Positions 1 to 64,000 of a stretch of DNA of 64,000 nt are shown here, one piece after another (position 1 is the stretch's first letter; the number at the start of each line of letters is the position of its first letter). Below the pieces are notes generated by a model. That model had not been told where the DNA came from. It made no database searches and saw only the letters and a list, made by a program, of their open reading frames with translations. The DNA comes from Sphaerodactylus townsendi. Taxonomy: Eukaryota. A program made the translations under genes and the position numbers. The DNA lies in the NCBI RefSeq assembly GCF_021028975.2, contig NC_059430.1, positions 120,962,001 through 121,026,000 on the forward strand, written 5' to 3'.

Positions 1-91
1 AGCTCACTTCAGAACGATGCTCTGAATGGTGTGAATTGCCTCTCGTGATGTGACCCCACCCTGATGAGGCTCTCTCATTTGCCCCTGACAG

Positions 92-227
92 ACAGCACAT
101 GGACGATGAAGACTACCTGGGCAGAACAGTTTGGTTGATTCCCATCACATTCCTAACCATTGGCTATGGGGATGTGGTGCCGGTAACAGTGTGCGGCAAG
201 ATGGTGTGTTTGTTTACTGGTGTTATG
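92..227 (+). CDS. KCNN4: KCNN4 pore exon (TIGYGD selectivity filter)
   Basis: ctgacag| acceptor; [45 protein letters not shown]; |gtaagt donor. Confidence 0.95.
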
Positions 228-3200
228 GTAAGTAACTATGGTAACTATGGCAAGTAACTAAAATCCAATAACAATATTAAACGGTGTAAATATTATAATA
301 CATTTAAAGGTTGCATTTTTAAAAATATTTAAAGGCTGTGTTTAGGCCAAAATGTAATAAAAGACAAATTTGCAAAACAATAACAACCACCCAACCCGTG
401 CAAAATGTACAAAAACAAATGTACACACATACAACCCCCCGCCCCACCCCGATACAGTGGAGGCATTGAGACACCAGCTGGGGAAATATAAAATGTGAGA
501 AGCTGTCAAATTCCAAATATGATCGCATGCCATTCTCAAATGTTGTCAGCTATTCAACAGTGCTCCATGCCAACCACCTGGCCGACAAACAGCAACTATT
601 ATAGTCAAACCAGGAATGCAAATATCCCAAACTGAAATAAAGTATATTTAAGGTATCTTGTAGCTATTCAACATCCGTGTTCATCTGGGAAATGAATCCA
701 TTTCATCTCTGAGGCATCCTCAGCTCAGCCTCTGTAGTCGGCGTCTGTAGTCTCTTTCCTCAACCGTTTCTTACCCTTATTCTTGCAGCTGTTATATTTC
801 ATTTTATTGTTGGATATTGATATTTTAAGAAACTTATTGGTGTTCACTGCCTTGAAAAGTGGAAGGGCGGGGTTAAAATGTCTTGAAAATAAAATAAACG
901 CCTGGAGGTTTGTCACAGACTGTTCGTCTCCAAGAAAAGGTTGGAAATAGCACTGGTGACTAAATACTGGATGTAGAAACATGTATTTATTTAGAAAATT
1001 TGGAAGCCACCTCTCCAGAATCTGGGCAAAGCAGCATACAAGTAAAATAGTAAAACTATACCGACACATCCATAAAAGCCAGGGCATAAAAGCAGCAGAA
1101 AACTATCGAAGCTGTTTGAACAGCTATTACGAAAACGTTCCTCAGTCCCAAAGCAGACCATCAAACAGGGAACAGTCCCAGAATGAGAGCTCTTCACAGT
1201 TTTACAGTATGCAAGAACATTGTATGGAGGATTGTCAAGCATGACTGTAGTTCAGAGTCACACAAAACCATACAATGAATCATTCATTGAAAATGCTGGG
1301 GGGAAGAATTAGGACTAATAAAAGGAAACACTTCTTCACGCAACATGTGGTTGGTGTTTGGAATATGCTGCCACAGGAGGTGGTGATGGCCACTCACCTG
1401 GATAGCTTTAAAAAGGGCTTGGACAGATTTATGGAGGAGAAGTCGATCTCTGGCTACCAATCTTGATCCTCCTTGATCTGAGATTGCAAATGCCTTAGCA
1501 GACCAGGTGCTCAGGAGCAGCAGCCGCAGAAGGCCATTGCTTTCACATCCTGCACGTGAGCTCCCAAAGGCAACTGGTGGGCCATGGCGAGTAGCAGAGT
1601 GTTGGACTAGATGGACTCTGGTCTGATCCAGCAGGCTAGTTTTTATGTTCTTATACAGAAATCCGTGGTAAATTAGAGTCAGGCCAGGTAACAAATACAT
1701 CTGAAATCTTCGAAGAGCGAACTCGAAGGCGGTCCATGGAGAGTCTGTCCTTGAACCCAGCTAGTAGACCTTTACCGGGAGCCCAAGTTATAAGTGAACC
1801 TGGGTTGTGTGTGGGTAAATCTGCCCTGTATCGAGGCACCTGCTTTTGGAGGTTAAACAAATATCTGGAGCTCCAGCTGTATACATCAGGTGTAGCTTAA
1901 CCTTGAGACATTGCATGCGTACTGCATTCCGCGTATCTTATGGTTTTATCTTGCCCTTCCTCTGTGGAGCTTTGGGGAACAATATGGGTCTCCTTTCTCT
2001 ACTGCTCACAACAATGGGACTGGCATCAGTGTACCCTGAGGTGGGGCAGCTGCCAGGGCTCCTGGCAGGGCCTACTGCTGTCACCCCCCCCCCCCAATTC
2101 ACTTGCTGGTGCTTCTCTGTGCTGTCAGCTACGCCTATGCCACTGGGAAAGTAGCTGCAGGCAGTGGTGGGCATAGGGAGGGGGAGAAAATGCAGACTGG
2201 CAAGGAAAGGACACATAGATGGAGGGCATTTGGAAGGAAGGCAGGTGTGGGGGCTTGGGGATGGGTAGAAGCGGAGGTCATAGAGCAGGGGTCTTCAAAC
2301 TATGGCCCTCCAGATGTTCATAGACTACAATTCCCATGAGCCCTACCACTTGGCCATACTGGCAGGGGCTGATGGGAATTGTAGTCCATGAACATCTGGA
2401 GGGCCATAGTTTGAAGACCCCTGTTGTAGAGAATTCTCTGCCCAGAGTTTCCTAAAAACTGGTACTGGCCCCGACAGCCCTGAACAATAGGTGAGAATGT
2501 GGAACAGGCCAAAGGGCCACCAGTGAGTTTCAAGGCAAAACAAGGATTCAAACCTGCATCTCCCAGATCCAACACTCTTGCCATTGCCCCCTAGCAGCTC
2601 TCTCCTTCGTCCCCTTTTGTCTCCTCACTCTGCCTTCTGCTTGGTTCACACAGGGGGTCGGCTGTACTGCCCTTCTGGTGGCCGTGGCTGCTGATAAGCT
2701 GGAGTTCAACCGGGCCGAGAAGCACGTCCACAACTTCATGATGGACATCCGGTGCAGCAAAGAGGTAACCGGACCGTTGGCCTTGACTGTCGCGGGGAGG
2801 AGGTTGGTCTGCATGCTGAAGGTCCCAACTTCAGTCTCCTTCATCTCCAGTAAAAGGGATTCCAGGCCACAAGATGTTAGGTCTTGGTCCTGTAGTCAAT
2901 AGGCACGAGGCTAGGTGGGAATGCCCTTTGTCTGCCCAAGATCCTGGGGCACTGCTGTCATTCAGAAAAGGCTATTCTGAGCTCGATGGGCCTCTGACCT
3001 CACTCAGTATAAGGTTGCTATGCTGACTTTCAGGTATCTCGCCCCCCGAAGAGATAGAAAAAGTGCAGAGAAGGGCAACGAGGATGATTGAGGGACTGGA
3101 GCACCTTCCTTATGAGGAGAGGCTGCAGCGTTTGGGACTCTTTAGTTTGGAGAGGAGGTGGCTGAGGGGGGATATGATTGAAGTCTATAAAATTAGGCAT

Positions 3201-6200
3201 GGGGTAGAAAATGTTGACAGAGAGAAATTTTTCTCTCTTTCTCACAATACTAGAACCAGGGGGCATTAATTGACAATGCTAGGGGGAAGAATTAGGACTA
3301 ATAAAAGGAAACACTTCTTCACGCAACGTGTGATTGGTGTTTGGAATATGCTGCCACAGGAGGTGGTGATGGCCACTAACCTGGATAGCTTTAAAAGGGG
3401 CTTGGATAGATTTATGGAGGAGAAGTCAATCTATGGTTCCCAATCTTGATCCTCCTTGATCTGAGATTGCAAATGCCTTAGCAGACCAGGTGCTCAGGAG
3501 CAGCAGCAACAGCAGAAGGCCATTGCTTTCACCTCCTGCACGTGAGCTCCCAAAGGCACCTGGTGGGCCACTGCGAGTAGCAGAGTGCTGGACTAGATGG
3601 ACTCTGGTCTGATCCAGCAGGCTAGTTCTTATGTTCTTAAGTCTCTCACTGGTTGCCAGGTTGGGCAACCCTAGAAAATGGATCCAACAGTGGCTACTGA
3701 CGCTGGTGACTAAAGGGAACTTCCATATACAGCGGCAGCAGACTTCTGAATCCCCAGCGCCAAGAGGCAACATCAGGGGAAGGCCTTGGCCTCTTATGCG
3801 CTGCTTGTTGGTCCTCCAGAATAACTGGTGGGCCGCTTTGTGAGACAGGATGCTGGACTAGATGGACCACTGGACTGCTCCAACAAAGGTCTTCTTTATG
3901 TTCTTAAATCTCAGCTGTGGAGATGAAAAAAAGAACCTCCACATTCAGGGGCAGTTAACCCCTGAATCCCAGTGCTAGGAGGCAACATCAAGAGAAGGCC
4001 TTGATTTTTATGCCCAGTTTGTTGGCCCTCCAGGACAATGGGTCGGCCACTGGGTGAGACAGGACCCTGGACTAGATGAGCCACTGATCTGATCCAGCTT
4101 GTGTTCTCTTCCAGATGAAATGTTCAGCTGCCAATGTGCTGCAGGAGGCTTGGTTGCTATACAAGCACACGAAGAGGAAGGATGGGCGAAGAGCGCGCCA
4201 ACACCATCGAAAACTGCTGTCGGCCATCTGCACGTAAGTGAGCCCTATGCACCCTGTGGCATACAGGGTGGATTCCAGAGTCCAGCTCCTTTTCCTGGGA
4301 GTGCCCGGTGGTTACAGCAAAAAAGGAAGGGCGATTTGTTAGCTGACTGGTTTGTTGGACCCCTGCAGTGTAGATAGGAGAGCTGGCACGGGGCACGTTT
4401 GTGGCCCAACTGTGCTAGTTAGCATAGCCCGGCCCAGAACTACTGAAAGACTTTAGAGATGGGATATACGGAGAGAGAAAAATGTCATCGATACGTCAAC
4501 TCCACTTCCTCTGAAAACCTGGAAGTGACATCACAGGCACTCTAGGATTTCACTGATCTCATATGCGGTTGGTGTGGTACCTGTAGGCAAGTCATCAATC
4601 CAGAGTCACTCCATCTTGATTTCAAGGACACAACCACATCTAGGAAAGCCTGGTTCTAGAGCAGGGGTCTGCAACCTGTGGCTCTCCAGATGTTCATGGA
4701 CTACAATTCCCATCAGTTCCTGCCCTGTGGCTCTCCATATGTTCATGGACTACAATTCCCATCAGCTGGCAGGGACTGATGGGAATTGTAGTCCTTGAAC
4801 ATCTGGAGAGCCACAGGTTGCAGACCCCTGTTCTAGAGTACCTTTGCCAGTAGTCGCACTAGACAAATTAAATGTTTTTGGTGTGTGTGTGGGGGGGTTC
4901 CTTTTCTAAGGAGACGACTGGAAGGATATTCATGCCAAGATTTTTGCGGATTCAACCAAAAGGTGGCCAAAGGGCAACTCCCCACCCCCCACCCCTCTTG
5001 GCAAAGCATGCTTATTGGCAAAAGGCAAATTTCAAAGCATGCAAGTGCTTTGCTAGCAAACAATACGACATGGAAATCATTTGAGAGTCATTAACCCAGG
5101 CAATGACCTTGGATATATGACCTTGGTACAAGGAAAGGTTTTGATACATAGGAAGGTTTGCTGAATTTTGTTTACGTATAGTGAGTGCCCTTCCCATACT
5201 GGTAGTTCCTAGGGTTTCCTGAGAAAGGTGCATGGGTCACGGCAGTATACAATTTAACTATTGTATTGTCGAAGGCTTTCACGGCCGGAATCACTTGGGT
5301 GCTGTGTGGTTTCCGGGCTGTATGGCCGTGTTCTAGCAGCATTCTCTCCTGACGTTTCGCCTGCATCTGTGGCTGGCATCTTCAGAGGATCCTCTTTAAA
5401 GGTAGAGGATCCTCTTTAAAGGTAAAGAGGATCCTCTTTAAAGGTAGAGAGAAGTGAAGAGGAGACTCTTTAAAGGTAGAGAGAAGTGAAGAATAAAATC
5501 CACCTCTTCTTGTTCTGGATTATGGATTGTATTATTTCATGCCGGCAGATAATATAAGGGCTCTCTAGGTTTGCCGGTCTCTAGGTGGGGCATGAAGAAC
5601 TTCTGGAATCACAACGAGACTTTTGGTCATTTGGCCATACAGCCCGGAAACCACACAGCACCCAAATGTAGCTATTAATTTGTACTGTTGTTGCATTTGG
5701 GAGGGAAGAAACACCTCGCAGCGCTAGATAGTCGGGGGTTCTAACTCTTACCTTCCTTTCAGGTTCCGGCAAGTTCGGGTGAAACACCGGGGGATTCGTG
5801 ATCAAGTGAATGCAATGGTGGATGTTTCGAAGGTGAGTCAGTCTACTGTGCCTAGCAGGTGGAGGGTTCACAAAGAATCCGGGAGGGGGGATGTCAGCAG
5901 TGGCATAGTGGTGAAGAGCAGGTGTACTCTAATCTGGAGGAATCCGGTTCGATTCCCTGCTCTGCTGCCTGAGCTGTGGAGGCTTATCTGGGGAATTCAG
6001 ATTATCCTCTGCACTCCAACACACACCAGCTGGGTGACCTTGGGCTAGTCACAGTTCTTCTGAGCTCTCAGCCCCACCTATTTCACAAGGTACTTGTTGG
6101 GAATGGTGGGGAAGGGAAGGAGTCTGCAAACCACTTTGAGACTATTTAAAGGTAGAGAGAAGTGAAGAATAGAAGCCACCTCTTCTTGTTCTGGATTATG

Positions 6201-7578
6201 GATTGTATTATTTCATGCCGGCAGATAATATAAGGGCTCTCTAGGTTTGCCGGTCTCTTGGTGGGGCACGAAGAACTTCTGGAATCACAACGAGACTTTT
6301 GGTCATATGAGTTGCAAGAGACTCCCATGGCTGCCTCACCAGAAACTAAATCTGGGGTATTTCCCCTTTGGGAGACCCTTCTGTAGAATGTGTCATTCCA
6401 CTTCACTCTTTGGACCCACAAGAATCCCCTCTGCTCCACCGTTCTCTCATCCCTCAAGTTGGGCACCTTCTATGCAGGGATCTATCCCCCCAATTTGGAC
6501 ACCAGTCCCCTGCAAGTAAAAGGGAAACACCCTAACAATGTTATGCCCAACCTGCGTGCAAGTTACCTGCCTCCTGTTTTGTCCCCTTTCACTCCATACG
6601 CAGCTCATTTTTCAAGGGCAAAGCTCTGAAGTGGCTGCAGTCTGTCTGTCCCTTTGGTTGCTTCACCTGTGTCCACCTTGGGGGGGTGGAGCTAAGTTTT
6701 GCGGAAGAAGCAGCAGAGCTAAATTCCGTATCTCCCTTTTTTATCCTACTGCTCCCAAACTTCCATTTTTCCATTCCGCAAGGAGCCAACAGTGGATGGC
6801 TGTGTGGTGTGGAAGTTCAAATGCGGAATGCTCGGACCTTCCACCAAACTATAGTTCCCCAACTGCTTGGGCAGGATCGGAGATACGTATGCTCAAGGAG
6901 TTGGGAAATTATAGTTAGCTGAAAGGGCTGAGCGTTCTCCTTTTAAGTATCCAGGCAGCACATATTGGAAACGTGGCTAAGCCCCAAGTACTTCCTCACA
7001 CCTCTCTCGAGCAGGAGCAGCAGTGGTGTAGTGATTAAGGGCAGGTGTACTCTAATCTGGAGGAATCCGGTTCGATTCCCCGCTCTTCCGCTTGAGCTGT
7101 GGAGGCTTATCTGGGGAATTCAGATTAGCCTGTGCACTCCTACACACCTTGGGCTAGTCACAGTTCTTCTGAGCTCTCTCAGCCCCACCTACCTCACAGG
7201 GTGTTTGTTGTGAGGGGGGGAAGGGCAAGGAATTTGGAAGCCCCTTTGAGTCCTACAGGAGAGAAAGGAGGGATATAAATCCAACTCTTCTTCTTCGAGA
7301 GCTAGTGGCCAGCTTTGGCTACACTATGGGCTCCCTCCAGCCCTTTCTCATCTTTGGGGCAACAGAGAGACCAGACCTGGTGTTAATTGGCCAATTGTCA
7401 CCTTCCCTGACAGATGCAAATGATCATGTATGACCTCAGCTCCAGCCTTAGCAACTCTCACCGGGAGCTGGAGAAGCGGATCGAGGCCTTGGACAGCAAA
7501 CTGGATGAGACCATGAAGCTGCTCTCAGCCCTTGTGGAGTCCAAGCAGCAGCAGCAGCAGCAGCAGGAGGCCCCGTGA
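92..7578 (+). CDS. KCNN4: KCa3.1/SK4 intermediate-conductance Ca2+-activated K+ channel, 3' part (5 coding exons; 5' exons lie outside the window)
   Basis: GT-AG exons 92-227, 2654-2764, 4115-4233, 5763-5832 and 7414-7578 splice in frame. They give the pore ([17 protein letters not shown]), S6 ([11 protein letters not shown]), the CaM-binding domain ([11 protein letters not shown]...AANVLQEAW...FRQVRVKHR) and the C-terminal coiled coil. Synteny with SMG9 supports the call. Confidence 0.96.
1282..1652 (+). mobile_element. CR1 LINE 3' fragment
   Basis: RT C-terminus ([21 protein letters not shown]...[10 protein letters not shown]) plus 3'UTR ending ttatgttctta; near-identical copies elsewhere in the window. 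Confidence 0.85.
2654..2764 (+). CDS. KCNN4: KCNN4 S6 / start of CaM-binding domain exon
   Basis: [37 protein letters not shown]; 111 nt, AG/GT flanked. Confidence 0.95.
3031..3638 (+). mobile_element. CR1 LINE 3' fragment
   Basis: [42 protein letters not shown], plus the same 3'UTR. Confidence 0.9.
4115..4233 (+). CDS. KCNN4: KCNN4 CaM-binding domain exon
   Basis: [39 protein letters not shown]; ccag| acceptor and |gtaagt donor. Confidence 0.95.
4662..4830. mobile_element. Palindromic hAT (Charlie-like) MITE
   Basis: TIRs cagggg...cccctg; perfect 8-bp TSD ttctagag. Related copies at 2287-2423, 18329-18467, 20910-21011, 39305-39428, 47015-47160, 47988-48121 and 57772-57919; partial copies at 10469, 13924, 17171, 32774 and 42638. 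Confidence 0.88.
5262..5663. mobile_element. Penelope-like terminal-repeat fragment (inverted halves)
   Basis: gaaggctttcacggccgg...gacgtttcgcctgcatctgtggctggcatcttcagagg; related copies at ~11250-11450, 24515-24640, 31830-32090 and 55917-56070. Confidence 0.7.
5348..5388 (-). ncRNA. Minimal type I hammerhead ribozyme motif within the Penelope relic
   Basis: Minus strand reads CCU-CUGAAGA-U-GCC(agccacagaugca)GGC-GAAAC-GUC-AGG: both catalytic-core boxes, stem I, stem II and a GUC cleavage triplet. Confidence 0.6.
5763..5832 (+). CDS. KCNN4: KCNN4 exon containing the His358 equivalent
   Basis: [23 protein letters not shown]; 70 nt; ttcag| acceptor and |gtgagt donor. Confidence 0.95.
7013..7295 (+). 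mobile_element. tRNA-derived squamate SINE (representative copy)
   Basis: A/B-box-like head (agtggtgtagtg...ggttcgattccc) and (CTT)n tail. Other copies at ~5896-6145, 7747-8046, 9135-9415(-), 10656-10940, 17486-17786(-), 19370-19663, 27253-27550, 39574-39860, 54628-54942 and 60138-60350(-). Confidence 0.85.
7414..7578 (+). CDS. KCNN4: KCNN4 terminal coding exon (coiled coil, Q7, stop)
   Basis: [54 protein letters not shown]; a possible 3'UTR donor follows 7604. Confidence 0.93.
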   Translation: MQMIMYDLSSSLSNSHRELEKRIEALDSKLDETMKLLSALVESKQQQQQQQEAP

Positions 7579-8141
7579 CCCCCCACAACAGCAAGGCCAA
7601 CAAGGTACGGGCAACTCCAAGAGCTTTGTGGTAATTCCTCTGATTGGTTCAGATTCTGCAACCAGGAACGGCCAAATCCCACAATTGGAATGAACATTTC
7701 AGTAAATAGCCCAAACCAACTAACTCTGCCATATTGGGTAAACTGAGAGCCAACGTAGTATAGCGGTTTGGAGTGGCAGACGCTAATCTGGAGAACCGGG
7801 TTTTGTTCCCCACTCCTCCACATGAGCGGTGGACTGTAATCTGGTGAGCTGGATTTGTTTCCCCACTCCTACACATGAAGCCTGCTGGGCAATCTTGGGC
7901 TAGTCACAGTTCTTTGGAACTGTCTCAGCTCCACCTACCTCAGAAGGTGCCTATTGTGGGGAGAGGAAGGGAAAGGAGTTCTTAAGACGTCTTGAGTCTT
8001 CTTACAGCTGAGAAAAGTGGGGTATAAATCCAAGCTCCTCTTCTTCTAAACCTCAAATGGTGTGTGTGTATGTTTGTGTGTGTGTGAAGGTGAAGAGTTA
8101 GGAGAGACTGGAGTTCAAGATGCACAACGCATTGTTTTATA

Positions 8142-9060
8142 CAGTGGAACCTCGGTTTTCATTGCCTTCGGTTTTCATCGATTTTTTCAGTGAAAAATTT
8201 GCCTCAGTTTTCATCGATTTGCCTCGGTTTTCATCGATTTACAGTAAGGTGCAGGGGTTTGTGGAGAAAAATCGCCCGGACAAAGCTGTTGCAGGCCATT
8301 TCTGCCACTTGTTTAATGACAATTTCTTGCCCCATTTCAGACAAATCTTAAAGAGGCGTCAGAAACAGACCTCTTTGGACAGCTTACTGGTGCGACATTG
8401 GCCCACTGGCTCTGAAGCTGGTCCTAGAGTTATTGTCTGTTACTGTTTTCAGCATTAAACGCTATGTTTATTCAACCAAAAATGTGTTTTTGGCATGTTT
8501 TTTGGAGTCACAAAATAAACACAAACAGGTGTGCGGCGTCAAACTAATTAACCCAGGAAATAGCGCAGCACACCGGCTGGTTGGTAGTGAAAACGTCAAC
8601 AATTATAGTCAAATAAATAATCTACTATAGTCTCAAAACTCAGATGTATCTTATTGACATAGGTTCTTAAACTGTTAGTACAATTTTACATAGCAATGTG
8701 CTGAAATGCATCACAAATCCTAAACATAAAGAGGTAATGGTTCATAAGAAGCTAAATTCCTTATTCAGTGCTATATAGCTAAACCAGCAGAAAGCAAACC
8801 GTTTGCTATGTAAAATTGTACTAACAGTTTAAGAACCTATGTCAATAAGATACATCTGAGTTGTGAGACTATAGATTATTTATTTGACTATAATTGTTGA
8901 CATTATCACCACCAGCCAGCCGATGTTTTTTGAAGTGCCTAGAACGGATGAATTGGATTTACATTGATTCCTATGGAAAAGTTTGCCTCGGTTTTCATCG
9001 GTTTGGTTTTCACTCGATTCTTTTTAGGATGGATTACCAGCTGAAGCCGAGGGTTCGCTG
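8142..9060 (+). mobile_element. Tigger/pogo-type non-autonomous DNA transposon with an internal insertion
   Basis: TA-cagtggaacctcggtttt...-TA termini; transposase C-terminal remnant (..FRQILKRRQKQTSLDSLL); an uninterrupted sibling lies at 20002-20476. Confidence 0.8.
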
Positions 9061-12000
9061 TATTCACTTTTCTCCCCTATGGAAGCCCCAAAGCAACACA
9101 CCACAACCCCCCCTTCTGTTCTCTTGGCCGGGTTAAGAAGAAGAGTTTGGATTTATATCCCCTTTCTCTCCTGCGAAGCTCAAAGGGGCTTACAATCTCT
9201 TGCCTTCCCCTCACAACAAACACCATGAGGTGGGTGGAGACCTGAGAGGCGAGAAGCTGTGACTGGCCCAAAAGGTCACCCAGCTGGGCGTGTGTGGGAG
9301 TGCACAGGCTAATCCTGAATCCCCAAGCCTCCACAGCTCAGGCGGCAGAGCTGGGAATCAAACCCGGTTCCTCCAGATTAGATACACGAGCTCTTAACCT
9401 CCCATGCCACTGCTGTTCCGCCACTGTTAAGCTGAGAGGACTCAGCAAATTCCCCAGCAAGGTTTTTGGCAAAATGAGAACTTGAACCCATCTCCCAGGA
9501 TCCCAGTGTGACATTTTACCCACTCTGCCCCACTGGCTGCACTAAGTGAAAAGGCGAAGAACCCAGTGGAAAGTAGAAAGGGTACGCCCACTTCTCAAAG
9601 ATAAATGTCATGGTATCCAGTGTTTTAAGATCTCCGCATTGTCCCATTCCATCAGACCACACTCCGCCCAAAATGATTCCTTGCTGTGGCCAGGACAGTC
9701 TTGCTAACAGCTAAGAAAACATTATTTTGTACTGAGGGGAGCCAGGATTTTTGTGGCCAATTGCGGTTTCGCCGACTAATCGTTTATGGCACTTAGCAGC
9801 AAACAACAAACTTATAAGCAACACATTTCAATAACAAAGGCAAGGCCAAAACAGAGGTTGTTTGGGGCCCAAGCGTAATGATTTCTCCTGTCGATTTTAC
9901 AATGGCAATTTGTTCCAACGGCGCTTCCCGGTTTGGAGAGTATGGGAGCGAAAAGCAGGTTGCAGATTGTCTAAGCGACCCCCTTGGTTGCTGGTTCTGG
10001 AATCATCTTTGTGTTTGTTGGATTGAGTTGTGGGATATGTGTTACATTCTGCTGGGTTCGTTTCAGAGTCCCAAGAGAAATGTCAGATGTTGTGACTTCT
10101 CCGGATTGCAAGCCTTCTCCTCTTTTGTGAAAGCTACTCTTCTTGTGTGTTCCCCCCCCGGCCCGAGAGGGGTCATGACTCAGTTGCACAGCGCCTGCTT
10201 GACATACCGAAGGTCTCAAGTTCGAACCCTGGCATCTCCACTTAAAGGGATCAAGTAGCTGCCAGTCTGAGTATTGACCACGATGGACCAAAGGTCTGAC
10301 TCAGCTTCCCATGTGACCTCTACTGTATTGTGTGCCATGGCCTGGAAGGGAACCAATAAGTTTGGCTTAGCTGACATGGCCTGTTCCTTTATTCCCAGGT
10401 GCCTCTCAGTCTTCTGCACGGAGGCCAGAAGTATACTTTTGACACCCACCCTGCCTGCTCATGCTAGTCCATGGGTCGGCAACCTGTGGCTCTCCAGATG
10501 TTCATGGACTATAATGCCCATCAGCCCCTGCAGACCCCTAGCCTCTCACAACATTCTCACTGGTGCCAGCTTTTCTTGCAGTAGGGCACAGATTCTCAAA
10601 TCTAGCCAGATTGCGCCAGTACAAACTGCTACTGCTAAGAGCAGCGACTACTAGAACAGCAATTAGTAGCGGCTGGAAACAAGTGCACTCCTGATCTCTG
10701 GAGGAACCGGGTTTGATTCCCAGCTCTGCTGCTTGAGTTGTGAAGAATTCAGATTAGCCTATGCACTCCCACACACGCCAGATGGGTGACCTTGGGCTAG
10801 TCACAGCTTCTTGGAGCTCTCTCAGCCCCACCCAGCTCACAGGGTGTTTGTTGTGAGGGGGGAAGGGTAAGGAGATTGTAAGCCCCTTTGAGTCTCCTAT
10901 AGGAGAGAAAGGGGGGATATAAATCCAAACTCTTCTTCTTCAACTATGGTTTGCATTGCACTTTTGTGTCTTGGGTTCCTTCTTTACTGCCTGGCTAGGA
11001 TGTAAGGGTCAGGGTTATTCATTCCCACTTGTATCTGACACAAGGAGCTTTGACTCTTAAAGGTCTATACTCTAAAAACCCTGTCAGACTCTAAGGTGCT
11101 ACTGCTCTCGAATCATCTACCGCTGCCCAAATCTTCTACTGCAGACCAAAAGTAACACCATCTGAAATGCTCCAAACCCTGAGTAGATGCAGTAAAGTGT
11201 GAGCAGGAGTTTTCATTTCCTATGAATTTTTTTAAAATAGTTCATCACCTTGGGGTGTTGTGTGGCTTCCGGGCTGTATGGCTCTGTTGTAGTAGCATTT
11301 TTTCCCCGACGTTTCGCCTGCATCTGTGGCTGGCATCTTCAGAGGATCCTCGGAAGCCACACAGATGAAGGCGAAATGTCAGAAAATGCTACTAGAACCT
11401 GCGCCCATATACAACCGACCTAACACTAGTGTCTGGCCGTGAAAGTCTTCATTGAGTTCCTCATCACCTTGATTGAAAGTTGCTCAAACCAGCAGGGAAA
11501 ATAAATGGGGTTTTTTGGAGGGGGGGGCAGAGAATAGCCAAGAAAGCTGCCCCTTAGGTGAAGAGCAGCTATTTTTAGCACGAGTGTGACTTCTGCCTTC
11601 TTCTCCTTTCCAGCTATCAACCGAGATAATTTTTGATCTCAGGAGTTTGGACCATCCGCCCAGCAAGGAAGCTTCAGGCCAAAAGACTTTTTATGATGGA
11701 CTTTGTGGTAGAGTGGAGGGTAGGAAAATGAATGGACTCTACTCCCACCTTGTGGCAGAGGTGAATCACTACAGGTTTTTCCAAAAATTTTTTTTAAAAA
11801 AACAAGCTTCTTTAACATACTGCAAATAGATTGAAAAGGACGGCAAAAGCAGCGCTTGGGACTTTTGACTCTGTGTTGAAAGCTTCAGAATGCACGTCCA
11901 GAGATCGACGGCATCTTGCAAGAAGCATTCTGGATGCAGACCAGAAGATGGAACGTTCACTTTGCCCCACACTTTGGGAGGGTTTCAGTTTTAAATTATG

Positions 12001-14869
12001 GGAGAGGCATGAAATAATGCGCTTGAGCGAAAGGAACCCTGCGGTGGCATTCAAGATGGGATCGGAAACCGCAGGAAGCAACCGGTGGATTGTCACACAC
12101 CGTCTGTATGATATGGGTGGGAGCAAGAGGCCTAAATACAGGCTTCTGAACAACCATTTGTCTAGTCACCTATGGCATGTAACAGTTGCCTCTAGGCGAC
12201 CAAGCAGGGAATGTTGTTTGTACCGACTGACAAGCGTTTTTAAAAATAATTTAGGCACTAATTAATAATGTAGTTACACAAGGGTAGGAAGATGAAGATC
12301 CATGGGGTATAACTCTGGAATTAGTAAAGTCTATGCAAGTTTAGGTCGCCAAGGGTCGAGAACGACTGAATGGATAACACCATCATCATGCAAGCGTGCT
12401 CTTAAGTGAATGCTGCATGGGGTGGGACAGAGTGCCTTAAACCATACCAAGTGCAAAGCAATTAGATAGTGATTACAGGGCATCTGAGACCAGAAGCATG
12501 AAGTTCTCCACACTGCCAAGCCATTGATAGAAGACCTATGGCACGGGTGCAGAATTTATTTCGAGCCCTCGGTGCTTTACACACAGAGTTCATCATGTGG
12601 GGGCGAAAAATCACTTTCCCCCCCACACACACATCTAGGCTGGCCTGGGCCTCTGAGCACGATGTGCGCACACCGCAGTGAGGACTTGGCTGGTGGGTCT
12701 GATGCCTGTTCTCTGGGTGACTGCTGCCCGGTATAGAGAGGCAGAGATGCTAAGTACACACAAACAGTCTTGGCGCAGGACTTGCTAGAGACTAGAGCAG
12801 GCTGGCCCTGCTCAAAGCGGGTCAGAGGCGTGAGGAAGAGGGAGCCAGTTTTTCTAAACTAAAACCTCAGCATTCAGATTAAATTGCCGGGTTGGCACTT
12901 TGCGATGAATCAGTGGGTTTTGGGTTGCAATTTAGGCATGGTCTAAGGTTCCATGCATCCACTGCTATGAACAGAATTTTATGGACAGAGAATCACAGAA
13001 TTCTAGGAAATGATCACACAAGTAAACGCCAGCAAAAGTTCCTCCACTTCCCCAAAGACATTCCGTTGTCAACAGCCGGAAGCTTCCTATGGCGGCAACT
13101 GGTAGACAGACTCTTACGCCAGGCAAGAGTTAGTCTGCAGTAGATGAGGGGATGGAGTTTTTGGCACCCTCTGGCTACTGCTGCACGACAGTAATCCTAA
13201 TCGTACACAGCAGCTGGCCGCCACACCAAGGAAAGCATGTCTGGGTCACCTGGGCGGGAGCTGTCTTGATACATAACAAGAAGCCATGGTGGTAAGGGGA
13301 GGGGGACGGCAGTGGGAATCGCCTCTTGACCTGCTGCAAAGAAAGCCGATTCTGTTCCCCAGAAATGCTTATTGTCACTCAAGTTGCAGTGCTCCCAGCC
13401 TACCTCACAGGGTTGTTGTGAGGCCCAAAGAACATTCTTGGAACCGTGGCCCTCTCAGAGGGGAAATGACACCCAGCTCAATAAATGCATTTTTGGGGTA
13501 ATGTTATTACGAGTCAGTGAGGAATTAAAAGTGCAGGATCTGAAACAAATGTCTGCCGTGCTTGCTCGCTTGAAAACAGAACACGCAATGAACCATCTAA
13601 AATGTCCCATAAAAGGGGTACTTTGGAGCAGTAGAGATGAATGGAAAAGATCTCCCTCAGCTGCCTCACAGTCTATTTTCTAAGAACACCGAGGGGAGAA
13701 TTATTTACCCATAATAACCAAATAGAACCCATGTGTATAGAGGCACAGTACCGCTGAATACCACATACGTGGAGATGGACAAAAGAGAAAGGCATTTTCC
13801 CCTCTGATCAAAGCGATGGCTATGTTATTTGAGGAAACAGGCATACGGAGCTGCAGAATTCATACCCAAACTTTTACTGGCGCTTGGCCGTATTAAACCA
13901 CTCATTCATACCCAAATCTAGCTCAGGGGTGTCCAACTCTGGTGCCCCAGATGTTTCATAGTTCGATTCCCATCGTAGCCTGCTGGGGAATGATGGAATG
14001 CCGTCCTATCGAGCCAGAGTTAATTTACCGGCTAAATCCTTCTTTGTCTTGTCGATGAAATTAGCTGCAGTGTCCCTGGGATGCCCTCAACTCACTGTTT
14101 TATTTACACCATGTCGCTGTGTCCCATCCCCCCACCATTTGAGGCCAAGGTATTCTCCATCCCTCTTCCACTCTCTCCCCACAATTACCTTTTGGGATGG
14201 ACAGGTGATGTAGCCCTAGTATTACCACATTCACCCCCTTCCCCAAGGAGCCAGTCCTGTATTTGTAGAAGGTGCACCCAGGAAAAATAAAACCAACAAG
14301 TGAGGCATTTCCTAGCATAGAGAAATGATAGCAGGAAAAGCTTCCCCTGCTGATACTGGCCATATTATGCAGCTTTTAAAAGCACAGGAGCCTGCTAGAA
14401 AGAGAATTGGCCACCTTTTCTATACCAACACTGCAAATATGCCAGAACAGCAGAAAAGCAACTTTCCCCTTCCTCAATAATTCGTACTGAGATGCTTTGT
14501 AGGGTTCAGGGCTTTTTGTCGACTCCTCTAGATCTCTGCTGAGGAAACACCCAAAAAACCTGCCCGAGGCAAGCAAGGAGCGAGGAAATCTGGGTCCGTG
14601 TCGTTTAATTACCATCCAACATAATTACACTGCCAAAATAACAAAAACTGAAGACATATATCCCAAGAGAAACCGATTTAGCATCCAAAACGAGCAAAGG
14701 ATTTTTGCCGAACGTTCCTTCAAAGGAAAAAAAACAAACGCCCTCGAGGTCTCTCCTCCTCCGAACCAGACCTGGCGGAGAAACCACAGCTCTCCTTCAA
14801 ACTTCCAGTGAAGCTCCACATTGTTCCTTCAGTGAAGCGCCACGCCTCCCTCTTCCGTCTGAGGAGTCC

Positions 14870-16956
14870 CTTACATCCAGCCTGAGGAGAGGCCCGACAG
14901 GGTGTAGAAAACTTCGCAGGCTGGGCATGCAAACTCTTCACCTGGTGCCAGAGGTGGGACAGGCAGCTGGAAGTGATGCCGCAGTGGCAGCGAAGCGGAC
15001 GGGCGAGGAGTTGCAGGTGCAGTGCCTGGCCAGGCCTTGGTGTCGCTGAGGGATTTCCATGAGTGGGCGCCAGACTGAGCTTCCCTCAGGTGCAGCAGCT
15101 GGTGCGCAGGAGATGGCTTGAGCCCGGAAGGAAGAGCGCGTCGCACAGGCTCGCTGGGCGCTTGGCCCCTTCTGGTGGGGAAGCGGAGCTTCACGACAGT
15201 CGGCTGTAGTGCGCCGCAGTCAGGCACTTAGGCGCGGATGTGGTTCTGGCTGAGAGCCCCGGGCGATGGGGTCGGCCGGGCGAGGAGGTTATCCTGGTAG
15301 GAACCACAGCAAGGGATTGGTTGCAAGACTCTGCCTCTACCTCCATGATGATGAAGTTATCCTCGCCGGCCTCCTCGGTAGTGTAGGCCTCCTGTCCGGT
15401 CCCGACACTGGCTTCCCACGGCTCGGAGGCTACCGGAATACCCCTCAGTGTCGTGCTCCAGGTCCAAGACCTCGGATAACCGAGGCTGGGGACAAAGCGA
15501 ACCCTGCAAAGGAACCTTTGGGCGAAGGGCAGGAGGTGTCGGTAGGGGACAACTGCTTATTTTGCTGGTGCCTTTCGGCAGTAGCGCAGGAACTGGAAAG
15601 TGCGTGGCTGGAGATTCCCGGTGCATGCTGTATCGAATCTAGGTGTGGTCCGTAGGCAGGGAGTTCCCGTAGGGGATGGTGACAAACTGGGGCTCGGAAT
15701 GCACGGGGACGAACTGGAGGGTCGCCGAGTCCAGAGAGGAGAAGTGTGGTTCCGCGTCCACAAACAAAGTGGGCGAGACCTCCGACGTCTTAATGATCAC
15801 CTGCTGGAGCGGGTTGGCCTCCACTTGGCCGTCCAAGATGGCGGCCTGCTCGTCCGCCTGCAGGAGCACAGTCCTGTAAAGGGTGCAAGGGTTCGTGCCC
15901 ACCCACCCTGACGTGAGGGCCGCCTGCTCCTTGCCCCCTCCCAACTGAAGAGCGCCCACGTTGACCTGAGTGTCCAGTATAGCAGCTTGCTCCTCGGCTC
16001 TGAAAAACACGGGCCTCGGGACGTTCGTCTGGTTTTCGAACAGGGCGGTCTGTAACTCCGCGTAGTGGTGTTCCTGCCCAACAGGCCTGACCTCAGCCTC
16101 CTCGTTGCCCAAGATGATGATCTGGTTTTCGGCGTTGATTATGGCGGGCTGGAAGAGCCCTTCGGCGACCTGTCCTTCCAAGATGGCCTCCTGCTTCTTC
16201 TGCCACGGATGCAGAATGCTGACCCCAACCTCGCTGTCCAAGATGGTCATGGAATTTTCCGGATAGGCGGGAATCAGCAGCTCCTCCTTACCCGAAGGCC
16301 TCGGCGAGACGCAACACCGGCTGCGGGGCCCCCTTCCGCTTACTCTGTACAGGCACCTGGATGCTCTTAGCTTTCAGCGTTCTCCTGGGTGGCGGAAGGG
16401 CTGAGCTGTCCTTGCCCCAGCTGGTTGCCAGCTGGCGAGGCTTGTAAACATAGGACACACCTGAGAGGGCGCCTGCAGCCCTTCTTGCGGCAGACCGGAT
16501 GCCTGCGCAAGCACAGGTGCCACTTGATGTGCCAGCAAAATGCTGCGGCCGCCAAGGAGCCGTTGCCGCCTCGAGGCTGGCGCAGCCTGCGGGGAGAGGG
16601 CGGCCCGGGCACGGCAACCCAGCGCTGGCTGACCTCCTCTTGAGCGTGGTCTTGCAGTGCTGGGCGTAGTGCCGCTCTTCGCCAACACCTGGAAGGCGCA
16701 GGGCACTGGTAGGCTCGAGCGATACGACACGAGGGAAGGAGGGGCGATTGTGCGAATGGGGCAGGGGTGCAAGGGAGGGACCCGTTTCTCACAAGCCAGC
16801 GATTTAATGCTGGAGGTACAGATGAAGCTGGCTGAGCGAGGCGTGGTGCAGGCCGGGAAACCTCCTGAGTAGAAAGAAGGTCATGTACGCCTCTCCGTCA
16901 TCGTCGCTGCTCGAAAAGTCCAAGGTTTCCCAGGAGAGGCAGTTCTTGGCGTTTTC
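14870..16956 (-). pseudogene. Multi-C2H2 zinc-finger gene, one large exon with many frameshifts (pseudogene or badly polished assembly)
   Basis: Acceptor tttttccttcaccgccag| at 16957. GC/CpG-rich, codon-like sequence. C2H2-like pieces are recoverable across frames: AYQCP..FQV.GEERHYAQHCKT (~16630-16700), ..AFCWHIKWH (~16520-16560), RA.KC/PDCG..YSRLS..HQKG (~15170-15240), HLL/HQLLHLRE (~15085-15120), RF.CHCGITFQ..LWHQ (~14935-15000). An intact 203-aa middle ORF (15639-16250) carries repeated EQAAILDxQV motifs. The 3' boundary is approximate. Confidence 0.65.
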
Positions 16957-16984
16957 CTGGCGGTGAAGGAAAAAGTCAGCCATT

Positions 16985-17960
16985 AGAATCATAGAATCTT
17001 AAGAGTTGGAAGAGACCACAAGGGCCATCATGTCCAACCCACTGCCATGCAGGAAACCACAATCAAAGCACTCCCAACATATGTTCCTCCAGCCTCTGCT
17101 TAAAAACCTCCAAAGGAGGAGACTCCACCACTCTCTGAGGCAGTGAACTCCACTGTTGCACAGCCCTGACCAGGGGTAGGGAACCTGCGGCTCTCCAGAT
17201 GTTCAGGAACTACAATTCCCATCAGCCCCTACCAGCATGGCCAATTGGCCATGCAGAAACTGATAGAATTATGGATTCCTAATGGTATCTAACAAACTGA
17301 TCGAAAGTTCTTCCCTAATGTTTAGGTCTACGGTTCTACTCCAACCTGGAGATTGACGACCCTTTCACAGAGAATTAACCTAAGACTCTCTGCATCAGTG
17401 TTCTCCATCCGTAAAATGGATAAATGTTAGGGTTGGGAGGTCACCACAACATGCGGAACTGTATTAAAGGGTCACGGCATTAGAAGAGTTTGAAGAAGAG
17501 TTTGGATTTATATCCCCCCTTTTCTCTCCTGCAGGAGACTCAAAGGGGTTTACAATCTCCTTGCCCTTCCCCCCTCACAACAAACACCCTGTGAGGTAGG
17601 TGGGGCTGAGAGAGCTCCGAGAAGCTGTGACTAGCCCAAGGTCACCCAGCTGGTGTGTGTGGGAGTGTACAGGCTAATCTGAATTCCCCAGATAAGCCTC
17701 CACAGCTCAGGCGGCAGAGCTGGGAATCAAACCCAGTTCCTCCAGATTAGATACACGAGCTCTTAATCTCCTACGCCGCTGCTGCTCCCCACTCACTGCT
17801 TAGGAAGGTTGAGAACCACTGGTGTAGGTGGAATCTCTTTTCCTGCACCTTGAAGCCATGACTCCGTGTCCTAGTTAGTATCTGAGGCAGCATAAAACAA
17901 GCCTGCTCCCCCTACGACATCCCATCCCTTCAAATATTTAAACACAGCTATCATGTCCCG
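16985..17960 (-). mobile_element. Nested TE cluster: CR1 containing a hAT MITE, a SPIN-type MITE and a SINE
   Basis: CR1 (ATTCTATG)-type tail at 16985 and RT motif RDMIAVFKYLKG at ~17930; MITE at 17171; SPIN end aggttgagaaccactg at 17821; SINE ~17486-17786. Confidence 0.75.
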
Positions 17961-19304
17961 GTAGGGCAAACGGCAACTGCTCCGAGCCCATCCGAGCACA
18001 GATAAATATGGTATCCAGGAGCACCTGAGCTCCCCACAAACTTGTTTCGCCAGTTTTCTAGCCCTTCCCGTAGTAAATGAATACTCATAAAAGGTCTGGG
18101 AAATGCCTGGCCTCACCTCAGTGGGTTTTAAAACAGAACAGCAGGATGCAATTGCTCTCCATAATGCCAGAGTGGATAGGTTTCCTAATAGCCTGGGGCG
18201 AGCACACTATGCATGTTACGTACAAGCAGTTTGCTAGTGGCTTGCGCAGCCTGCACCTTGTTATGACCAACAGAAAAAGGGGAGAGAAACACTGCCGAAA
18301 AAGAAAACATGTCAAAGTAGTGGTGGAGCAGGGGTCTGCAACCTGCGGCTCTCCAGATGTTCATGGACTACAAATTCCATCAGCCACTGCTAATTGGCCA
18401 TGGTGGCAGGGGCTGATGGGAATCGTAGTCCATGGACATCTGGAGAGCCGCAGGTTGCAGACCCCTGTGGTGAAGGGAAGTGCTGTCAAGTTTGCAGCTG
18501 ACTTGTGGTGACCCTGCAGCGTTTACAAGGCAAGGGATGAACAGAGGTAGTTTGCCATTGCCTGCCACTGTCAAGCGATCCTGGATTTCCTTAGAAGCCT
18601 CCCATCCAAGTACTAACTAGGGCAGTGACGTAGCTGCCACATGGACATGTGGGGACATGTGCCCCGGGCGCACGCCAATTAGTCACGTGGAGGGGTGCAA
18701 AATGGCCCCACCGTGTGATTACGCCACTGAGCATGGGAGGAGGAAGCAGAGCGGCCGTGGCTGCGCCACTTCCCACTCCGAGACAGGGTTTGGGGAGCTG
18801 GGTGGGCAGCTGCTGGGGCGGGGGGAAAGCCCCTCCTTCTGTGGTTCTGTTTAGCGTGGGGAGGGCATGGTGCGGGGACCCACGGGGGAGCAACAACATG
18901 CACATACACCACATACCAAGTGCAGAGGCAATTCCTCCAAGGTCCCGTCTTCAGCCACTTCGATTTCCGCTCCAACTTCCATCCCGGTCACCAAATCCAT
19001 GGTACTCTAAAACAAGCAGGGGGAAAAAAGAAATAGACACTGTTAAGTAATCCTTTCTTGAGGAAACTTCAACCAACAGGAGCCAACTGCCTAGAACTCC
19101 AACTCCAGAATATGTAACAGCACAATTTGTCAAACTGGGAACCAGGAAAAGAGGTGGTGGACGAACCACTGCATGCCCATTGGGCTCAATGGATGTAGGG
19201 TCCAGGAGTTCTGGAAAGTGGGGACCAGATCTTGTCACTTCACAAGGCTGACTGACTATGGCTGCCAAAAGTCCATTACATGCCCAGCTTTAGTTTCTGC
19301 AAAA

Positions 19305-20597
19305 AGGATAACACATATTGAGGCTAAACGTTTTGGAGTAATATGAAAATAAGCAGTGCCTTTGTCTTGCGTGGTGTGGTGGTTAAGAGCAGGTGTGCTC
19401 TAATCTGGAGAACCAGTTTTGATTCCCTGCTCTGCAACTTGAGCTGTGGAGGCTTATCTGGATAACCAGATTAGCTTATGCACTCCTACATATGCCAGCT
19501 GGGTGACCTTGGGCTAGTCACAGTTCTTCGGCGTTCTCTCAGCCTCACCTACCTCACAGGGTGTTTGTTGTGAGGGGGGGAAGGGAAAGGAGATTATAAG
19601 CCCCTTTGAGCCTCCTTACAGGAGAGAAAGGGGGGGGGGGATAGAAATCCAACCTCTACTTCTTGTTAATTCACAGACTTAGTTCTACTTTACCGTTTTC
19701 TTCACAGTACTAATCACTTTCAAATCACCATATTCAAAAATTATATCCATTAATTGCATCATAAAGTGGGTGGGTGGTGTCAGATTCTCCCTAGAGCCAA
19801 GTATAATCTGGATCATGTGTCCGGCCTCCTCTGATGGTACTCTAGTATAGAGGAAAGCTACATCAAAGCTAGCAAATACTGAGTTTTTTGTTACTTGTGG
19901 GCCTTTAATCTTCATATTATTGTTTTTGGTTACTGGCACATTATGTAAACCACTACAAGTTATACTTGTGATTTATTACTGGATGTAAAAAAAAACAGTT
20001 ACAGTGGAACCTCGGTTTTCATTGCCTTCGGTTTTCATCATTTTTTTCCAGTGAAAAATTGGTCTCGGTTTTCATCGATTTGCCTCGGTTTTCATCGATT
20101 TGCAGGAAGGTGCAGGGGTTTGTGGAGAAAAATCACCCGGACAAAGCTGTTGCAGGCCGTGTCTGCCACTTGTTTAATGACAATGTCTTGCCCCGTTTCA
20201 GACAAATCTTAAACAGGGGTCAGAAACAGATACTCTTTGGACAGCTTTCTGGTGTGACACTGGCCCACTGGCTCTGAAGCTGGTCGTAGTGTTATTGTTT
20301 GTTACTGTTTTCAGCCTTAAACACTATGTTTATTCACCAAAAATGTGTTTTTAGGATGTTTTTTGGAGTGCCTAGAACAGATTAATTGGATTTACATTGA
20401 TTCCTATGGAAAAGTTTCCCTCGGTTTTCATCAATTCTTTTCGGACGGATTACCAACGAAAACCGAGGTTCCACTGTATTTATGAGTAGGAACGGTATAT
20501 AGACCCACACATTTCACACAGCATGTAACTGTAGCAAGACAAAGGCACTGCTTATTTCCATATTACTCCTAAACGTTTAGCCTCAACATGTGTAATC
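19305..20597 (-). mobile_element. Penelope-like element relic (RT fragment between ~65-bp inverted repeats)
   Basis: ORF 19685-19939 contains ASFDVAFLYTRVP (PLE RT-like motif); 19305-19370 is the reverse complement of ~20533-20597. Confidence 0.6.
20002..20476 (+). mobile_element. Tigger/pogo-type non-autonomous DNA transposon
   Basis: TIRs cagtggaacctcggttttc / gaaaaccgaggttccactg; TA TSD. Confidence 0.85.
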
Positions 20598-21636
20598 TTT
20601 TTTTTCTTTTTTAACTGACTTCCGTGTTACTGCCAATTTTAATTGCTATACAACTTTAGTTGCTGGGCTGACTCACCTGAGAACACACAACACAAATGTC
20701 ACACCTGCATATTAATAAGGTGCACTGGGGCCTTCCTTTACCTCTGATATTGCTTGACAAATCCCAGGTTCCAGATGACCACAGCATGCAGAAGCGAAAC
20801 TGTAGAGCCTAGCATGATTCAAATAGTCTTTAAGAATACACAAACTCCTGCAGCGTGAAAAATGAGTATTTTAGACTGGCTTTTACAGCCAAAGGCAATT
20901 GGTCTAGGTCAGTGGTGGCGAACCTATGGCACTCTAATTGGCCATGCTGGCAGGGACTGATGAGAATTGTGGTCCATGAACATCTGGAGTGCCATAGGTT
21001 CGCCACCACGGGTCTAGGCCTTCACTATCAATCCTCCATTTCTAGATTCAAAATCCCAAACCAGAGATCTGGCTCTCCCAGCTTCTCGCTGACTATGCCA
21101 AAGGTGGCACACAGGAATTCAGGCCACCAGCACAACACACGCACACCCAGGACTCACAGTTTGCACTTATTCAATTCTTAGCCTCCTCTCTGAGAAAATG
21201 AGGTAGTTTGCCATTGCCTTTCCCAGTCATCTTTATCTATTTATTTATTACATTTATATCCCCCCATATCTCCAAAGACTCAATCCAGCTACACTTTACA
21301 CCCTGGAAGCCGGGTATTCATTTTACCAGCCTCCGAATAATGGACGGCTGAGTTAACCTTGAGCCAGCTACCTGAAACCGACTTCCCTCGGGATCGAACT
21401 CAGAGCTTTCACTGTGTCAACTCCTTCACCCAAGGCGAAGCAGATGCCCTACTATGAGGCCAGAGATGTAACAGCATTTGCTCGATCCAATTATAGGACA
21501 ATGATTTTGCCCCCCTCATGCTATATCTTTCTCTAAAGAAACACCTTGTTCTTGGCTTTGAGAAGAAGGAGGGCTTTTGATACAGGATGCTGCCTTCTCT
21601 AGAGTCAGACCGCTAGTCAAGCAAGGTTGACAAGTG

Positions 21637-21772
21637 GCACTTTCGCACATGCAGAATAATGCACTTTCCATCCACTTTCAATGCACTTTGCAGCTGGATT
21701 TTACTGTGCGGAATAGCAAAATCCACTTGCAAACAATTGTGAAAGTGCATTATTCTGCATGTGTGAAAGTGC
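21637..21772. mobile_element. Palindromic MITE (PIF/Harbinger-like); a similar-type element lies at 49157-49279
   Basis: Long TIRs ggcactttcgcacatgcagaataatgcactttc / gaaagtgcattattctgcatgtgtgaaagtgcc. Confidence 0.6.
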
Positions 21773-22249
21773 CCAAAGAGTAGGTTTCTATACCCCGCTT
21801 CTCTGTACCTTTAAGGAGTCTCAAAGCATCTTAGAAACTCTTTCCCCTTCCTCTCCCTGCAACAAGCCCCTTGTGAAGTTGGTGGGCTGCAGAGAGTTCT
21901 GAGAGGGCTGTGACTGGCCCAAAGTCACCCAGCAGGCTTCATGTGCAGGGGTGAGGGGAAAGTACTAAAACTTGCCCCTAGAGAATGCATGACTACCCTT
22001 AAGGAATAGTGTAAAGCACTCTTGCCTGTAGGAAATAATGAAAGGCACCCAAGCGTGCCTTCCATTATTCCCTATGGCCAATCTTGAATTTCTTATGGGC
22101 AATCATGTAACGTCTATTGACAATCGCTGTCTTTAGTTCCAGCACCTTCCAGGACTGGGGGGTCAAACTGGTTCTCCAGATTAGAGTCCACCTGCTCTTA
22201 ACCACTATTCCCACACCACAGAGAATGTCTGCTCTAGTGGGCAGCGGGT

Positions 22250-22800
22250 CGCAAGCGGAGAGGTCTTCCCCAGCCCCTCCTGTGCGGTCTTCTGGGCGGC
22301 CGGGGATCGAACCTGGCACCTCCTGCATGCCAGGCGACCACCTGGGCCCCTTCCTTGGGAGATCCTGAGAATGCACAAAATCTGCAATGCCCGGGAAGCG
22401 CATGCATGCAAGAAAAGACCCGAAGCCACCCTGCAGCCCAGCCCAGCCTTCGCTTCCCGCGCCAGCCTTCCCCTCCAGGCCTCCCTTCCGCTCCCGCTGC
22501 GACCTACCAAGGCCGGGCCGCCGGGCCTAGCAGCAGCTCCGGGCCAGCCCAGCAAGCCTTCCCGCATGATGCTCGCAGGCAGGCGGCCGGAAGCGCTCGG
22601 CCCCTGCGCCCACCACGCGACCGGGCAGCCGCGGCCACGCCCCCTTTGCGAAGGGAGGGGGCAGAGCGCGGCGGGTCCCGGACGACCGCGAGGGCTGCTG
22701 GGAGTTGTAGTTCCGCCGCTGTCTCCAGCTGCTCTTGAAGACCGGGGGAGGTTGAAAGGAGGGAGTTTATTGGAAAGGGGAAATGTGGGGTGAAGAGCTC
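22250..22800 (-). promoter_or_regulatory. CpG island, likely promoter/first exon of the minus-strand ZNF gene
   Basis: Dense CpG; ETS core CCGGAAG at ~22588; ZNF143/THAP11 motif at 22692-22714; GC-box-like ccacgccccc; candidate minus-strand donor (g|gtaggt) at ~22505. Confidence 0.65.
22692..22714 (-). promoter_or_regulatory. ZNF143/THAP11 (SBS) motif GGAACTACAACTCCCAGCAGCCC
   Basis: Reverse complement of gggctgctgggagttgtagttcc matches the ACTACAnnTCCCAG consensus typical of CpG and bidirectional promoters. Confidence 0.75.
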
Positions 22801-23429
22801 ACGCAAGACCTCTTCGTCGCCTTTCACCGATTTGAATCGCACACCAAACCCATTCATATTTTTTAAAGGAGTCACAAGACGTTTCTTTAAAAATTACTGC
22901 AACATTATTAACCCTGGGGTCCCTCTGGAATTTACCCCTTGAGGTTGCTTCGGTTTGTTGGGTTTTTTGCACGCCCCGAAGGGAAATCCGCTTGATCACA
23001 AGCACTGTGAGGCTGTACAAATCACTTGTCCCTTTCGGGATTTGGCAAGTTCTTTCTGTGGTTGCAACATGGTGGCACTGGGAATTCCCCCATAGGATTG
23101 ACTGGTGACGAAGCAGAGGCCGGGGGTTGCATTTCATAATGTTTGGGCGATGGGCTTCTTTGCAACACCTTCGGGGTCAAAAGTGACTTTGTGCAAAAGG
23201 ATATTTGATAATAAATTGAAAATAAAGTATTCTTTGTGCAAGAGACTAATGCAATGAAATTAAAATAATTTTTTGTGCAAAATAATATCTAATAATAAAG
23301 GAACGCGGGGACAAAGAGGGCCACTTCTGATTTTCGTTCACAGTTCCCATTCCTCGCCTTATCCCTCTTATTCCATCCATTATGCATCACTGCCAGGATC
23401 GTAGGTAGACTCCTCCCCCATCTGTTCCT

Positions 23430-23900
23430 TCTGCTTACACGTCCACACCCCCTCAGAGAGACCTAGGTAGGCTTTGTCGCCTTCTCGCGCATGCGCATAC
23501 GAACGAGAAGTAACCCACCCTACGACAGCGAACCGCCCTAGCCGCAAATGAATGCCCGCAGACTGCGCATGCGGCATTTCCAAGCTAACGGCTTGCAGCC
23601 TAGTAGTGTCAAAAGCCTCCGTTTTGCGCGTGCGCTCTGGGTACAGCGACGGTGGCCGGCGAGGCTCCTCCCGTCCTACCATCTAGATGTGTTGATTCAC
23701 AAACGGAGAGTCAAGCCCGTGGGTAAGTGAGCAGCTCTGGACGCGTAACGCTACCTTTTAGCTCAATGGACCTTTCCGCCATAAACCGGGTTATCAGCCT
23801 TTTACCTAACCGCCGCTCAGGTTTCTCTCCGATGGTAGATATTTCGGTGTTTACGCCGGTATCCTTCCGCGAAGCGTTAAAGGGACAGTTAGTAGTTGTT
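23430..23900 (+). promoter_or_regulatory. SMG9 CpG-island promoter and non-coding exon 1 (donor after 23722)
   Basis: NRF1 palindromes GCGCATGCGC (23487-23496) and TGCGCATGCG (23564-23573); CpG-rich; strong donor gg|gtaagt at 23723. Confidence 0.75.
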
Positions 23901-24036
23901 TCGCTGTATTCATCCGCCAAAGATGTAGTTCCGGCCTTCATCTGTTTCCCACTTATATTCCTCCGCAGGGCAGATGTTGTGTGGTGGTACCGCATTTGGT
24001 GCGCCAGTATCTGTCCGCATATTGCTATAATCCCCT

Positions 24037-24037
<1 letters not shown>

Positions 24038-24104
<67 letters not shown>
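24038..24104 (+). repeat. (CAT)n microsatellite in SMG9 intron 1
   Basis: About 22 perfect CAT units. Confidence 0.95.
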
Positions 24105-24105
<1 letters not shown>

Positions 24106-25256
24106 GCCATTATTACGATTAATTCCACACCCTTTACAATAGTTTCACTCCTTTTCACAATGGGCTGAAGTTATGTGTTGTAAGTTTCGTACAGCATAAT
24201 TTGTGTGCCAAGATGAGTGGGAAGGTGGCATAGAAAAATGCCCCATACGAGCAATCAAATTAGTATTGTCTAATGCAAATCTGTTTAGTTATACATTCCA
24301 GTATGTATATTTATAATATAAAAACCTGTGTGGAGAAGATGCAAGAGGCAAAAATTCCAACTACAAAGACTATTTGTGTGTGTGTATGCCCACTCCCAGG
24401 AAACTGTTCTTTGACATGGAAGATCACCTTTTCATTCTAGATATGTGGGAATGCTGGTTGTGTTAGGAGTGAGAGGGATGTCAAGACATATTCAAACGTA
24501 TCTTATCAGAACATTGCTCTGAAAATGCTAGCCACAGATGTAGGTGAAATGTCAGGAGCTAAAACTTCCAGACCATGGCCACACAGCCCGGAAAACCCAC
24601 ACCAGCCAGCTGATTCTGGCCTTGAAAGCCTTTGACAATTTGTATTTTTATGTGACTCATACCCCTGGAAACCAGCTTACAGTTCTCTTCTCCATTTTAT
24701 TCTAACAACCATGTGAGGCTGAGAAAGTATGACTGACCCATCAAAGTTTCATGGCAGTGTGGGGATCTGAGCCCAGATCTCTCAGGCTGTGGTCTAACAC
24801 TGACCACTACACACCACTCCTTTCCCCTCACATGTGACTGAAGAGGTTTATGGTTCACAGATGGTAAAACAGTAAAAAATTAGACTAAGTTATCAACTGC
24901 AGCTGGGTGACCAGTGGCCTAGGGATTGCAGCAACCCTCCAGAAAGTTTCTTTAGGGCCCTAGCATAGACCTTGATCTCAAGGACTTGCAGTCAGTGACC
25001 TAAACAGTTTGTTGGTGCAAACTGACAGCAATGTTTTTGTGATACTGTAATAAATAGATCTGTGTTTACAAACATCCGTCTTGGAGTCTCAATCTGGGCA
25101 TAGATGTGTGTCTCTTACACTTCCTGCAACATAACTATTTCAGCCATCTAGTGCTGGTATCCTCCTCATCTGAAGTCTCTTTAGTATTCTTCTGCCATGT
25201 TTTTCTTTTGCCGCTCACGGATGTCCTCTTACCCTTCTCTTAGATCCTGCTTCTCA

Positions 25257-25400
25257 ATGTCAGAGTCGGGGCACAGCCAACCCGGGCTGTATGAGCGTCG
25301 CCGCCGCTGGAACCGTGATAAGGAATTGGGTCACCAGAGCCTGTCTGGGCCAGGCCGGGACCGCGACTATGTCCCCTGGGACCGTGATCGAGATCGGCGG
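25257..25400 (+). CDS. SMG9: SMG9 coding exon 1
   Basis: MSESGHSQPGLYERRRRW...DRDRDRR|gtaag. Confidence 0.95.
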
Positions 25401-28400
25401 GTAAGATCTTAAGTCTGGGGACTGGGTTGGGAAGGAAGGACCAACTTTGAGGGCTCAGCCTAACCCCTTCTGTTTTTTTTAGGACCCCATGGACGAGCCA
25501 GTGGGATCCATGATGCAGAAGACCCCGATCATCCTGGCCAAGCCACCTGCAGAAAGGGTAGGGTGGGGAAGCACAGTCTGTAACCTGATGGGGTCCTAGT
25601 AGCTGATTCACTTCCGCAGCTTGTCTGGATGGTAATGCGGAAAAAGCTTACTGTTTAGAACCTAGTTGAACTAACAAAACCTTCATTTGTGGACTGTTTA
25701 AATCTAATCCATAGTCCAGGAATCAACACTTGGTAGCCCCATTCTGTCTGTTTCCCTTAGGGGATAACATACAGACTCCCCCCACAACTAAGTTGTAGTT
25801 TCTTATTCTTATTATTCTCTTTGCATTTCCTAAAACAGTAAAGTACAGAGATGTCTCAGCCAGCAGGGTAAAAGAGATGGGAGATCCCCTCTTTTTCTCA
25901 CACACTCCCTTTGCTTTCCCTTTCTTTTCATTGCTTTAGTTTGTCTCAGAAAAAGATGTTAGTTGGGTTGTATATTCCTTTGCCACAGACTCAACGTGCT
26001 GAACCTTCTTTGTTGTCCTAGGTCCACCTTGGTCCTAGTAGTGCCTACCTAGCCCTGCTCCCCCATCTGTTTGAAAGATTGAATGAACCGTAATTGCTCT
26101 TGTATCAAAGTGCCATGTTCAATAATGCACAAAATAATGGTTTTGACAAAGGGGAGTGCACAAAAATGAATTATGTTTCTCACATTCGTTTGGGACTATA
26201 TTCTAATGTGGAAGCATACAGTTTTCTCGATCGCTCCCCCACCACTGACTTTCCCAACATCTTTTTCTGAGGCAGAGTATATCTGAATGGGATGTTTGGA
26301 AAATGGATGGAGGAGGGTAGAGAACTCTGAGTCCGGCTGGTACCTGTGCAAGGATCCATAATGTTTTAGGTGGCATGGAGGGGAATGGAAGAAGCACTCC
26401 CACCCCCCACCCTAGTCAGTGGGATCTGTCAATTTGAGCAAACGCAGCTGCATATCTGTTTGTGGCCTTGAGAAGATTTGGGTGTTGGTCTTTGTGTCCT
26501 TGCAGTCCAAGGGAGCCCCGCCCGCAGCTCCCGCTCCAGCACCTGCTGCTGCCCCACCTATCGAGAAGCCCATTGTGCTGATGAAGTCCCGGGAAGAAGG
26601 CAAAGGTCCCGTGGGGGCAATAGAGACATCCACCCAGCCCCCTGCAGCTGTTGCCAAGGTGGAGAAAGAGGGCCAGCGCCCCACGCAGCCGGTCTATCAG
26701 ATCCAGAACAGGGGGATGGGCTCAACCGCATCCAGCGGCGTCATGGACCGTAAGTATAAAGCAGGACTACAGTTACACAGGAAAGGGGGCAACAAGGGTT
26801 GCCAGTTAAACATATCTAATAGTTAACAGTGCAACCAAGGTTTGTGAGATTAAATCCAAGGTTTTAATTATTTTGTTTATGAAATTTATTCCCCACCGTT
26901 CCTTTGACAAGCCAGGCTCGGAGTGGCTTACAAGAAAGTACAATGCAATTCGTGAGACACTCTGAAAAGGCACTAATAATGATAAATAAATGTATTAAAA
27001 TATATAACACTATTAAAAAAAAACTCCTATGGAAACATAGCCGCATCCAACAGCCAATCAGTAAAATGATCTGGTGGAAGCAATGCAAGAACTGCAAGAC
27101 ATACACAGTGACTGACTGAAAGTTCTTGTCTTGCAAGCCCTGTGGAAGGTAACAAGTCCTGCCAGGCACGTGTGTCCTCTGACAAAACATTCCACCACGA
27201 TGGGGCTGCCAGAATGACGCTCCTGGGGATGTTGGTTTTGAGAGCTTTGAGGAGCAGCAGTGGCGTAGTGGTTAAGAGCAGGTGTACTCTAATCTGGAGA
27301 AACCGGGTTTGATTCCCCACTCTGCCGCTTGAGCTGTGGAGGCTTATCTGGGGAATTCAGATTAGCCTGTGCACTCCAGCACATGCCAGCTGGGTGACCT
27401 TGGGCTAGTCACAGTTCTTCGGCATGCTCTCAACCTCACTCACCTCACAGGGTGTTTGTTGTGGGGGGGTGAAGGGAAAGGAGTTTGTTAGCCCCTTTGA
27501 GTCTCCTTGCAGAAGAGAAAGGGGGGATATAAATCCAACTCTTCTTCTTCCATGAAGAAAGAGATGTGCAAAGCGAGAGTTGGATTATTATGTGAGGTGG
27601 GATCCTGGGGATCTGCCTGTAGGGTTGTCCACTAGCTCCTTCTGACTCCCAACCCTTTTCGTCTTTCCAGCTGTGGTCGGTCAGGCCAAGCTGCTAGCCC
27701 CAGAGAGGATGAAACATAGCATCAAGCTCGTGGATGACCAAATGAACTGGTGCGACAGTGCCATTGACGTATGTATTCATTTTATGTAGTTATGCTATTT
27801 GTGGCCCTCCTTTGGGACTCTTAAGTGAGTTGATACAATGTACAGGATGGGTCATTCAATACACAATTGAATGGTGCCTTGCAGACCGCATTACCCCATA
27901 TGTCCCTTCTAGGCCTCTGCGTTCAGCAGAGGCCAATTTGCTGCTGGTTTCCGGCCCCTCCATGATGCGGCTGGTCTCCACTCGGGCCAGGGCTTTTACG
28001 GCCCTGGCCCCTGCCTGGTGGAACACCCTTCCTCCAGCTGTCCGGGCCCTGCAGGATCTTGGTGAGTTCCGCAGGGCCTGTTCCACCGGGCTTGGTGAGT
28101 TCCGCAGGGCCTGTTCCACCGGGCTTTTGGAGTGTCTGGCCACTGATGTGCCCCCTCCCCGCCTCTACTCTAGTTTCCTGTGTTGGGGTCCCTTTACCAC
28201 CTATGGGACCCCTCTCCCCCCCTTTGGGAAGGTCTTTTAATAAGGATTTTGTTGCTGACGCTGTTTTTATTTGCAGACCGCTGTGTTTATTTTAAATGGG
28301 TTTTAATTATATGTTGCTTAATTACGTTGTTCACCGCCCAGAGCCCTTCGGGGGTAGGGCGGTATAAAAAACTCATAAATAAACAAATAAATAATATAGT

Positions 28401-31400
28401 GGTGAACAATACAATAGGACAAACCAGAAATCTTTAAAAAAAACCAGAACTGAACAAAACATATTGACAATATTTTAAGCAGCGCGAAGCTTCTCACATC
28501 AATCTATACACAGTACTATTGACCACGGTCCCTAATAATTTATCCAAAGAACTTTGTGAATTATTCTGGTCAGTGCTACTCTGTTGCCTGCATAGAAAAG
28601 CCCTCTTTAATAACTCAATTTTGCATAATTTGTAGATAGCCAGGAGACTGGGAGTCTTCCTGAACTCCGCAAGAAGGCCGTTCGATAAGGACTGTGCAGC
28701 ATCCAGAGAGTCCCTACTATCATTGTTTATCTGAATGTTCCTTCTGTTGCCTGTGGTCTTCCCAAGACATGTTGGACAAAAATTCTTTCCATATGGGATT
28801 CGGGTGGCACCATACTACGTGGGAAAAAGTTATGAGTTTCCCTTTCCAATACACCGCTACTGTGACAGCTTCTTTGGAAAGCGGGTGTCCTGTAGACTAA
28901 TCTCCTTCCACGCCCTAGGTTACAGAGCATACAATCATCGAGATTTCAGTTCTAGCTAGAGTAGTTACTGGTATTTTCTGTCTTGTTATTTCTCATTAGT
29001 TCCTCCTGGACCAAACTGATGTACTGGTAGTTGGAGTGCTGGGATTGCAGGGTACTGGCAAGTCCATGGTGATGTCACTTTTGTCAGCCAATCAACCTGA
29101 AGAGGACCAGAGGTACTCGGGAGATGGGGAAGTGAAGGAGCTAGTTGGAAATGGCTGGTCATTGGGTGTTAAAAGAAAGAGGCTGGGAGAATAAATTGAA
29201 GGAGGGATGTATCTGGAGTTTCTGAAAGTGTTGCATAAGGTGTTTAAGCTTGGATAGAGAGGGGTAGGTCTGGCTCTGGATATTTAAGCCAGGTTGCGGC
29301 AGGACTGGCACTAGGTAATAAAAGATTGAAAGTAGCAGTCAAGGGAAATGCTTTGTACTGGGTTTGGAGCTGTTGTAGTTGGAGCAGTGAGTTGGGGGTT
29401 AAAAAGTCGGTGTGGTACAGGAGGACTGAAAGCCTGCAATCAAAGAATTGGTTTGTTGGTTGAAATTGACATGTGAAATTCAGCCCCAACTTTCCTCTCT
29501 TTTCCTGGATCACATTAGTTAAAAGTCCACTTCTTCTTTGCCTATTAAAGCCTAGAAGAAGATTTAATCCCTAATAATTACCCCTTCCCTCAGATATTGG
29601 ACTGCAGAAGTTCTTTTAGTTTTGGTACCTGAGCACTTGAGACGTTTATGAATATTCCATGCCCTCGCAACAGTTCCGCCAATCAGAGACAGAAGCTTCG
29701 CCGCCATGAGTGTCACACAATTCAAATCGTCCAACCTTCTGTGCTTCTTAGCTCCTGGTCCCATCTCCTCTTTTTCAGAACCTACGTGTTCCGCACTCAG
29801 AGCCAAGAGATCAAGGAGCGTGGGGGCAACCAGACTAGCGGCATTGACTTCTTCATCACTCAGGAGCGAATCATCTTCTTGGACACTCAGGTGTGTAAAA
29901 TGGACTTCTGTCAACAGTTCCTTCCAGATGTCCTCTACAGAAGCTCGTGCATGGAAACTACCATAGTAATTTGGGACAATTCAATCTACTCCACAGATGC
30001 TTCCTTCATCTCCTGTGGATAAAGATGTATCTTGTTTTGAAACTGAAGCTATTTAATTAGGGTAACTGGTCAGGCCCTGGTAGCAGGTAGCCACGCCTCT
30101 TTGCCACAGGGCACAATCCCTTGTGAAGCATGCATTTCAGAGATGAATTTGTTGGAAGGACTAAAACAGGGAGCAAAAAAGGTCAAGAACAAGGAAGATT
30201 CCAGGTGTAGATACATAGACTGCAGAGGCTGCTCTCTTGCTTTTGCAAGATGTTGGAGCGGTGATGTGTCCAAGAGCTGGGGGGAAGGGGAAAGTCATAC
30301 CAGTGTAGCTTCATAAAGTTAACTACCTTATATACTCGCGTATAAGTCTACTTTTTCAGCACATTTTTTGTGCTGAAAAAAGCTCCCCTCAACTTATACG
30401 CAAGTGAGGGTCTTACCTAATTCTTGTGTGGCGTTCCCCCTCTCCCGTCTTCGCTCTCTCCTGCCTTCTTCTCTGCCTCCACCCTTTCAGCCGCTTTCTC
30501 TGCCTCTGCTTCGTTCTCCTCTGCCTTCTTCTCTGCCTCCCCCCTTTCAGCCGCTTTCTCAGCCTCCTTCTCTGCTTCACTCTCCTCTGCCTTCTTCTCC
30601 TTCTGACTCCTTTCAGCCGCTTTCTCTGCCTCTGCCTTCTTCTTGGTGGCGGCTGGCCCCTGGGTCTTGGCGGTTGACAGCCAGTCGACCTGGGTGAGCT
30701 GGACAAGCTGTGGGATGGAGAGGTCGGTGGCAGAGATCTTGGGATTGGTGAGATGGGGGGTCAGTGGCAGAGACCCCCAAATAGTACCTGACCATATCTA
30801 TAATTTACCAGTAGCTGCTGCATTTCCCACCTTACACTTATACTTTTTTTCGGGGTCAATACGTTTTCCCAGTTTTTTGTGGTATAATTAGGTGCCTTGA
30901 CTTATATTCAGGTCGACTTATACACGAGTATATATGGCAATTTCCACCAAAATGTTGAATCTCTTTGCAGCCAATCCTCAGCCCCTCCATCCTGGACCAC
31001 CTCATTAACAACGATCGCAAGCTGCCTCCTGAGTATAACCTACCGCACACCTATGTTGAGATGCAGGTAGGGATCATTCCTGTTCTGTGCGAGTTGGCCC
31101 TTTGGAGGATGCGAGGCCAATGCAGGATACATTAATGTCTTTCTACCTTGTAGTGTGTGGACAACTCTCTTCTATCTGTTTGTTGCTGCTGTTTCTGGTA
31201 CCGTGGTCCTAAAGCCTGTCACATTTTACTGGGTTCTATATTTTGTAATCTGCCTTCAGTCTCAGCGAGGAAGGCAGAGTACAAAATAAAGCAAAATAGA
31301 TCCTACAGAACTCTTTGCCTCTGGCAGGAGGAGTGGGGCGGATCTCCCTATCCAAATCATAAGAGAAAGGATACAGTTTGAATGGGTGGGGCCTTGCCTG

Positions 31401-34400
31401 TGACATACTCTGTCTATGGCAGGCAAAGATTCTCTCTTTCCATGTGTCCCTGTGAACTAACTGCAGTCATCTGGCAGTTGTTCGTTGGCTGTTCTACCAG
31501 TTAGGGTGACTCGTCTGGCTTCAGCCAAAACCTGGGCCTTGTCCTTTGTGGCTCCGGTGCTGTGGAATGGGCACCATAAAGAAGAGAAGAAGAGTTTGGA
31601 TTTATATCCCCCCTTTCTCTCCTGCAGGAGACTCAAAGGGGGGGCCCCTCCTTGGAGATCTTTAGGAAGCTCTACCTGTTTGCCATGGCTTTTGACAGGG
31701 TTTAAATGGCAGGCATCTTTGAAGAGGGGATTTAGGACTTGCTATTTTATCTTTGGTTTTTGCTGGGGATGTTTTAACTATTACCGTAAGCCACTTTGAA
31801 CCAAGAGGAAAAGCAGGGTATGCATTGGCTGTTGTGGGTTTTCCAGGCTGAGCGGCCATGGTCTGGTAGCTTTTGCTCCTGATGTTTTGTCCGCATCTGT
31901 GGCTGGCATCTTCAGAGGCATGTCACAATAAGCTATGTACAGAGAAAAAGACAGCTCACTGTGACATTCCTCTGACGATGCCAGCCGTAGACGCGTGTAA
32001 AATGTTTGGAACGAAAACTACCAAGACCACGGCCACACACGGCCCGGAAAGCGCACAACACCCAGTTGATTCCGGTCATGAAAGCCTTCGGGAATAAAAT
32101 GCAGGATATATACATTTTTAAAAAATAATAGCAATATATAAGGTCAGGCTCCTTCTAGTAAAACCCACTCTTTAGTCCTGTTTCCCCTTAACACTTGTAC
32201 AAGCTGTGCTTGGCTCCCTTCTTCCCTCCCATCTACTTCCATTGCTAGTGAATTCCAAACTGTCTCACATTCCAAGGAGAGCTCACGTTGAAACTTGGTG
32301 TAGGGACAAGGATGCTCTTGGCCCTTTCTTCTTCGGAGTGTAGTCCTAGAGGTGTTTTCAGTGGTTTAAATCAAGGCCAATTGGCCATGCCAGAAGGGGC
32401 TGATGGGAATTGTACTCCATTAACATCTGAAGCACCAGAGTTGGACCCCTCTGATTTAAATGGAAGCTTCCAAGGATCTCCTTGGCAATGTCATATGATT
32501 CCTGCTAATAGCTGCTTTCCTCCCAGTCCCTCCAGATCGCCGCTTTCCTGTTCACCGTCTGCCACGTGGTCATCGTAGTGCAGGACTGGTTCACGGATCT
32601 GAGCCTGTACAGGTGAGAAAAGCCTGTGGGTGCGGTTCAGATGAAGGGGCCAGCACTAGTTTGAAAAAGAAGCTGTAACACCGAATTAAATCAGCAGGGA
32701 CAATCTTGAGCAGATTTACTCAGAGATCCGTTTTAGTCAGTGGAGCTTACTCAAGAGCCAGCATGGTGTAGTGCAGGGGTAGGGAACCTGCGGCTCTCCA
32801 GATGTTCAGGAACTACAATTCCCATCAGCCTCTGTCAGCATGGCCAATTGGCCATGCTGGTGAAACTTGATAGGAGGTATGGACCCTGTTTATCTGGAGA
32901 AAACATACCTGGTAGTGGTTAAGAGCAGTAGACTCATCCAGAGAACTGAGTTTGATTCCCCACTCCTCCACATGAATGGCAGACTCTTATCTGGTGAGCT
33001 GGATTTATTTCCTTCTACTCACGGTAGTCACCATTCTTTGTAACTCTCTCGGCCCCACCTACCTCTCCAGGTGTCTGCTTTGGGGAGAGGAGGGGAAATA
33101 AGTTTTTAAGCCACCTTGAGTCTGCTGTCCATCCCTCCATTCCACTCTTAGTTCGGGGGTCTGTTTTACTGAGGCATTGCTTGATTTCCTTGCCACAGTA
33201 AAAATCAGAAAATAAAGTGGAGAGCACAAAACTCACATCCCTTCTGTTCCAGTTGCAAGGAGGCGAATTTATTTTCTAACAAATCTTTTTTATTCCCCAA
33301 TTGCTCAAGTTCTTTTCACTGTCCCCGGCAGGTTCTTGCAGACGGCTGAGATGGTGAAACCTTCCACTCCGTCCCCCAGCCATGAATCCAGCAACTCCTC
33401 CGGCACAGACGAGGGCACAGAGTACTACCCACACATTGGTATGGAGCACTGGTTCTCAATCTGGGGGTCGGGACCCCTTTGGGGGTCGAACGACCCTTTC
33501 CCAGGGGCCGCCCAAGACTCTCTGCATCAGTGTCCTCCATCTGTCAAATGGATCAATGCTAGGGTTGGGGGTCACCACAACACGAGGGACTGCATTAAAG
33601 GGTCGCGGCATTAGGAAGGTTGAGAACCACTGGTATGGAGGAACAGAGGCATGGTTTGGTAAGGCAGGATCAACAGCCGGTCTTTCCCAGTCTCTAAGGG
33701 TAGTTGTTTCCGGAGTAGGCAGTGGGCCGGAAACCAGGGAATGGTGGGTAGTCAAGGTCGAGACGGGGGGGAAGGGGGGGGGAGCACAGAACTGACAAAG
33801 GGTGGGACCAAGGTGAAAGAGGCCAGAGGACTTCCTGCAGTGTTCTGTCCTCTCGCTGGGGTTTTTATTCATTGGTGAAAGCCATGATTTTCAGGGTGTG
33901 TAATTTTGTGGTGGTGGAAAGTGCCATCAAGTCTTAAAGTTGATTTACGGAGGTCCCGTAGGGCTTTCAAGGCAAGAGATGTTTAGCCATTGCCTGCCTC
34001 TGCCCATCGACCCTGAAATTCCTTGGTAGTCTCCCATCTAAGTGCTCACCGGAGCCCACCATGCTTAGCTTCCAGGATCTGAGGAGATTGAGCTAGCCTG
34101 CACCATCCAGGTCAGGGTGTAGAGTTTTTTTTACTGGAGACAAAAGTCCATACTTGTGCCTATAAACAGCCATGACTGTTGTTCACTCAGGAGACTGGAG
34201 GCACAGACAGGAAGCATGGTATAGTGGTTAAGAGCAGGCGGACTCTAATGTAGAGAGCCAGGTTTGATTCCTCTCTCTCTTTTTTCTCTCTTTCTCCCCA
34301 TACTAGAACCAGGGGGCATACATTGAAAATGCTGGGGGGAAGAATTAGGACAAATCAAAGGAAACGATTCTTCATGCAACGTGTGATTGGTGTTTGGAAT

Positions 34401-37400
34401 ATGCTGCCACAGGAGGTGGTGATGGCCACTAACCTGGATAGCTTTAAAAGGGGCTTGGACAGATTTATGGAGGAGAAGTCGATCTATGGCTACCAATCTT
34501 GATCCTCTTTGATCTGAGATTGCAAATGCCTTAACAGACCAGGTGCTCAGGAGCAACAGCCACAGAAGGCCATTGCTCTCACATCCTGCACGTGAGCTCC
34601 CAAAGGCATCTGGTGGGCCACTGCGAGTAGCAGAGTCCTGGACTAGATGGACTCTGGTCTGATCCATCAGGCTCTTTCTTATGTTCGTATGTTCTAATGG
34701 ACTCTTTATCTGGTGAATTACATTGCTGGGTGACCTTGGGCTAGTCACAGTTCTTCAGAACTCTCTTAGCCCCACCTATCTCCCAAGATATCTGTTGTAG
34801 GGAGAGGAAGGGAAAAGGAGTTTGTAAGTTCCTTTGTGTCTCCTTACAGGAGACATAGGGGATGGTTGGGTATAAAACCAAACTCTTCTTCTTCATTTCC
34901 CCTTCCTGTTAATGCCACATTTTGGTCAGTTGCCCTGAGCAGCAAAGACAGAATATGTTTTGTTTGTGATGGTTGTGAAACTCCTGTTTTCTCCCTGTCT
35001 CCAGTCTTTCTCCAGAACAAAGCCAAGAGGGAGAACTTCTGTCCCCGGAACCTGAAGCAGATGCACCTTGTGGTCGATAAGATCATGATGCACTCCCATC
35101 TGAAATACAAGGGTAACGCATCTTTCTGAGTCTGTCCAAAGGCCAGAAGGCCAAGTTAAAAACCGTAACGGATTGTGGAGTGAAAGCAGCGTCGTGAGCC
35201 CTCTGTGGTGTGAGCGGCATGGAGAAGAAAGGGAGATTGGGTTCATATCAGTATCAGTGCTGGTGGTTGGCCTTCGGAAGCAGAGTTTGGCTTTTCTGAA
35301 AGCAGAGATGGAGAAGAGGCTTGTAAGCAGAGCTCTGTGATTCTTGGTGAAACCCTCAAGTCTACTGAGGTCTAAAAAATTGCTCCATGTGGATTTGAAT
35401 TCTGGTACAGAATTGTAACTTTTTAAAATTAATTTTAATAGATAAAAAAATAACATAGCAGAAAAAGAGAACAGAATCAAATAATTAGTTCTAAAGACTA
35501 AGGCCATTTGTGCGCAGGGCTTCTCCTCGGGCAAGCCCACTTTACATTCAGGGAAGATTTTCAGTTACACGACAGATTTGTGACATTATCCAAGTTTGAT
35601 TTTCATTTCCACAACTGTCCCAACACTGCTGCGTTTCTGATGAATGGGAGGATGGATTTTCCCATCACGGGCAAACTCCAACCTTTTCCTCTAAATTGCC
35701 ACTAAATCTGTACCTGAACAAGTGTGCCGTGCTCGCCTCAGGTTTTTTTCCCCTCCTTCCCACCTTTTCCCCTCCCACCGACTGGTATGTTCCCCCCTTT
35801 CTTTGCTCACTCTCCCCCCCATTCAGCTGCCAGCTCCCTTGTTTCTCCCCCAGCATTCCCCATTTAGTTTCTGCTGCTGCTTGTGATGCCAAGCCTGCAT
35901 GGGGGGGGGGGGGGGGGGGAGAGAGAGAAGCTTGCTTCCGTAAGATCTGGGTTCTTTGCTCCAAAACTCCACTCCAGCTGAGTTCTCAAATATTTTTATT
36001 GAAAAAATTCAAAACAAAGAAATGAAACAAACTTTGCTTACAGAGATTTCTCAGCTAGGCACATTCCTTTTTGGATTCCTTTGTCCCCATTCTGGAAACC
36101 CATGGTCCAGAGATGCTTCTCCGGCCAAGTCCCCAGGTGGAATCTAAAATCATTTGTTTCCACCTTCACAGGAAAACTGTGTTCCGGCCACGAGGTAACT
36201 TAGGCCTTTGAAGTGCATTCTGGCACCTTTGTATCAGGCTTCCTGTTCTCCTTGTAGGAGATCAAAGATCCTTTTTACAGTTATGTGTGAGTTCCTTTGC
36301 TTCAGCGATAGCATCTTTCCATCATACTTCCCCTCTTTGGAAAGATGGATCCCTGCTTTGCAAAGGGTGGGGGGAGTCAGCATGGTGCCTGTGATGATTG
36401 GGAGAGTTCTCTCCCATAATCATAGGCAACCCCCTCCTCCGTTTGCAAAGCTAGATCCTGGCTTTGCAAAGGGTGGGGGGGGGGGAACCAGCAGGGGGCG
36501 TGCCTGTTGGCTGATATTTCCAGATAGACTGCGTATCCCACAGAAAACATGCAGCACAGTAGAACCTAGTAGATTTGATACCAAAATATCCTTTTCCAAA
36601 GAAACAGATGGCACAGAAGGAGGACTCGGGACGCTAGTGAGAGGGGAATTGTAAATGGCCCAGGATCCAGTGGAAGATCCTCTTACCCAGCAGTAGCAAA
36701 ATAGCATGGGTGCTACTCAGCCCTCTGCAAGCACCTGCAACTCCAACCAATGCATGAATACCATGCAGATATGTTGGTTCAACTACATGCAATTTTTTAA
36801 AAAGTCAACTACATGCAATTTTTTAAAAAGTCCTGTAATCATGGGGGAAGGCAGAAACCTAGGGCATCCAAAGCCAAATCCTCTGCAGAAAGAAATTAAT
36901 GCCCTACAACAGATTTGGGGGGAACAGACAGGAGAAAGGGAAGTGTAAAATGAATCCAGTTGCCTTGTGGGAAAAGCATCGGATCAACTGAACGCAAAAC
37001 TCACAGGGAGCCATAAGTGTATAAATGGCCCAAAAAGGGTAAGAACATTATACATATAATATTACCAAATGGTAAAAGTGGTCCCCTGGGCAAGCACTGG
37101 ATCATGATGGGTAAATTACCTGCAGGCTTTTGGTTTGCCACTTCCTTCCCCAGTCATCTCCACTATACTTCCAGCAAGTTGGGTACTCATTTTACCTTGG
37201 AGGATGGAAGGCTGAGTCTGGCTAAGCTGAATCTCCCTCCCAACAGGCACCCTCTCTATGCTGGACTGCAACATATTTCCTGGCCTGCCCCCGAGTTATC
37301 TGGACACAGAGGTCAACCTGTTCTTGCTGCCTTTCATGGACACAGATGCAGACGATGCTTTGCCCAGAGCAGGTGAGGAACCCCTATTCCTTCCTTCCCC

Positions 37401-40400
37401 TTTCTGATCCTATGAATTAATTTAACACCTGAGCCACTTTTCCTCCTGCCTCTGGGCTGGACTCCCTTATCAGCTCCCATCACATTAGCCTGCGCAATCC
37501 AAGCTGCAGCGCATGGCGAGAAACTATGCTGCAAAGCTAGCAGAGCGGAGAGTGCCGGACCATTCCAGTGAGTCAAGCCGCAATGGAAGCGTCACTAGGC
37601 AGTCGTACGGAACTCGGAAGACTTCCTGACTGTGCACCAGCTATGGTCTTCAGGTAGACATCTGTTGGCTGTCCCACCACTTAGGGTGGTCATCCGGCAT
37701 CAACAAGGTCTCAAGTCTTTTCCGTTGCAGCTATGGCTCTGTCTAATGGGCTGTCTGAAGAGGTGAGGGCTCTTCCGCCTCCTTGGAGTGGCAACAAAGC
37801 TGGTTCATTTGATGGAACTTTCAAAAAGGTGTGAATGGCAGGCATCTTTGAAGACGGAGGGGGAAAGGGACCTTTGGTGCCTGTTGTTTTATTCTTGTTT
37901 TAATTGTCTTATAACTGTTGTAGTAAGCCACTCAAGGTGGAATGGAAATGTTTTAATAAACGAACATGATGGGTTAAAAAAAAACACCGTAAAGCGCGCA
38001 GCAAAATCCCATGTGGTGTGGTGGTTAAAATGATCAGACTAGGATCTAGAAGATCCAGGTTCGAATTTCCATTTGGGCTACGGAAGCTCACTGGGTGACC
38101 TTGGGTTGGTCTCATGCTCTCAGCCCAATCTACCTCACAGGATTGTTGTGAAGATGAAATGGAGAAGAATGATCTAAGCTGCTTTTGGGTCTCCACTGTG
38201 AAGAAAGTTGGTGTATAATACATGTAATTCGGTGTAATATATATAATGTGGTCCTGGAGGCCTGAGAGAGTACACCTGCCCATGTATTCCTGCCCAAGGG
38301 CTGAGATTGGAAGGGGGAAGCACTCCTTGCTACCCTGCCCCCTATGGAGATGGGCAAGGTGGCCCAGACAGCCTTCTTTAGAATAGTCCATATACTGTGG
38401 AATGCCCTCCATGCAGAGGTTCACCAGACACCTGGGCTGTCTTGGAATTTTGGTGCCTGGCAAAGACCAACCTCTTTAACTGAGCATTTGGCTGACTTTC
38501 TACTGGGAAGGGACCCCCGAGTTGTCCTCCCTTTTTTGTGGGTGGGTGCTTCAGATTTTAGATTGTTTTAGGGTTTTTAAGATAGGGTTTTATTGTGAGA
38601 TTTTTGTATAGTTTTTACTATAATTCGCCCCGAGATCATGGTAAAGGGTAGGGAATAAATGTAAATTAATAATTTTTTTTAAAAAAAAAATGAATTAAAT
38701 AAATAAAATCCCTGAATTGGAAAGCACCCCTCTAAACCTACACCCACACAGGACTCCTCCCCACCAAACATTCTCTCTTTGCAGTTGCTTCTTTTCCCCT
38801 CTAGAATCCTCGCAGTCCTCCTGGGGAAAGTAGGACCTGCAATCTATTAAAAAACAAACAAAAACACTCCAGGTGACTAACAATAATGGTAAAACACTTA
38901 TTTCATTAATTTTTAAAATAGTTTTGCATTTTGCTTCCCCCCTCCTGTTTTTTTTAGGGTTAGGTTCTGTGTATTTGTTGTGTAATTGGTCAATTGCACG
39001 TATTCTTACAAAGCTGCAGTGTGTTCTCTTACTCTCCCATTCCCCTTTGCAGCCCCTGGAAGCGGCCCACTCTTCTCTCTCTTGCCCGGCTACAAAGGGC
39101 ACCCCAGCTTCCCGTCTCTGATTGCCAAGCTCCGCAGCCAGATCATGTCCATGTCCCGGCCGCAGCTCTCCCACACCATCCTGACGGAAAAGAACTGGTG
39201 AGCAAATAGTTAAGGGGAGGACGACCGAAGGTGTCTTGGACCACAAGGAATACTGGTGCATTTTCATGCTGAACGGAAAACCACTTCCCTGGGTTACTGC
39301 AAGGCAGGGGTGTCCAACTCCGGTGCCCCAGATGTTCATGGACTATGATTCCCAATTGGCCATGCTGGCAGGGGCTGATGGGAATTGTAGTTCATGAACA
39401 TCTGGGGTACCAGAGTTAGACACCCCTGCTGTAAGGTCTTGGGTATGTTCCTATTTCCTGCATCTGAAGAGGCAGCAAATTATGCTTTTCCGGTGTCACA
39501 GGTTGCTGCATTAATTTCCCATATACCATCCACCCACACACCCACCCAAAGAGACAGTTTGGTGTAACAGTTAGCAGCAGTGGCGTAGGAGGTTAAGAGC
39601 TCGTGTAATCTGGAGGAACCGGGTTTGATTCCCAGCTCTGCCACCTGAGCTGTGGAGGCTTATCTGGGGAATTCAGATTAGCCTGTATACTCCCACACAT
39701 GCCAGCTGGGTGACCTTGGGCTCTTCTGAGCTCTCTCAGCCCCACCCACCTCACAGGGTGTTTGTTGTGAGGGGGGAAGGGCAAGGAGATTGTAAGCCCC
39801 TTTGAGTCTCCTGCAGGAGAGAAAGGGGGGATATAAATCCAAACTCTTCTTCTTCTTCTTAGTGTGACAGACTAGGATCTGGGAGACCAGGCTCGAATCT
39901 CCCCTCTGCCATGGAAACTCGCTGCATAACTTTGGGCCAGTCACACACTCTTGGCCTAACCCAGTGGTTCTCTACCTTCCTAATGCCGCGAACCTTTAAT
40001 ACAGTTCCTCATGTTGTGGTGACCCCCAACCCTAACATTTATCCATTTTACAGATGGAGAACACTGATGCAGAGTCTTAAGTGACCCTTGTGAAAGGGTC
40101 GTTTGACCCCCAAAGGGGTCCCAACCCCCAGGTTGAGAACCACTGGTAACCTATCTCACAGGGTTGTTATGAGGAGAATGTTGTAAGCCGCTTTAGATTC
40201 CAGTTGGGTTGAAAGGTGGGGTATAAATGGAGGAAATGAATAGGATGATGTACGTTCCGATACCATCTCCAGCATTCTACTCTTGAGGCCTTTGGTTTTT
40301 CTTCCATGTGTTTTTAAAAGAGTTTTGACCCCTGGGCATTAGATGCGGAAATACAAACTATTAAATTTAACATTTGTCCTGCACATCTTTTCTTTGGAGC

Positions 40401-40560
40401 TGTGTAGCCCTGACCCACCAATACTGCAGAACACACTGGATCTCATTGCAACTTCTCTCTCTCTCTCTCTCTATTGGGCAGGTTCCACTATGCGGCACGC
40501 ATCTGGGATGGTGTGAAGAAGTCCTCTGCCCTTGCAGAGTACAGCCGCCTGCTGGCCTGA
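25257..40560 (+). CDS. SMG9: Nonsense-mediated mRNA decay factor SMG9 (510 aa, 13 coding exons)
   Basis: Exons 25257-25400, 25483-25557, 26506-26749, 27671-27768, 29000-29112, 29779-29890, 30971-31066, 32527-32612, 33332-33438, 35005-35112, 37247-37372, 39053-39197 and 40482-40560 total 1533 nt, in frame. The protein starts MSESGHSQPGLY, has the P-loop GLQGTGKS and ends AEYSRLLA*. Confidence 0.97.
25483..25557 (+). CDS. SMG9: SMG9 coding exon 2
   Basis: DPMDEPVGSMMQKTPIILAKPPAER. Confidence 0.93.
26506..26749 (+). CDS. SMG9: SMG9 coding exon 3
   Basis: SKGAPP...EKPIVLMKSREEGKG...EGQRPTQPVYQIQNRGMG...MD. Confidence 0.95.
27671..27768 (+). CDS. SMG9: SMG9 coding exon 4
   Basis: VVGQAKLLAPERMKHSIKLVDDQMNWCDSAID. 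Confidence 0.95.
27880..28390 (+). mobile_element. L2-like LINE 3' fragment with an internal 33-bp tandem duplication
   Basis: YVPSRPLRS...RAFTALAPAWWNTLP..F (RT tail); cttggtgagttccgcagggcctgttccaccggg present twice; (TAAA)-rich tail. Confidence 0.7.
29000..29112 (+). CDS. SMG9: SMG9 coding exon 5 (P-loop)
   Basis: FLLDQTDVLVVGVLGLQGTGKSMVMSLLSANQPEEDQ. Confidence 0.95.
29779..29890 (+). CDS. SMG9: SMG9 coding exon 6
   Basis: TYVFRTQSQEIKERGGNQTSGIDFFITQERIIFLDTQ. Confidence 0.95.
30328..30938. mobile_element. Tc1/mariner-superfamily non-autonomous element with an internal CT-rich minisatellite
   Basis: TIRs tatatactcgcgtataagtc / gacttatacacgagtatata; about three imperfect internal repeats at 30440-30640. 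Confidence 0.65.
30971..31066 (+). CDS. SMG9: SMG9 coding exon 7
   Basis: PILSPSILDHLINNDRKLPPEYNLPHTYVEMQ. Confidence 0.95.
32527..32612 (+). CDS. SMG9: SMG9 coding exon 8
   Basis: SLQIAAFLFTVCHVVIVVQDWFTDLSLY. Confidence 0.95.
33332..33438 (+). CDS. SMG9: SMG9 coding exon 9
   Basis: FLQTAEMVKPSTPSPSHESSNSSGTDEGTEYYPHI; donor |gtatgg. Confidence 0.95.
33447..33632 (+). mobile_element. SPIN/URR1-type non-autonomous hAT element
   Basis: Ends cactggttctcaatct...aaggttgagaaccactg; internal gacccctttgggggtcgaacgaccctttc and gggggtcaccacaac match SPIN/URR1 MITEs as I recall them; 8-bp TSD gtatggag. Confidence 0.85.
34285..34690 (+). mobile_element. CR1 LINE 3' fragment inserted in a SINE
   Basis: Same CR1 3' end as 3031-3638, interrupting a SINE (~34213-34890). 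Confidence 0.85.
35005..35112 (+). CDS. SMG9: SMG9 coding exon 10
   Basis: FLQNKAKRENFCPRNLKQMHLVVDKIMMHSHLKYK. Confidence 0.95.
37247..37372 (+). CDS. SMG9: SMG9 coding exon 11
   Basis: TLSMLDCNIFPGLPPSYLDTEVNLFLLPFMDTDADDALPRA. Confidence 0.95.
39053..39197 (+). CDS. SMG9: SMG9 coding exon 12
   Basis: PGSGPLFSLLPGYKGHPSFPSLIAKLRSQIMSMSRPQLSHTILTEKN. Confidence 0.95.
39962..40145 (-). mobile_element. SPIN/URR1-type non-autonomous hAT element
   Basis: Reverse-orientation copy of 33447-33632. Confidence 0.82.
40482..40560 (+). CDS. SMG9: SMG9 last coding exon
   Basis: FHYAARIWDGVKKSSALAEYSRLLA*. Confidence 0.95.
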
Positions 40561-41180
40561 ATGTTGAAGCCGAGGGGTGGCCAGACTCCTCCCATCTCAA
40601 GGGGAGGAAGCCAGAGTCCCTGTGCCCACTGTCCAAGGGCACAGAGCGGTGTGTGGATCCCAGCAGGGAGCTGGAGAGGCGGGGGCATTGTGTCTACTAT
40701 GGTGCCACACAAGATCAAGGAGCAGACAGCCATCAGCGGTAGAAGGACGGGTGTCGTTTGCCTACTGAGCAGTGATCTGCCTAACACCCAGCATGGATCT
40801 TGTCTCCAGTAACCCATTTTGGGGCTCTGATTTCCATCTGCACACTTAGGAGGAAGAGCTTTTCTCTTGGGCTGCTCGTTCTTCCAGAAGCGGAGAAGTC
40901 CCAGACCAGCTGCCCCCCACCCCCCCTTGCACGACCAGAGAGGTTCTTCTGCATTAGTGAGGGTCAAGGTCAGCCGGCAGTTAACTCTGTGGCTTTGAGG
41001 ATGCTGTTCTCAGATTCTTCTTCCCCTAAACCCATTCCTGTCTGTCTGTACTTTTCTTGCCTCTTTCCATCTTCAGGGAAGAGTACTTAGCCCCACCCAC
41101 CCCCAGCTATCCCAGAATTCCTCATTCTTCTGCTGCAGAGTGAATCAATCACTCCCTCTTGTGTAAATGTTCTGTTGTTT

Positions 41181-41186
41181 AATAAA
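41181..41186 (+). terminator. SMG9 polyadenylation signal AATAAA
   Basis: AATAAA about 620 nt after the stop, followed by a GT/T-rich downstream element. Confidence 0.7.
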
Positions 41187-44100
41187 GCATTTGGCGTTGC
41201 TTGGCGTTTCTTTTTAAATGCCTGCCACAGTACTGGACTGTCTCTAACCCTCTGTTTGCAGTTTTAGAGATTAGCCGTGGTGGTCTGCAATAAAATAGCT
41301 ACATTGGAATCCAGTAGAACCTTAACAAGATTTTGGGAGGGAAGTCAGCTTTTGACAGCCAAAGCTTTCTTCAGGAAGAATACCTGCTGATGGGAGTGTT
41401 GACTGTCTATTTATACTCCCAAAATCTTGCTGACTTTTAAGGCGCTTCTGGAACTCCTATTTAGCTGTTCCTCTGTTGAGCAGTCCCTGTCCTAGGTCCT
41501 CGTGTGCAAACCTGGAATTTTTCAGGCCACGTCTTGTCTTCCAAGAAAGCATCCTCTAAATTAGAGAAGACAGGAGATTTTATTGTACATCCCTGCCAAC
41601 GGCGAAAAAAGCAGGGCTTCCAAGTTGTGGGAAGAAAAAGTTGTACGTGGCATTTTCGCTTCTGCTTCACGTACTGGAATTTCTAACAGGCAATTTCAAG
41701 ACAGGGCAATACAGAGCATCTTACCAGCCCCACCCAAAAGGAGCCAAAACATCATGAAATGAAACAGAAGACATCATCAAGTTCCTTCCTTGTCCCGTCT
41801 GTTCCAGAATGACAGTGCATGTAAAGAAAGCCTTGATTCTTTCCCCTTAAATTGGTCTGACGTCCTGCCTTAGTGGCACCCCTTTCCAAAGAACAGCTGT
41901 TTTGGTCCATTGCTATAGAAATAGCATCTTAGATCGAAACTGGGTCCTTGCCTCTGGATGCGTCTTAGAGATTAGGTTTCCAGATACACCAGAATCTGTC
42001 GGTTTTGCCCAAAGGAGTCCTTTCCTTTATGTTCCAATTTATCCCTGAAAACTATCTGATGGTGCCTTTAAACCAAAATATGCCCTCGAGAATGCAGTAG
42101 CTCTTTTTTCCCAGTCAACATGAGTAAGCAATCTGAAGATGTTAGAGCCTGTACTGTCTCAGGTGAAGATGTTAGTAAGGTGAGTTAAGGGGAAGGGGTT
42201 GAGAAAACTGTATGCTCATCAGAATATAGTCCCGGATGAATGAGAATTATTCATTTTTACACAATGTCTTTGTCAAAAACATTATTTCACACATTCTTGA
42301 ACATGATACTTTGATACAAGAGCATTTATGGTTTATTGTATTTTAACTTTCAAACAGATGGAGGAGAAAGGCTAAATAGGCACACTATAATTAGGCTTGG
42401 AGAATGGGGTGTATCGAATCCCAGATATGGCCTGAATCTGCGCATTCAGGCAAAAATCGGTCCGAACATCTGCCCAAATAGGAACAAATCCGACTGCAAA
42501 GCATGTGGGCTTTTTTGGTGTTTTTTCATGTTTTGGCCTGCAGGGGGCACATTTTTAAAGCTAGCAGTACCAAAATTTCAGGGTCTCATCTGGAGATCGT
42601 CCTGATACCACCTGAGTTTGGTTCAGAGGGTCTAAAGCAGGGGTAGGGAACCTGCGGCTCTCCAGATGTTCAGGAACTACAATTCCCATCAGCCTCTGTC
42701 AGCATGGCCAATTGGCCATGCTGGTAGAAACTTGATGGGGAATCCCTGAACACGCAGGACCCCAAGTTATGGACCCTCAAAAGGGTAGCCCCATCTCCTG
42801 TTAGCTCCCATTGGAAACAAACTTCACCAAACTCGGGTGACATCATCAGGAGAGTCTCTGAACGATACCCTGAAATTCTGGTGCCGCTAGATTTAAAAAT
42901 GCGCCCCTGCAGGCACAAACACAAAAAACCCAAAAAGAATCAGATGGACCTGAATTTTTTGGGTATACCCGAATATTCAAGTGTATCCGAATATGTTATT
43001 TCTTATTCGGGCATACAGATAATTTATGTCCGAATAAGTCCGAATTTCTAGGGTATTGACCAAGCCTAACCATAATCTACTGGTTAGGGTGATGCAGCAG
43101 TTCAAATTTAACTAGAAATAATACACTCAAAAATGCCAGTTCAAATGCAAGGAAGGTTGTCGAGTTCATTCCCGCTCTTGTCCCTTCATTTGCAATTCGT
43201 GCACTAATCACACTTCTGGCACTGGCTTTTTTCTTGCACATTGTCAGGAATTAAAGTACACATGCTCAGGAACACACTAAGCTGCATTATACTGAATCCC
43301 AGTCAGTTGTCTACTTACGCTGGCAGTAGGTCTTCAGGGCCTGAGGCAGAGGCCTTTTGCATCATTTCCTGCCAGATTCTTTAATTGGAAATGACAGGCA
43401 TTGAAGCTGGAACGTTCTGCATGCCAAACAGAGGTGCTTCCACTGAACCACAGCCCCTCCCGTGTACAGAGAGCCCCATAAACCCAGCCTCTGAGAGACT
43501 TTGGACTCTGAGCTGGACCCAATTGAACTTGGAGACACCTGAGGATGGCACCCAGTGATGTGATTGGGGTCTGCTTCTCGAACGAGGCAAAAATGGTAAA
43601 AGAACAGACTATACCATTCTGGAGCACGGGGGGAGGGGGAGGAAGGCATAATTTCCCATATACCCTTTTGTTAAAAAAATAACTCTACAAACCAATTCAT
43701 CAGGAAGTGGACTAAACCACAGCCTTAATATATAGGTTTTTAAAAATTGGTTTTTCAGGGCACATTTAAAAATGTGGCTGATGCAATGTAGTGCCCCTCA
43801 CGATTGTGTTGTGGTTCTGCCAATTCAAGCCTGAAACAGCCTCTCCCTACAAAGCTAGCTATGCCAGTTCCCAGCAGCCAGGATCTGATACCCGGGAATT
43901 TCGCCACGGCTGTGTTTCCGTTGAACTTTTCCCTTTCTTAACAGAACTTACCACTTGTTTACAACACAGTTTATAAACATATAAGAAATGCTGAGACTGA
44001 ACCCAGTAGTAAAGAATTTTTTTTAATGTGAATTCAGTTTTTTTTAAAAGCTGAAAGCTTGCAATTTTTGTAGTCAAAACACAAACAAAATTCAGGATCT

Positions 44101-45234
44101 CAATAATGCAGATCACGTGGTCCTCTGAGAATATTGCTGGTCAAGGGCAAAAGCCATAGATCGGAACTCGTCCAACTAACTGGTTTGAATTTCTCAATGG
44201 GTGGCTAATCGTCACACTTCATCTTATAACTGCCTATCAAGGACACCTTCATTCGTGGACTTCCCAAGACCTACTTACAACAGAGCAAAACAGCTTGTGA
44301 AAATAGGATCTGTTCCATTGAAAAAAGAATCTTTTCCATTGAAAAAAATTTCTACAGTCTTTTAATTTTTCTCATTTAAAAAAGTTTTTTTTTTAAAAAA
44401 ACACCCTCTTCCCAAGAATTAGAAAGAAGATAGGATGGAAGCAGGTTTTGACACTAACTTTTTCCTTCATAAAAGCCAGAGGATTTAGGTTGGGGTCAGT
44501 CTGCCAGGTCAATGAACCTGTTTGCACAATGCAATTAGATGACCTTCACAGAAAGAAATGGGGAAAGAGGTTCAAGTTACGCAAAGTGGTGAATTGAAAA
44601 CATACAAAAATTCAGGGCGGCAAAGGCTTTTAGCCCAAGTGTCCATAAAGTATGTTCCCTAATATAGTAACATCACATACTGCTCCCACGAAATCAAATC
44701 AGCTGTATCTTCTGTAGAAGTATAGCACCATGAACTATATTATCTAATAAATACTATTTTAATTAAAAACTACTAGGGAGATCATACTGAAAACTGATCT
44801 TTTGTCTAGTTAATGAACAGACCAGGCTTTTGCAAGCAGGCTTCTGGCAAATACCCAATAGTTCGGTGTGCTAAATCCAGGAAGCACCAAGTTTTGGGTA
44901 CCTTTACAGAGCAAACTTAAAAGTATTCAATTTAATGCCCATAGAGCCTTGGAAATGGTAAATTCACAAAAATACTGGTGAGAACTTCTAGTTTCATTAA
45001 CAACTTACACCACTTCTTTTTCTCAGGACTCCTAAAGTGGAATCCACACGAACTAGGCAACAGAAATACAGAACAGCAAACCCCAGTTTGGTCATCAACC
45101 GGTGTTCACAATCTCATATCCCTTCCTGCTTTCATTAGATGATGAGCAGGGTTCTGGGCTAGGAAAAATAGAAAAAAGCTCTATTTCACTTGAGCTGCAT
45201 TGAGACTGTGCTACACAACATACCAAGAATCATA

Positions 45235-46469
45235 TCAAACCTCAGACTCTAAGGCTTTGATGAGAACACGCTGAGCGTCTTCAGCTACTTCGTTGAGGGA
45301 ACTCCACAGCATGTAGTAGGTAGTGCCAAAGGAGATCCCCCCAGCAGCCAGGGAACCAAATATGGGCACTGTGCTGGCAAAATACTCTACCACCATCAAC
45401 GCTCCACCACCAGCCTTGGTAAGCATCTTCACCACTACATCCTTGGAGATCTCTTTGTACTTGAGGGACTTTCGATAACCGCAGATCTCTTCCACAGAGT
45501 TTACTTACCTTCTCGTAACTTGTCCAAGGACTCATCGTCCAGGCCAAAGTTCCTGCGGTACTCTGAGAGGGACTTGACTAGGATGGTCACATCGCAGGCT
45601 ACGGAGAGACCGGGGATGGGCACGGCCGCCACACCGCATGAGACAGTGGCCAGCTTCCAGATCTGTTTCTGCAAGGCCTGTTTCTTTTTGCGCAAGATTT
45701 CTAGGGAGATGTTGGGCAGGGCTAGGAGGAAGGCGTGTCTCTTGTGGCCTGGAAGCTCTCGCTCTAAAGTCTCCTCCAGCAGCATAAAGTCATACTTGCT
45801 CAACTCCCAGCTGGAAAGGAGAAAGATGCGGGGAGAGACCACATTTTCAGCCTCTAAGCACTCTTGGCAATTCTGGCGGATTAGCTGAAGGATGCTCCCC
45901 TCATCATAGGTGTGCGGTCGACGCTTTCTGGCGGCCTCCAAGTCCAAGTCTACTTTGGAACGTACAAAATAGAAACGTTTGCCCTGCTTCTGGATCTCTT
46001 GGGCCAAGCGAGCATGGTTGGATCTGAAGCGCTCTGAGGCGAGAAGGATAAAGAAGTCGTAGCAGGAGAAGTCCACCTGTTTCAGGTACTTGTCGGACTG
46101 AAAGTTGGGCGTACCGATTCCCGGCAGGTCCCAAACCATCACGTTGGGGTGCTTGGGGTGTGGATACGGCGTGGGCTTTAATGTTGTCTCCACCACTCCA
46201 GTGGGGGCAGCTCCATGATCTTCGTCCCCTAGGCCCCGGATAGCGTTGACAAAAGAGGACTTGCCGGAGCCAGACTCTCCTGTTACTGCGATATTCAGGT
46301 GAGCGTTCTCCAAGGTCTGTAAGTTTTCCATAATCTTGGACGCAGCGTCCGCCATTCTTCCTTCTTCGAGAGCATCTTTAATCTGTTCAATGTCTTCTTC
46401 AGTAATGATGTCATATTCATCTAGGAATTGAGCCTCGTTGGGCGAAGCCATTGGGGGCTGGTCCACCAT
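45235..46469 (-). CDS. IRGC: Immunity-related GTPase, IRGC-like (interferon-inducible GTPase 5 family, GKS type), with a frameshift at ~45470-45520
   Basis: G1 GESGSGKS, G3 WDLPG, G4 RSKVD; YPHPKHPNV, LPNISLEIL, FGLDDESL. The second ORF (45235-45495) supplies IPIFGSLAAGGISFGTTY-type sequence and NEVAEDAQRVLIKALE, as in IRGC. Acceptor ctcaag| at 46485. Tail-to-tail with SMG9, as in mammals. Confidence 0.88.
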
Positions 46470-47014
46470 AAAATCAAGTCGAGGCTTGAGAGGAAAAGGG
46501 AGAGAGAACACAACCCATACCATTAAACATTTTAAAGAAACCAACCTTCTTTCCCCAATTTGGGAACCCTTGCCTGTTTCTTACCACTATACTCCGCAAA
46601 GTCTGAAGCTTTCCTCGGGTCTAAGAAACCGTCTTCTTCTGCAGGAATAAGCAACCTTTTATAATTCTAGAGATGAACTATATCAACATTCAAATAAACA
46701 AAACATCAGTATATGAAACTGTAAATATCACCTAGTGTTACTCATAGTTGATACGTGGATCCATATAGTTTCCGCAGCTTAAATGCTGGTTACGTACGAT
46801 TCCTTTATTAGGAACACATGAAGTTTGAGATCTCACAATAAGAAATAAATATACAGAGGTCTCACAAGAAGTAAAAATATTGAGAGCAGTAACTCTGTGC
46901 AATTGGCTTAGTGCAGTGGCATAAAGGTAAGCACGACTCATAACTGGATTGCTGGCAATTGTTCACCTCTATCAGTTTCCCTTTCTGTAAAATACCTCTA
47001 AGGAGGCCTTAAGC

Positions 47015-47160
47015 CCGTGGTGGTGAACCTTTGGCACTCCAGATGTTATGGACTACAATTCCCATCAGCCCCTTCAAGCATGGCCAATTGGCCATGCTGG
47101 CAGGGGCTGATGGGAATTGTAGTCCATAACATCTGGAGTGCCAAAGGTTCGCCACCATGG
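47015..47160. mobile_element. Palindromic hAT MITE
   Basis: Near-perfect hairpin; TSD ccttaagc on both sides. Confidence 0.88.
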
Positions 47161-49649
47161 CCTTAAGCCAAAGAAAGAATCACTTAAATTGGAGGATTTC
47201 AAACCTTGCTGAGAAGAGCAGTAGATTACAGACTATTGTGTTTTACGTCCCTGGGTTGAGGCTGTATGGAGGACAGGAACAGGGTGCACAAAACGACAAG
47301 GAATCTTTTTCATTTGAGCCAGTGTGGTTGGAGTGGTTGTCAGACGAAATTCTGGAAGGCCCAAGTTTACATCCCCACTCGCCATTAAATGTACAGGCCA
47401 ATCTTGTGCCAGCCACTCTCTCTGAGCATAATGTACCTCACAGAGTTGTTGTGAGGGTAAAATAGAAGATGGGAGAACGACGAACACTGCCTTGAGAGGC
47501 CTGAAGAAAGAACATGATAAAAAAATGTCCTAAATAAATTCTGTGTTGGGTATAAAACCATGTTTCCTCAAACAAGGTCTCTGCTAGAACCACATACCAA
47601 GGATGAATGGGTCAGATACAACCTGGCAAGGAAGCCATGGAAAAGAGTGGGGTATCGTTTCCAGAGGGCTTGGGAACTTTGGAAAGGTATAAGAGCTGTT
47701 TGGGAGATGAAACCAACGCAGATACATACAATCCTGTCAGCTTTAGGTGATTATTTATTTATCCCCTCCTTCATTCAAAGAGCTCAAGGGGATGCACTTG
47801 GTCCCCCTTAATTAATCCTTACAACAATCCCGCGAAGTAGATTTAGGTCTGAAAACATATGACTGATCCCACGTCTTGCCGAGCAAGAATTTGAACCCAA
47901 GTTTATCCAACACTCTTGCTTCTACTCCACACTGGCTCACATTGTTATTGGTTGGAGGATCCAAATCCTCATTTTAAACCCCTAGGCTAGAAGTGGCCAA
48001 CCTATGGTGATCCAGATGTTCATGAACTACAATTCCCATCAGCCCCGTCAGCATGGCCGGCAGGGGCTGATGGTAACTGTAGTCCATGAACATCTGGATC
48101 ACCATAGGTTGGCCACCCCTGCTCTAGGCCATGCTGAATGAAAGCCCATCCTTCAGCCACCCTAGTTACGGGGAAAACTAATCTGAATTAAGCAACTACG
48201 GACTCCCAAAAAGAATGGGGTGTTATTCAACCACGTCATTCTATTTTCTTAAATACCATCCCCAAGGAGCACAGACCCCACATTTGTCTGTACATTCAAG
48301 GGGGTGCAGCGTGTTAACAACCAACAACCCCTGTCATTTGTCTGGGGTGTTCAACCGCCCAGGGGGAAGCAAAGAAAAGAAGTTATCATCCGAACAATGA
48401 ACCTTGGTTAAGGATGGTGAATAGGTGAAAATTCATAATTCCCCCAGGGACATATAGGAATGCACCCTACACTGCTCTATTGCCGTTGTAACCATTGCAG
48501 CAACAGCCTCTACAACTCGAAGAAAAAAAAACTCCTGTTTCTTTTCTTCTTATATACATATATCCCAAGGACACAATCCCATTTGTCTCCTGCGGACCCA
48601 CACCCCAAACACCCACAGCAGTTCACACAACCAAGCCTCCCATTACGGCATCCCCTCTGGGCCTTTTCTTGCCCCCTTCCTCTCCCAACACATGACCCAT
48701 TTCAACTGCACTCTCTTCCATATTTCATCCCTTTGTGCTATTTACTGGCTCATCTTGCGTCCTACTGCCTTATCCTTTATACTACCCACCCACCCCACCT
48801 GCAGTGCCTGTAGCAGGGCCATAACCTTTAAAGTGGCCAAGGGCTGGAAATTCAGAGCACAATCTCTCTCTCTTTTTTTTTAATCCGTTCCAATTCTGAC
48901 CTATCGCAATAGGAAGTAAGTCAGACCCCCCCCCTTTTAAAATCGGTTCCAATTCTGACCTAGTGCAACCGGAAATAAAAGGAAATATTGCTAAACTGTC
49001 CGACAAGGGGGTGTCTGTGTGCGGCCATTTTTATAACACTGCAAATTATTTATTTATTTATTTATTAAACTTTTATACCGCCCCATCCTCTAGGGGCTCT
49101 GGGCGGTGTCCTCTCTTATGTCCTCTCTTCCTTTAACGTTCCAAAAAAGTCATTATGGCTGATTCTGTATGGGCCAAAAACAGCGGTGTGAAAACAGTAT
49201 AAACCCTTTTACACCATTTTAAACCCTTTTGCGCCATTTTCACACCGTTTTCACACTGCTGGCCCATGCGGAATCAGCCTGAGATTTTGGTAACCAGCAC
49301 CCTGATTTAAATTGCTTCATTGGCTGATTCACTGGTTCAAAGGGGAAGGAATAAACTTTTTCGTAAAAAGGGGAGGGAGGGAAGGGTGCAGTGCTCTAAT
49401 TGAGGAGGTGAGAAGCTGCATTTGGCTGGGATTCTCCTTGGGACAGAAGTCTGAAAGGGCCAGGCTTTGCATGTGGTCGCTGCAAAATCACGGGGTGGGG
49501 TGGGGTGTGGGGATCTTCATTCATGCCCATTGCAAGTGGGATCCATCCCAGGGGTTACAGCAGGACTTCCAGCACCCACAGTAGCAATTCTCCATTCCTC
49601 CCGCCCTCAAAAACAGATGCACCAGCCATAGCCACGAAACTTAGGGCGA

Positions 49650-50650
49650 GTCACACAAACTGTAAAGCAATAACATCCAGCAGGAGGTGAAAACGAAACT
49701 CCACGGATCTCAGCGGAGGTTCAAGAGCCACCAAGCCGACAAACACACACACACACACACGCCCCCCGCTACGTCCTGCTAAACGTGTCTTCCAACCGGT
49801 AGCCCACGACAGTCCCGAGCAGACCCCCTCGGACGACCCACCGCCACTCCGGGGAACCTCTGCTCCCCAAAGCGCAATTTGGGGGATTTTTTTCTTCGGC
49901 CCGGCGGCTTTATTTTTTTTGCAATGCCGCCCGGTGTTCCAAAGCCCCTGATTTCTTGCAAACTGTTTGCAAACCACACACACATTGCAAGCCGAGCACT
50001 TGACCCACCAGAAGCGACTCCAGCGAAGGACCGGCGAGGCTTTGCCGGAGTTTCTCGAGGGTGTTTGAAGTTGCTACGGAGGAAGCGCAGCCGGTGCAAA
50101 AAAAGTCCGCTTCCTGCCGCCGCGGAAACCACACTCTTTCTGCCCGGGGTGGCGCGTGTGTATGGGCGGGCACGCGTTGGCGGCTCCACGCTGCCCCCTG
50201 CTGGAAGGCACGCGTGCAAAGCCAGATGGACCCATGCCGTGTGGGAAAAACCCGTTTCATTCATTTTTTGTCAGGCGGGAGATTGCACTGGAAATGGGCG
50301 CGGGAGCAAGGACGTTCAAAGCAATTGGAAAGTCCCGGGAAGTCCACTGCAGAAAAAAGTAAATAAAAGCTCTGCTGCGGGCGTACACTAAGTCACGTGG
50401 TTTGCAACTTGTCAGAAAGTGAAAGTGAATTTTTGTGCGTGTGATTTCCCGTGCAATGAGAGGAGATGGCCGAAAGAGCGGCACCGATTCTGTGAGTACC
50501 AAACGCGATAGGGAGAAATATTTGGGTTTGGGATTTTTCACGTGGGATTTTAAACATGCTATCATGATGGGAATTATCAGCCTTCCGCCGCCTGACCCAT
50601 CGCGGCCCCCAAAGCTGTTTGCAGCATCCGGGGAAAGGTTATACCTGCCC
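49650..50650. promoter_or_regulatory. CpG island with ISRE/IRF and NF-kB motifs; putative bidirectional promoter
   Basis: GAAAACGAAACT at 49689-49700 (ISRE); GGAAAGTCCC at 50327-50336 (reverse complement of the canonical kB site GGGACTTTCC), followed by GGGAAGTCC; E-box GTCACGTG at ~50392; GAAAGTGAAAGT at 50415-50426 (IRF-E). Confidence 0.7.
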
Positions 50651-51981
50651 TAACAGCTGTTGTCACTTGGAAAGGGGACCTTGCGCTGGGAATCTGGAGA
50701 GCGTGTAACCTCAGCTTGTGGGTTCTGTGGGGCAGTACTTGGAAGGAGTTGCAAAGAACCAAATTTAAACAAAACAGTTTACTTCTCTTTACAAATAACA
50801 TTAAACATCAACATTTAACATTTACAATTCAAGGTCCTGTTCAGGTTGCATTTCAAGTCCTTCTAGTTACAGTCTACTGATACTGCCAAGTCCAATTCTT
50901 CTTTGCAAGTGGGTTGGCTCCTGAAGACTCCAAGGGCTTGATGAACAGGATGCAACATGATGAAGGTTTCCAGGAGAACTCTCACCCATTACAACCACAA
51001 AAAGAAACCCTGAAACAATAAACTCCAACATTTTCAACATAGCAAAAACAAACAACTACCTTCCCAGTAGTTCCCAATAATATTGCAGTTTACCTTAACA
51101 AGGTGTTAAGGGCTTATAGAAATCAAGGTCCGAGTCTGGTAGCCTTGTCTTCTCCAAAGAGCTCTGCAGCCTTTCTGCTGCTCTGAGTCTCCACCCCCTT
51201 ACTGGTTCAACCCATTCTGGGCATGGGGGTTACAAGCGCATCCTTCTTCCCAGCGCAGGATCGCTCAGGACAGGTGCAGAAATTCTGCCCGGTTCATTCA
51301 AATTGGGCATGTCCATGCAGTGCTTCCGGCAGCTTTTCAGTGAATTGGGCTGATTTCCCTTGAATGAATATGTCATTCGTATTTAATTTTTGAAAAGTTT
51401 ATTTCACTGCACATAGAAACCCTGGGGCTAGCTAGCTGATCTCTCTTGGAGAAGCGGGCCACTTTGAAAAGTGGACTCTAGCATTTTATCCCGTTTAAGT
51501 CCCTCCCCTCTCCAAACCCCTCCCTCCTCAGGCTCCACCCCCAAATTTCCAGGTATTTTCTAAGATGGAGCTTGCAACCATATCTGCATCTGGAATGATC
51601 TGTGATCCTTTCTGCTGTCCTAGTAGGTGGGTGGTGTCTGTGAACAGGTGCAGTATACAGAATCCATCCATTTAGCACAGGGTTTTCTCCTCTTTCTGGC
51701 AAACGCTTTCCAGGGTACCAGAAGAGAAAGGGATTTTCTGAGGCCTGCTAGTCCAAGCGGAAGGGGATAGAAACAGTTTCTGAACACAGTCTGGGAAGGT
51801 AATGCTGGGATAGCTGCAGGTTAGGTAACAAGGCAAAACTAAGAGAGCAGCTCCATGAAGCCTTGAACACTTGAGGCTGATTTATACTGAACCACACCAT
51901 TAATCCATCAAGGTCAGTTTTGTCCACTCTGACTGACAGCGGCTATCTGGGGCCTCAGATAAAGGTATTTTGCATCCCCAT

Positions 51982-52046
51982 CATTCATTCATTCATTCAT
52001 TCATTCATTCATTCATTCATTCATTCATTCATTCATTCATTCATTC
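51982..52046 (+). repeat. (CATT)n microsatellite
   Basis: About 16 tandem CATT units. Confidence 0.95.
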
Positions 52047-53670
52047 TACCTCTCACCTCCCCAAAGGGCTCATCTGACCCTTTTATCTGGACATAGTGGG
52101 GATTAGGGCTGGGCATTTGAGTGAAGCCAAATGGGAAAAAGCCATGAAAAATACCATTCCGGTTTTTCTACGTTTGTTTCAGCTCATCTGAAGAAACAAC
52201 AACCTCATCAGGCTATTCAGAAAAAGCCGCATAGCCCAAGCCGAAAAATGCCAAATACTGTTTCGGCTTCCAGCAGCAGAACAGCCAACAGAGCTGCAAA
52301 TAGCTCTCCATCCCCTTCCCCCTTTATCTTTGAAGTCAGAGCCAGTGACCAAATCCCTGAAAAGAGCTCTCCCAGAAGAAAATTTTTCAGGTTGATTTTA
52401 ACAACCTGAATTTTTTTGAAAAAATCCAAAAAAAATCAACATGGGGATTCAGCTTTGTTTTTGCTTTGGTTTTGGCCTTTTCAGAAAGTGCTGGGTCTTT
52501 TAAAGCCATACCTGAAAAAATTGCGCGCACACCTAGCGAGGATTGAATCTGGGATCTTCCAGCTTGCAAAACAGGTGCTTTATCATTGAGTCACTTATTT
52601 ATTTTACGGTCATCGACCGATAGCTATATACAAAGTTCAGCTAATAATTCCATCAAATAATAGATCCAAAACAAGATTTGAAAACATCAAATATATAACA
52701 CATGGTACAAAAACTGTCTAAAACATTGGTTTATTTTTCTTGACAGGAGATAGAGAGGCACAGCAGATTGAAACAGGAAGGTAAAAACAAGAAAAATAAA
52801 CCAATACAGCCTGAAAAACAGATAAAATGCTTGGAGCCCGGTACAAGCACTGCACTCCCTGATAGGCAGGAACAATACTGGGGATCTAAGATGGAGTCCA
52901 ACCATTCCACAGGAAGTGACATCGTTTAGTCCTGCCTCCCTGAGTATAGGTTGGAAATCACCCATCCAAGATGCCCTCATCGCCCCCCAGGAGAAGGCCC
53001 CTTCAGGGTAAGTACCAATGGTCCGTTCTTGAGAGAGGGAGCAATAAGCCAGGAAATGTTGTCAGATGTTGTTGATGCTCAATATCTTGTATTCTCTGTT
53101 TAACCATAGATTTTGGCTGAACAGTATGCTGGGCCAGAATAATTGAGTCAAACTTTTTCGGCTTCCAGCAGAGAACAACCAGCAGAGCTGCAAATAGCTT
53201 TCCATCCCCATCCCCCTCCATCTTTATGGTGGTGTGTTGGGTGTGTGACATGATTTGGCAAACAACAGGCAAGAAAGAAAGGGCCTTATTCTCCAATCAT
53301 TTAGTTCCTACGGTTGAACCATTTACAGTTGCAAGCTAGAGAAAAGGAAATAGAAGATTATTAACTTTGAACGTTCCCTAGTACAAGAGTGTATGGTTAT
53401 TGTCACTTTGAAAATATAAGAAGTGGAAGCAGACTGTAACTTAAAAACAAAACAAAGTATGGAATATTGTCTTTGGACTATTGGCTACCAGTACGTTTTA
53501 TGGTTCCACCTGTCTCTATCAGTTCCCTCTCAGCACTTGGGAGAGCCCCCGCAATGGGGCTGGAACTCAGTACCAGCGAGTACCACCACAGAAAAAGCCC
53601 TATTGGCTGCCAAAACTGATGTTGTCAAATTTCCTTCCTTTCTTCCCTCTCTCCCTCCCTCTTTAGGAAT

Positions 53671-54575
53671 ATGGCTGACATCTTCAGAAATGGCCTTCAG
53701 TGGGCCCTTGGTACATTCCTGCGATCCTTTATAGCCCAGGTCAAGAGAGTCCTGATATTTTCAACTGTGGTGATTGTGGGTGCTGTTCTCTTGTCTTCTA
53801 CTTGGCTTGCTGTCCAAAAGGTGGATTATTCTCTGTCAAGCACTGAGCGTGAGGTCGCTGTGACCAACAAGCATAAGTGGACCCCACACAGTGTCGTCAA
53901 AATCCTAAGGGACTTGCTGCACTATGTTGCTGTCCTGTTGTCTTCCTATGAACCCCTGACCCTTGGGAACCTCTTGAGGCACCGCGACCGCCTGAGCGGG
54001 GTGAACTATCTGCTCCAGGCTTGTTTCAACGAAGCCATTGATGGCTTTTGCCGGGAGCCTTTCTCAGTGCAAGAGAATTCCAGAATGGTCATCCACTGCG
54101 ACGGACAAACCGTACAGTTCTTCTCCGGCAACGGCGACTCGCGAAGATTTCGGTGTACATCTTGCACAACGCCATCCAATTCGACGTCCAGGAACGGACG
54201 GCTGAAATGTACCTTGCTAGGCTGTCTATTCGCCAGGAGCCGTTGAGCATTCGTGATCTCCTGCGGGTGAAGAGCAACTTACAGTCCTGGGGTGTGCTTT
54301 CGGAAGGGCTGCGGAGCTGCCTGGAGTTTGCCGTGCAGAAATATGCCGAGGAGCCTTTGTGTGTCCAAAACAACGCGGACATGGCTATAGACTGTGACGG
54401 CCAAGTGCTGAAATTCGCTTCCGGGCGTCAGAACAATCACATCAATATCTATGACGTGCGAGATGGCACCATTCATTACCACATCAGGCTCTCTGGTTTC
54501 TGGGCCAGTATTGTGGGGTTCTTCAGGGGGAGCCCAGACCACACACGGGGGAAAAAGTTGTTGCAGTTAGAGTGA
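53671..54575 (+). CDS. Uncharacterised ~300-aa protein with an N-terminal TM helix and two ~90-aa tandem repeats; one frameshift near 54140
   Basis: Polypyrimidine acceptor ctccctctttag| 4 nt before the ATG. ORFs 53671-54246 and 54048-54575 join at ~54140. The repeats share EP..VQ.N..M.I.CDGQ...F.SG...I..Y. AATAAA at 55173. Confidence 0.75.
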
Positions 54576-57500
54576 ATTAACTGTTCACTCTTGTGTCACT
54601 TGAAACATGGATATATGGTAGCAGTGGAGCAGCAGTGGCGTAGGAGGTTAAGAGCTCGTGTATCTAATCTGGAGGAACCGGGTTTGATTCCCAGCTCTTG
54701 CCGCCCTGAAGGGTTAATGAAGGAAAAACTTATCTGGGGAATTCAGATTAGCCTGTGCACTCCACCACACATGCCAACTGGGTGACCTTGGGCTGAGTCA
54801 CAGCTTCTCCAGAGCTCTCTCAGTCCCACCTACTTCACAGGGTGTTTGTTGTGAGGGGGGAAGGGCAAGGAGATTGTAAGCCCCTTTGAGTCTCCTGCAG
54901 GAGAGAAAGGGGGGATATAAATCCAAACTCTTCTTCTTCTTCTACTGTTCTTCCCGGCTGATGCCACATGGGGAGGGTGATGTCACAGTTGAATCTTCCA
55001 TTTTAAAAAAGTCCTAAATCTTCTTGTTCGTGGGAAAATTCCCCTCAGACTGCATGCGGCTATCAGTGTTATTTTTGAATGCTTTTCCATTTGGGGGAAA
55101 AAGTCAAATCTTCTTGCTTGTGGAAAAAATAGTACGTCAAAGCAAAGACTAGACTTTTAACTAATAACACTGAATAAAAACATTTAACAAAACATTTTGC
55201 CTAGCTTTCCATAGGAAAGGAGGCATTTTGAGATTGGTTTGTTTGTTTAAATGGGGCATTAAACTTATCATCGCCCACCTGTCGTTTGAAGCGGATAACC
55301 CAGAAAGGACTGAACCTGTTTTTGCATGATTGAACAGATGGTAAAAGCATCCTTGGGAAATTTATTCAGGTGGCACCTTGCTATGGCTTAACTTAAGTGG
55401 TTTATTACAGGGCAGATGAAAATAAATGTTTTTTTTAAATCAGATTTTTTTACAAAATTAAATCAGATGTTTAAAATTTAAATTGGATTAAAAAAATACA
55501 AGGCCTTTTGAGAAAAAAAATCTAGATTAAGTAATTTTCTATTTAATGTCCAGGGAAGATGTTGGCCGAGAAAGTGTATATATTCCCTTTAAGAATCCTT
55601 ACCTTAGAGATCATTTATCATGTATATTGGGTCTTTTATGAGGCAACCATTTGGTCTTGCTAGGTTGTTTACAGCGCTGGCCCTCATTAAAATTGTAAAC
55701 CGTGTTTGTGTTTAGTTTCAGTAGTGTTATTCTTTAATTAACAGAATTGGCTTTTACAAGGCCAGATTCTAAACCAGACAGATAGGTCTTAATTGCCATG
55801 AATGCACAGGTGGGAGTCATCTCCCTCATTTCTATTCGAGACCTAATTGGTTGATTATTGATCAAATGATCTACATGAGCCAATTCTATAAGACCCCTGA
55901 AACTATTCTAAAGACGTATTGTCGAAGGCTTTCACGGCCGGAATCACTTGGGTGCTGTGTGGTTTCCGGGCTGTATGGCTAGGTGTTACCTAGCAACATT
56001 CTCTGGCCTGACGTTTAAGCCTGCATCTGTATTTTAGCATCTTCAGAGGATCCTCTGAAGATGCCAGTCTGGTCAGCAGCCTCAGGAGAAAAGAATACTA
56101 AGCTGAACGCATACAACTCAGAAGCTCCGGCCAACTGCCTAAAATATTCTAAAGACATTCATTCATTCTACAGAGATTCATTCATGAGGATTCTCCCGAT
56201 AAAGGCTGAATAGCTTTGTATTGTATTGCTTTTTTACTTAGACTGTGGGGCTACGAGAAGAGGCTGATTTTTTTCCTTTTTTCCTTTCCTTTTTTAATAA
56301 AATTTTTAAAACTCAGCTGTTTGAGAGTATTTGGATAAAGAACCCTGGTTTTGGTACATTACTGGAAAGTCACCCAGCTTAGGGTAACCTTTTTTCACAA
56401 ATGTACATCATAGTCCAAAGGTTATTCACCATGAAATAAAGATTAATGTTGGATTATGTAGCATGTAACTGTATATTCATGCTATGTTTAAATTTTTTGG
56501 TGAATGAATTCCATTAATCCATTCACATTGTCATGCTCTTCCATAGATTTCTATAAGATTATTTTGAGCAGTTTTTCCATCTGGGAGATATTATCACACA
56601 TGCTGGGTTTTGTAGTTCTCAAAACTGTGAATTTGTGTCTGCAGAGATAATGTGCCTCTTCACAGGAAAAAATGTTATAAAATAAGCATACAGAGTTGCG
56701 AGAAAGACCTTAATCCAGTGGTGGGATTCAGCTGGTTCGCACCACTTTGGCAGAACCGGTTGTTAAAATGGTGCTTGTAAACAACCAGTTGTTAAATTAA
56801 CTGAATCCCGCCATCGGAACCGGTTGTTAAATTATTTTAATCCCACTATTGTCTTAATCCCATTGTTCCTTTGAAAATCTATGTACACAGAATCAACCCC
56901 TTTCCCCTTAAGTGCTAAGTTTCACAAAGTGCAGTGAATAGAAGATTGTTTAGCATGGAATAGGTCTGCGTAAATGTCTAAGTGGGAGGAGGGTGGGACA
57001 GACAGTAAAAATGAAAGTGAAACTTTTTAGCAGAATATTCCACAAGACTTAGGATCTTTGTGTGTATAGCTTGAGGTTAATTGTATTATTCTCTCCCTGG
57101 AGGAGAAAATCGATAGTGGCAGCAGGCCATAAAAGAGGCCAAATTTAGGAATATTTTAATGAAGTTCCTCAGCAGTGGTGTATTTGCCTTGGGACAGGGG
57201 TACCCTCTGTCCCTGGGTGCCAAATCAGCCCCCGCCCCCACAATGAGATCAGGGAAGGCCCGGCAAGGCAGTAGGAATTCCTGCTGCCTTGTAGATCCTA
57301 ACTGGCACTCTCGGCCCCACGCATGTCGTCATTGACATGGGCAGGACCAAGGAAGCCAGAGGACACCCCCCCCCAGTCTCACCCCCTCCCCAGCTGCCGG
57401 CTTCCCCCCAACCCCGGCAGTCCTCTGGAGAGGACAGAAGCAACTGGAAGGCTCCGTGCTGGGGTCTTTGCTTTTATAAGCTCAGGGGTGTGCACATCTG

Positions 57501-57771
57501 GAGAGCCACAGTTTGCAGACCCCTGGACTAGATGGACTCTGGTCTGATCCAGCAGGCTTTTTCTTATGTTATTATGTTCTTAGGGTGGCCTGTGGGTTTA
57601 TTTCACTCCAGCATGGGGAAGTTCTGGGTTTGATAAGAACAGGTTGGCTTGTCACCCTCTGAAGAGGCCTTCTATGCTTAAATGATGAGTGTACCGTTAC
57701 TGCTGTGTCTGCAACTGAAGGGATGTGACTCTTGTTCACACTCAAATATGTTGTCTCACATAGTTCTAGAT

Positions 57772-57919
57772 CAGGGGTAGGGAACCTGCGGCTCTCCAGA
57801 TGTTCAGGAACTACAATTCCCATCAGCCTCTGTCAGCATGGCCAATTGGCCATGCTGGTAGGGGCTGATGGGAATTGTAGTTCCTGAACATCTGGAGAGC
57901 CGCAGGTTCCCTACCCCTG
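57772..57919. mobile_element. Palindromic hAT MITE
   Basis: Near-perfect 148-bp hairpin; TSD ttctagat on both sides. Confidence 0.9.
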
Positions 57920-58422
57920 TTCTAGATGCATTCTGTTGTGTTCAGAGCCATAAGGTTGATCCTAGGGTGCCTTCCAACTGAGTAAAAATATGTTTAATCC
58001 TCTGCTTCCCCCCACCCCCTTCAACTTTTTTTCAGTTTTGAGGACCCTGAAGAAATTATTCATTTTTGAGTTGTCTGCCATATAGACTGTATCTGACCAT
58101 CATGGATTGGATCCCAATTCCATTGTGAAAAGTTATTTATAAGAAAACAAAGCATGGAACCCATCATCATCATCATCATTTATTTATTTGTTTGTTTATT
58201 TTTACCCTGCTTTTTCTGCTGTAGCAAGCTCAGTGGTTTTATATTGGTTTACCAATATAAAAATAAATTTATAACATTCAATCAATAGAAGTATAGTTTA
58301 AAACATGGCACCTAATCCAACCCAGGATGGATAATTCCCAAGCTAGTATCTTAATAAAGAACCCCAAATACAGCAAACAAGGGACATGTGAGTGTTGAAA
58401 CAAGAGAGGAGAAACTGAAGAT

Positions 58423-60528
58423 TTAGGAGACCTGGAGAACCACCAGTAGTCCGGCAAGGCCAAGAACGAGGATTGGGAAGTTGGTCCAGTGTGTTGAGTC
58501 CCCACCATTACTACTATTGCTTGTCTCATTGTTATCATTGTTATTGTTGTCGCTACCCCCAAAATTGTTGCTACCCCCAAAATCAGATCCACTTGATCCA
58601 TCATTTGGCTTAGGTTTAGGTTTGGGCTTAGGTTTCAGAGGTTTAGACCCTGAAGGAGGTTTGGGTCTGTAGACAGGACGGGAGGGGACTCGACGAGGCT
58701 GAGCTTGGTTCTGCAACTGTGCTGACCCAATTTCCTGCCTATCCACTTTTCTTTGGCTCATCCTCACTGTTTCCTGCACAGTGTTTCTTAAACCGCAGGG
58801 CACCAGGGTTCCAAAGACTTCCAATCTGGCTTCAGGAAAAGAGGTCCCATTTGTTTTCTGAACAGTTCGAGCCAGACTACTCATTGCAGGCCTGGTTACA
58901 ACGGATGGCATAGCACTACTTCTGCTGTGAGATGTGGCAACGTTTGCATTCTCACGCGTGGTTCTGGATGGTACATTCTCCACAGGATTCTCCAGGTGCT
59001 TGGTTGCTCCACAGAAGTAGTAACATCTACTTCCCCTAAATTGCAGCTCCACTGTTGGGCGCCCTTTCAAAGAGAACGTAGCTGAAAGAAGAATGAATAT
59101 CTGGTTTCAAAAATGACGTCTTGGTACACCAAATATTTCTGTCCTGGCAATTATTACTGCAGAATCCCATCCCTTACCCCAACCAAAATGGTGAATTTTT
59201 CATAGTCATTGAATAGCTCTCACAGCAGTGTTAGAGAGCATGTGATCCTGCAACGTTGGGGATGCTAAGCAAGTCAAGGTCTGGATGAAGCCAATTTGGA
59301 GCCCTACAAACAGCTTATGGGCTTCTTTTATTATGGTGAGAAAGGAAGCCTCTCTGACAACTAGAAAAGAGAACATAGGTCCAGCATGTTCAAAAACCAT
59401 GTTGGCTGGGAAGGGGGAGGCGCTATATAGTAACGAGAATTAGTTGAGATTAAGTGAAAAAGTTGTCTGTATCCAATAGTAAATTCTATGATGGTAGATT
59501 AACTTCCACTTGAATTGGAGGATGCATTTAAGAGCTCCGTGGAACAAAAATGGGTTTTACAGATGGATTTTCAAGAGTAGATAATGAACATTTTTGGAGA
59601 TAAGGAGGAAGTCATGATGTAGAACAAGGAATCTCGGCAGCTGAGTGTTGTAGGATGTACACAAAATTGGGGGAGTAGCATCATTAGGGTGGTCCAGAAG
59701 GACCATTTGGCCCGAATCTAACATTGATGGAGGGCCTCAAATGTGGATGTTTTGCAATATTTGGAATCCTGTTTTGGCCTTTCTTCATTTTCTGGAATAT
59801 TGGGAGCCTCCAGAAACAGAAACAGTCTGCACCTTCTTCAACTTCTGAGAGGCCATGCGTGTGGGTTTGGGATGGGGATTACTTATTAGGAAATTCTCAT
59901 AACAGAGACAGCAGAGCCCTAGGAATAAATCTGGAGCAACCTGCTCACCATGAGCTGAATCTGAAAATAATAAGCACCATAACACAATTGTCCTCTACAG
60001 TGATGGGTGTCAAACAGGAAGATCCTTCTGGCTCCCTGAACCTGAGCGATACACCATGGTGACTTTTTCTTTGTGTGGGCTTTATTTGAAGAAGAACATT
60101 TTGGATTGAAAGACTTACCACTTTCATTCTGAGCACCTTTCCCTTCCTGTCCCCACAACAGACACCTTGTGAGGTAGGTGGGGTTGAGAGAGTTCCGAAG
60201 AACTGTGACTAGCCCAAGGTCACCCCGCAGGAATGTAGGAGTGTGGAAACACATCTGGTTCACCAGATAAGCCTCCACCACTCAGGTTGAGGAATGGGTA
60301 ATCAAACTCCGTTCCCCAGATAAGAATCTACCTGCTCTTAATCACTACAACATGCTGGCTCTCAGATCAAGCATTGGTCACAAATCTGTGTGTGTGTGTG
60401 TGTGTGTGTGTTGGGGAGAGTACATCTACAAGGATCTTTTGGAATAGCAAAGACTTACCGCTTTCATTCTGAGCACCAACCACACCCAGAAGACCCCAGA
60501 GAACGCACAGGGTCAACGGGAATAGCAT
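58423..60528 (-). CDS. Uncharacterised secreted, probably GPI-anchored low-complexity protein (242-246 aa)
   Basis: Signal-peptide exon 60528-60459 (MLFPLTLCVLWGLLGVVGA-QNES, phase-1 donor g|gtaagt). Optional 12-nt micro-exon 59960-59949. The last exon 59081-58423 is in matching phase, S/T/P/K/N-rich, and ends SNSSNGG...FPILVLGLAGLLVVLQVS*. Confidence 0.7.
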
Positions 60529-62196
60529 GTCAATGTACATTTTTTCACCTAACACCCCAGTCAAAATTTGGTGCTCCAGTCAATTGGAGGGAGAGAATGA
60601 CCTGAGGATAAATAGAGAGCCACACAAAGACACATTGGAATAATTAGTTGTAATAGGAATACTAGAGGACAGCAATGGCAAACAGCCCCTAAATATCTCT
60701 TGCCAGGAAAATCCTGTGGGGTCACCATAAATCTGCTGCTACTGGACTGCAAAAACATGAAGTCTTTAGAGAATCTTCTAGAAAGACTGATTCACTGGAG
60801 CCTTTCATGTAGCTATTGTAAGTTCCATCCTGGTAATTAGGACCTTCAGAAAAGGCCCTTCAGTTTTCGTTGTGTAAGCATCAAACTATGTGCAAATGCA
60901 TATAACAAAGCCCCCCCCCCCCCCCGGAGGCTGGGATTTTGAGCAGCGGAATTTGGAAAGGGAAGAAATGTTCAACTTTTGGCTTAGGGCCCATATTTCT
61001 CCTCAGCTCCTCCACCCATGTGGGCTTTTCCCAATAGAGTGTAGATCAAGGATCCCCAATGTGGTGCCCATGACAACTTCTATCATGCTCACCAAGTGTT
61101 TTTAGAAAGTGAGATGGGCCAGGGGGACTTTTGCCCAGTATGGCTTCCGATTGGCCATTAGAGGTTTGATTGGCTGTGCAGATAATCTTTTTTGAAAAAT
61201 ATAGTTTTAGCAGCATCTCTCATCACAGCAAAATAATCTTAGGTGTGTGACTGAGATAAAGGTGCTCGGGAGCAGACCAGGTGCTCGGGATCAGCAGCAG
61301 CAGCAGCAGCAGCAGAAGGCCATTGCTTTCACATCCTGCATGTGAGCTCCCAAAGGCATCTGGTGGGCCACTGCGAGTAGCAGAGTGCTAGACTAGATGG
61401 ACTCCGGTCTGATCCAGCAGGCTCTTTCTTCTGTTTTTATGTTCTTAAAGCGGCATCAGCCAATTTTGTGGCTGTGCCCACAAAAGACCCATACACTGAG
61501 AACTATGCCCTACACTGTGAATTCAAAAGGTGCCGGCGAGCCCGGAAGGGTAGGGGACCCCAGTATAGATCTGTGTGTCTGAATGGACAAAATTTCCCCT
61601 GCCAGTTGCTTTTAGAAATGTAACAGTTGCTGTTCCTCCATCCCACCCCGCCTCCATTTTTCACTATTCTAACATTTACATTGTTTGCTGATTAAATCTT
61701 TCCTGGTATTTGTCACGTCTCACTAGCAATCACCGTTGTAGAATTAACTTCCTTGTATCATTGGTAGTGATGGTTTCAGCTTCTTTATCATAATACATGG
61801 TGTTGGGTAAAATTCAAAGGAGATTTAGAAAGACTGAAAATACATAAGAGTGCATTCCTTTGGCTTCTGTGTATTGAAGGAACCTTCATGTTTTAGAACC
61901 TGGATGGGGGCAGAGGTCTGCAGCAAGATTACCTCCTGAATTTGCTTTAATTCTTTATATTTTAAACAACATTTCTGACAATGTATAAAGGTAAGGTCTG
62001 ATGTAAAAAAAATACTATGTCACAAGATGGAATCTGGCAAGTTGATACTTAACACTGCAAACATTAAGACTCGTCTTAAGAGCAATCTATTCATAGTTGT
62101 CCCTTCAAAATTTCAAAACAAACTCAAATCTGAATTTCAAATATCCGCCTAATTTCAAATGTAGGCAAAATTACCAACCCATCCCCCCCCCCCCTC

Positions 62197-62592
62197 TCTT
62201 TCTCATAATACTAGAACCAGGGGGTATATATTGAAAATGCTGGGGGGAAGAATTAGACTAATAAAAGGAAACATTTCTTCACACAACGCGTGATCGGTGT
62301 TTGGAATATGCTGCCACAGGAGGTGGTGATGGCCACTAACCTGGATACCTTTAAAAAGGGCTTGGACAGATTTATGGAGGAGAAGTCGATTTATGGCTAC
62401 CAATCTTGATTCTCTTTGATCTGAGATTGCAAATGCCTTAGCAGACCAGGTGCTCGGGAACAGCAGCCGCAGAAGGCCATTGCTTTCACCTCCTGTATGT
62501 GAGCTCCCAAAGGCACCTGGTGGGCCACTGCGAGTAGCAGAGTGCTGGACTAGATGGACTCTGGTCTGACCCAGCAGGCTCTTTCTTATGTC
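62197..62592 (+). mobile_element. CR1 LINE 3' fragment (shorter copy at ~61270-61447)
   Basis: Same CR1 3' end sequence. Confidence 0.85.
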
Positions 62593-64000
62593 TGCCGGAG
62601 GCAGCAAGCTAGGCTAATTTGACTCAGCCTTCGCTTGTAACAAGATACATCCCCCCAAAAAACAAAACCCAAAACCCAGTTTACCAGGTAGGTGTTCCTC
62701 AGGATGTCAAGGATGTTCCAGTTCTCAGGTGAAACACATGGAGTGGGGTTTTCAGATGTCCCCCCCTCAGCTTTCTCTATAACTCAGATTTCATTTGGCA
62801 ATAGGAAAAGCTGCTATGGTCTCTTGAGGCGATAAGCGAGCAAATTTCATGAGGTGTTCTTATATATCATTGGAGGAGGAATTAGTTAGCGTTTCCTGGT
62901 GGGTGAGGTATTCACAAAACAAAGGGCACTGTCATATTATCCTCCAAGATGCACTCCTCCTTATGGGACAGATTCTCCCCCACCCCCCCGCCGCCCCCTA
63001 ATTGTTTGCACACAAAGTTTCCATCTTGGCTGTGAACTTGTTAGCAGATTAACTTGACAAAGGCGAGGTGAAAAATGAAACTGTTAGTTCTCAAAAGTTT
63101 GCTGAGTGTTGCTGGGGAAACACTGTGTTAAATTCTTGTGCAGACACATGAAAACACTGAAGTCTCCTTATACTGAGTCAGACTTTTGGTCTATGAAAAG
63201 CTAAAAGTGGTTATGGTATCAGACAAACATCTTGGCAAACTTTAAATCCTCGCTTGACCTTGCAGTGAGTCTTGTTTATTCTGGATCAGCCTAATCTGCC
63301 TTACTGGGTTATTGTGACAATAAAATGAAGGATGTAAGCTGCTTGGATTCCCCACTGGGAAGAAAGGTGGGGTATAAATGACTCAACAGTGCTGCCTACA
63401 TTTCAGAGACTTGGTTTAAACTAGGTCAACATCAGTGTGGGACCAGGATATGGTGAAAGCAGAACTGTGTGGAAAGAAATCTGTGGTAGGGTTGCCAGCC
63501 TTCCAGCGAGGCCTGAAAATCTAACAGAAGTACTCAGCTCTCTATAATTCCCTGGAGAAAATGGCGGCTCTTGATAGTGGATTCTAGGGCATCACACCCC
63601 TGCTGAGTTCTCCCCCTGGCCCAAACTCCACTCTCCTGAGCCTCTGTCCCCTCAATCTCCAGGAAATTCCCAACCCAGAATTGGCAACCCTGGAAGAGTC
63701 AGAACCAACGGTGGGTAGGTCTGGGTGACAGAGAAAGTGACTCAAAATGGGAAGCAAAGTAAGGTATGAAGGAAGCAGAGATGGATTCTGGTTTATTGGG
63801 GTTTGTGTGTGAGTGTTTAAAGTTCCTTTCTAGTTATGTCCTGATGATGGGGTGGAAGAGTTTGGAAAACCCATAGAAAGTGGAAAGAAAACTTTGGCTA
63901 TTTACATATGCTTTACTTACCTAATGACTGTTTGCTTCTCAGTGGGGTTTTCCCATGGTTTTTTTGTTTGCACAGGGGTTCTCTTCCTGCAAAGTGCTCC

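Follow-up and report, generated by a model that had tools for sequence, protein, structure and literature searches.

A head-to-head pair of an IRGC-type GTPase gene and an undescribed reptile gene at a CpG island with IRF-type motifs in the gecko Sphaerodactylus townsendi

The IRG resistance genes of the mouse, Irga6, Irgb6 and Irgd, are interferon-inducible, and their products are regulated by the GMS proteins Irgm1-3. The idea of a partner protein discussed below is modelled on this dependence of a GKS effector on membrane-bound regulators. Head-to-head gene pairs that share a CpG island are a second point of reference; in vertebrates the typical members of such bidirectional pairs are housekeeping or DNA-repair genes. 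The third is IRGC (IRGC1/CINEMA, 'interferon-inducible GTPase 5'), located in human at 19q13.31 (PMC1297648). In both mouse and human, IRGC is testis-specific and not interferon-inducible, with no ISRE or GAS element within 10 kb (PMC1297648; PMC9232189).

In the 64-kb stretch of S. townsendi DNA analysed here (the window), an IRG GTPase coding sequence on the minus strand and an uncharacterised coding sequence on the plus strand are arranged head-to-head with one CpG island between them (49600..50600; GC 0.56). The profile search, the open reading frames and the CpG observed/expected ratio of the island (0.92, vs 0.38 window-wide) place all three where a first-pass annotation had put them, with the island ~3.1 kb from the main coding exon of each gene. 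The main IRG coding exon (45235..46469, minus strand, stop TGA at 45237-45235) matched Pfam IIGP (PF05049) with an E-value of 5.2e-107, residues 18-312 of its first piece aligning to profile positions 2-296 of 375, and the last 86 amino acids aligned with the C-terminus of the orthologues. Alignment also moved the start codon from 46451, as first annotated, to the orthologue-homologous ATG at 46469-46467. The nearest matches were 411-aa gecko proteins named 'interferon-inducible GTPase 5-like' (83-87% amino acid identity), and a 100% match confirmed the species as S. townsendi. The G1 motif, GESGSGKS, is of the GKS class (GxxxxGKS; not GMS) and is invariant among the aligned orthologues.

Searching the window with phmmer against PDB identified an exon of SMG9 at 26419..26826 on the plus strand (human SMG9, 6l54_C, E 1.5e-18). 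SMG9 is the neighbour of human IRGC. In our locus comparison it adjoins the orthologous IRG gene in five other reptiles, and an SMG9-like gene is tail-to-tail with the IRG gene in the Chelonoidis, Thamnophis, Podarcis and Sceloporus loci. On the basis of this tail-to-tail adjacency, the minus-strand gene is, as judged from gene order, the positional orthologue of mammalian IRGC, and the IRGC-like identity first proposed for it is upheld by both gene order and the Pfam match. Like the gecko gene, mammalian IRGC combines the p47/IRG fold with a GKS-type G1 motif and strong sequence conservation, carries its coding sequence in one long exon after non-coding exon(s), and has SMG9 as a tail-to-tail neighbour. 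What sets the gecko gene apart from mammalian IRGC is the CpG island with ISRE/IRF-E motifs that it faces, and its head-to-head neighbour, for which no mammalian relative could be detected. Absence of interferon-response elements near the promoter, together with constitutive testis expression, marks the IRGC group, whereas three ISRE/IRF-E matches (46974, 49689 and 50415) lie <4 kb upstream of the gecko IRG coding exon. With the mouse resistance genes it shares the GTPase family and ISRE-type elements in a putative promoter. The mouse genes, however, are organised in tandem clusters and their regulators are themselves IRG (GMS) proteins, whereas the gecko gene belongs to a conserved divergent pair and its candidate partner is an unrelated repeat protein.

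The first-pass annotation had placed each coding sequence in a single exon behind a splice acceptor and had considered it plausible that the first exons of both genes lie in the island. Acceptors were indeed present. The one ahead of the IRG coding exon (AG at 46485..46486, minus strand, the exon beginning at 46484) is also used in the Paroedura models (locus L002, 6198) and is present in contig L006 of a related gecko. In RefSeq isoforms from Paroedura and Podarcis, IRG translation begins in a small exon separated from the main exon by 0.7-2.4 kb, and in Podarcis this small exon itself abuts the CpG island. The search located it in Paroedura (L002 7312), Hemicordylus (L003 7806) and G. kuhli (L001 2721). 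In S. townsendi, the alignment shows a decayed remnant of this alternative exon (the 'MAAK...' exon of other lizards) at 48520..48610 (minus strand), in which neither an ATG nor a donor was found. Since the small exon has decayed while the coding-exon acceptor has been kept, an upstream IRG exon is still needed in S. townsendi. The 460-aa IRG model of Paroedura could be reproduced only as an island exon (9804-9674, with a GC donor) joined to the main exon. Within the window, the block at 50175..50222 (minus strand) is 83% identical by blastn to Paroedura L002 9740-9787, inside the annotated IRG exon 1, and is conserved with G. kuhli as well. We infer from homology to the Paroedura model that IRG exon 1 of S. 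townsendi lies in the island, at or around this block.

For the plus-strand gene, the single-exon arrangement did not hold, as its coding sequence starts within the island itself. The coding part of exon 1 (50466..50491, plus strand, ATG at 50466) spans 26 nt, encoding 8 codons and 2 nt of a split Leu codon before a GT donor at 50492-93. The ATG, length and donor are kept in Paroedura, G. kuhli and Hemicordylus; in Podarcis the exon is present and non-coding. The RefSeq proteins of Eublepharis, Paroedura and Hemicordylus agree with this exon at their N-termini. Placement of the first exon in the island is thus borne out for the partner gene by a conserved exon; for the IRG gene, homology to Paroedura suggests it. 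Exon 2 (53667..54575, plus strand; strong acceptor AG at 53665-66, ORF 53671-54575, stop 54573-75) encodes a hydrophobic anchor helix and two copies of a ~100-aa alpha/beta domain. In the related gecko, contig L007 has ACG in place of the exon-2 ATG.

The predicted partner protein is ~311 aa long, with a short N-terminus followed by one predicted N-terminal hydrophobic helix, and it is plausibly a membrane protein. Its lizard orthologues share 58-79% identity, and E-values reached 1e-256 against multi-repeat members from turtles. Members of the family were detected in squamates and turtles alone, carry 1-19 copies of the ~100-aa domain, and include Eublepharis LOC129343098, Hemicordylus LOC128332759 and Chrysemys LOC135974678 (19 repeats). 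The S. townsendi protein, with two repeats and a TM anchor, is the orthologue linked to the IRGC locus. Members encoded elsewhere in the genome are variously soluble, equipped with lipidation-like N-termini, anchored twice, or expanded to 5-19 repeats. As the first-pass annotation had suspected, the partner is an undescribed protein, built from a domain without a Pfam family or recognisable solved fold. Pfam searches with the window pieces and the Eublepharis orthologue returned no family, every database name was 'uncharacterized', our literature search found no match, and no reptile interferome paper mentioning either gene of the pair was found. AF2 models were confident, with pLDDT of 82.6 (Eublepharis orthologue) and 88.6 (repeat 2 of the window protein). 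Foldseek against PDB gave best E-values of 0.037 and 0.5, with no solved-fold match; VIA-align with a single-repeat model gave a best Z of 4.9, under the noise level; and ESM Atlas gave TM-scores <=0.37 and feature scores <=0.81 for the partner models. Three observations suggest a cytosol-facing orientation of the repeats: in many family members neither a signal peptide nor a TM segment is present, some members start with MGxC-type motifs, and N-glycosylation sequons are absent from the repeats of 13 orthologues. The K/R residues on the N side of the anchor helix would, by the positive-inside rule, place the repeats outside the cytosol.

We scanned the island for promoter motifs. It contains neither a TATA box nor a GAS element, and equivalent islands are present in Paroedura and Podarcis. 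Both ISRE-type motifs noted at first pass were recovered by the pattern scan. A perfect ISRE, GAAAACGAAACT, is located at 49689..49700 (plus strand) on the IRG side; the near-identical GAAAACGAAAC occurs at Paroedura L002 ~9236, inside the annotated IRG intron 1, and if S. townsendi shares this exon structure, its own copy would also lie in an intron. The IRF-E/ISRE GAAAGTGAAAGT (50415..50426, plus strand) lies 40 bp upstream of the partner ATG, downstream of an E-box, GTCACGTGG (50392..50400, plus strand), whose TCACGTG core is invariant in five squamates. The IRF-E follows the E-box also in Paroedura, G. kuhli (GAAAGTGAAACT) and Hemicordylus (AAAGTGAAAC core), and in Podarcis it has a one-mismatch form. 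A conserved proximal ISRE/IRF-E, as is characteristic of interferon-stimulated genes, is thus found with small variation in five squamates. The same IRF-E together with a kB motif is found upstream of a second IRG paralogue in Hemicordylus, which suggests that the IRF-E is a feature of lizard IRG-locus promoters. An additional ISRE match, GAAAGGGAAACT, is present in the IRG intron at 46974..46985 (minus strand); the corresponding positions of the other loci did not contain it in exact form. Altogether, the window contains 5 matches to the ISRE/IRF-E pattern, two of them in the island, against 0.57 expected (~9-fold), and 0/100 shuffles reached 5. The perfect kB decamer claimed for the island, GGGACTTTCC (50327..50336, minus strand), is present and is the only canonical one there. 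The kB consensus as a whole occurs 17 times in the window vs 15.5 expected, and so this decamer is not above chance by count. Paroedura (GGGAAAGCCC) and G. kuhli (GGGAAATCCC) have kB-like decamers at comparable offsets; the site is only loosely conserved among geckos, and none was found at the corresponding offset in Hemicordylus.

The same head-to-head arrangement was seen in Gekko (G. kuhli), Paroedura, Hemicordylus and Podarcis, so that the adjacency is kept in three infraorders (Gekkota, Scincoidea and Lacertoidea). Conservation of the adjacency, raised at first pass as a synteny survey, is therefore real and incomplete, as in Thamnophis (a snake), Sceloporus and Chelonoidis (a tortoise) the 10 kb around the IRGC orthologue contain no such pair. 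In its head-to-head orientation, its apparently shared TATA-less island and its long-conserved arrangement, the gecko pair resembles the bidirectional CpG-island pairs. In those pairs the TSSs are <1 kb apart; in Paroedura the annotated CDS starts of the two genes are 197 bp apart. The IRF-type elements in its core and its combination of an IRG GTPase with a lineage-restricted gene distinguish the gecko pair from typical bidirectional pairs.

Both coding sequences had been described as open frames; as assembled, both are broken. In the IRG gene the break falls within 45496..45516 (minus strand), where, relative to Paroedura and Hemicordylus, 2 nt are missing next to 45516/45515 and 1 extra nt is present near 45497-45504, producing an in-frame TAA at 45503-45501. 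The partner has 2 extra nt at 54139..54146 (plus strand) relative to four orthologues. If these breaks were real, both S. townsendi genes would be recent pseudogenes in a module that is decaying here and functional in other lizards. The interrupted frames, the truncated or odd products of the deposited annotation (191 aa; 360 aa with an aberrant tail) and the decayed alternative IRG exon are in line with this, but we consider it unlikely. Each break consists of a cluster of 1-2 nt indels within ~10-20 bp, in reading frames that are otherwise highly conserved and contain no other stops, and both genes are intact in the related gecko (contigs L006, L007). Both genes are under purifying selection on either side of the breaks, with dN/dS of 0.11-0.135 for the IRG gene (0.14 for the 86 codons past the break) and 0.22-0.28 for the partner (0.20 past the break). 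Gap-filling with ONT reads is a known source of local indels. The S. townsendi assembly is 10X-based, was gap-filled with low-coverage ONT reads and was then polished (10.1101/2021.08.13.456260). Consensus errors from the ONT gap-fill are the most likely origin of the frame breaks in both coding sequences.

What the pair does when intact can be read in more than one way. The IRGC orthologue might behave as it does in mammals, by analogy, with the motifs serving the partner only. In a broader form of this argument, the pair would be a germline or testis unit rather than an immune one: a constitutive spermatid gene of the sperm fibrous sheath with a partner co-expressed in testis from a bidirectional CpG-island promoter, the ISRE-like GAAA repeats being bound by other factors or irrelevant to interferon. 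The testis restriction and lack of interferon induction of mouse and human IRGC (PMC1297648, PMC9232189) point this way. So does the low dN/dS of the gecko IRG gene, which fits the conserved IRGC lineage and contrasts with the fast evolution of resistance IRGs; TATA-less CpG-island promoters with E-boxes are typical of broadly or germline-expressed genes, and copy-number and repeat expansion like that of the partner family is also seen in reproductive genes. Mammalian IRGC promoters, however, have no ISRE within 10 kb (PMC1297648), whereas the gecko window is enriched for the pattern, the IRF-E has been kept beside the E-box in five species from both sides of the basal squamate split, and the second Hemicordylus IRG paralogue carries the IRF-E and kB motif upstream. 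We regard a testis unit as rather unlikely. The two genes could also be adjacent without shared regulation, the island serving as the partner promoter only and the IRG promoter lying nearer its coding exon, at the small alternative exon or around the intronic ISRE at 46974. All tightly conserved elements (the E-box, the IRF-E and partner exon 1) are within ~110 bp of the partner ATG, the small exon that starts the Paroedura and Podarcis RefSeq isoforms may have its own promoter, and the intronic ISRE match precedes the IRG coding exon by ~490 bp. Separate promoters nevertheless seem distinctly improbable, as the small exon has decayed in S. townsendi with the acceptor kept, the 460-aa Paroedura model needs the island exon, 197 bp from the partner and conserved as a block in the window, and the Podarcis small exon abuts the island.

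With modest confidence, we lean towards an old squamate head-to-head pair, consisting of the IRGC orthologue and a reptile-only partner, that diverges from a shared island with IRF-type elements. Most likely, judging from the motif and exon layout, the two genes are transcribed divergently from this one TATA-less CpG island. The ~200-bp core of the island (roughly 50265-50465) contains the conserved E-box and IRF-E/ISRE, plus the kB-like site in geckos, and the second perfect ISRE is on the IRG side. IRF/ISGF3-type factors and an E-box factor would then drive both genes together, which would make the pair interferon-inducible, and the GTPase and a membrane-anchored partner, its repeats probably cytosolic, would be made at the same time. 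The two proteins may also be functionally linked. One could go further and propose that the partner is an interferon-induced, membrane-anchored adaptor or regulator of the IRGC-type GTPase at a cytosol-facing membrane, the ancestral IRGC lineage having been an immune effector before its co-option for sperm in mammals; we offer this as a speculative extension that is improbable. If it were true, the partner would recruit or control the GTPase much as the GMS regulators serve the mouse IRGs, without itself being an IRG protein, and would be built from a previously unseen domain.

The IRG gene and its uncharacterised neighbour diverged around one CpG island (~49600-50600; GC 0.56, CpG o/e 0.92 versus 0.38 for the window), with the IRG gene on the minus and the neighbour on the plus strand, as the first-pass annotation had read them. 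The IRG piece was 100% identical to a UniProt entry of Sphaerodactylus townsendi, which identifies this gecko as the source of the window. Pfam IIGP matched a 316-aa minus-strand stretch of the IRG gene (46451-45504, E 5e-107) with a G1 motif of the GKS type, and the family C-terminus was supplied in another frame by an 86-aa ORF (45495-45238, minus strand). Alignment with 411-aa gecko orthologues placed the homologous start at ATG 46469, and an acceptor AG (46486-85, minus strand) preceded the coding exon. The best database matches were named 'interferon-inducible GTPase 5(-like)', the name that IRGC carries. An SMG9 exon lay at 26419-26826 on the plus strand (E 1.5e-18 to human SMG9 chain 6l54_C), and an SMG9-sized gene stood tail-to-tail with the IRG gene in Paroedura, Hemicordylus, Podarcis, Sceloporus, Thamnophis and Chelonoidis. 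Judged by these names and this synteny, the IRG gene is the positional IRGC orthologue. Two more CpG islands upstream of the SMG9 exon (14.5-16.7 kb and 22.1-23.6 kb) are presumably the promoters of SMG9 and another gene.

The neighbour ORF began at 53671 on the plus strand, straight after a strong acceptor, and ran in one frame to ~54138 and in another to a stop at 54575. In Paroedura, the annotated neighbour CDS begins within the island with a 27-nt coding segment followed by a GTGAGT donor. The window counterpart of this exon 1 (plus strand) has its ATG at 50466, 26 nt and a donor GT at 50492, and joins the acceptor at 53667 in frame. Its ATG, length and donor were kept in Paroedura, G. kuhli and Hemicordylus, and the RefSeq N-termini of the Eublepharis, Paroedura and Hemicordylus proteins correspond to it. 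In a related gecko (contig L007), the exon-2 ATG reads ACG, so translation there must begin in exon 1; in Podarcis, the island exon was present without an ATG and the gene model begins at the exon-2 Met. We ruled out that L007 and its companion L006, both Logan contigs, are spliced transcripts: what precedes their acceptors is intron sequence, so both are genomic. Database searches of the neighbour protein used the exon pieces separately, and none read through a stop. A tRNA-like SINE (~54618-54700, plus strand) lay directly 3' of the neighbour stop codon. Related copies stood near 54800-54940 and 60136-60200, and the gecko loci contained several.

The Paroedura record gives a 460-aa IRG product with a CDS range ending 197 bp from the neighbour ATG. 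This length was reproduced only by joining an exon in the Paroedura island (L002 9804-9674, with a GC donor) to the main-exon acceptor; a model through the small alternative exon did not give 460 aa and was rejected. A part of the Paroedura island exon has a conserved counterpart at 50175-50222 of the window and another in G. kuhli. Between the island and the IRG main exon, other lizards carry an alternative, small coding exon ('MAAK...'); this small exon has decayed in the window, while the main-exon acceptor was kept. This combination of conservation and decay makes it likely that IRG transcripts of the window begin in the island. The proposal that both first exons lie there was borne out for the neighbour by the exon at 50466; for the IRG gene it is likely from homology to the Paroedura model. 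The acceptors before the two coding exons also stood, but the description as a single-exon CDS did not hold for the neighbour, which has a coding exon in the island. Both frames are broken as assembled.

In the IRG CDS, 2 nt were missing and 1 nt was extra within ~20 bp relative to Paroedura and Hemicordylus DNA, and these local indels give rise to the TAA at 45501-03. Compared with four orthologues, the neighbour CDS carried 2 extra nt at ~54139-54146. The IRG break contains a 'GGTAAGT', but a short intron there was ruled out, since the orthologues read straight across the stretch. Just past this break (45470-45495, minus strand), nine codons were unlike those of all orthologues; this looks like a compensated -2/+2 shift, which would be either a genuine frameshift with compensation or more of the local indel noise. 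Outside the break zones, both CDSs were intact and conserved, with pairwise dN/dS against four other lizards of 0.11-0.135 (IRG) and 0.22-0.28 (neighbour) and equally low values past the breaks (0.14 and 0.20, respectively). Both genes were unbroken in the related gecko (L006, L007). According to the genome paper, 10X linked reads were assembled, gaps were filled with ~6.6 Gb of ONT data and the result was polished. The intact remainder, the low dN/dS, the related-gecko copies and the ONT gap-filling lead us to regard the breaks in both genes as probable assembly errors. The frames as assembled would also fit true pseudogenisation of both genes in S. townsendi, which we consider unlikely; this possibility is independent of the alternatives concerning regulation.

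The GAAANNGAAAST pattern occurred five times in the 64-kb window against 0.57 expected, a count reached in none of 100 shuffles. Two of the five matches were in the island (49689, 50415), one was in the IRG intron (46974), and the fifth (GAAAGTGAAACT, 57013-57024, plus strand) lay 2.4 kb downstream of the neighbour stop, before the next conserved ORF. Matches to the kB consensus were at chance level (17 in the window versus 15.5 expected), so that the canonical decamer at 50327-36 (GGGACTTTCC) has no significance by itself. All three motifs named in the first-pass annotation were present, with the ISRE above chance and the kB count at chance. Neither a TATA box nor a GAS site was found in the island (~49600-50600). 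Directly upstream of neighbour exon 1, five squamates shared the order E-box, IRF-E/ISRE, GATT(T)CC. The E-box core TCACGTG was invariant in all five, and the IRF-E/ISRE read GAAAGTGAAAGT or ...ACT in the three geckos, had a AAAGTGAAAC core in Hemicordylus and took a one-mismatch form in Podarcis. The kB-like decamers 130-180 bp upstream of the neighbour ATG were confined to the three geckos. In Hemicordylus, a second, more divergent IIGP gene (L003 14772-15929, minus strand) lay just downstream of the neighbour gene, with a GAAAGTGAAAGT and a GGGACTTCCC of its own further upstream (18891, 19111), which suggests that IRF-E/kB promoters recur at lizard IRG loci.

The head-to-head pair was also present in Gekko kuhli, Paroedura picta, Hemicordylus capensis and Podarcis raffonei, and with the window it spans Gekkota, Scincoidea and Lacertoidea; this distribution points to a probable origin of the arrangement early in squamate history. 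The adjacency proposed for survey in other genomes held in these four species but not in Thamnophis, Sceloporus or Chelonoidis, where tblastn over the 10 kb upstream of the SMG9-linked IRG gene detected no member of the family. Orthologue-grade neighbour proteins occurred in Anolis, Elgaria, Rhineura and Zootoca, while turtles had more distant ones. Chelonoidis and Dermochelys carried family members in clusters of their own with no IRG gene nearby. Two turtle loci (L004 and L005) showed such local clusters together with long tandem-repeat ORFs, and the repeat period was ~294 nt at 10055-11902 of the Dermochelys locus L005. At a Chelonoidis locus (L008 1-2932, minus strand), a tandem-fused IRG, whose 1269-aa product contains several IIGP domains, stood head-to-head with the tortoise IRGC orthologue, where lizards have the neighbour gene.

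Elsewhere in the window, a 215-aa minus-strand ORF without a Pfam match (58423-59070) encoded a region that is Ser/Asn-rich and has Pro-Lys repeats, followed by a C-terminal tail of hydrophobic character. Counterparts placed equivalently in G. kuhli (47% aa identity) and Paroedura (35%) mark it as a fast-evolving adjacent gene. Three minus-strand ORFs with near-identical translations (1284-1700, 34245-34748, 62203-62607) mark copies of an interspersed repeat, and a plus-strand ORF (23727-24122) ended in ~25 His codons, a CAY microsatellite.

An exhaustive phmmer search with the second repeat of the neighbour protein as query yielded 60 family representatives, and all those with a name were 'uncharacterized protein' entries from squamates or turtles; at the sensitivity that these searches allow, there was no bird, crocodilian, mammal, amphibian or fish member. 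Members contained 1 to 19 repeats. Many lacked a hydrophobic segment or signal peptide, several started with MGxC-type motifs and some turtle members were anchored at both ends, while the IRGC-linked orthologues combined two repeats with a single hydrophobic helix at the N-terminus. AF2 models were confident for the Eublepharis orthologue (pLDDT 82.6, repeats above 90) and for repeat 2 of the window (88.6), and showed a unit of three helices, a four-stranded sheet of two hairpins and one helix. Pfam gave no significant match, Foldseek against the PDB gave E 0.037 or worse, and the ESM Atlas gave no significant match by shape or features (TM-scores at most 0.37). The best VIA-align Z for a single repeat was 4.9, where unmatched models typically reach 7-8; the whole-protein list was uninformative, being taken up by matches to the long N-terminal helix. 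In the 19-repeat turtle protein, Pfam gave many small matches, which we put down to summed noise because no individual stretch reached the threshold. N-glycosylation sequons were rare (2 in 13 orthologues versus 16 expected, none in the repeats), which together with the soluble or lipidation-like paralogues favours repeats facing the cytosol, although K/R residues flanking the anchor helix on its N-terminal side point against this orientation. Complex prediction without alignments, pairing the IRG protein P0074 with the neighbour P0004 (residues 22-273) from the same related gecko, returned no verdict (score 0.00) and is evidence neither for binding nor against it.

To our knowledge, IRGC is the one IRG kept by mammals. 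Mammalian IRGC is regarded as a non-immune sperm gene. In mouse and human, it has neither an ISRE nor a GAS element within 10 kb, does not respond to interferon and is restricted to testis (Bekpen et al., PMC1297648). Unlike it, the lizard orthologue has ISRE/IRF-E elements and a conserved divergent neighbour for which no mammalian relative was found. IRGC1 functions in the sperm fibrous sheath (Kaneda et al. 2022, PMC9232189). A germline co-expressed pair instead of an immune unit is a rival reading that we consider unlikely, and adjacency without shared regulation is another that we find improbable. With the corrections given above, the features described in the first-pass annotation are real. 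The divergent pair, the neighbour island exon, the E-box/IRF-E core and the kept adjacency are well supported, and the first-pass interpretation as a whole is supported in part; co-induction by interferon or NF-kB, the IRG start site in this species, the membrane topology and an effector/partner relationship are what we can only infer. Our literature search found no paper on the pair, the neighbour family or its LOC identifiers, reptile IRGC or IRG bidirectional promoters.

Should the motifs be non-functional, an annotation fix remains, comprising the neighbour start codon and exon 1 and the probable indels in two genes. A putative bidirectional promoter with ISRE/IRF-E elements, which in lizards would serve the IRGC orthologue together with the gene of a lineage-restricted membrane-anchored protein, bears on whether the IRGC lineage was originally interferon-regulated. 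The neighbour belongs to a whole unannotated squamate and turtle family, with 1-19 copies of a confidently folded domain that has no Pfam family, and this family is a candidate for a role in reptile cell-autonomous immunity or reproduction.

What the first reader, a model, noticed from the sequence alone, without database searches (positions are those of the whole stretch)
53671..54575. Unrecognised protein: amphipathic N-terminus, TM helix and two copies of a ~90-aa domain
Seen: repeat 1 (EPLTLGNLLRHRDRL...CFNEAIDGFCREPFSVQENSRMVIHCDGQTVQFFSGNG..ISVY) aligns with repeat 2 (EPLSIRDLLRVKSNL...CLEFAVQKYAEEPLCVQNNADMAIDCDGQVLKFASGRQ..INIY). Motifs are conserved at the protein level with diverged DNA, as expected for a selected coding sequence. 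There is a TM segment VLIFSTVVIVGAVLLSSTWLAV and a C-terminal amphipathic GFWASIVGFFRG. I cannot assign it to any family. Inference: a helix-plus-beta duplicated domain on a membrane, possibly an interferon-stimulated gene absent from mammals.
Basis: partly seen in the sequence, partly recalled or inferred. Interest (0 to 1): 0.8.

Follow-up and report, generated by a model that had tools for sequence, protein, structure and literature searches.

The report
Uncharacterised reptile membrane protein beside IRG
A real, expressed gecko gene encodes a membrane-anchored protein made of two copies of a ~98-residue domain that no database describes. Throughout squamates it sits head-to-head with an immune-type IRG GTPase gene, and the break in its reading frame is probably an assembly or single-individual artefact.

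The parts
50119..50281 (.). Core of the bidirectional CpG-island promoter. It lies between the first exon of the divergent IRG gene (minus strand) and exon 1 of this gene.
   Evidence: X4 contigs end at 50118 (minus-strand IRG exon, record 17) and start at 50282 (this gene, record 18). GC is 0.63 and CpG o/e 0.93, against 0.38 for the whole window. The block 50175-50225 is conserved in Paroedura, Gekko, Rhineura and Zootoca.
50282..50491 (+). Exon 1: 5' UTR with a 22-codon uORF (50294-50362), a kappaB site GGAAAGTCCC (50327-50336), an E-box TCACGTGG (50393-50400) and an IRF-E GAAAGTGAAAGTGAA (50415-50429). The probable start codon is at 50466, followed by 8 codons plus 2 nt.
   Evidence: Spliced contig X4 record 18; sequence; motif scans and gecko alignment; uORF. 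The junction peptide MAERAAPILN-MADIF matches the orthologue N-termini.
50492..53666 (+). Intron with a GTGAGT donor and a polypyrimidine tract plus AG acceptor. It contains a high-copy repeat at ~50585-51570.
53667..54575 (+). Exon 2 coding part, with the stop TGA at 54573-54575. It holds the rest of the CDS. The transcript continues at least to 54626.
53749..53814 (+). Hydrophobic membrane-anchor segment (VLIFSTVVIVGAVLLSSTWLAV).
   Evidence: Hydropathy and flank charges in 12 orthologues. It is part of a long helix in the AF2 model.
53944..54236 (+). Repeat 1 of the ~98-aa domain, interrupted by the frame break.
   Evidence: Domain HMM, AF2, internal BLASTP.
54139..54150 (+). Frame break. 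The window has two more bases than five orthologues inside GGCGACT(C)GCGA(A)GATT. Upstream reads ...FFSGNGD and downstream reads ...ISVYILH, where orthologues read SG.GDCEISVY.
   Evidence: DNA alignment. Contigs of X1, X2 and X4 are each exactly 2 letters shorter than the window over this exon (table 8); the positions of the gaps were not displayed.
54237..54530 (+). Repeat 2 of the domain, intact.
   Evidence: Domain HMM E 1.3e-44 on this ORF; AF2.
54531..54572 (+). C-terminal tail ending in the conserved K.LQLE. The model places it as an extra edge strand on repeat 2.
   Evidence: Alignment A3; AF2 strand 238-243 of the Anolis model.
45238..46553 (-). Main coding exon of the divergently transcribed IRG (IIGP-family) GTPase, with its own frame break at ~45500-45530. 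Its 5' exon is at 50009-50118.
   Evidence: Pfam IIGP E 7e-107; tblastn in two frames and DNA alignment; X4 record 17.

Best explanation
Shown: this is a genuine two-exon protein-coding gene. Exon 1 runs from 50282 to 50491 with the ATG at 50466, and exon 2 runs from 53667 to at least 54626. The product is ~312 aa: a short N-terminal helix, one hydrophobic membrane anchor, a ~40-residue linker, and two tandem copies of an undescribed ~98-residue alpha/beta domain. Each copy has a short strand, two helices, a short helix, a four-stranded antiparallel sheet and a closing helix.

The gene is the squamate orthologue of proteins annotated only as 'uncharacterized protein LOC...', and it evolves under moderate purifying selection. 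It belongs to a wider family that is expanded in non-avian reptiles, with 2 to 20 repeats and variable membrane anchors, and it has faint relatives in an eel and a hemichordate.

Inferred: the frame break in the window is an assembly error or a private allele, not loss of the gene.

Inferred: the gene is transcribed from a CpG-island bidirectional promoter shared with an IRG GTPase. That promoter carries an IRF-binding element and a kappaB site. The protein is therefore most likely co-induced with the GTPase and acts at a cellular membrane as a non-enzymatic binding or scaffold module in cell-autonomous innate immunity. Which face of the membrane the domains occupy is unresolved.
For: Gene and expression:
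- Contig X4 record 18 joins 50282-50491 to 53667-54626 at GT..AG. X4 lacks intron coverage, whereas the DNA-like runs X1 and X2 read straight through.
- The exon-1 peptide matches the Tiliqua, Eublepharis and Hemicordylus N-termini, and homologous exon 1s exist in Gekko and Paroedura.

Orthologues and selection:
- Intact orthologues were found. Pairwise dN/dS is 0.22-0.46, and 0.29 for window versus Gekko.

Frame break as artefact:
- The window has two extra bases relative to five orthologues.
- X1, X2 and X4 contigs are each 2 letters shorter over the exon.
- The adjacent IRG also has clustered indels.
- Other unchecked notes report frameshifts in MACF1 and ZNF598 in this genome.

Domain and family:
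- Internal repeat E 2e-14.
- AF2 pLDDT 88.2, pTM 0.74.
- The profile search found 66 clusters. Every looked-up cluster that carries a source name is from a reptile, apart from one eel and one hemichordate.

Link to the IRG:
- An IIGP gene lies head-to-head in Zootoca, Rhineura, Paroedura and Gekko.
- The IRF-E and kappaB motifs are conserved in geckos, and the promoter is a CpG island.
Against: There are no expression data under interferon or infection, and the tissue of run X4 is unknown. The IRF-E and kappaB motifs lie inside this gene's 5' exon, 200-300 bp upstream of the IRG start, so they may serve mainly the IRG. The IRG sits at the position that first-reader notes call IRGC (next to SMG9; I did not verify this). 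Mammalian IRGC is not interferon-induced and is testis-specific (PMC9232189). The tortoise orthologue has no IRG within 10 kb.

The positions of the two missing letters in the other samples' contigs were not displayed, so an intact frame in them is inferred, not seen. Topology hints conflict. Flank charges predict a cytosolic N-terminus and a luminal domain in all 12 orthologues. Paralogues with MGxC acylation-like N-termini, or with no anchor at all, imply a cytosolic domain.
Confidence: 0.45

Rival explanations
1. Same gene and protein, but with a non-immune role. It would be co-expressed with an IRGC-type GTPase in male germ cells and act in sperm or another reproductive structure. The rapid evolution and repeat-number variation would then reflect reproductive rather than immune conflict.
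For: The neighbouring IRG lies at the position that first-reader notes call IRGC, next to SMG9 (unverified). Mammalian IRGC1 is testis-enriched, not interferon-induced, and needed for the sperm fibrous sheath (PMC9232189). A conserved E-box, TCACGTGG, is the best-conserved promoter motif in geckos. dN/dS of ~0.3 and the family expansion fit reproductive proteins equally well.
Against: A textbook tandem IRF-E and a canonical kappaB site lie in the shared promoter region and are conserved across gecko genera. Mammalian IRGC promoters lack ISRE/GAS elements according to the literature quoted in PMC9232189.
Confidence: 0.25
2. In this species the gene, and perhaps the linked IRG, is a recently inactivated pseudogene. 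On this reading the two extra bases are real and the locus is decaying.
For: The assembly shows a frame break in this gene and another in the adjacent IRG, with an in-frame TAA. Paired loss of two linked, co-regulated genes would be coherent.
Against: Contigs of three other samples of the same organism are each 2 letters shorter over the exon, which is exactly the amount needed to restore the frame. The transcript is still spliced and present. There are no other stops in either half, and dN/dS versus other geckos is 0.29-0.31, no higher than between intact orthologues. Both breaks are clusters of 1-2-nt indels within 6-20 nt, typical of consensus errors. Other notes report breaks in essential genes of this assembly (unchecked).
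Confidence: 0.12
3. The ORFs are not a host gene but a transposon- or virus-derived remnant, or a chance ORF.
For: Nearly the whole CDS is on one exon, and a SINE-like repeat abuts the 3' end.
Against: Orthologues sit at the same syntenic position in four squamate genomes. Selection is purifying, the mRNA is spliced, and the window holds a single copy. No family member carries a reverse transcriptase, integrase or transposase domain, and BFVD has no match.
Confidence: 0.02

Closest known systems
NCBI gene models 'uncharacterized protein LOC118086966' (Zootoca vivipara), LOC133370825 (Rhineura), LOC134408152 (Elgaria), LOC129343098 (Eublepharis), LOC143837022 (Paroedura), LOC115643925 (Gopherus)
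   Same: Same gene: 55-75% amino-acid identity over both halves, the same anchor plus two-repeat architecture, the same conserved K.LQLE end, and (in squamates) the same head-to-head IRG neighbour.
   Different: These are automatic predictions with no name, domain or publication. The window copy has a 2-base frame break. Several models (Zootoca, Rhineura) start at the internal Met and miss the small first coding exon. The Gekko kuhli model uses a different, probably wrong, first exon.
WD40 repeat (PF00400), single blade
   Same: The strand part of each repeat, especially repeat 2 (DG..L.FASG...N.INVYD..DG.IHY), follows the WD40 pattern DG..laSGs.D.tI.vWD...G and is a four-stranded antiparallel meander. 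The two-repeat profile hit WD40 proteins at E 1e-4 to 1e-7 over profile positions ~246-288.
   Different: Each sheet is preceded by two helices and followed by one. Typical members have only two units, not a closed propeller. With the single-domain HMM the WD40 proteins fall to E 10-6000 or give no hit. No WD40 structure appears in the fold searches. I read this as a local motif resemblance, not membership.
REDD1/DDIT4 (PDB 3LQ9)
Interferon-induced membrane-anchored effectors or regulators (tetherin/BST2, viperin, membrane-bound IRGM proteins); analogy from general knowledge only
   Same: A small protein held at a membrane by an N-terminal helix or anchor, with IRF/NF-kappaB-type promoter motifs, genomic and presumably regulatory coupling to an IRG GTPase, fast evolution and lineage-specific expansion.
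   Different: There is no sequence or fold similarity to any of them. Induction, location, topology and any contact with the IRG are untested.

Membership tests
Reptile 'uncharacterized LOC' two-repeat family (unnamed) | Two tandem ~98-aa repeats with the signature EP..VQ.NA...(V/I).C.G....F.SG.G...I.VY | tested here: met
   Domain HMM: ORF2 E 1.3e-44, ORF1 E 6.9e-25. Alignments A1 and A3.
Reptile 'uncharacterized LOC' two-repeat family (unnamed) | N-terminal hydrophobic anchor ~30-55 residues from the start, with a basic N-flank and an acidic C-flank | tested here: met
   Window Kyte-Doolittle mean 2.15, flank charges +3/0. The same pattern holds in the 11 full-length orthologues examined.
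Reptile 'uncharacterized LOC' two-repeat family (unnamed) | Uninterrupted reading frame | tested here: not met
   Not met in the assembly: two extra bases at 54139-54150. Probably met in other individuals, whose contigs are 2 letters shorter, but the gap positions were not shown.
Reptile 'uncharacterized LOC' two-repeat family (unnamed) | Squamate synteny: head-to-head with an IIGP/IRG GTPase gene | tested here: met
   Window IRG at 45238-46553(-) with its 5' exon at 50009-50118. Same arrangement in Zootoca, Rhineura, Paroedura and Gekko.
Interferon-stimulated gene | ISRE/IRF-E (and/or GAS) element at the promoter | tested here: met
   GAAAGTGAAAGTGAA at 50415-50429, conserved in Paroedura and Gekko. 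No GAS element was found. Window-wide, the core motif occurs 7 times against 2.0 expected.
Interferon-stimulated gene | mRNA rises after interferon or a viral mimic | not testable with these tools
   Only one spliced contig from a run of unknown tissue and treatment.
WD40 repeat | Significant match to the WD40 profile and a multi-blade propeller | tested here: not met
   No Pfam WD40 hit at E<=1. The domain HMM does not retrieve WD40 proteins. The model is not a propeller.
Any Pfam / PDB family | Sequence or fold match above threshold | tested here: not met
Transposon or viral protein | Multicopy, mobile-element domains, no fixed locus | tested here: not met
   Single copy in the window, syntenic orthologues, no TE domains.

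The most novel reading that the evidence does not exclude
The ~98-residue unit is a previously undescribed protein domain of deuterostome age that was lost or diverged beyond recognition in birds and mammals. In non-avian reptiles it radiated into a multigene family with 2 to 20 repeats and TM, acylated or soluble forms. Its squamate founder is an IRF/NF-kappaB-driven membrane partner of an IRG GTPase, that is, a missing component of IRG-based cell-autonomous immunity that mammalian work could not have revealed.
Probability: 0.2. Interest if true: 0.8.

Novelty: categorically new. Interest (0 to 1): 0.58.

Why it matters
If the reading is right, squamates, and reptiles more widely, carry a family of membrane-associated proteins built from a domain with no described sequence or structural relative. 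Its founding member has been locked to an IRG GTPase by a shared promoter for roughly the whole history of squamates. IRG biology is known almost entirely from mice, so a conserved, co-regulated partner gene gives a concrete handle on how IRG systems work, or once worked, outside mammals. It also gives structural biology a confident new fold candidate.

On the practical side, the finding corrects the gene model (an upstream coding exon). It also warns that frame breaks in this assembly should not be read as pseudogenes without read support.

Tried and rejected
- **Pfam:** nothing on either half at E<=1.
- **PDB sequence profile:** nothing.
- **Foldseek PDB:** nothing on the full-length or the anchor-less model.
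- **pdb_via, BFVD, ESM Atlas (by shape and by features):** nothing.
- **Word-based search with the hemichordate relative:** found only itself.
- **Literature:** six LOC identifiers gave 0 papers. A search on squamate interferon-stimulated genes gave nothing relevant.
- **WD40 kinship:** rejected after the single-domain HMM lost those hits.
- **N-glycosylation sequons as a topology test:** the orthologue clade has essentially none. One paralogue clade has two conserved sequons, but both overlap residues that are conserved anyway, so this is inconclusive.
- **Amphipathic helices:** hydrophobic moments are not above shuffles.
- **tRNA in the 3' SINE-like repeat:** none found.
- **Complex prediction with the IRG:** not run. 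Adjacency is the only reason to suspect contact, and the domain may be luminal.
- **Joined sequences:** I sent no frame-joined or splice-joined protein to any search or fold tool. The halves were searched separately by reference, and intact orthologues were used for profiles and models. In scripts the two halves were separated by N/X placeholders, and only a 20-residue read across the exon junction was printed.

Full report
**1. What is in the sequence**

On the + strand, ORF 53671..54246 (191 aa) and ORF 54048..54575 (175 aa) overlap in frames offset by two bases.
- The first ORF encodes an N-terminal helix, a 22-residue hydrophobic segment, a linker and most of one repeat.
- The second ORF encodes the end of that repeat, a complete second repeat and a short tail.
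- The two repeats align at 39% identity over 72 residues (BLASTP E 2e-14).
- Their DNA is almost unalignable: one 61-nt stretch at 69%, E 0.014.
- No Pfam family matches either half at E<=1. Rfam finds nothing in the window.

**2. The gene is bigger than the finding**

I laid contigs of four public runs on 49600-55500.
- Runs X1 and X2 behave as genomic DNA of the same organism. Their contigs run through intron sequence and differ from the window at a few sites per 1.6 kb.
- Run X4 lacks intron coverage. One 1,199-nt contig (record 18) has letters 1-210 on 50282-50491 and letters 211-1168 on 53667-54626.
- The skipped interval begins GTGAGT (50492) and ends with a long polypyrimidine tract and AG (53665-53666). 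This is a spliced mRNA.
- Exon 1 contains an ATG at 50466 in a good context. Read across the junction it gives MAERAAPILN followed by MADIFRNG.
- That matches the N-termini of the Tiliqua (MAERAALRLNMTDLL), Eublepharis (MAARAGLNLNMSEL) and Hemicordylus (MAERALLNLNPAGLL) proteins. Hemicordylus has no internal Met at the position of 53671.
- Paroedura and Gekko kuhli have a homologous mini-exon followed by GTGAG.
- The coding sequence therefore most likely starts at 50466 and the protein is ~312 aa.
- Exon 1 also holds a 22-codon uORF.

**3. The frame break**

- Aligned with the orthologous DNA of Gekko, Paroedura, Zootoca, Rhineura and Gopherus, the window has two additional bases within GGCGACT(C)GCGA(A)GATT at 54139-54150. 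All five orthologues read G-D-C-E/Q-I there.
- Table 8 shows the contigs covering this exon in X1 (1,646 letters against 1,648 of window), X2 (1,639 against 1,641) and X4 (958 against 960). Each is exactly two letters shorter, with 'gaps 2'.
- Two letters is exactly what is needed to put the two ORFs in one frame.
- Supporting this, the adjacent IRG gene also shows a cluster of small indels and a frame change at ~45500-45530 relative to three orthologues.
- Other first-reader notes on this genome list frameshifts in MACF1, ZNF598 and TTLL13 (unchecked).
- Pairwise dN/dS between the window and other geckos (0.29-0.31) is no higher than among intact orthologues (0.22-0.46).
- I put assembly error or private allele at about 85% and true pseudogene at about 12%.

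**4. Relatives**

- Word-based searches found intact 300-317 aa proteins in Zootoca, Rhineura, Elgaria, Gekko kuhli, Tiliqua, Eublepharis, Lerista, Hemicordylus and Paroedura, a partial one in Anolis, three unnamed transcript-derived proteins, and a tortoise (Gopherus, 46% identity). All are 'uncharacterized' or 'hypothetical'.
- The window protein is closest to gecko sequences: 69-75% to Eublepharis and Gekko.
- A profile of 14 orthologues, scored against 1.84 billion representative proteins, gave 66 clusters at E<=1e-3 and 50 at E<=1e-10.
- I looked up 30 of those clusters. Every one that carried a source name was a turtle, a crocodilian or a squamate, except one eel (Conger) and one hemichordate (Ptychodera).
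- I built a 99-position HMM of the single repeat. It finds 20 tandem copies in a 1,934-aa Chrysemys protein, 13 in a Pelodiscus protein and 10 in a Platysternon protein (mislabelled MoeA). It finds 2-4 copies in most squamate and alligator paralogues.
- At the full library size, the HMM scores the Ptychodera protein at E 1.5e-12 (several repeats) and the Conger protein at 1.2e-5. Profile-profile comparison agrees: probability 89% and 66%.
- WD40 proteins had appeared at E 1e-4 to 1e-7 in the first profile search, through the ...SG...N.INVYD..DG... motif. They disappear with the domain HMM.
- The domain is therefore older than reptiles, patchy elsewhere, and strongly expanded in non-avian reptiles. 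In turtles and alligator the genes lie in tandem clusters.

**5. Structure**

- AlphaFold2 on the Zootoca orthologue gives a long N-terminal helix (residues 2-54, low confidence), a disordered linker and a confident globular part.
- On the Anolis partial protein, which naturally lacks the anchor, a 35-sequence alignment gives mean pLDDT 88.2 and pTM 0.74, with the core at ~96.
- Each repeat is a short strand (EPL), helix, helix, short helix, four antiparallel strands and a helix.
The conserved K.LQLE end is modelled as an extra edge strand.
- Nothing similar was found:

| Search | Result |
|---|---|
| Foldseek vs PDB | no hit at E<=1e-3 |
| BFVD | none |
| ESM Atlas | TM <=0.33 by shape, no usable hit by features |
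| PDB sequence profile | none |

**6. Membrane anchoring and topology**

- The hydrophobic segment is conserved as such in all full-length orthologues. Its N-flank carries +1 to +3 net charge and its C-flank 0 to -2. By the positive-inside rule this predicts a cytosolic N-terminus and a luminal or extracellular domain.
- Family context points the other way. Several paralogues begin with MGxC-type sequences typical of N-myristoylation plus palmitoylation (MGACIPK, MGGCASK, MGNCWCSC). Many have no anchor or signal at all. Some have the hydrophobic stretch at the very N-terminus followed by basic residues.
- One paralogue clade with a 70-100-residue N-terminal region before the anchor has two conserved N-x-T sequons, but these overlap otherwise conserved residues.
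- I leave the topology open.
- The hydrophobic moments of the N- and C-terminal helices are not above shuffled controls.

**7. Genomic and regulatory context**

- The ORF at 45504-46544(-) is an IIGP-family GTPase (Pfam E 7e-107).
- Its 5' exon (50009-50118, minus strand, followed by a GT donor) is covered by another X4 contig. The two genes therefore start at most ~163 bp apart, in a CpG island: GC 0.57-0.63 and CpG o/e 0.93-0.98, against 0.38 for the window.
- The same head-to-head pair is present in Paroedura (197 bp between the annotated ends), Zootoca and Rhineura. An IIGP gene also lies upstream on the minus strand in Gekko kuhli, about 9.7 kb from the annotated start. The arrangement spans geckos and non-gecko squamates.
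- The tortoise orthologue has no IRG within 10 kb.
- Just downstream of the transcript start lie a canonical kappaB site (GGAAAGTCCC, 50327), an E-box (TCACGTGG, 50393) and a tandem IRF-E (GAAAGTGAAAGTGAA, 50415).
- The IRF-E and E-box are conserved in Paroedura and Gekko, and Gekko also has a kappaB site at the corresponding place.
- A promoter block is also recognisable in Zootoca and Rhineura, beside kappaB-like and ISRE-like motifs.
- These are motif matches, not evidence of induction.

**8. How it most likely works**

- Shown: it is a conserved, expressed, membrane-anchored protein with two copies of a compact alpha/beta module and no catalytic-looking signature.
- Inferred: it is co-transcribed with the IRG from a promoter responsive to IRF and NF-kappaB factors. 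It would act as a binding or scaffold module at a membrane during cell-autonomous defence.
- The family's repeat-number variation, tandem gene clusters, variable anchors and dN/dS of ~0.3 fit an arms-race family.
- Combined with the gene-model and assembly-artefact inferences, I put the best explanation as stated at 0.45. A direct physical link to the IRG is much lower.
- The main rival (about 25%) is a reproductive role. The neighbour is at the position the first-reader notes call IRGC (not verified by me), and mammalian IRGC1 is testis-enriched, not interferon-induced and needed for sperm motility (PMC9232189).

**9. Novelty and verdict**

The sequences exist in databases only as automatic 'uncharacterized' predictions. 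I found no domain entry, structure or paper. As a kind of protein it lies far from anything described. Its function is unknown and its immune role is inferred. Interest is moderate to high (0.58).

- The two halves were always searched separately by reference.
- No N stretches were touched.

Noticed in passing
window 45238-46553 (-), break at ~45500-45530: The neighbouring IRG (IIGP) GTPase gene also has a frame change relative to the Zootoca, Paroedura and Rhineura orthologues: -2 and +1 indels within ~20 nt and an in-frame TAA. The altered stretch reads GAAG|GTAAGT, which resembles a splice donor. This is either another assembly error or a real lesion.
   Followed up: partly
window 54525-55115 and 50585-51570: Very high-copy repeats, with summed contig depth up to 10^7 in all four runs. 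The first starts ~25 nt after the stop codon and looks like a SINE, though ARAGORN finds no tRNA in it. It ends every transcript or DNA contig at ~54626-54645.
   Followed up: partly
window 50294-50362 (+): A 22-codon upstream ORF (MGAGARTFKAIGKSREVHCRKK*) lies in the 5' exon and overlaps the kappaB site.
   Followed up: no
L005:6309-6339 (Gekko kuhli, GCA_051903775.1): The deposited Gekko kuhli model (labelled UNVERIFIED_CONTAM) uses a first exon at 10001-10033 (MFAVPEHSLGR). A mini-exon homologous to that of the window and Paroedura (MAGRAGFIL + GTGAG) lies 3.7 kb further upstream, next to the IRF-E and kappaB motifs. The model is probably wrong at its 5' end. The Zootoca and Rhineura models also probably miss the first coding or non-coding exon.
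   Followed up: partly
P0016 (Chrysemys picta, 1,934 aa), P0017 (Pelodiscus, 1,281 aa), P0018 (Platysternon, 934 aa): Turtle proteins made of 20, 13 and 10 head-to-tail copies of the same ~98-aa domain, with no anchor. P0018 is deposited as 'molybdenum cofactor biosynthesis protein MoeA', which looks like a mislabel.
   Followed up: partly
P0026, P0052, P0055 (family paralogues); L009 (Logan SRR22107229 transcript contig): Paralogues begin MGACIPK, MGGCASK and MGNCWCSC. These are N-termini typical of dual acylation, directly followed by the domain. P0052 is a 136-aa single-domain protein seen on six transcript-like contigs.
   Followed up: no
P0021 (Pelodiscus sinensis, 470 aa), residues 310-374: A weak Pfam hit to PP1_inhibitor (CPI-17; 31.3 bits against a cutoff of 22.4, with no single stretch passing) falls inside a family domain. 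It is probably spurious.
   Followed up: no
window 54116: A>G relative to the assembly in all three other samples of the same organism (X1, X2, X4), 25 nt upstream of the frame break. The assembled sequence differs from the population here as well.
   Followed up: no
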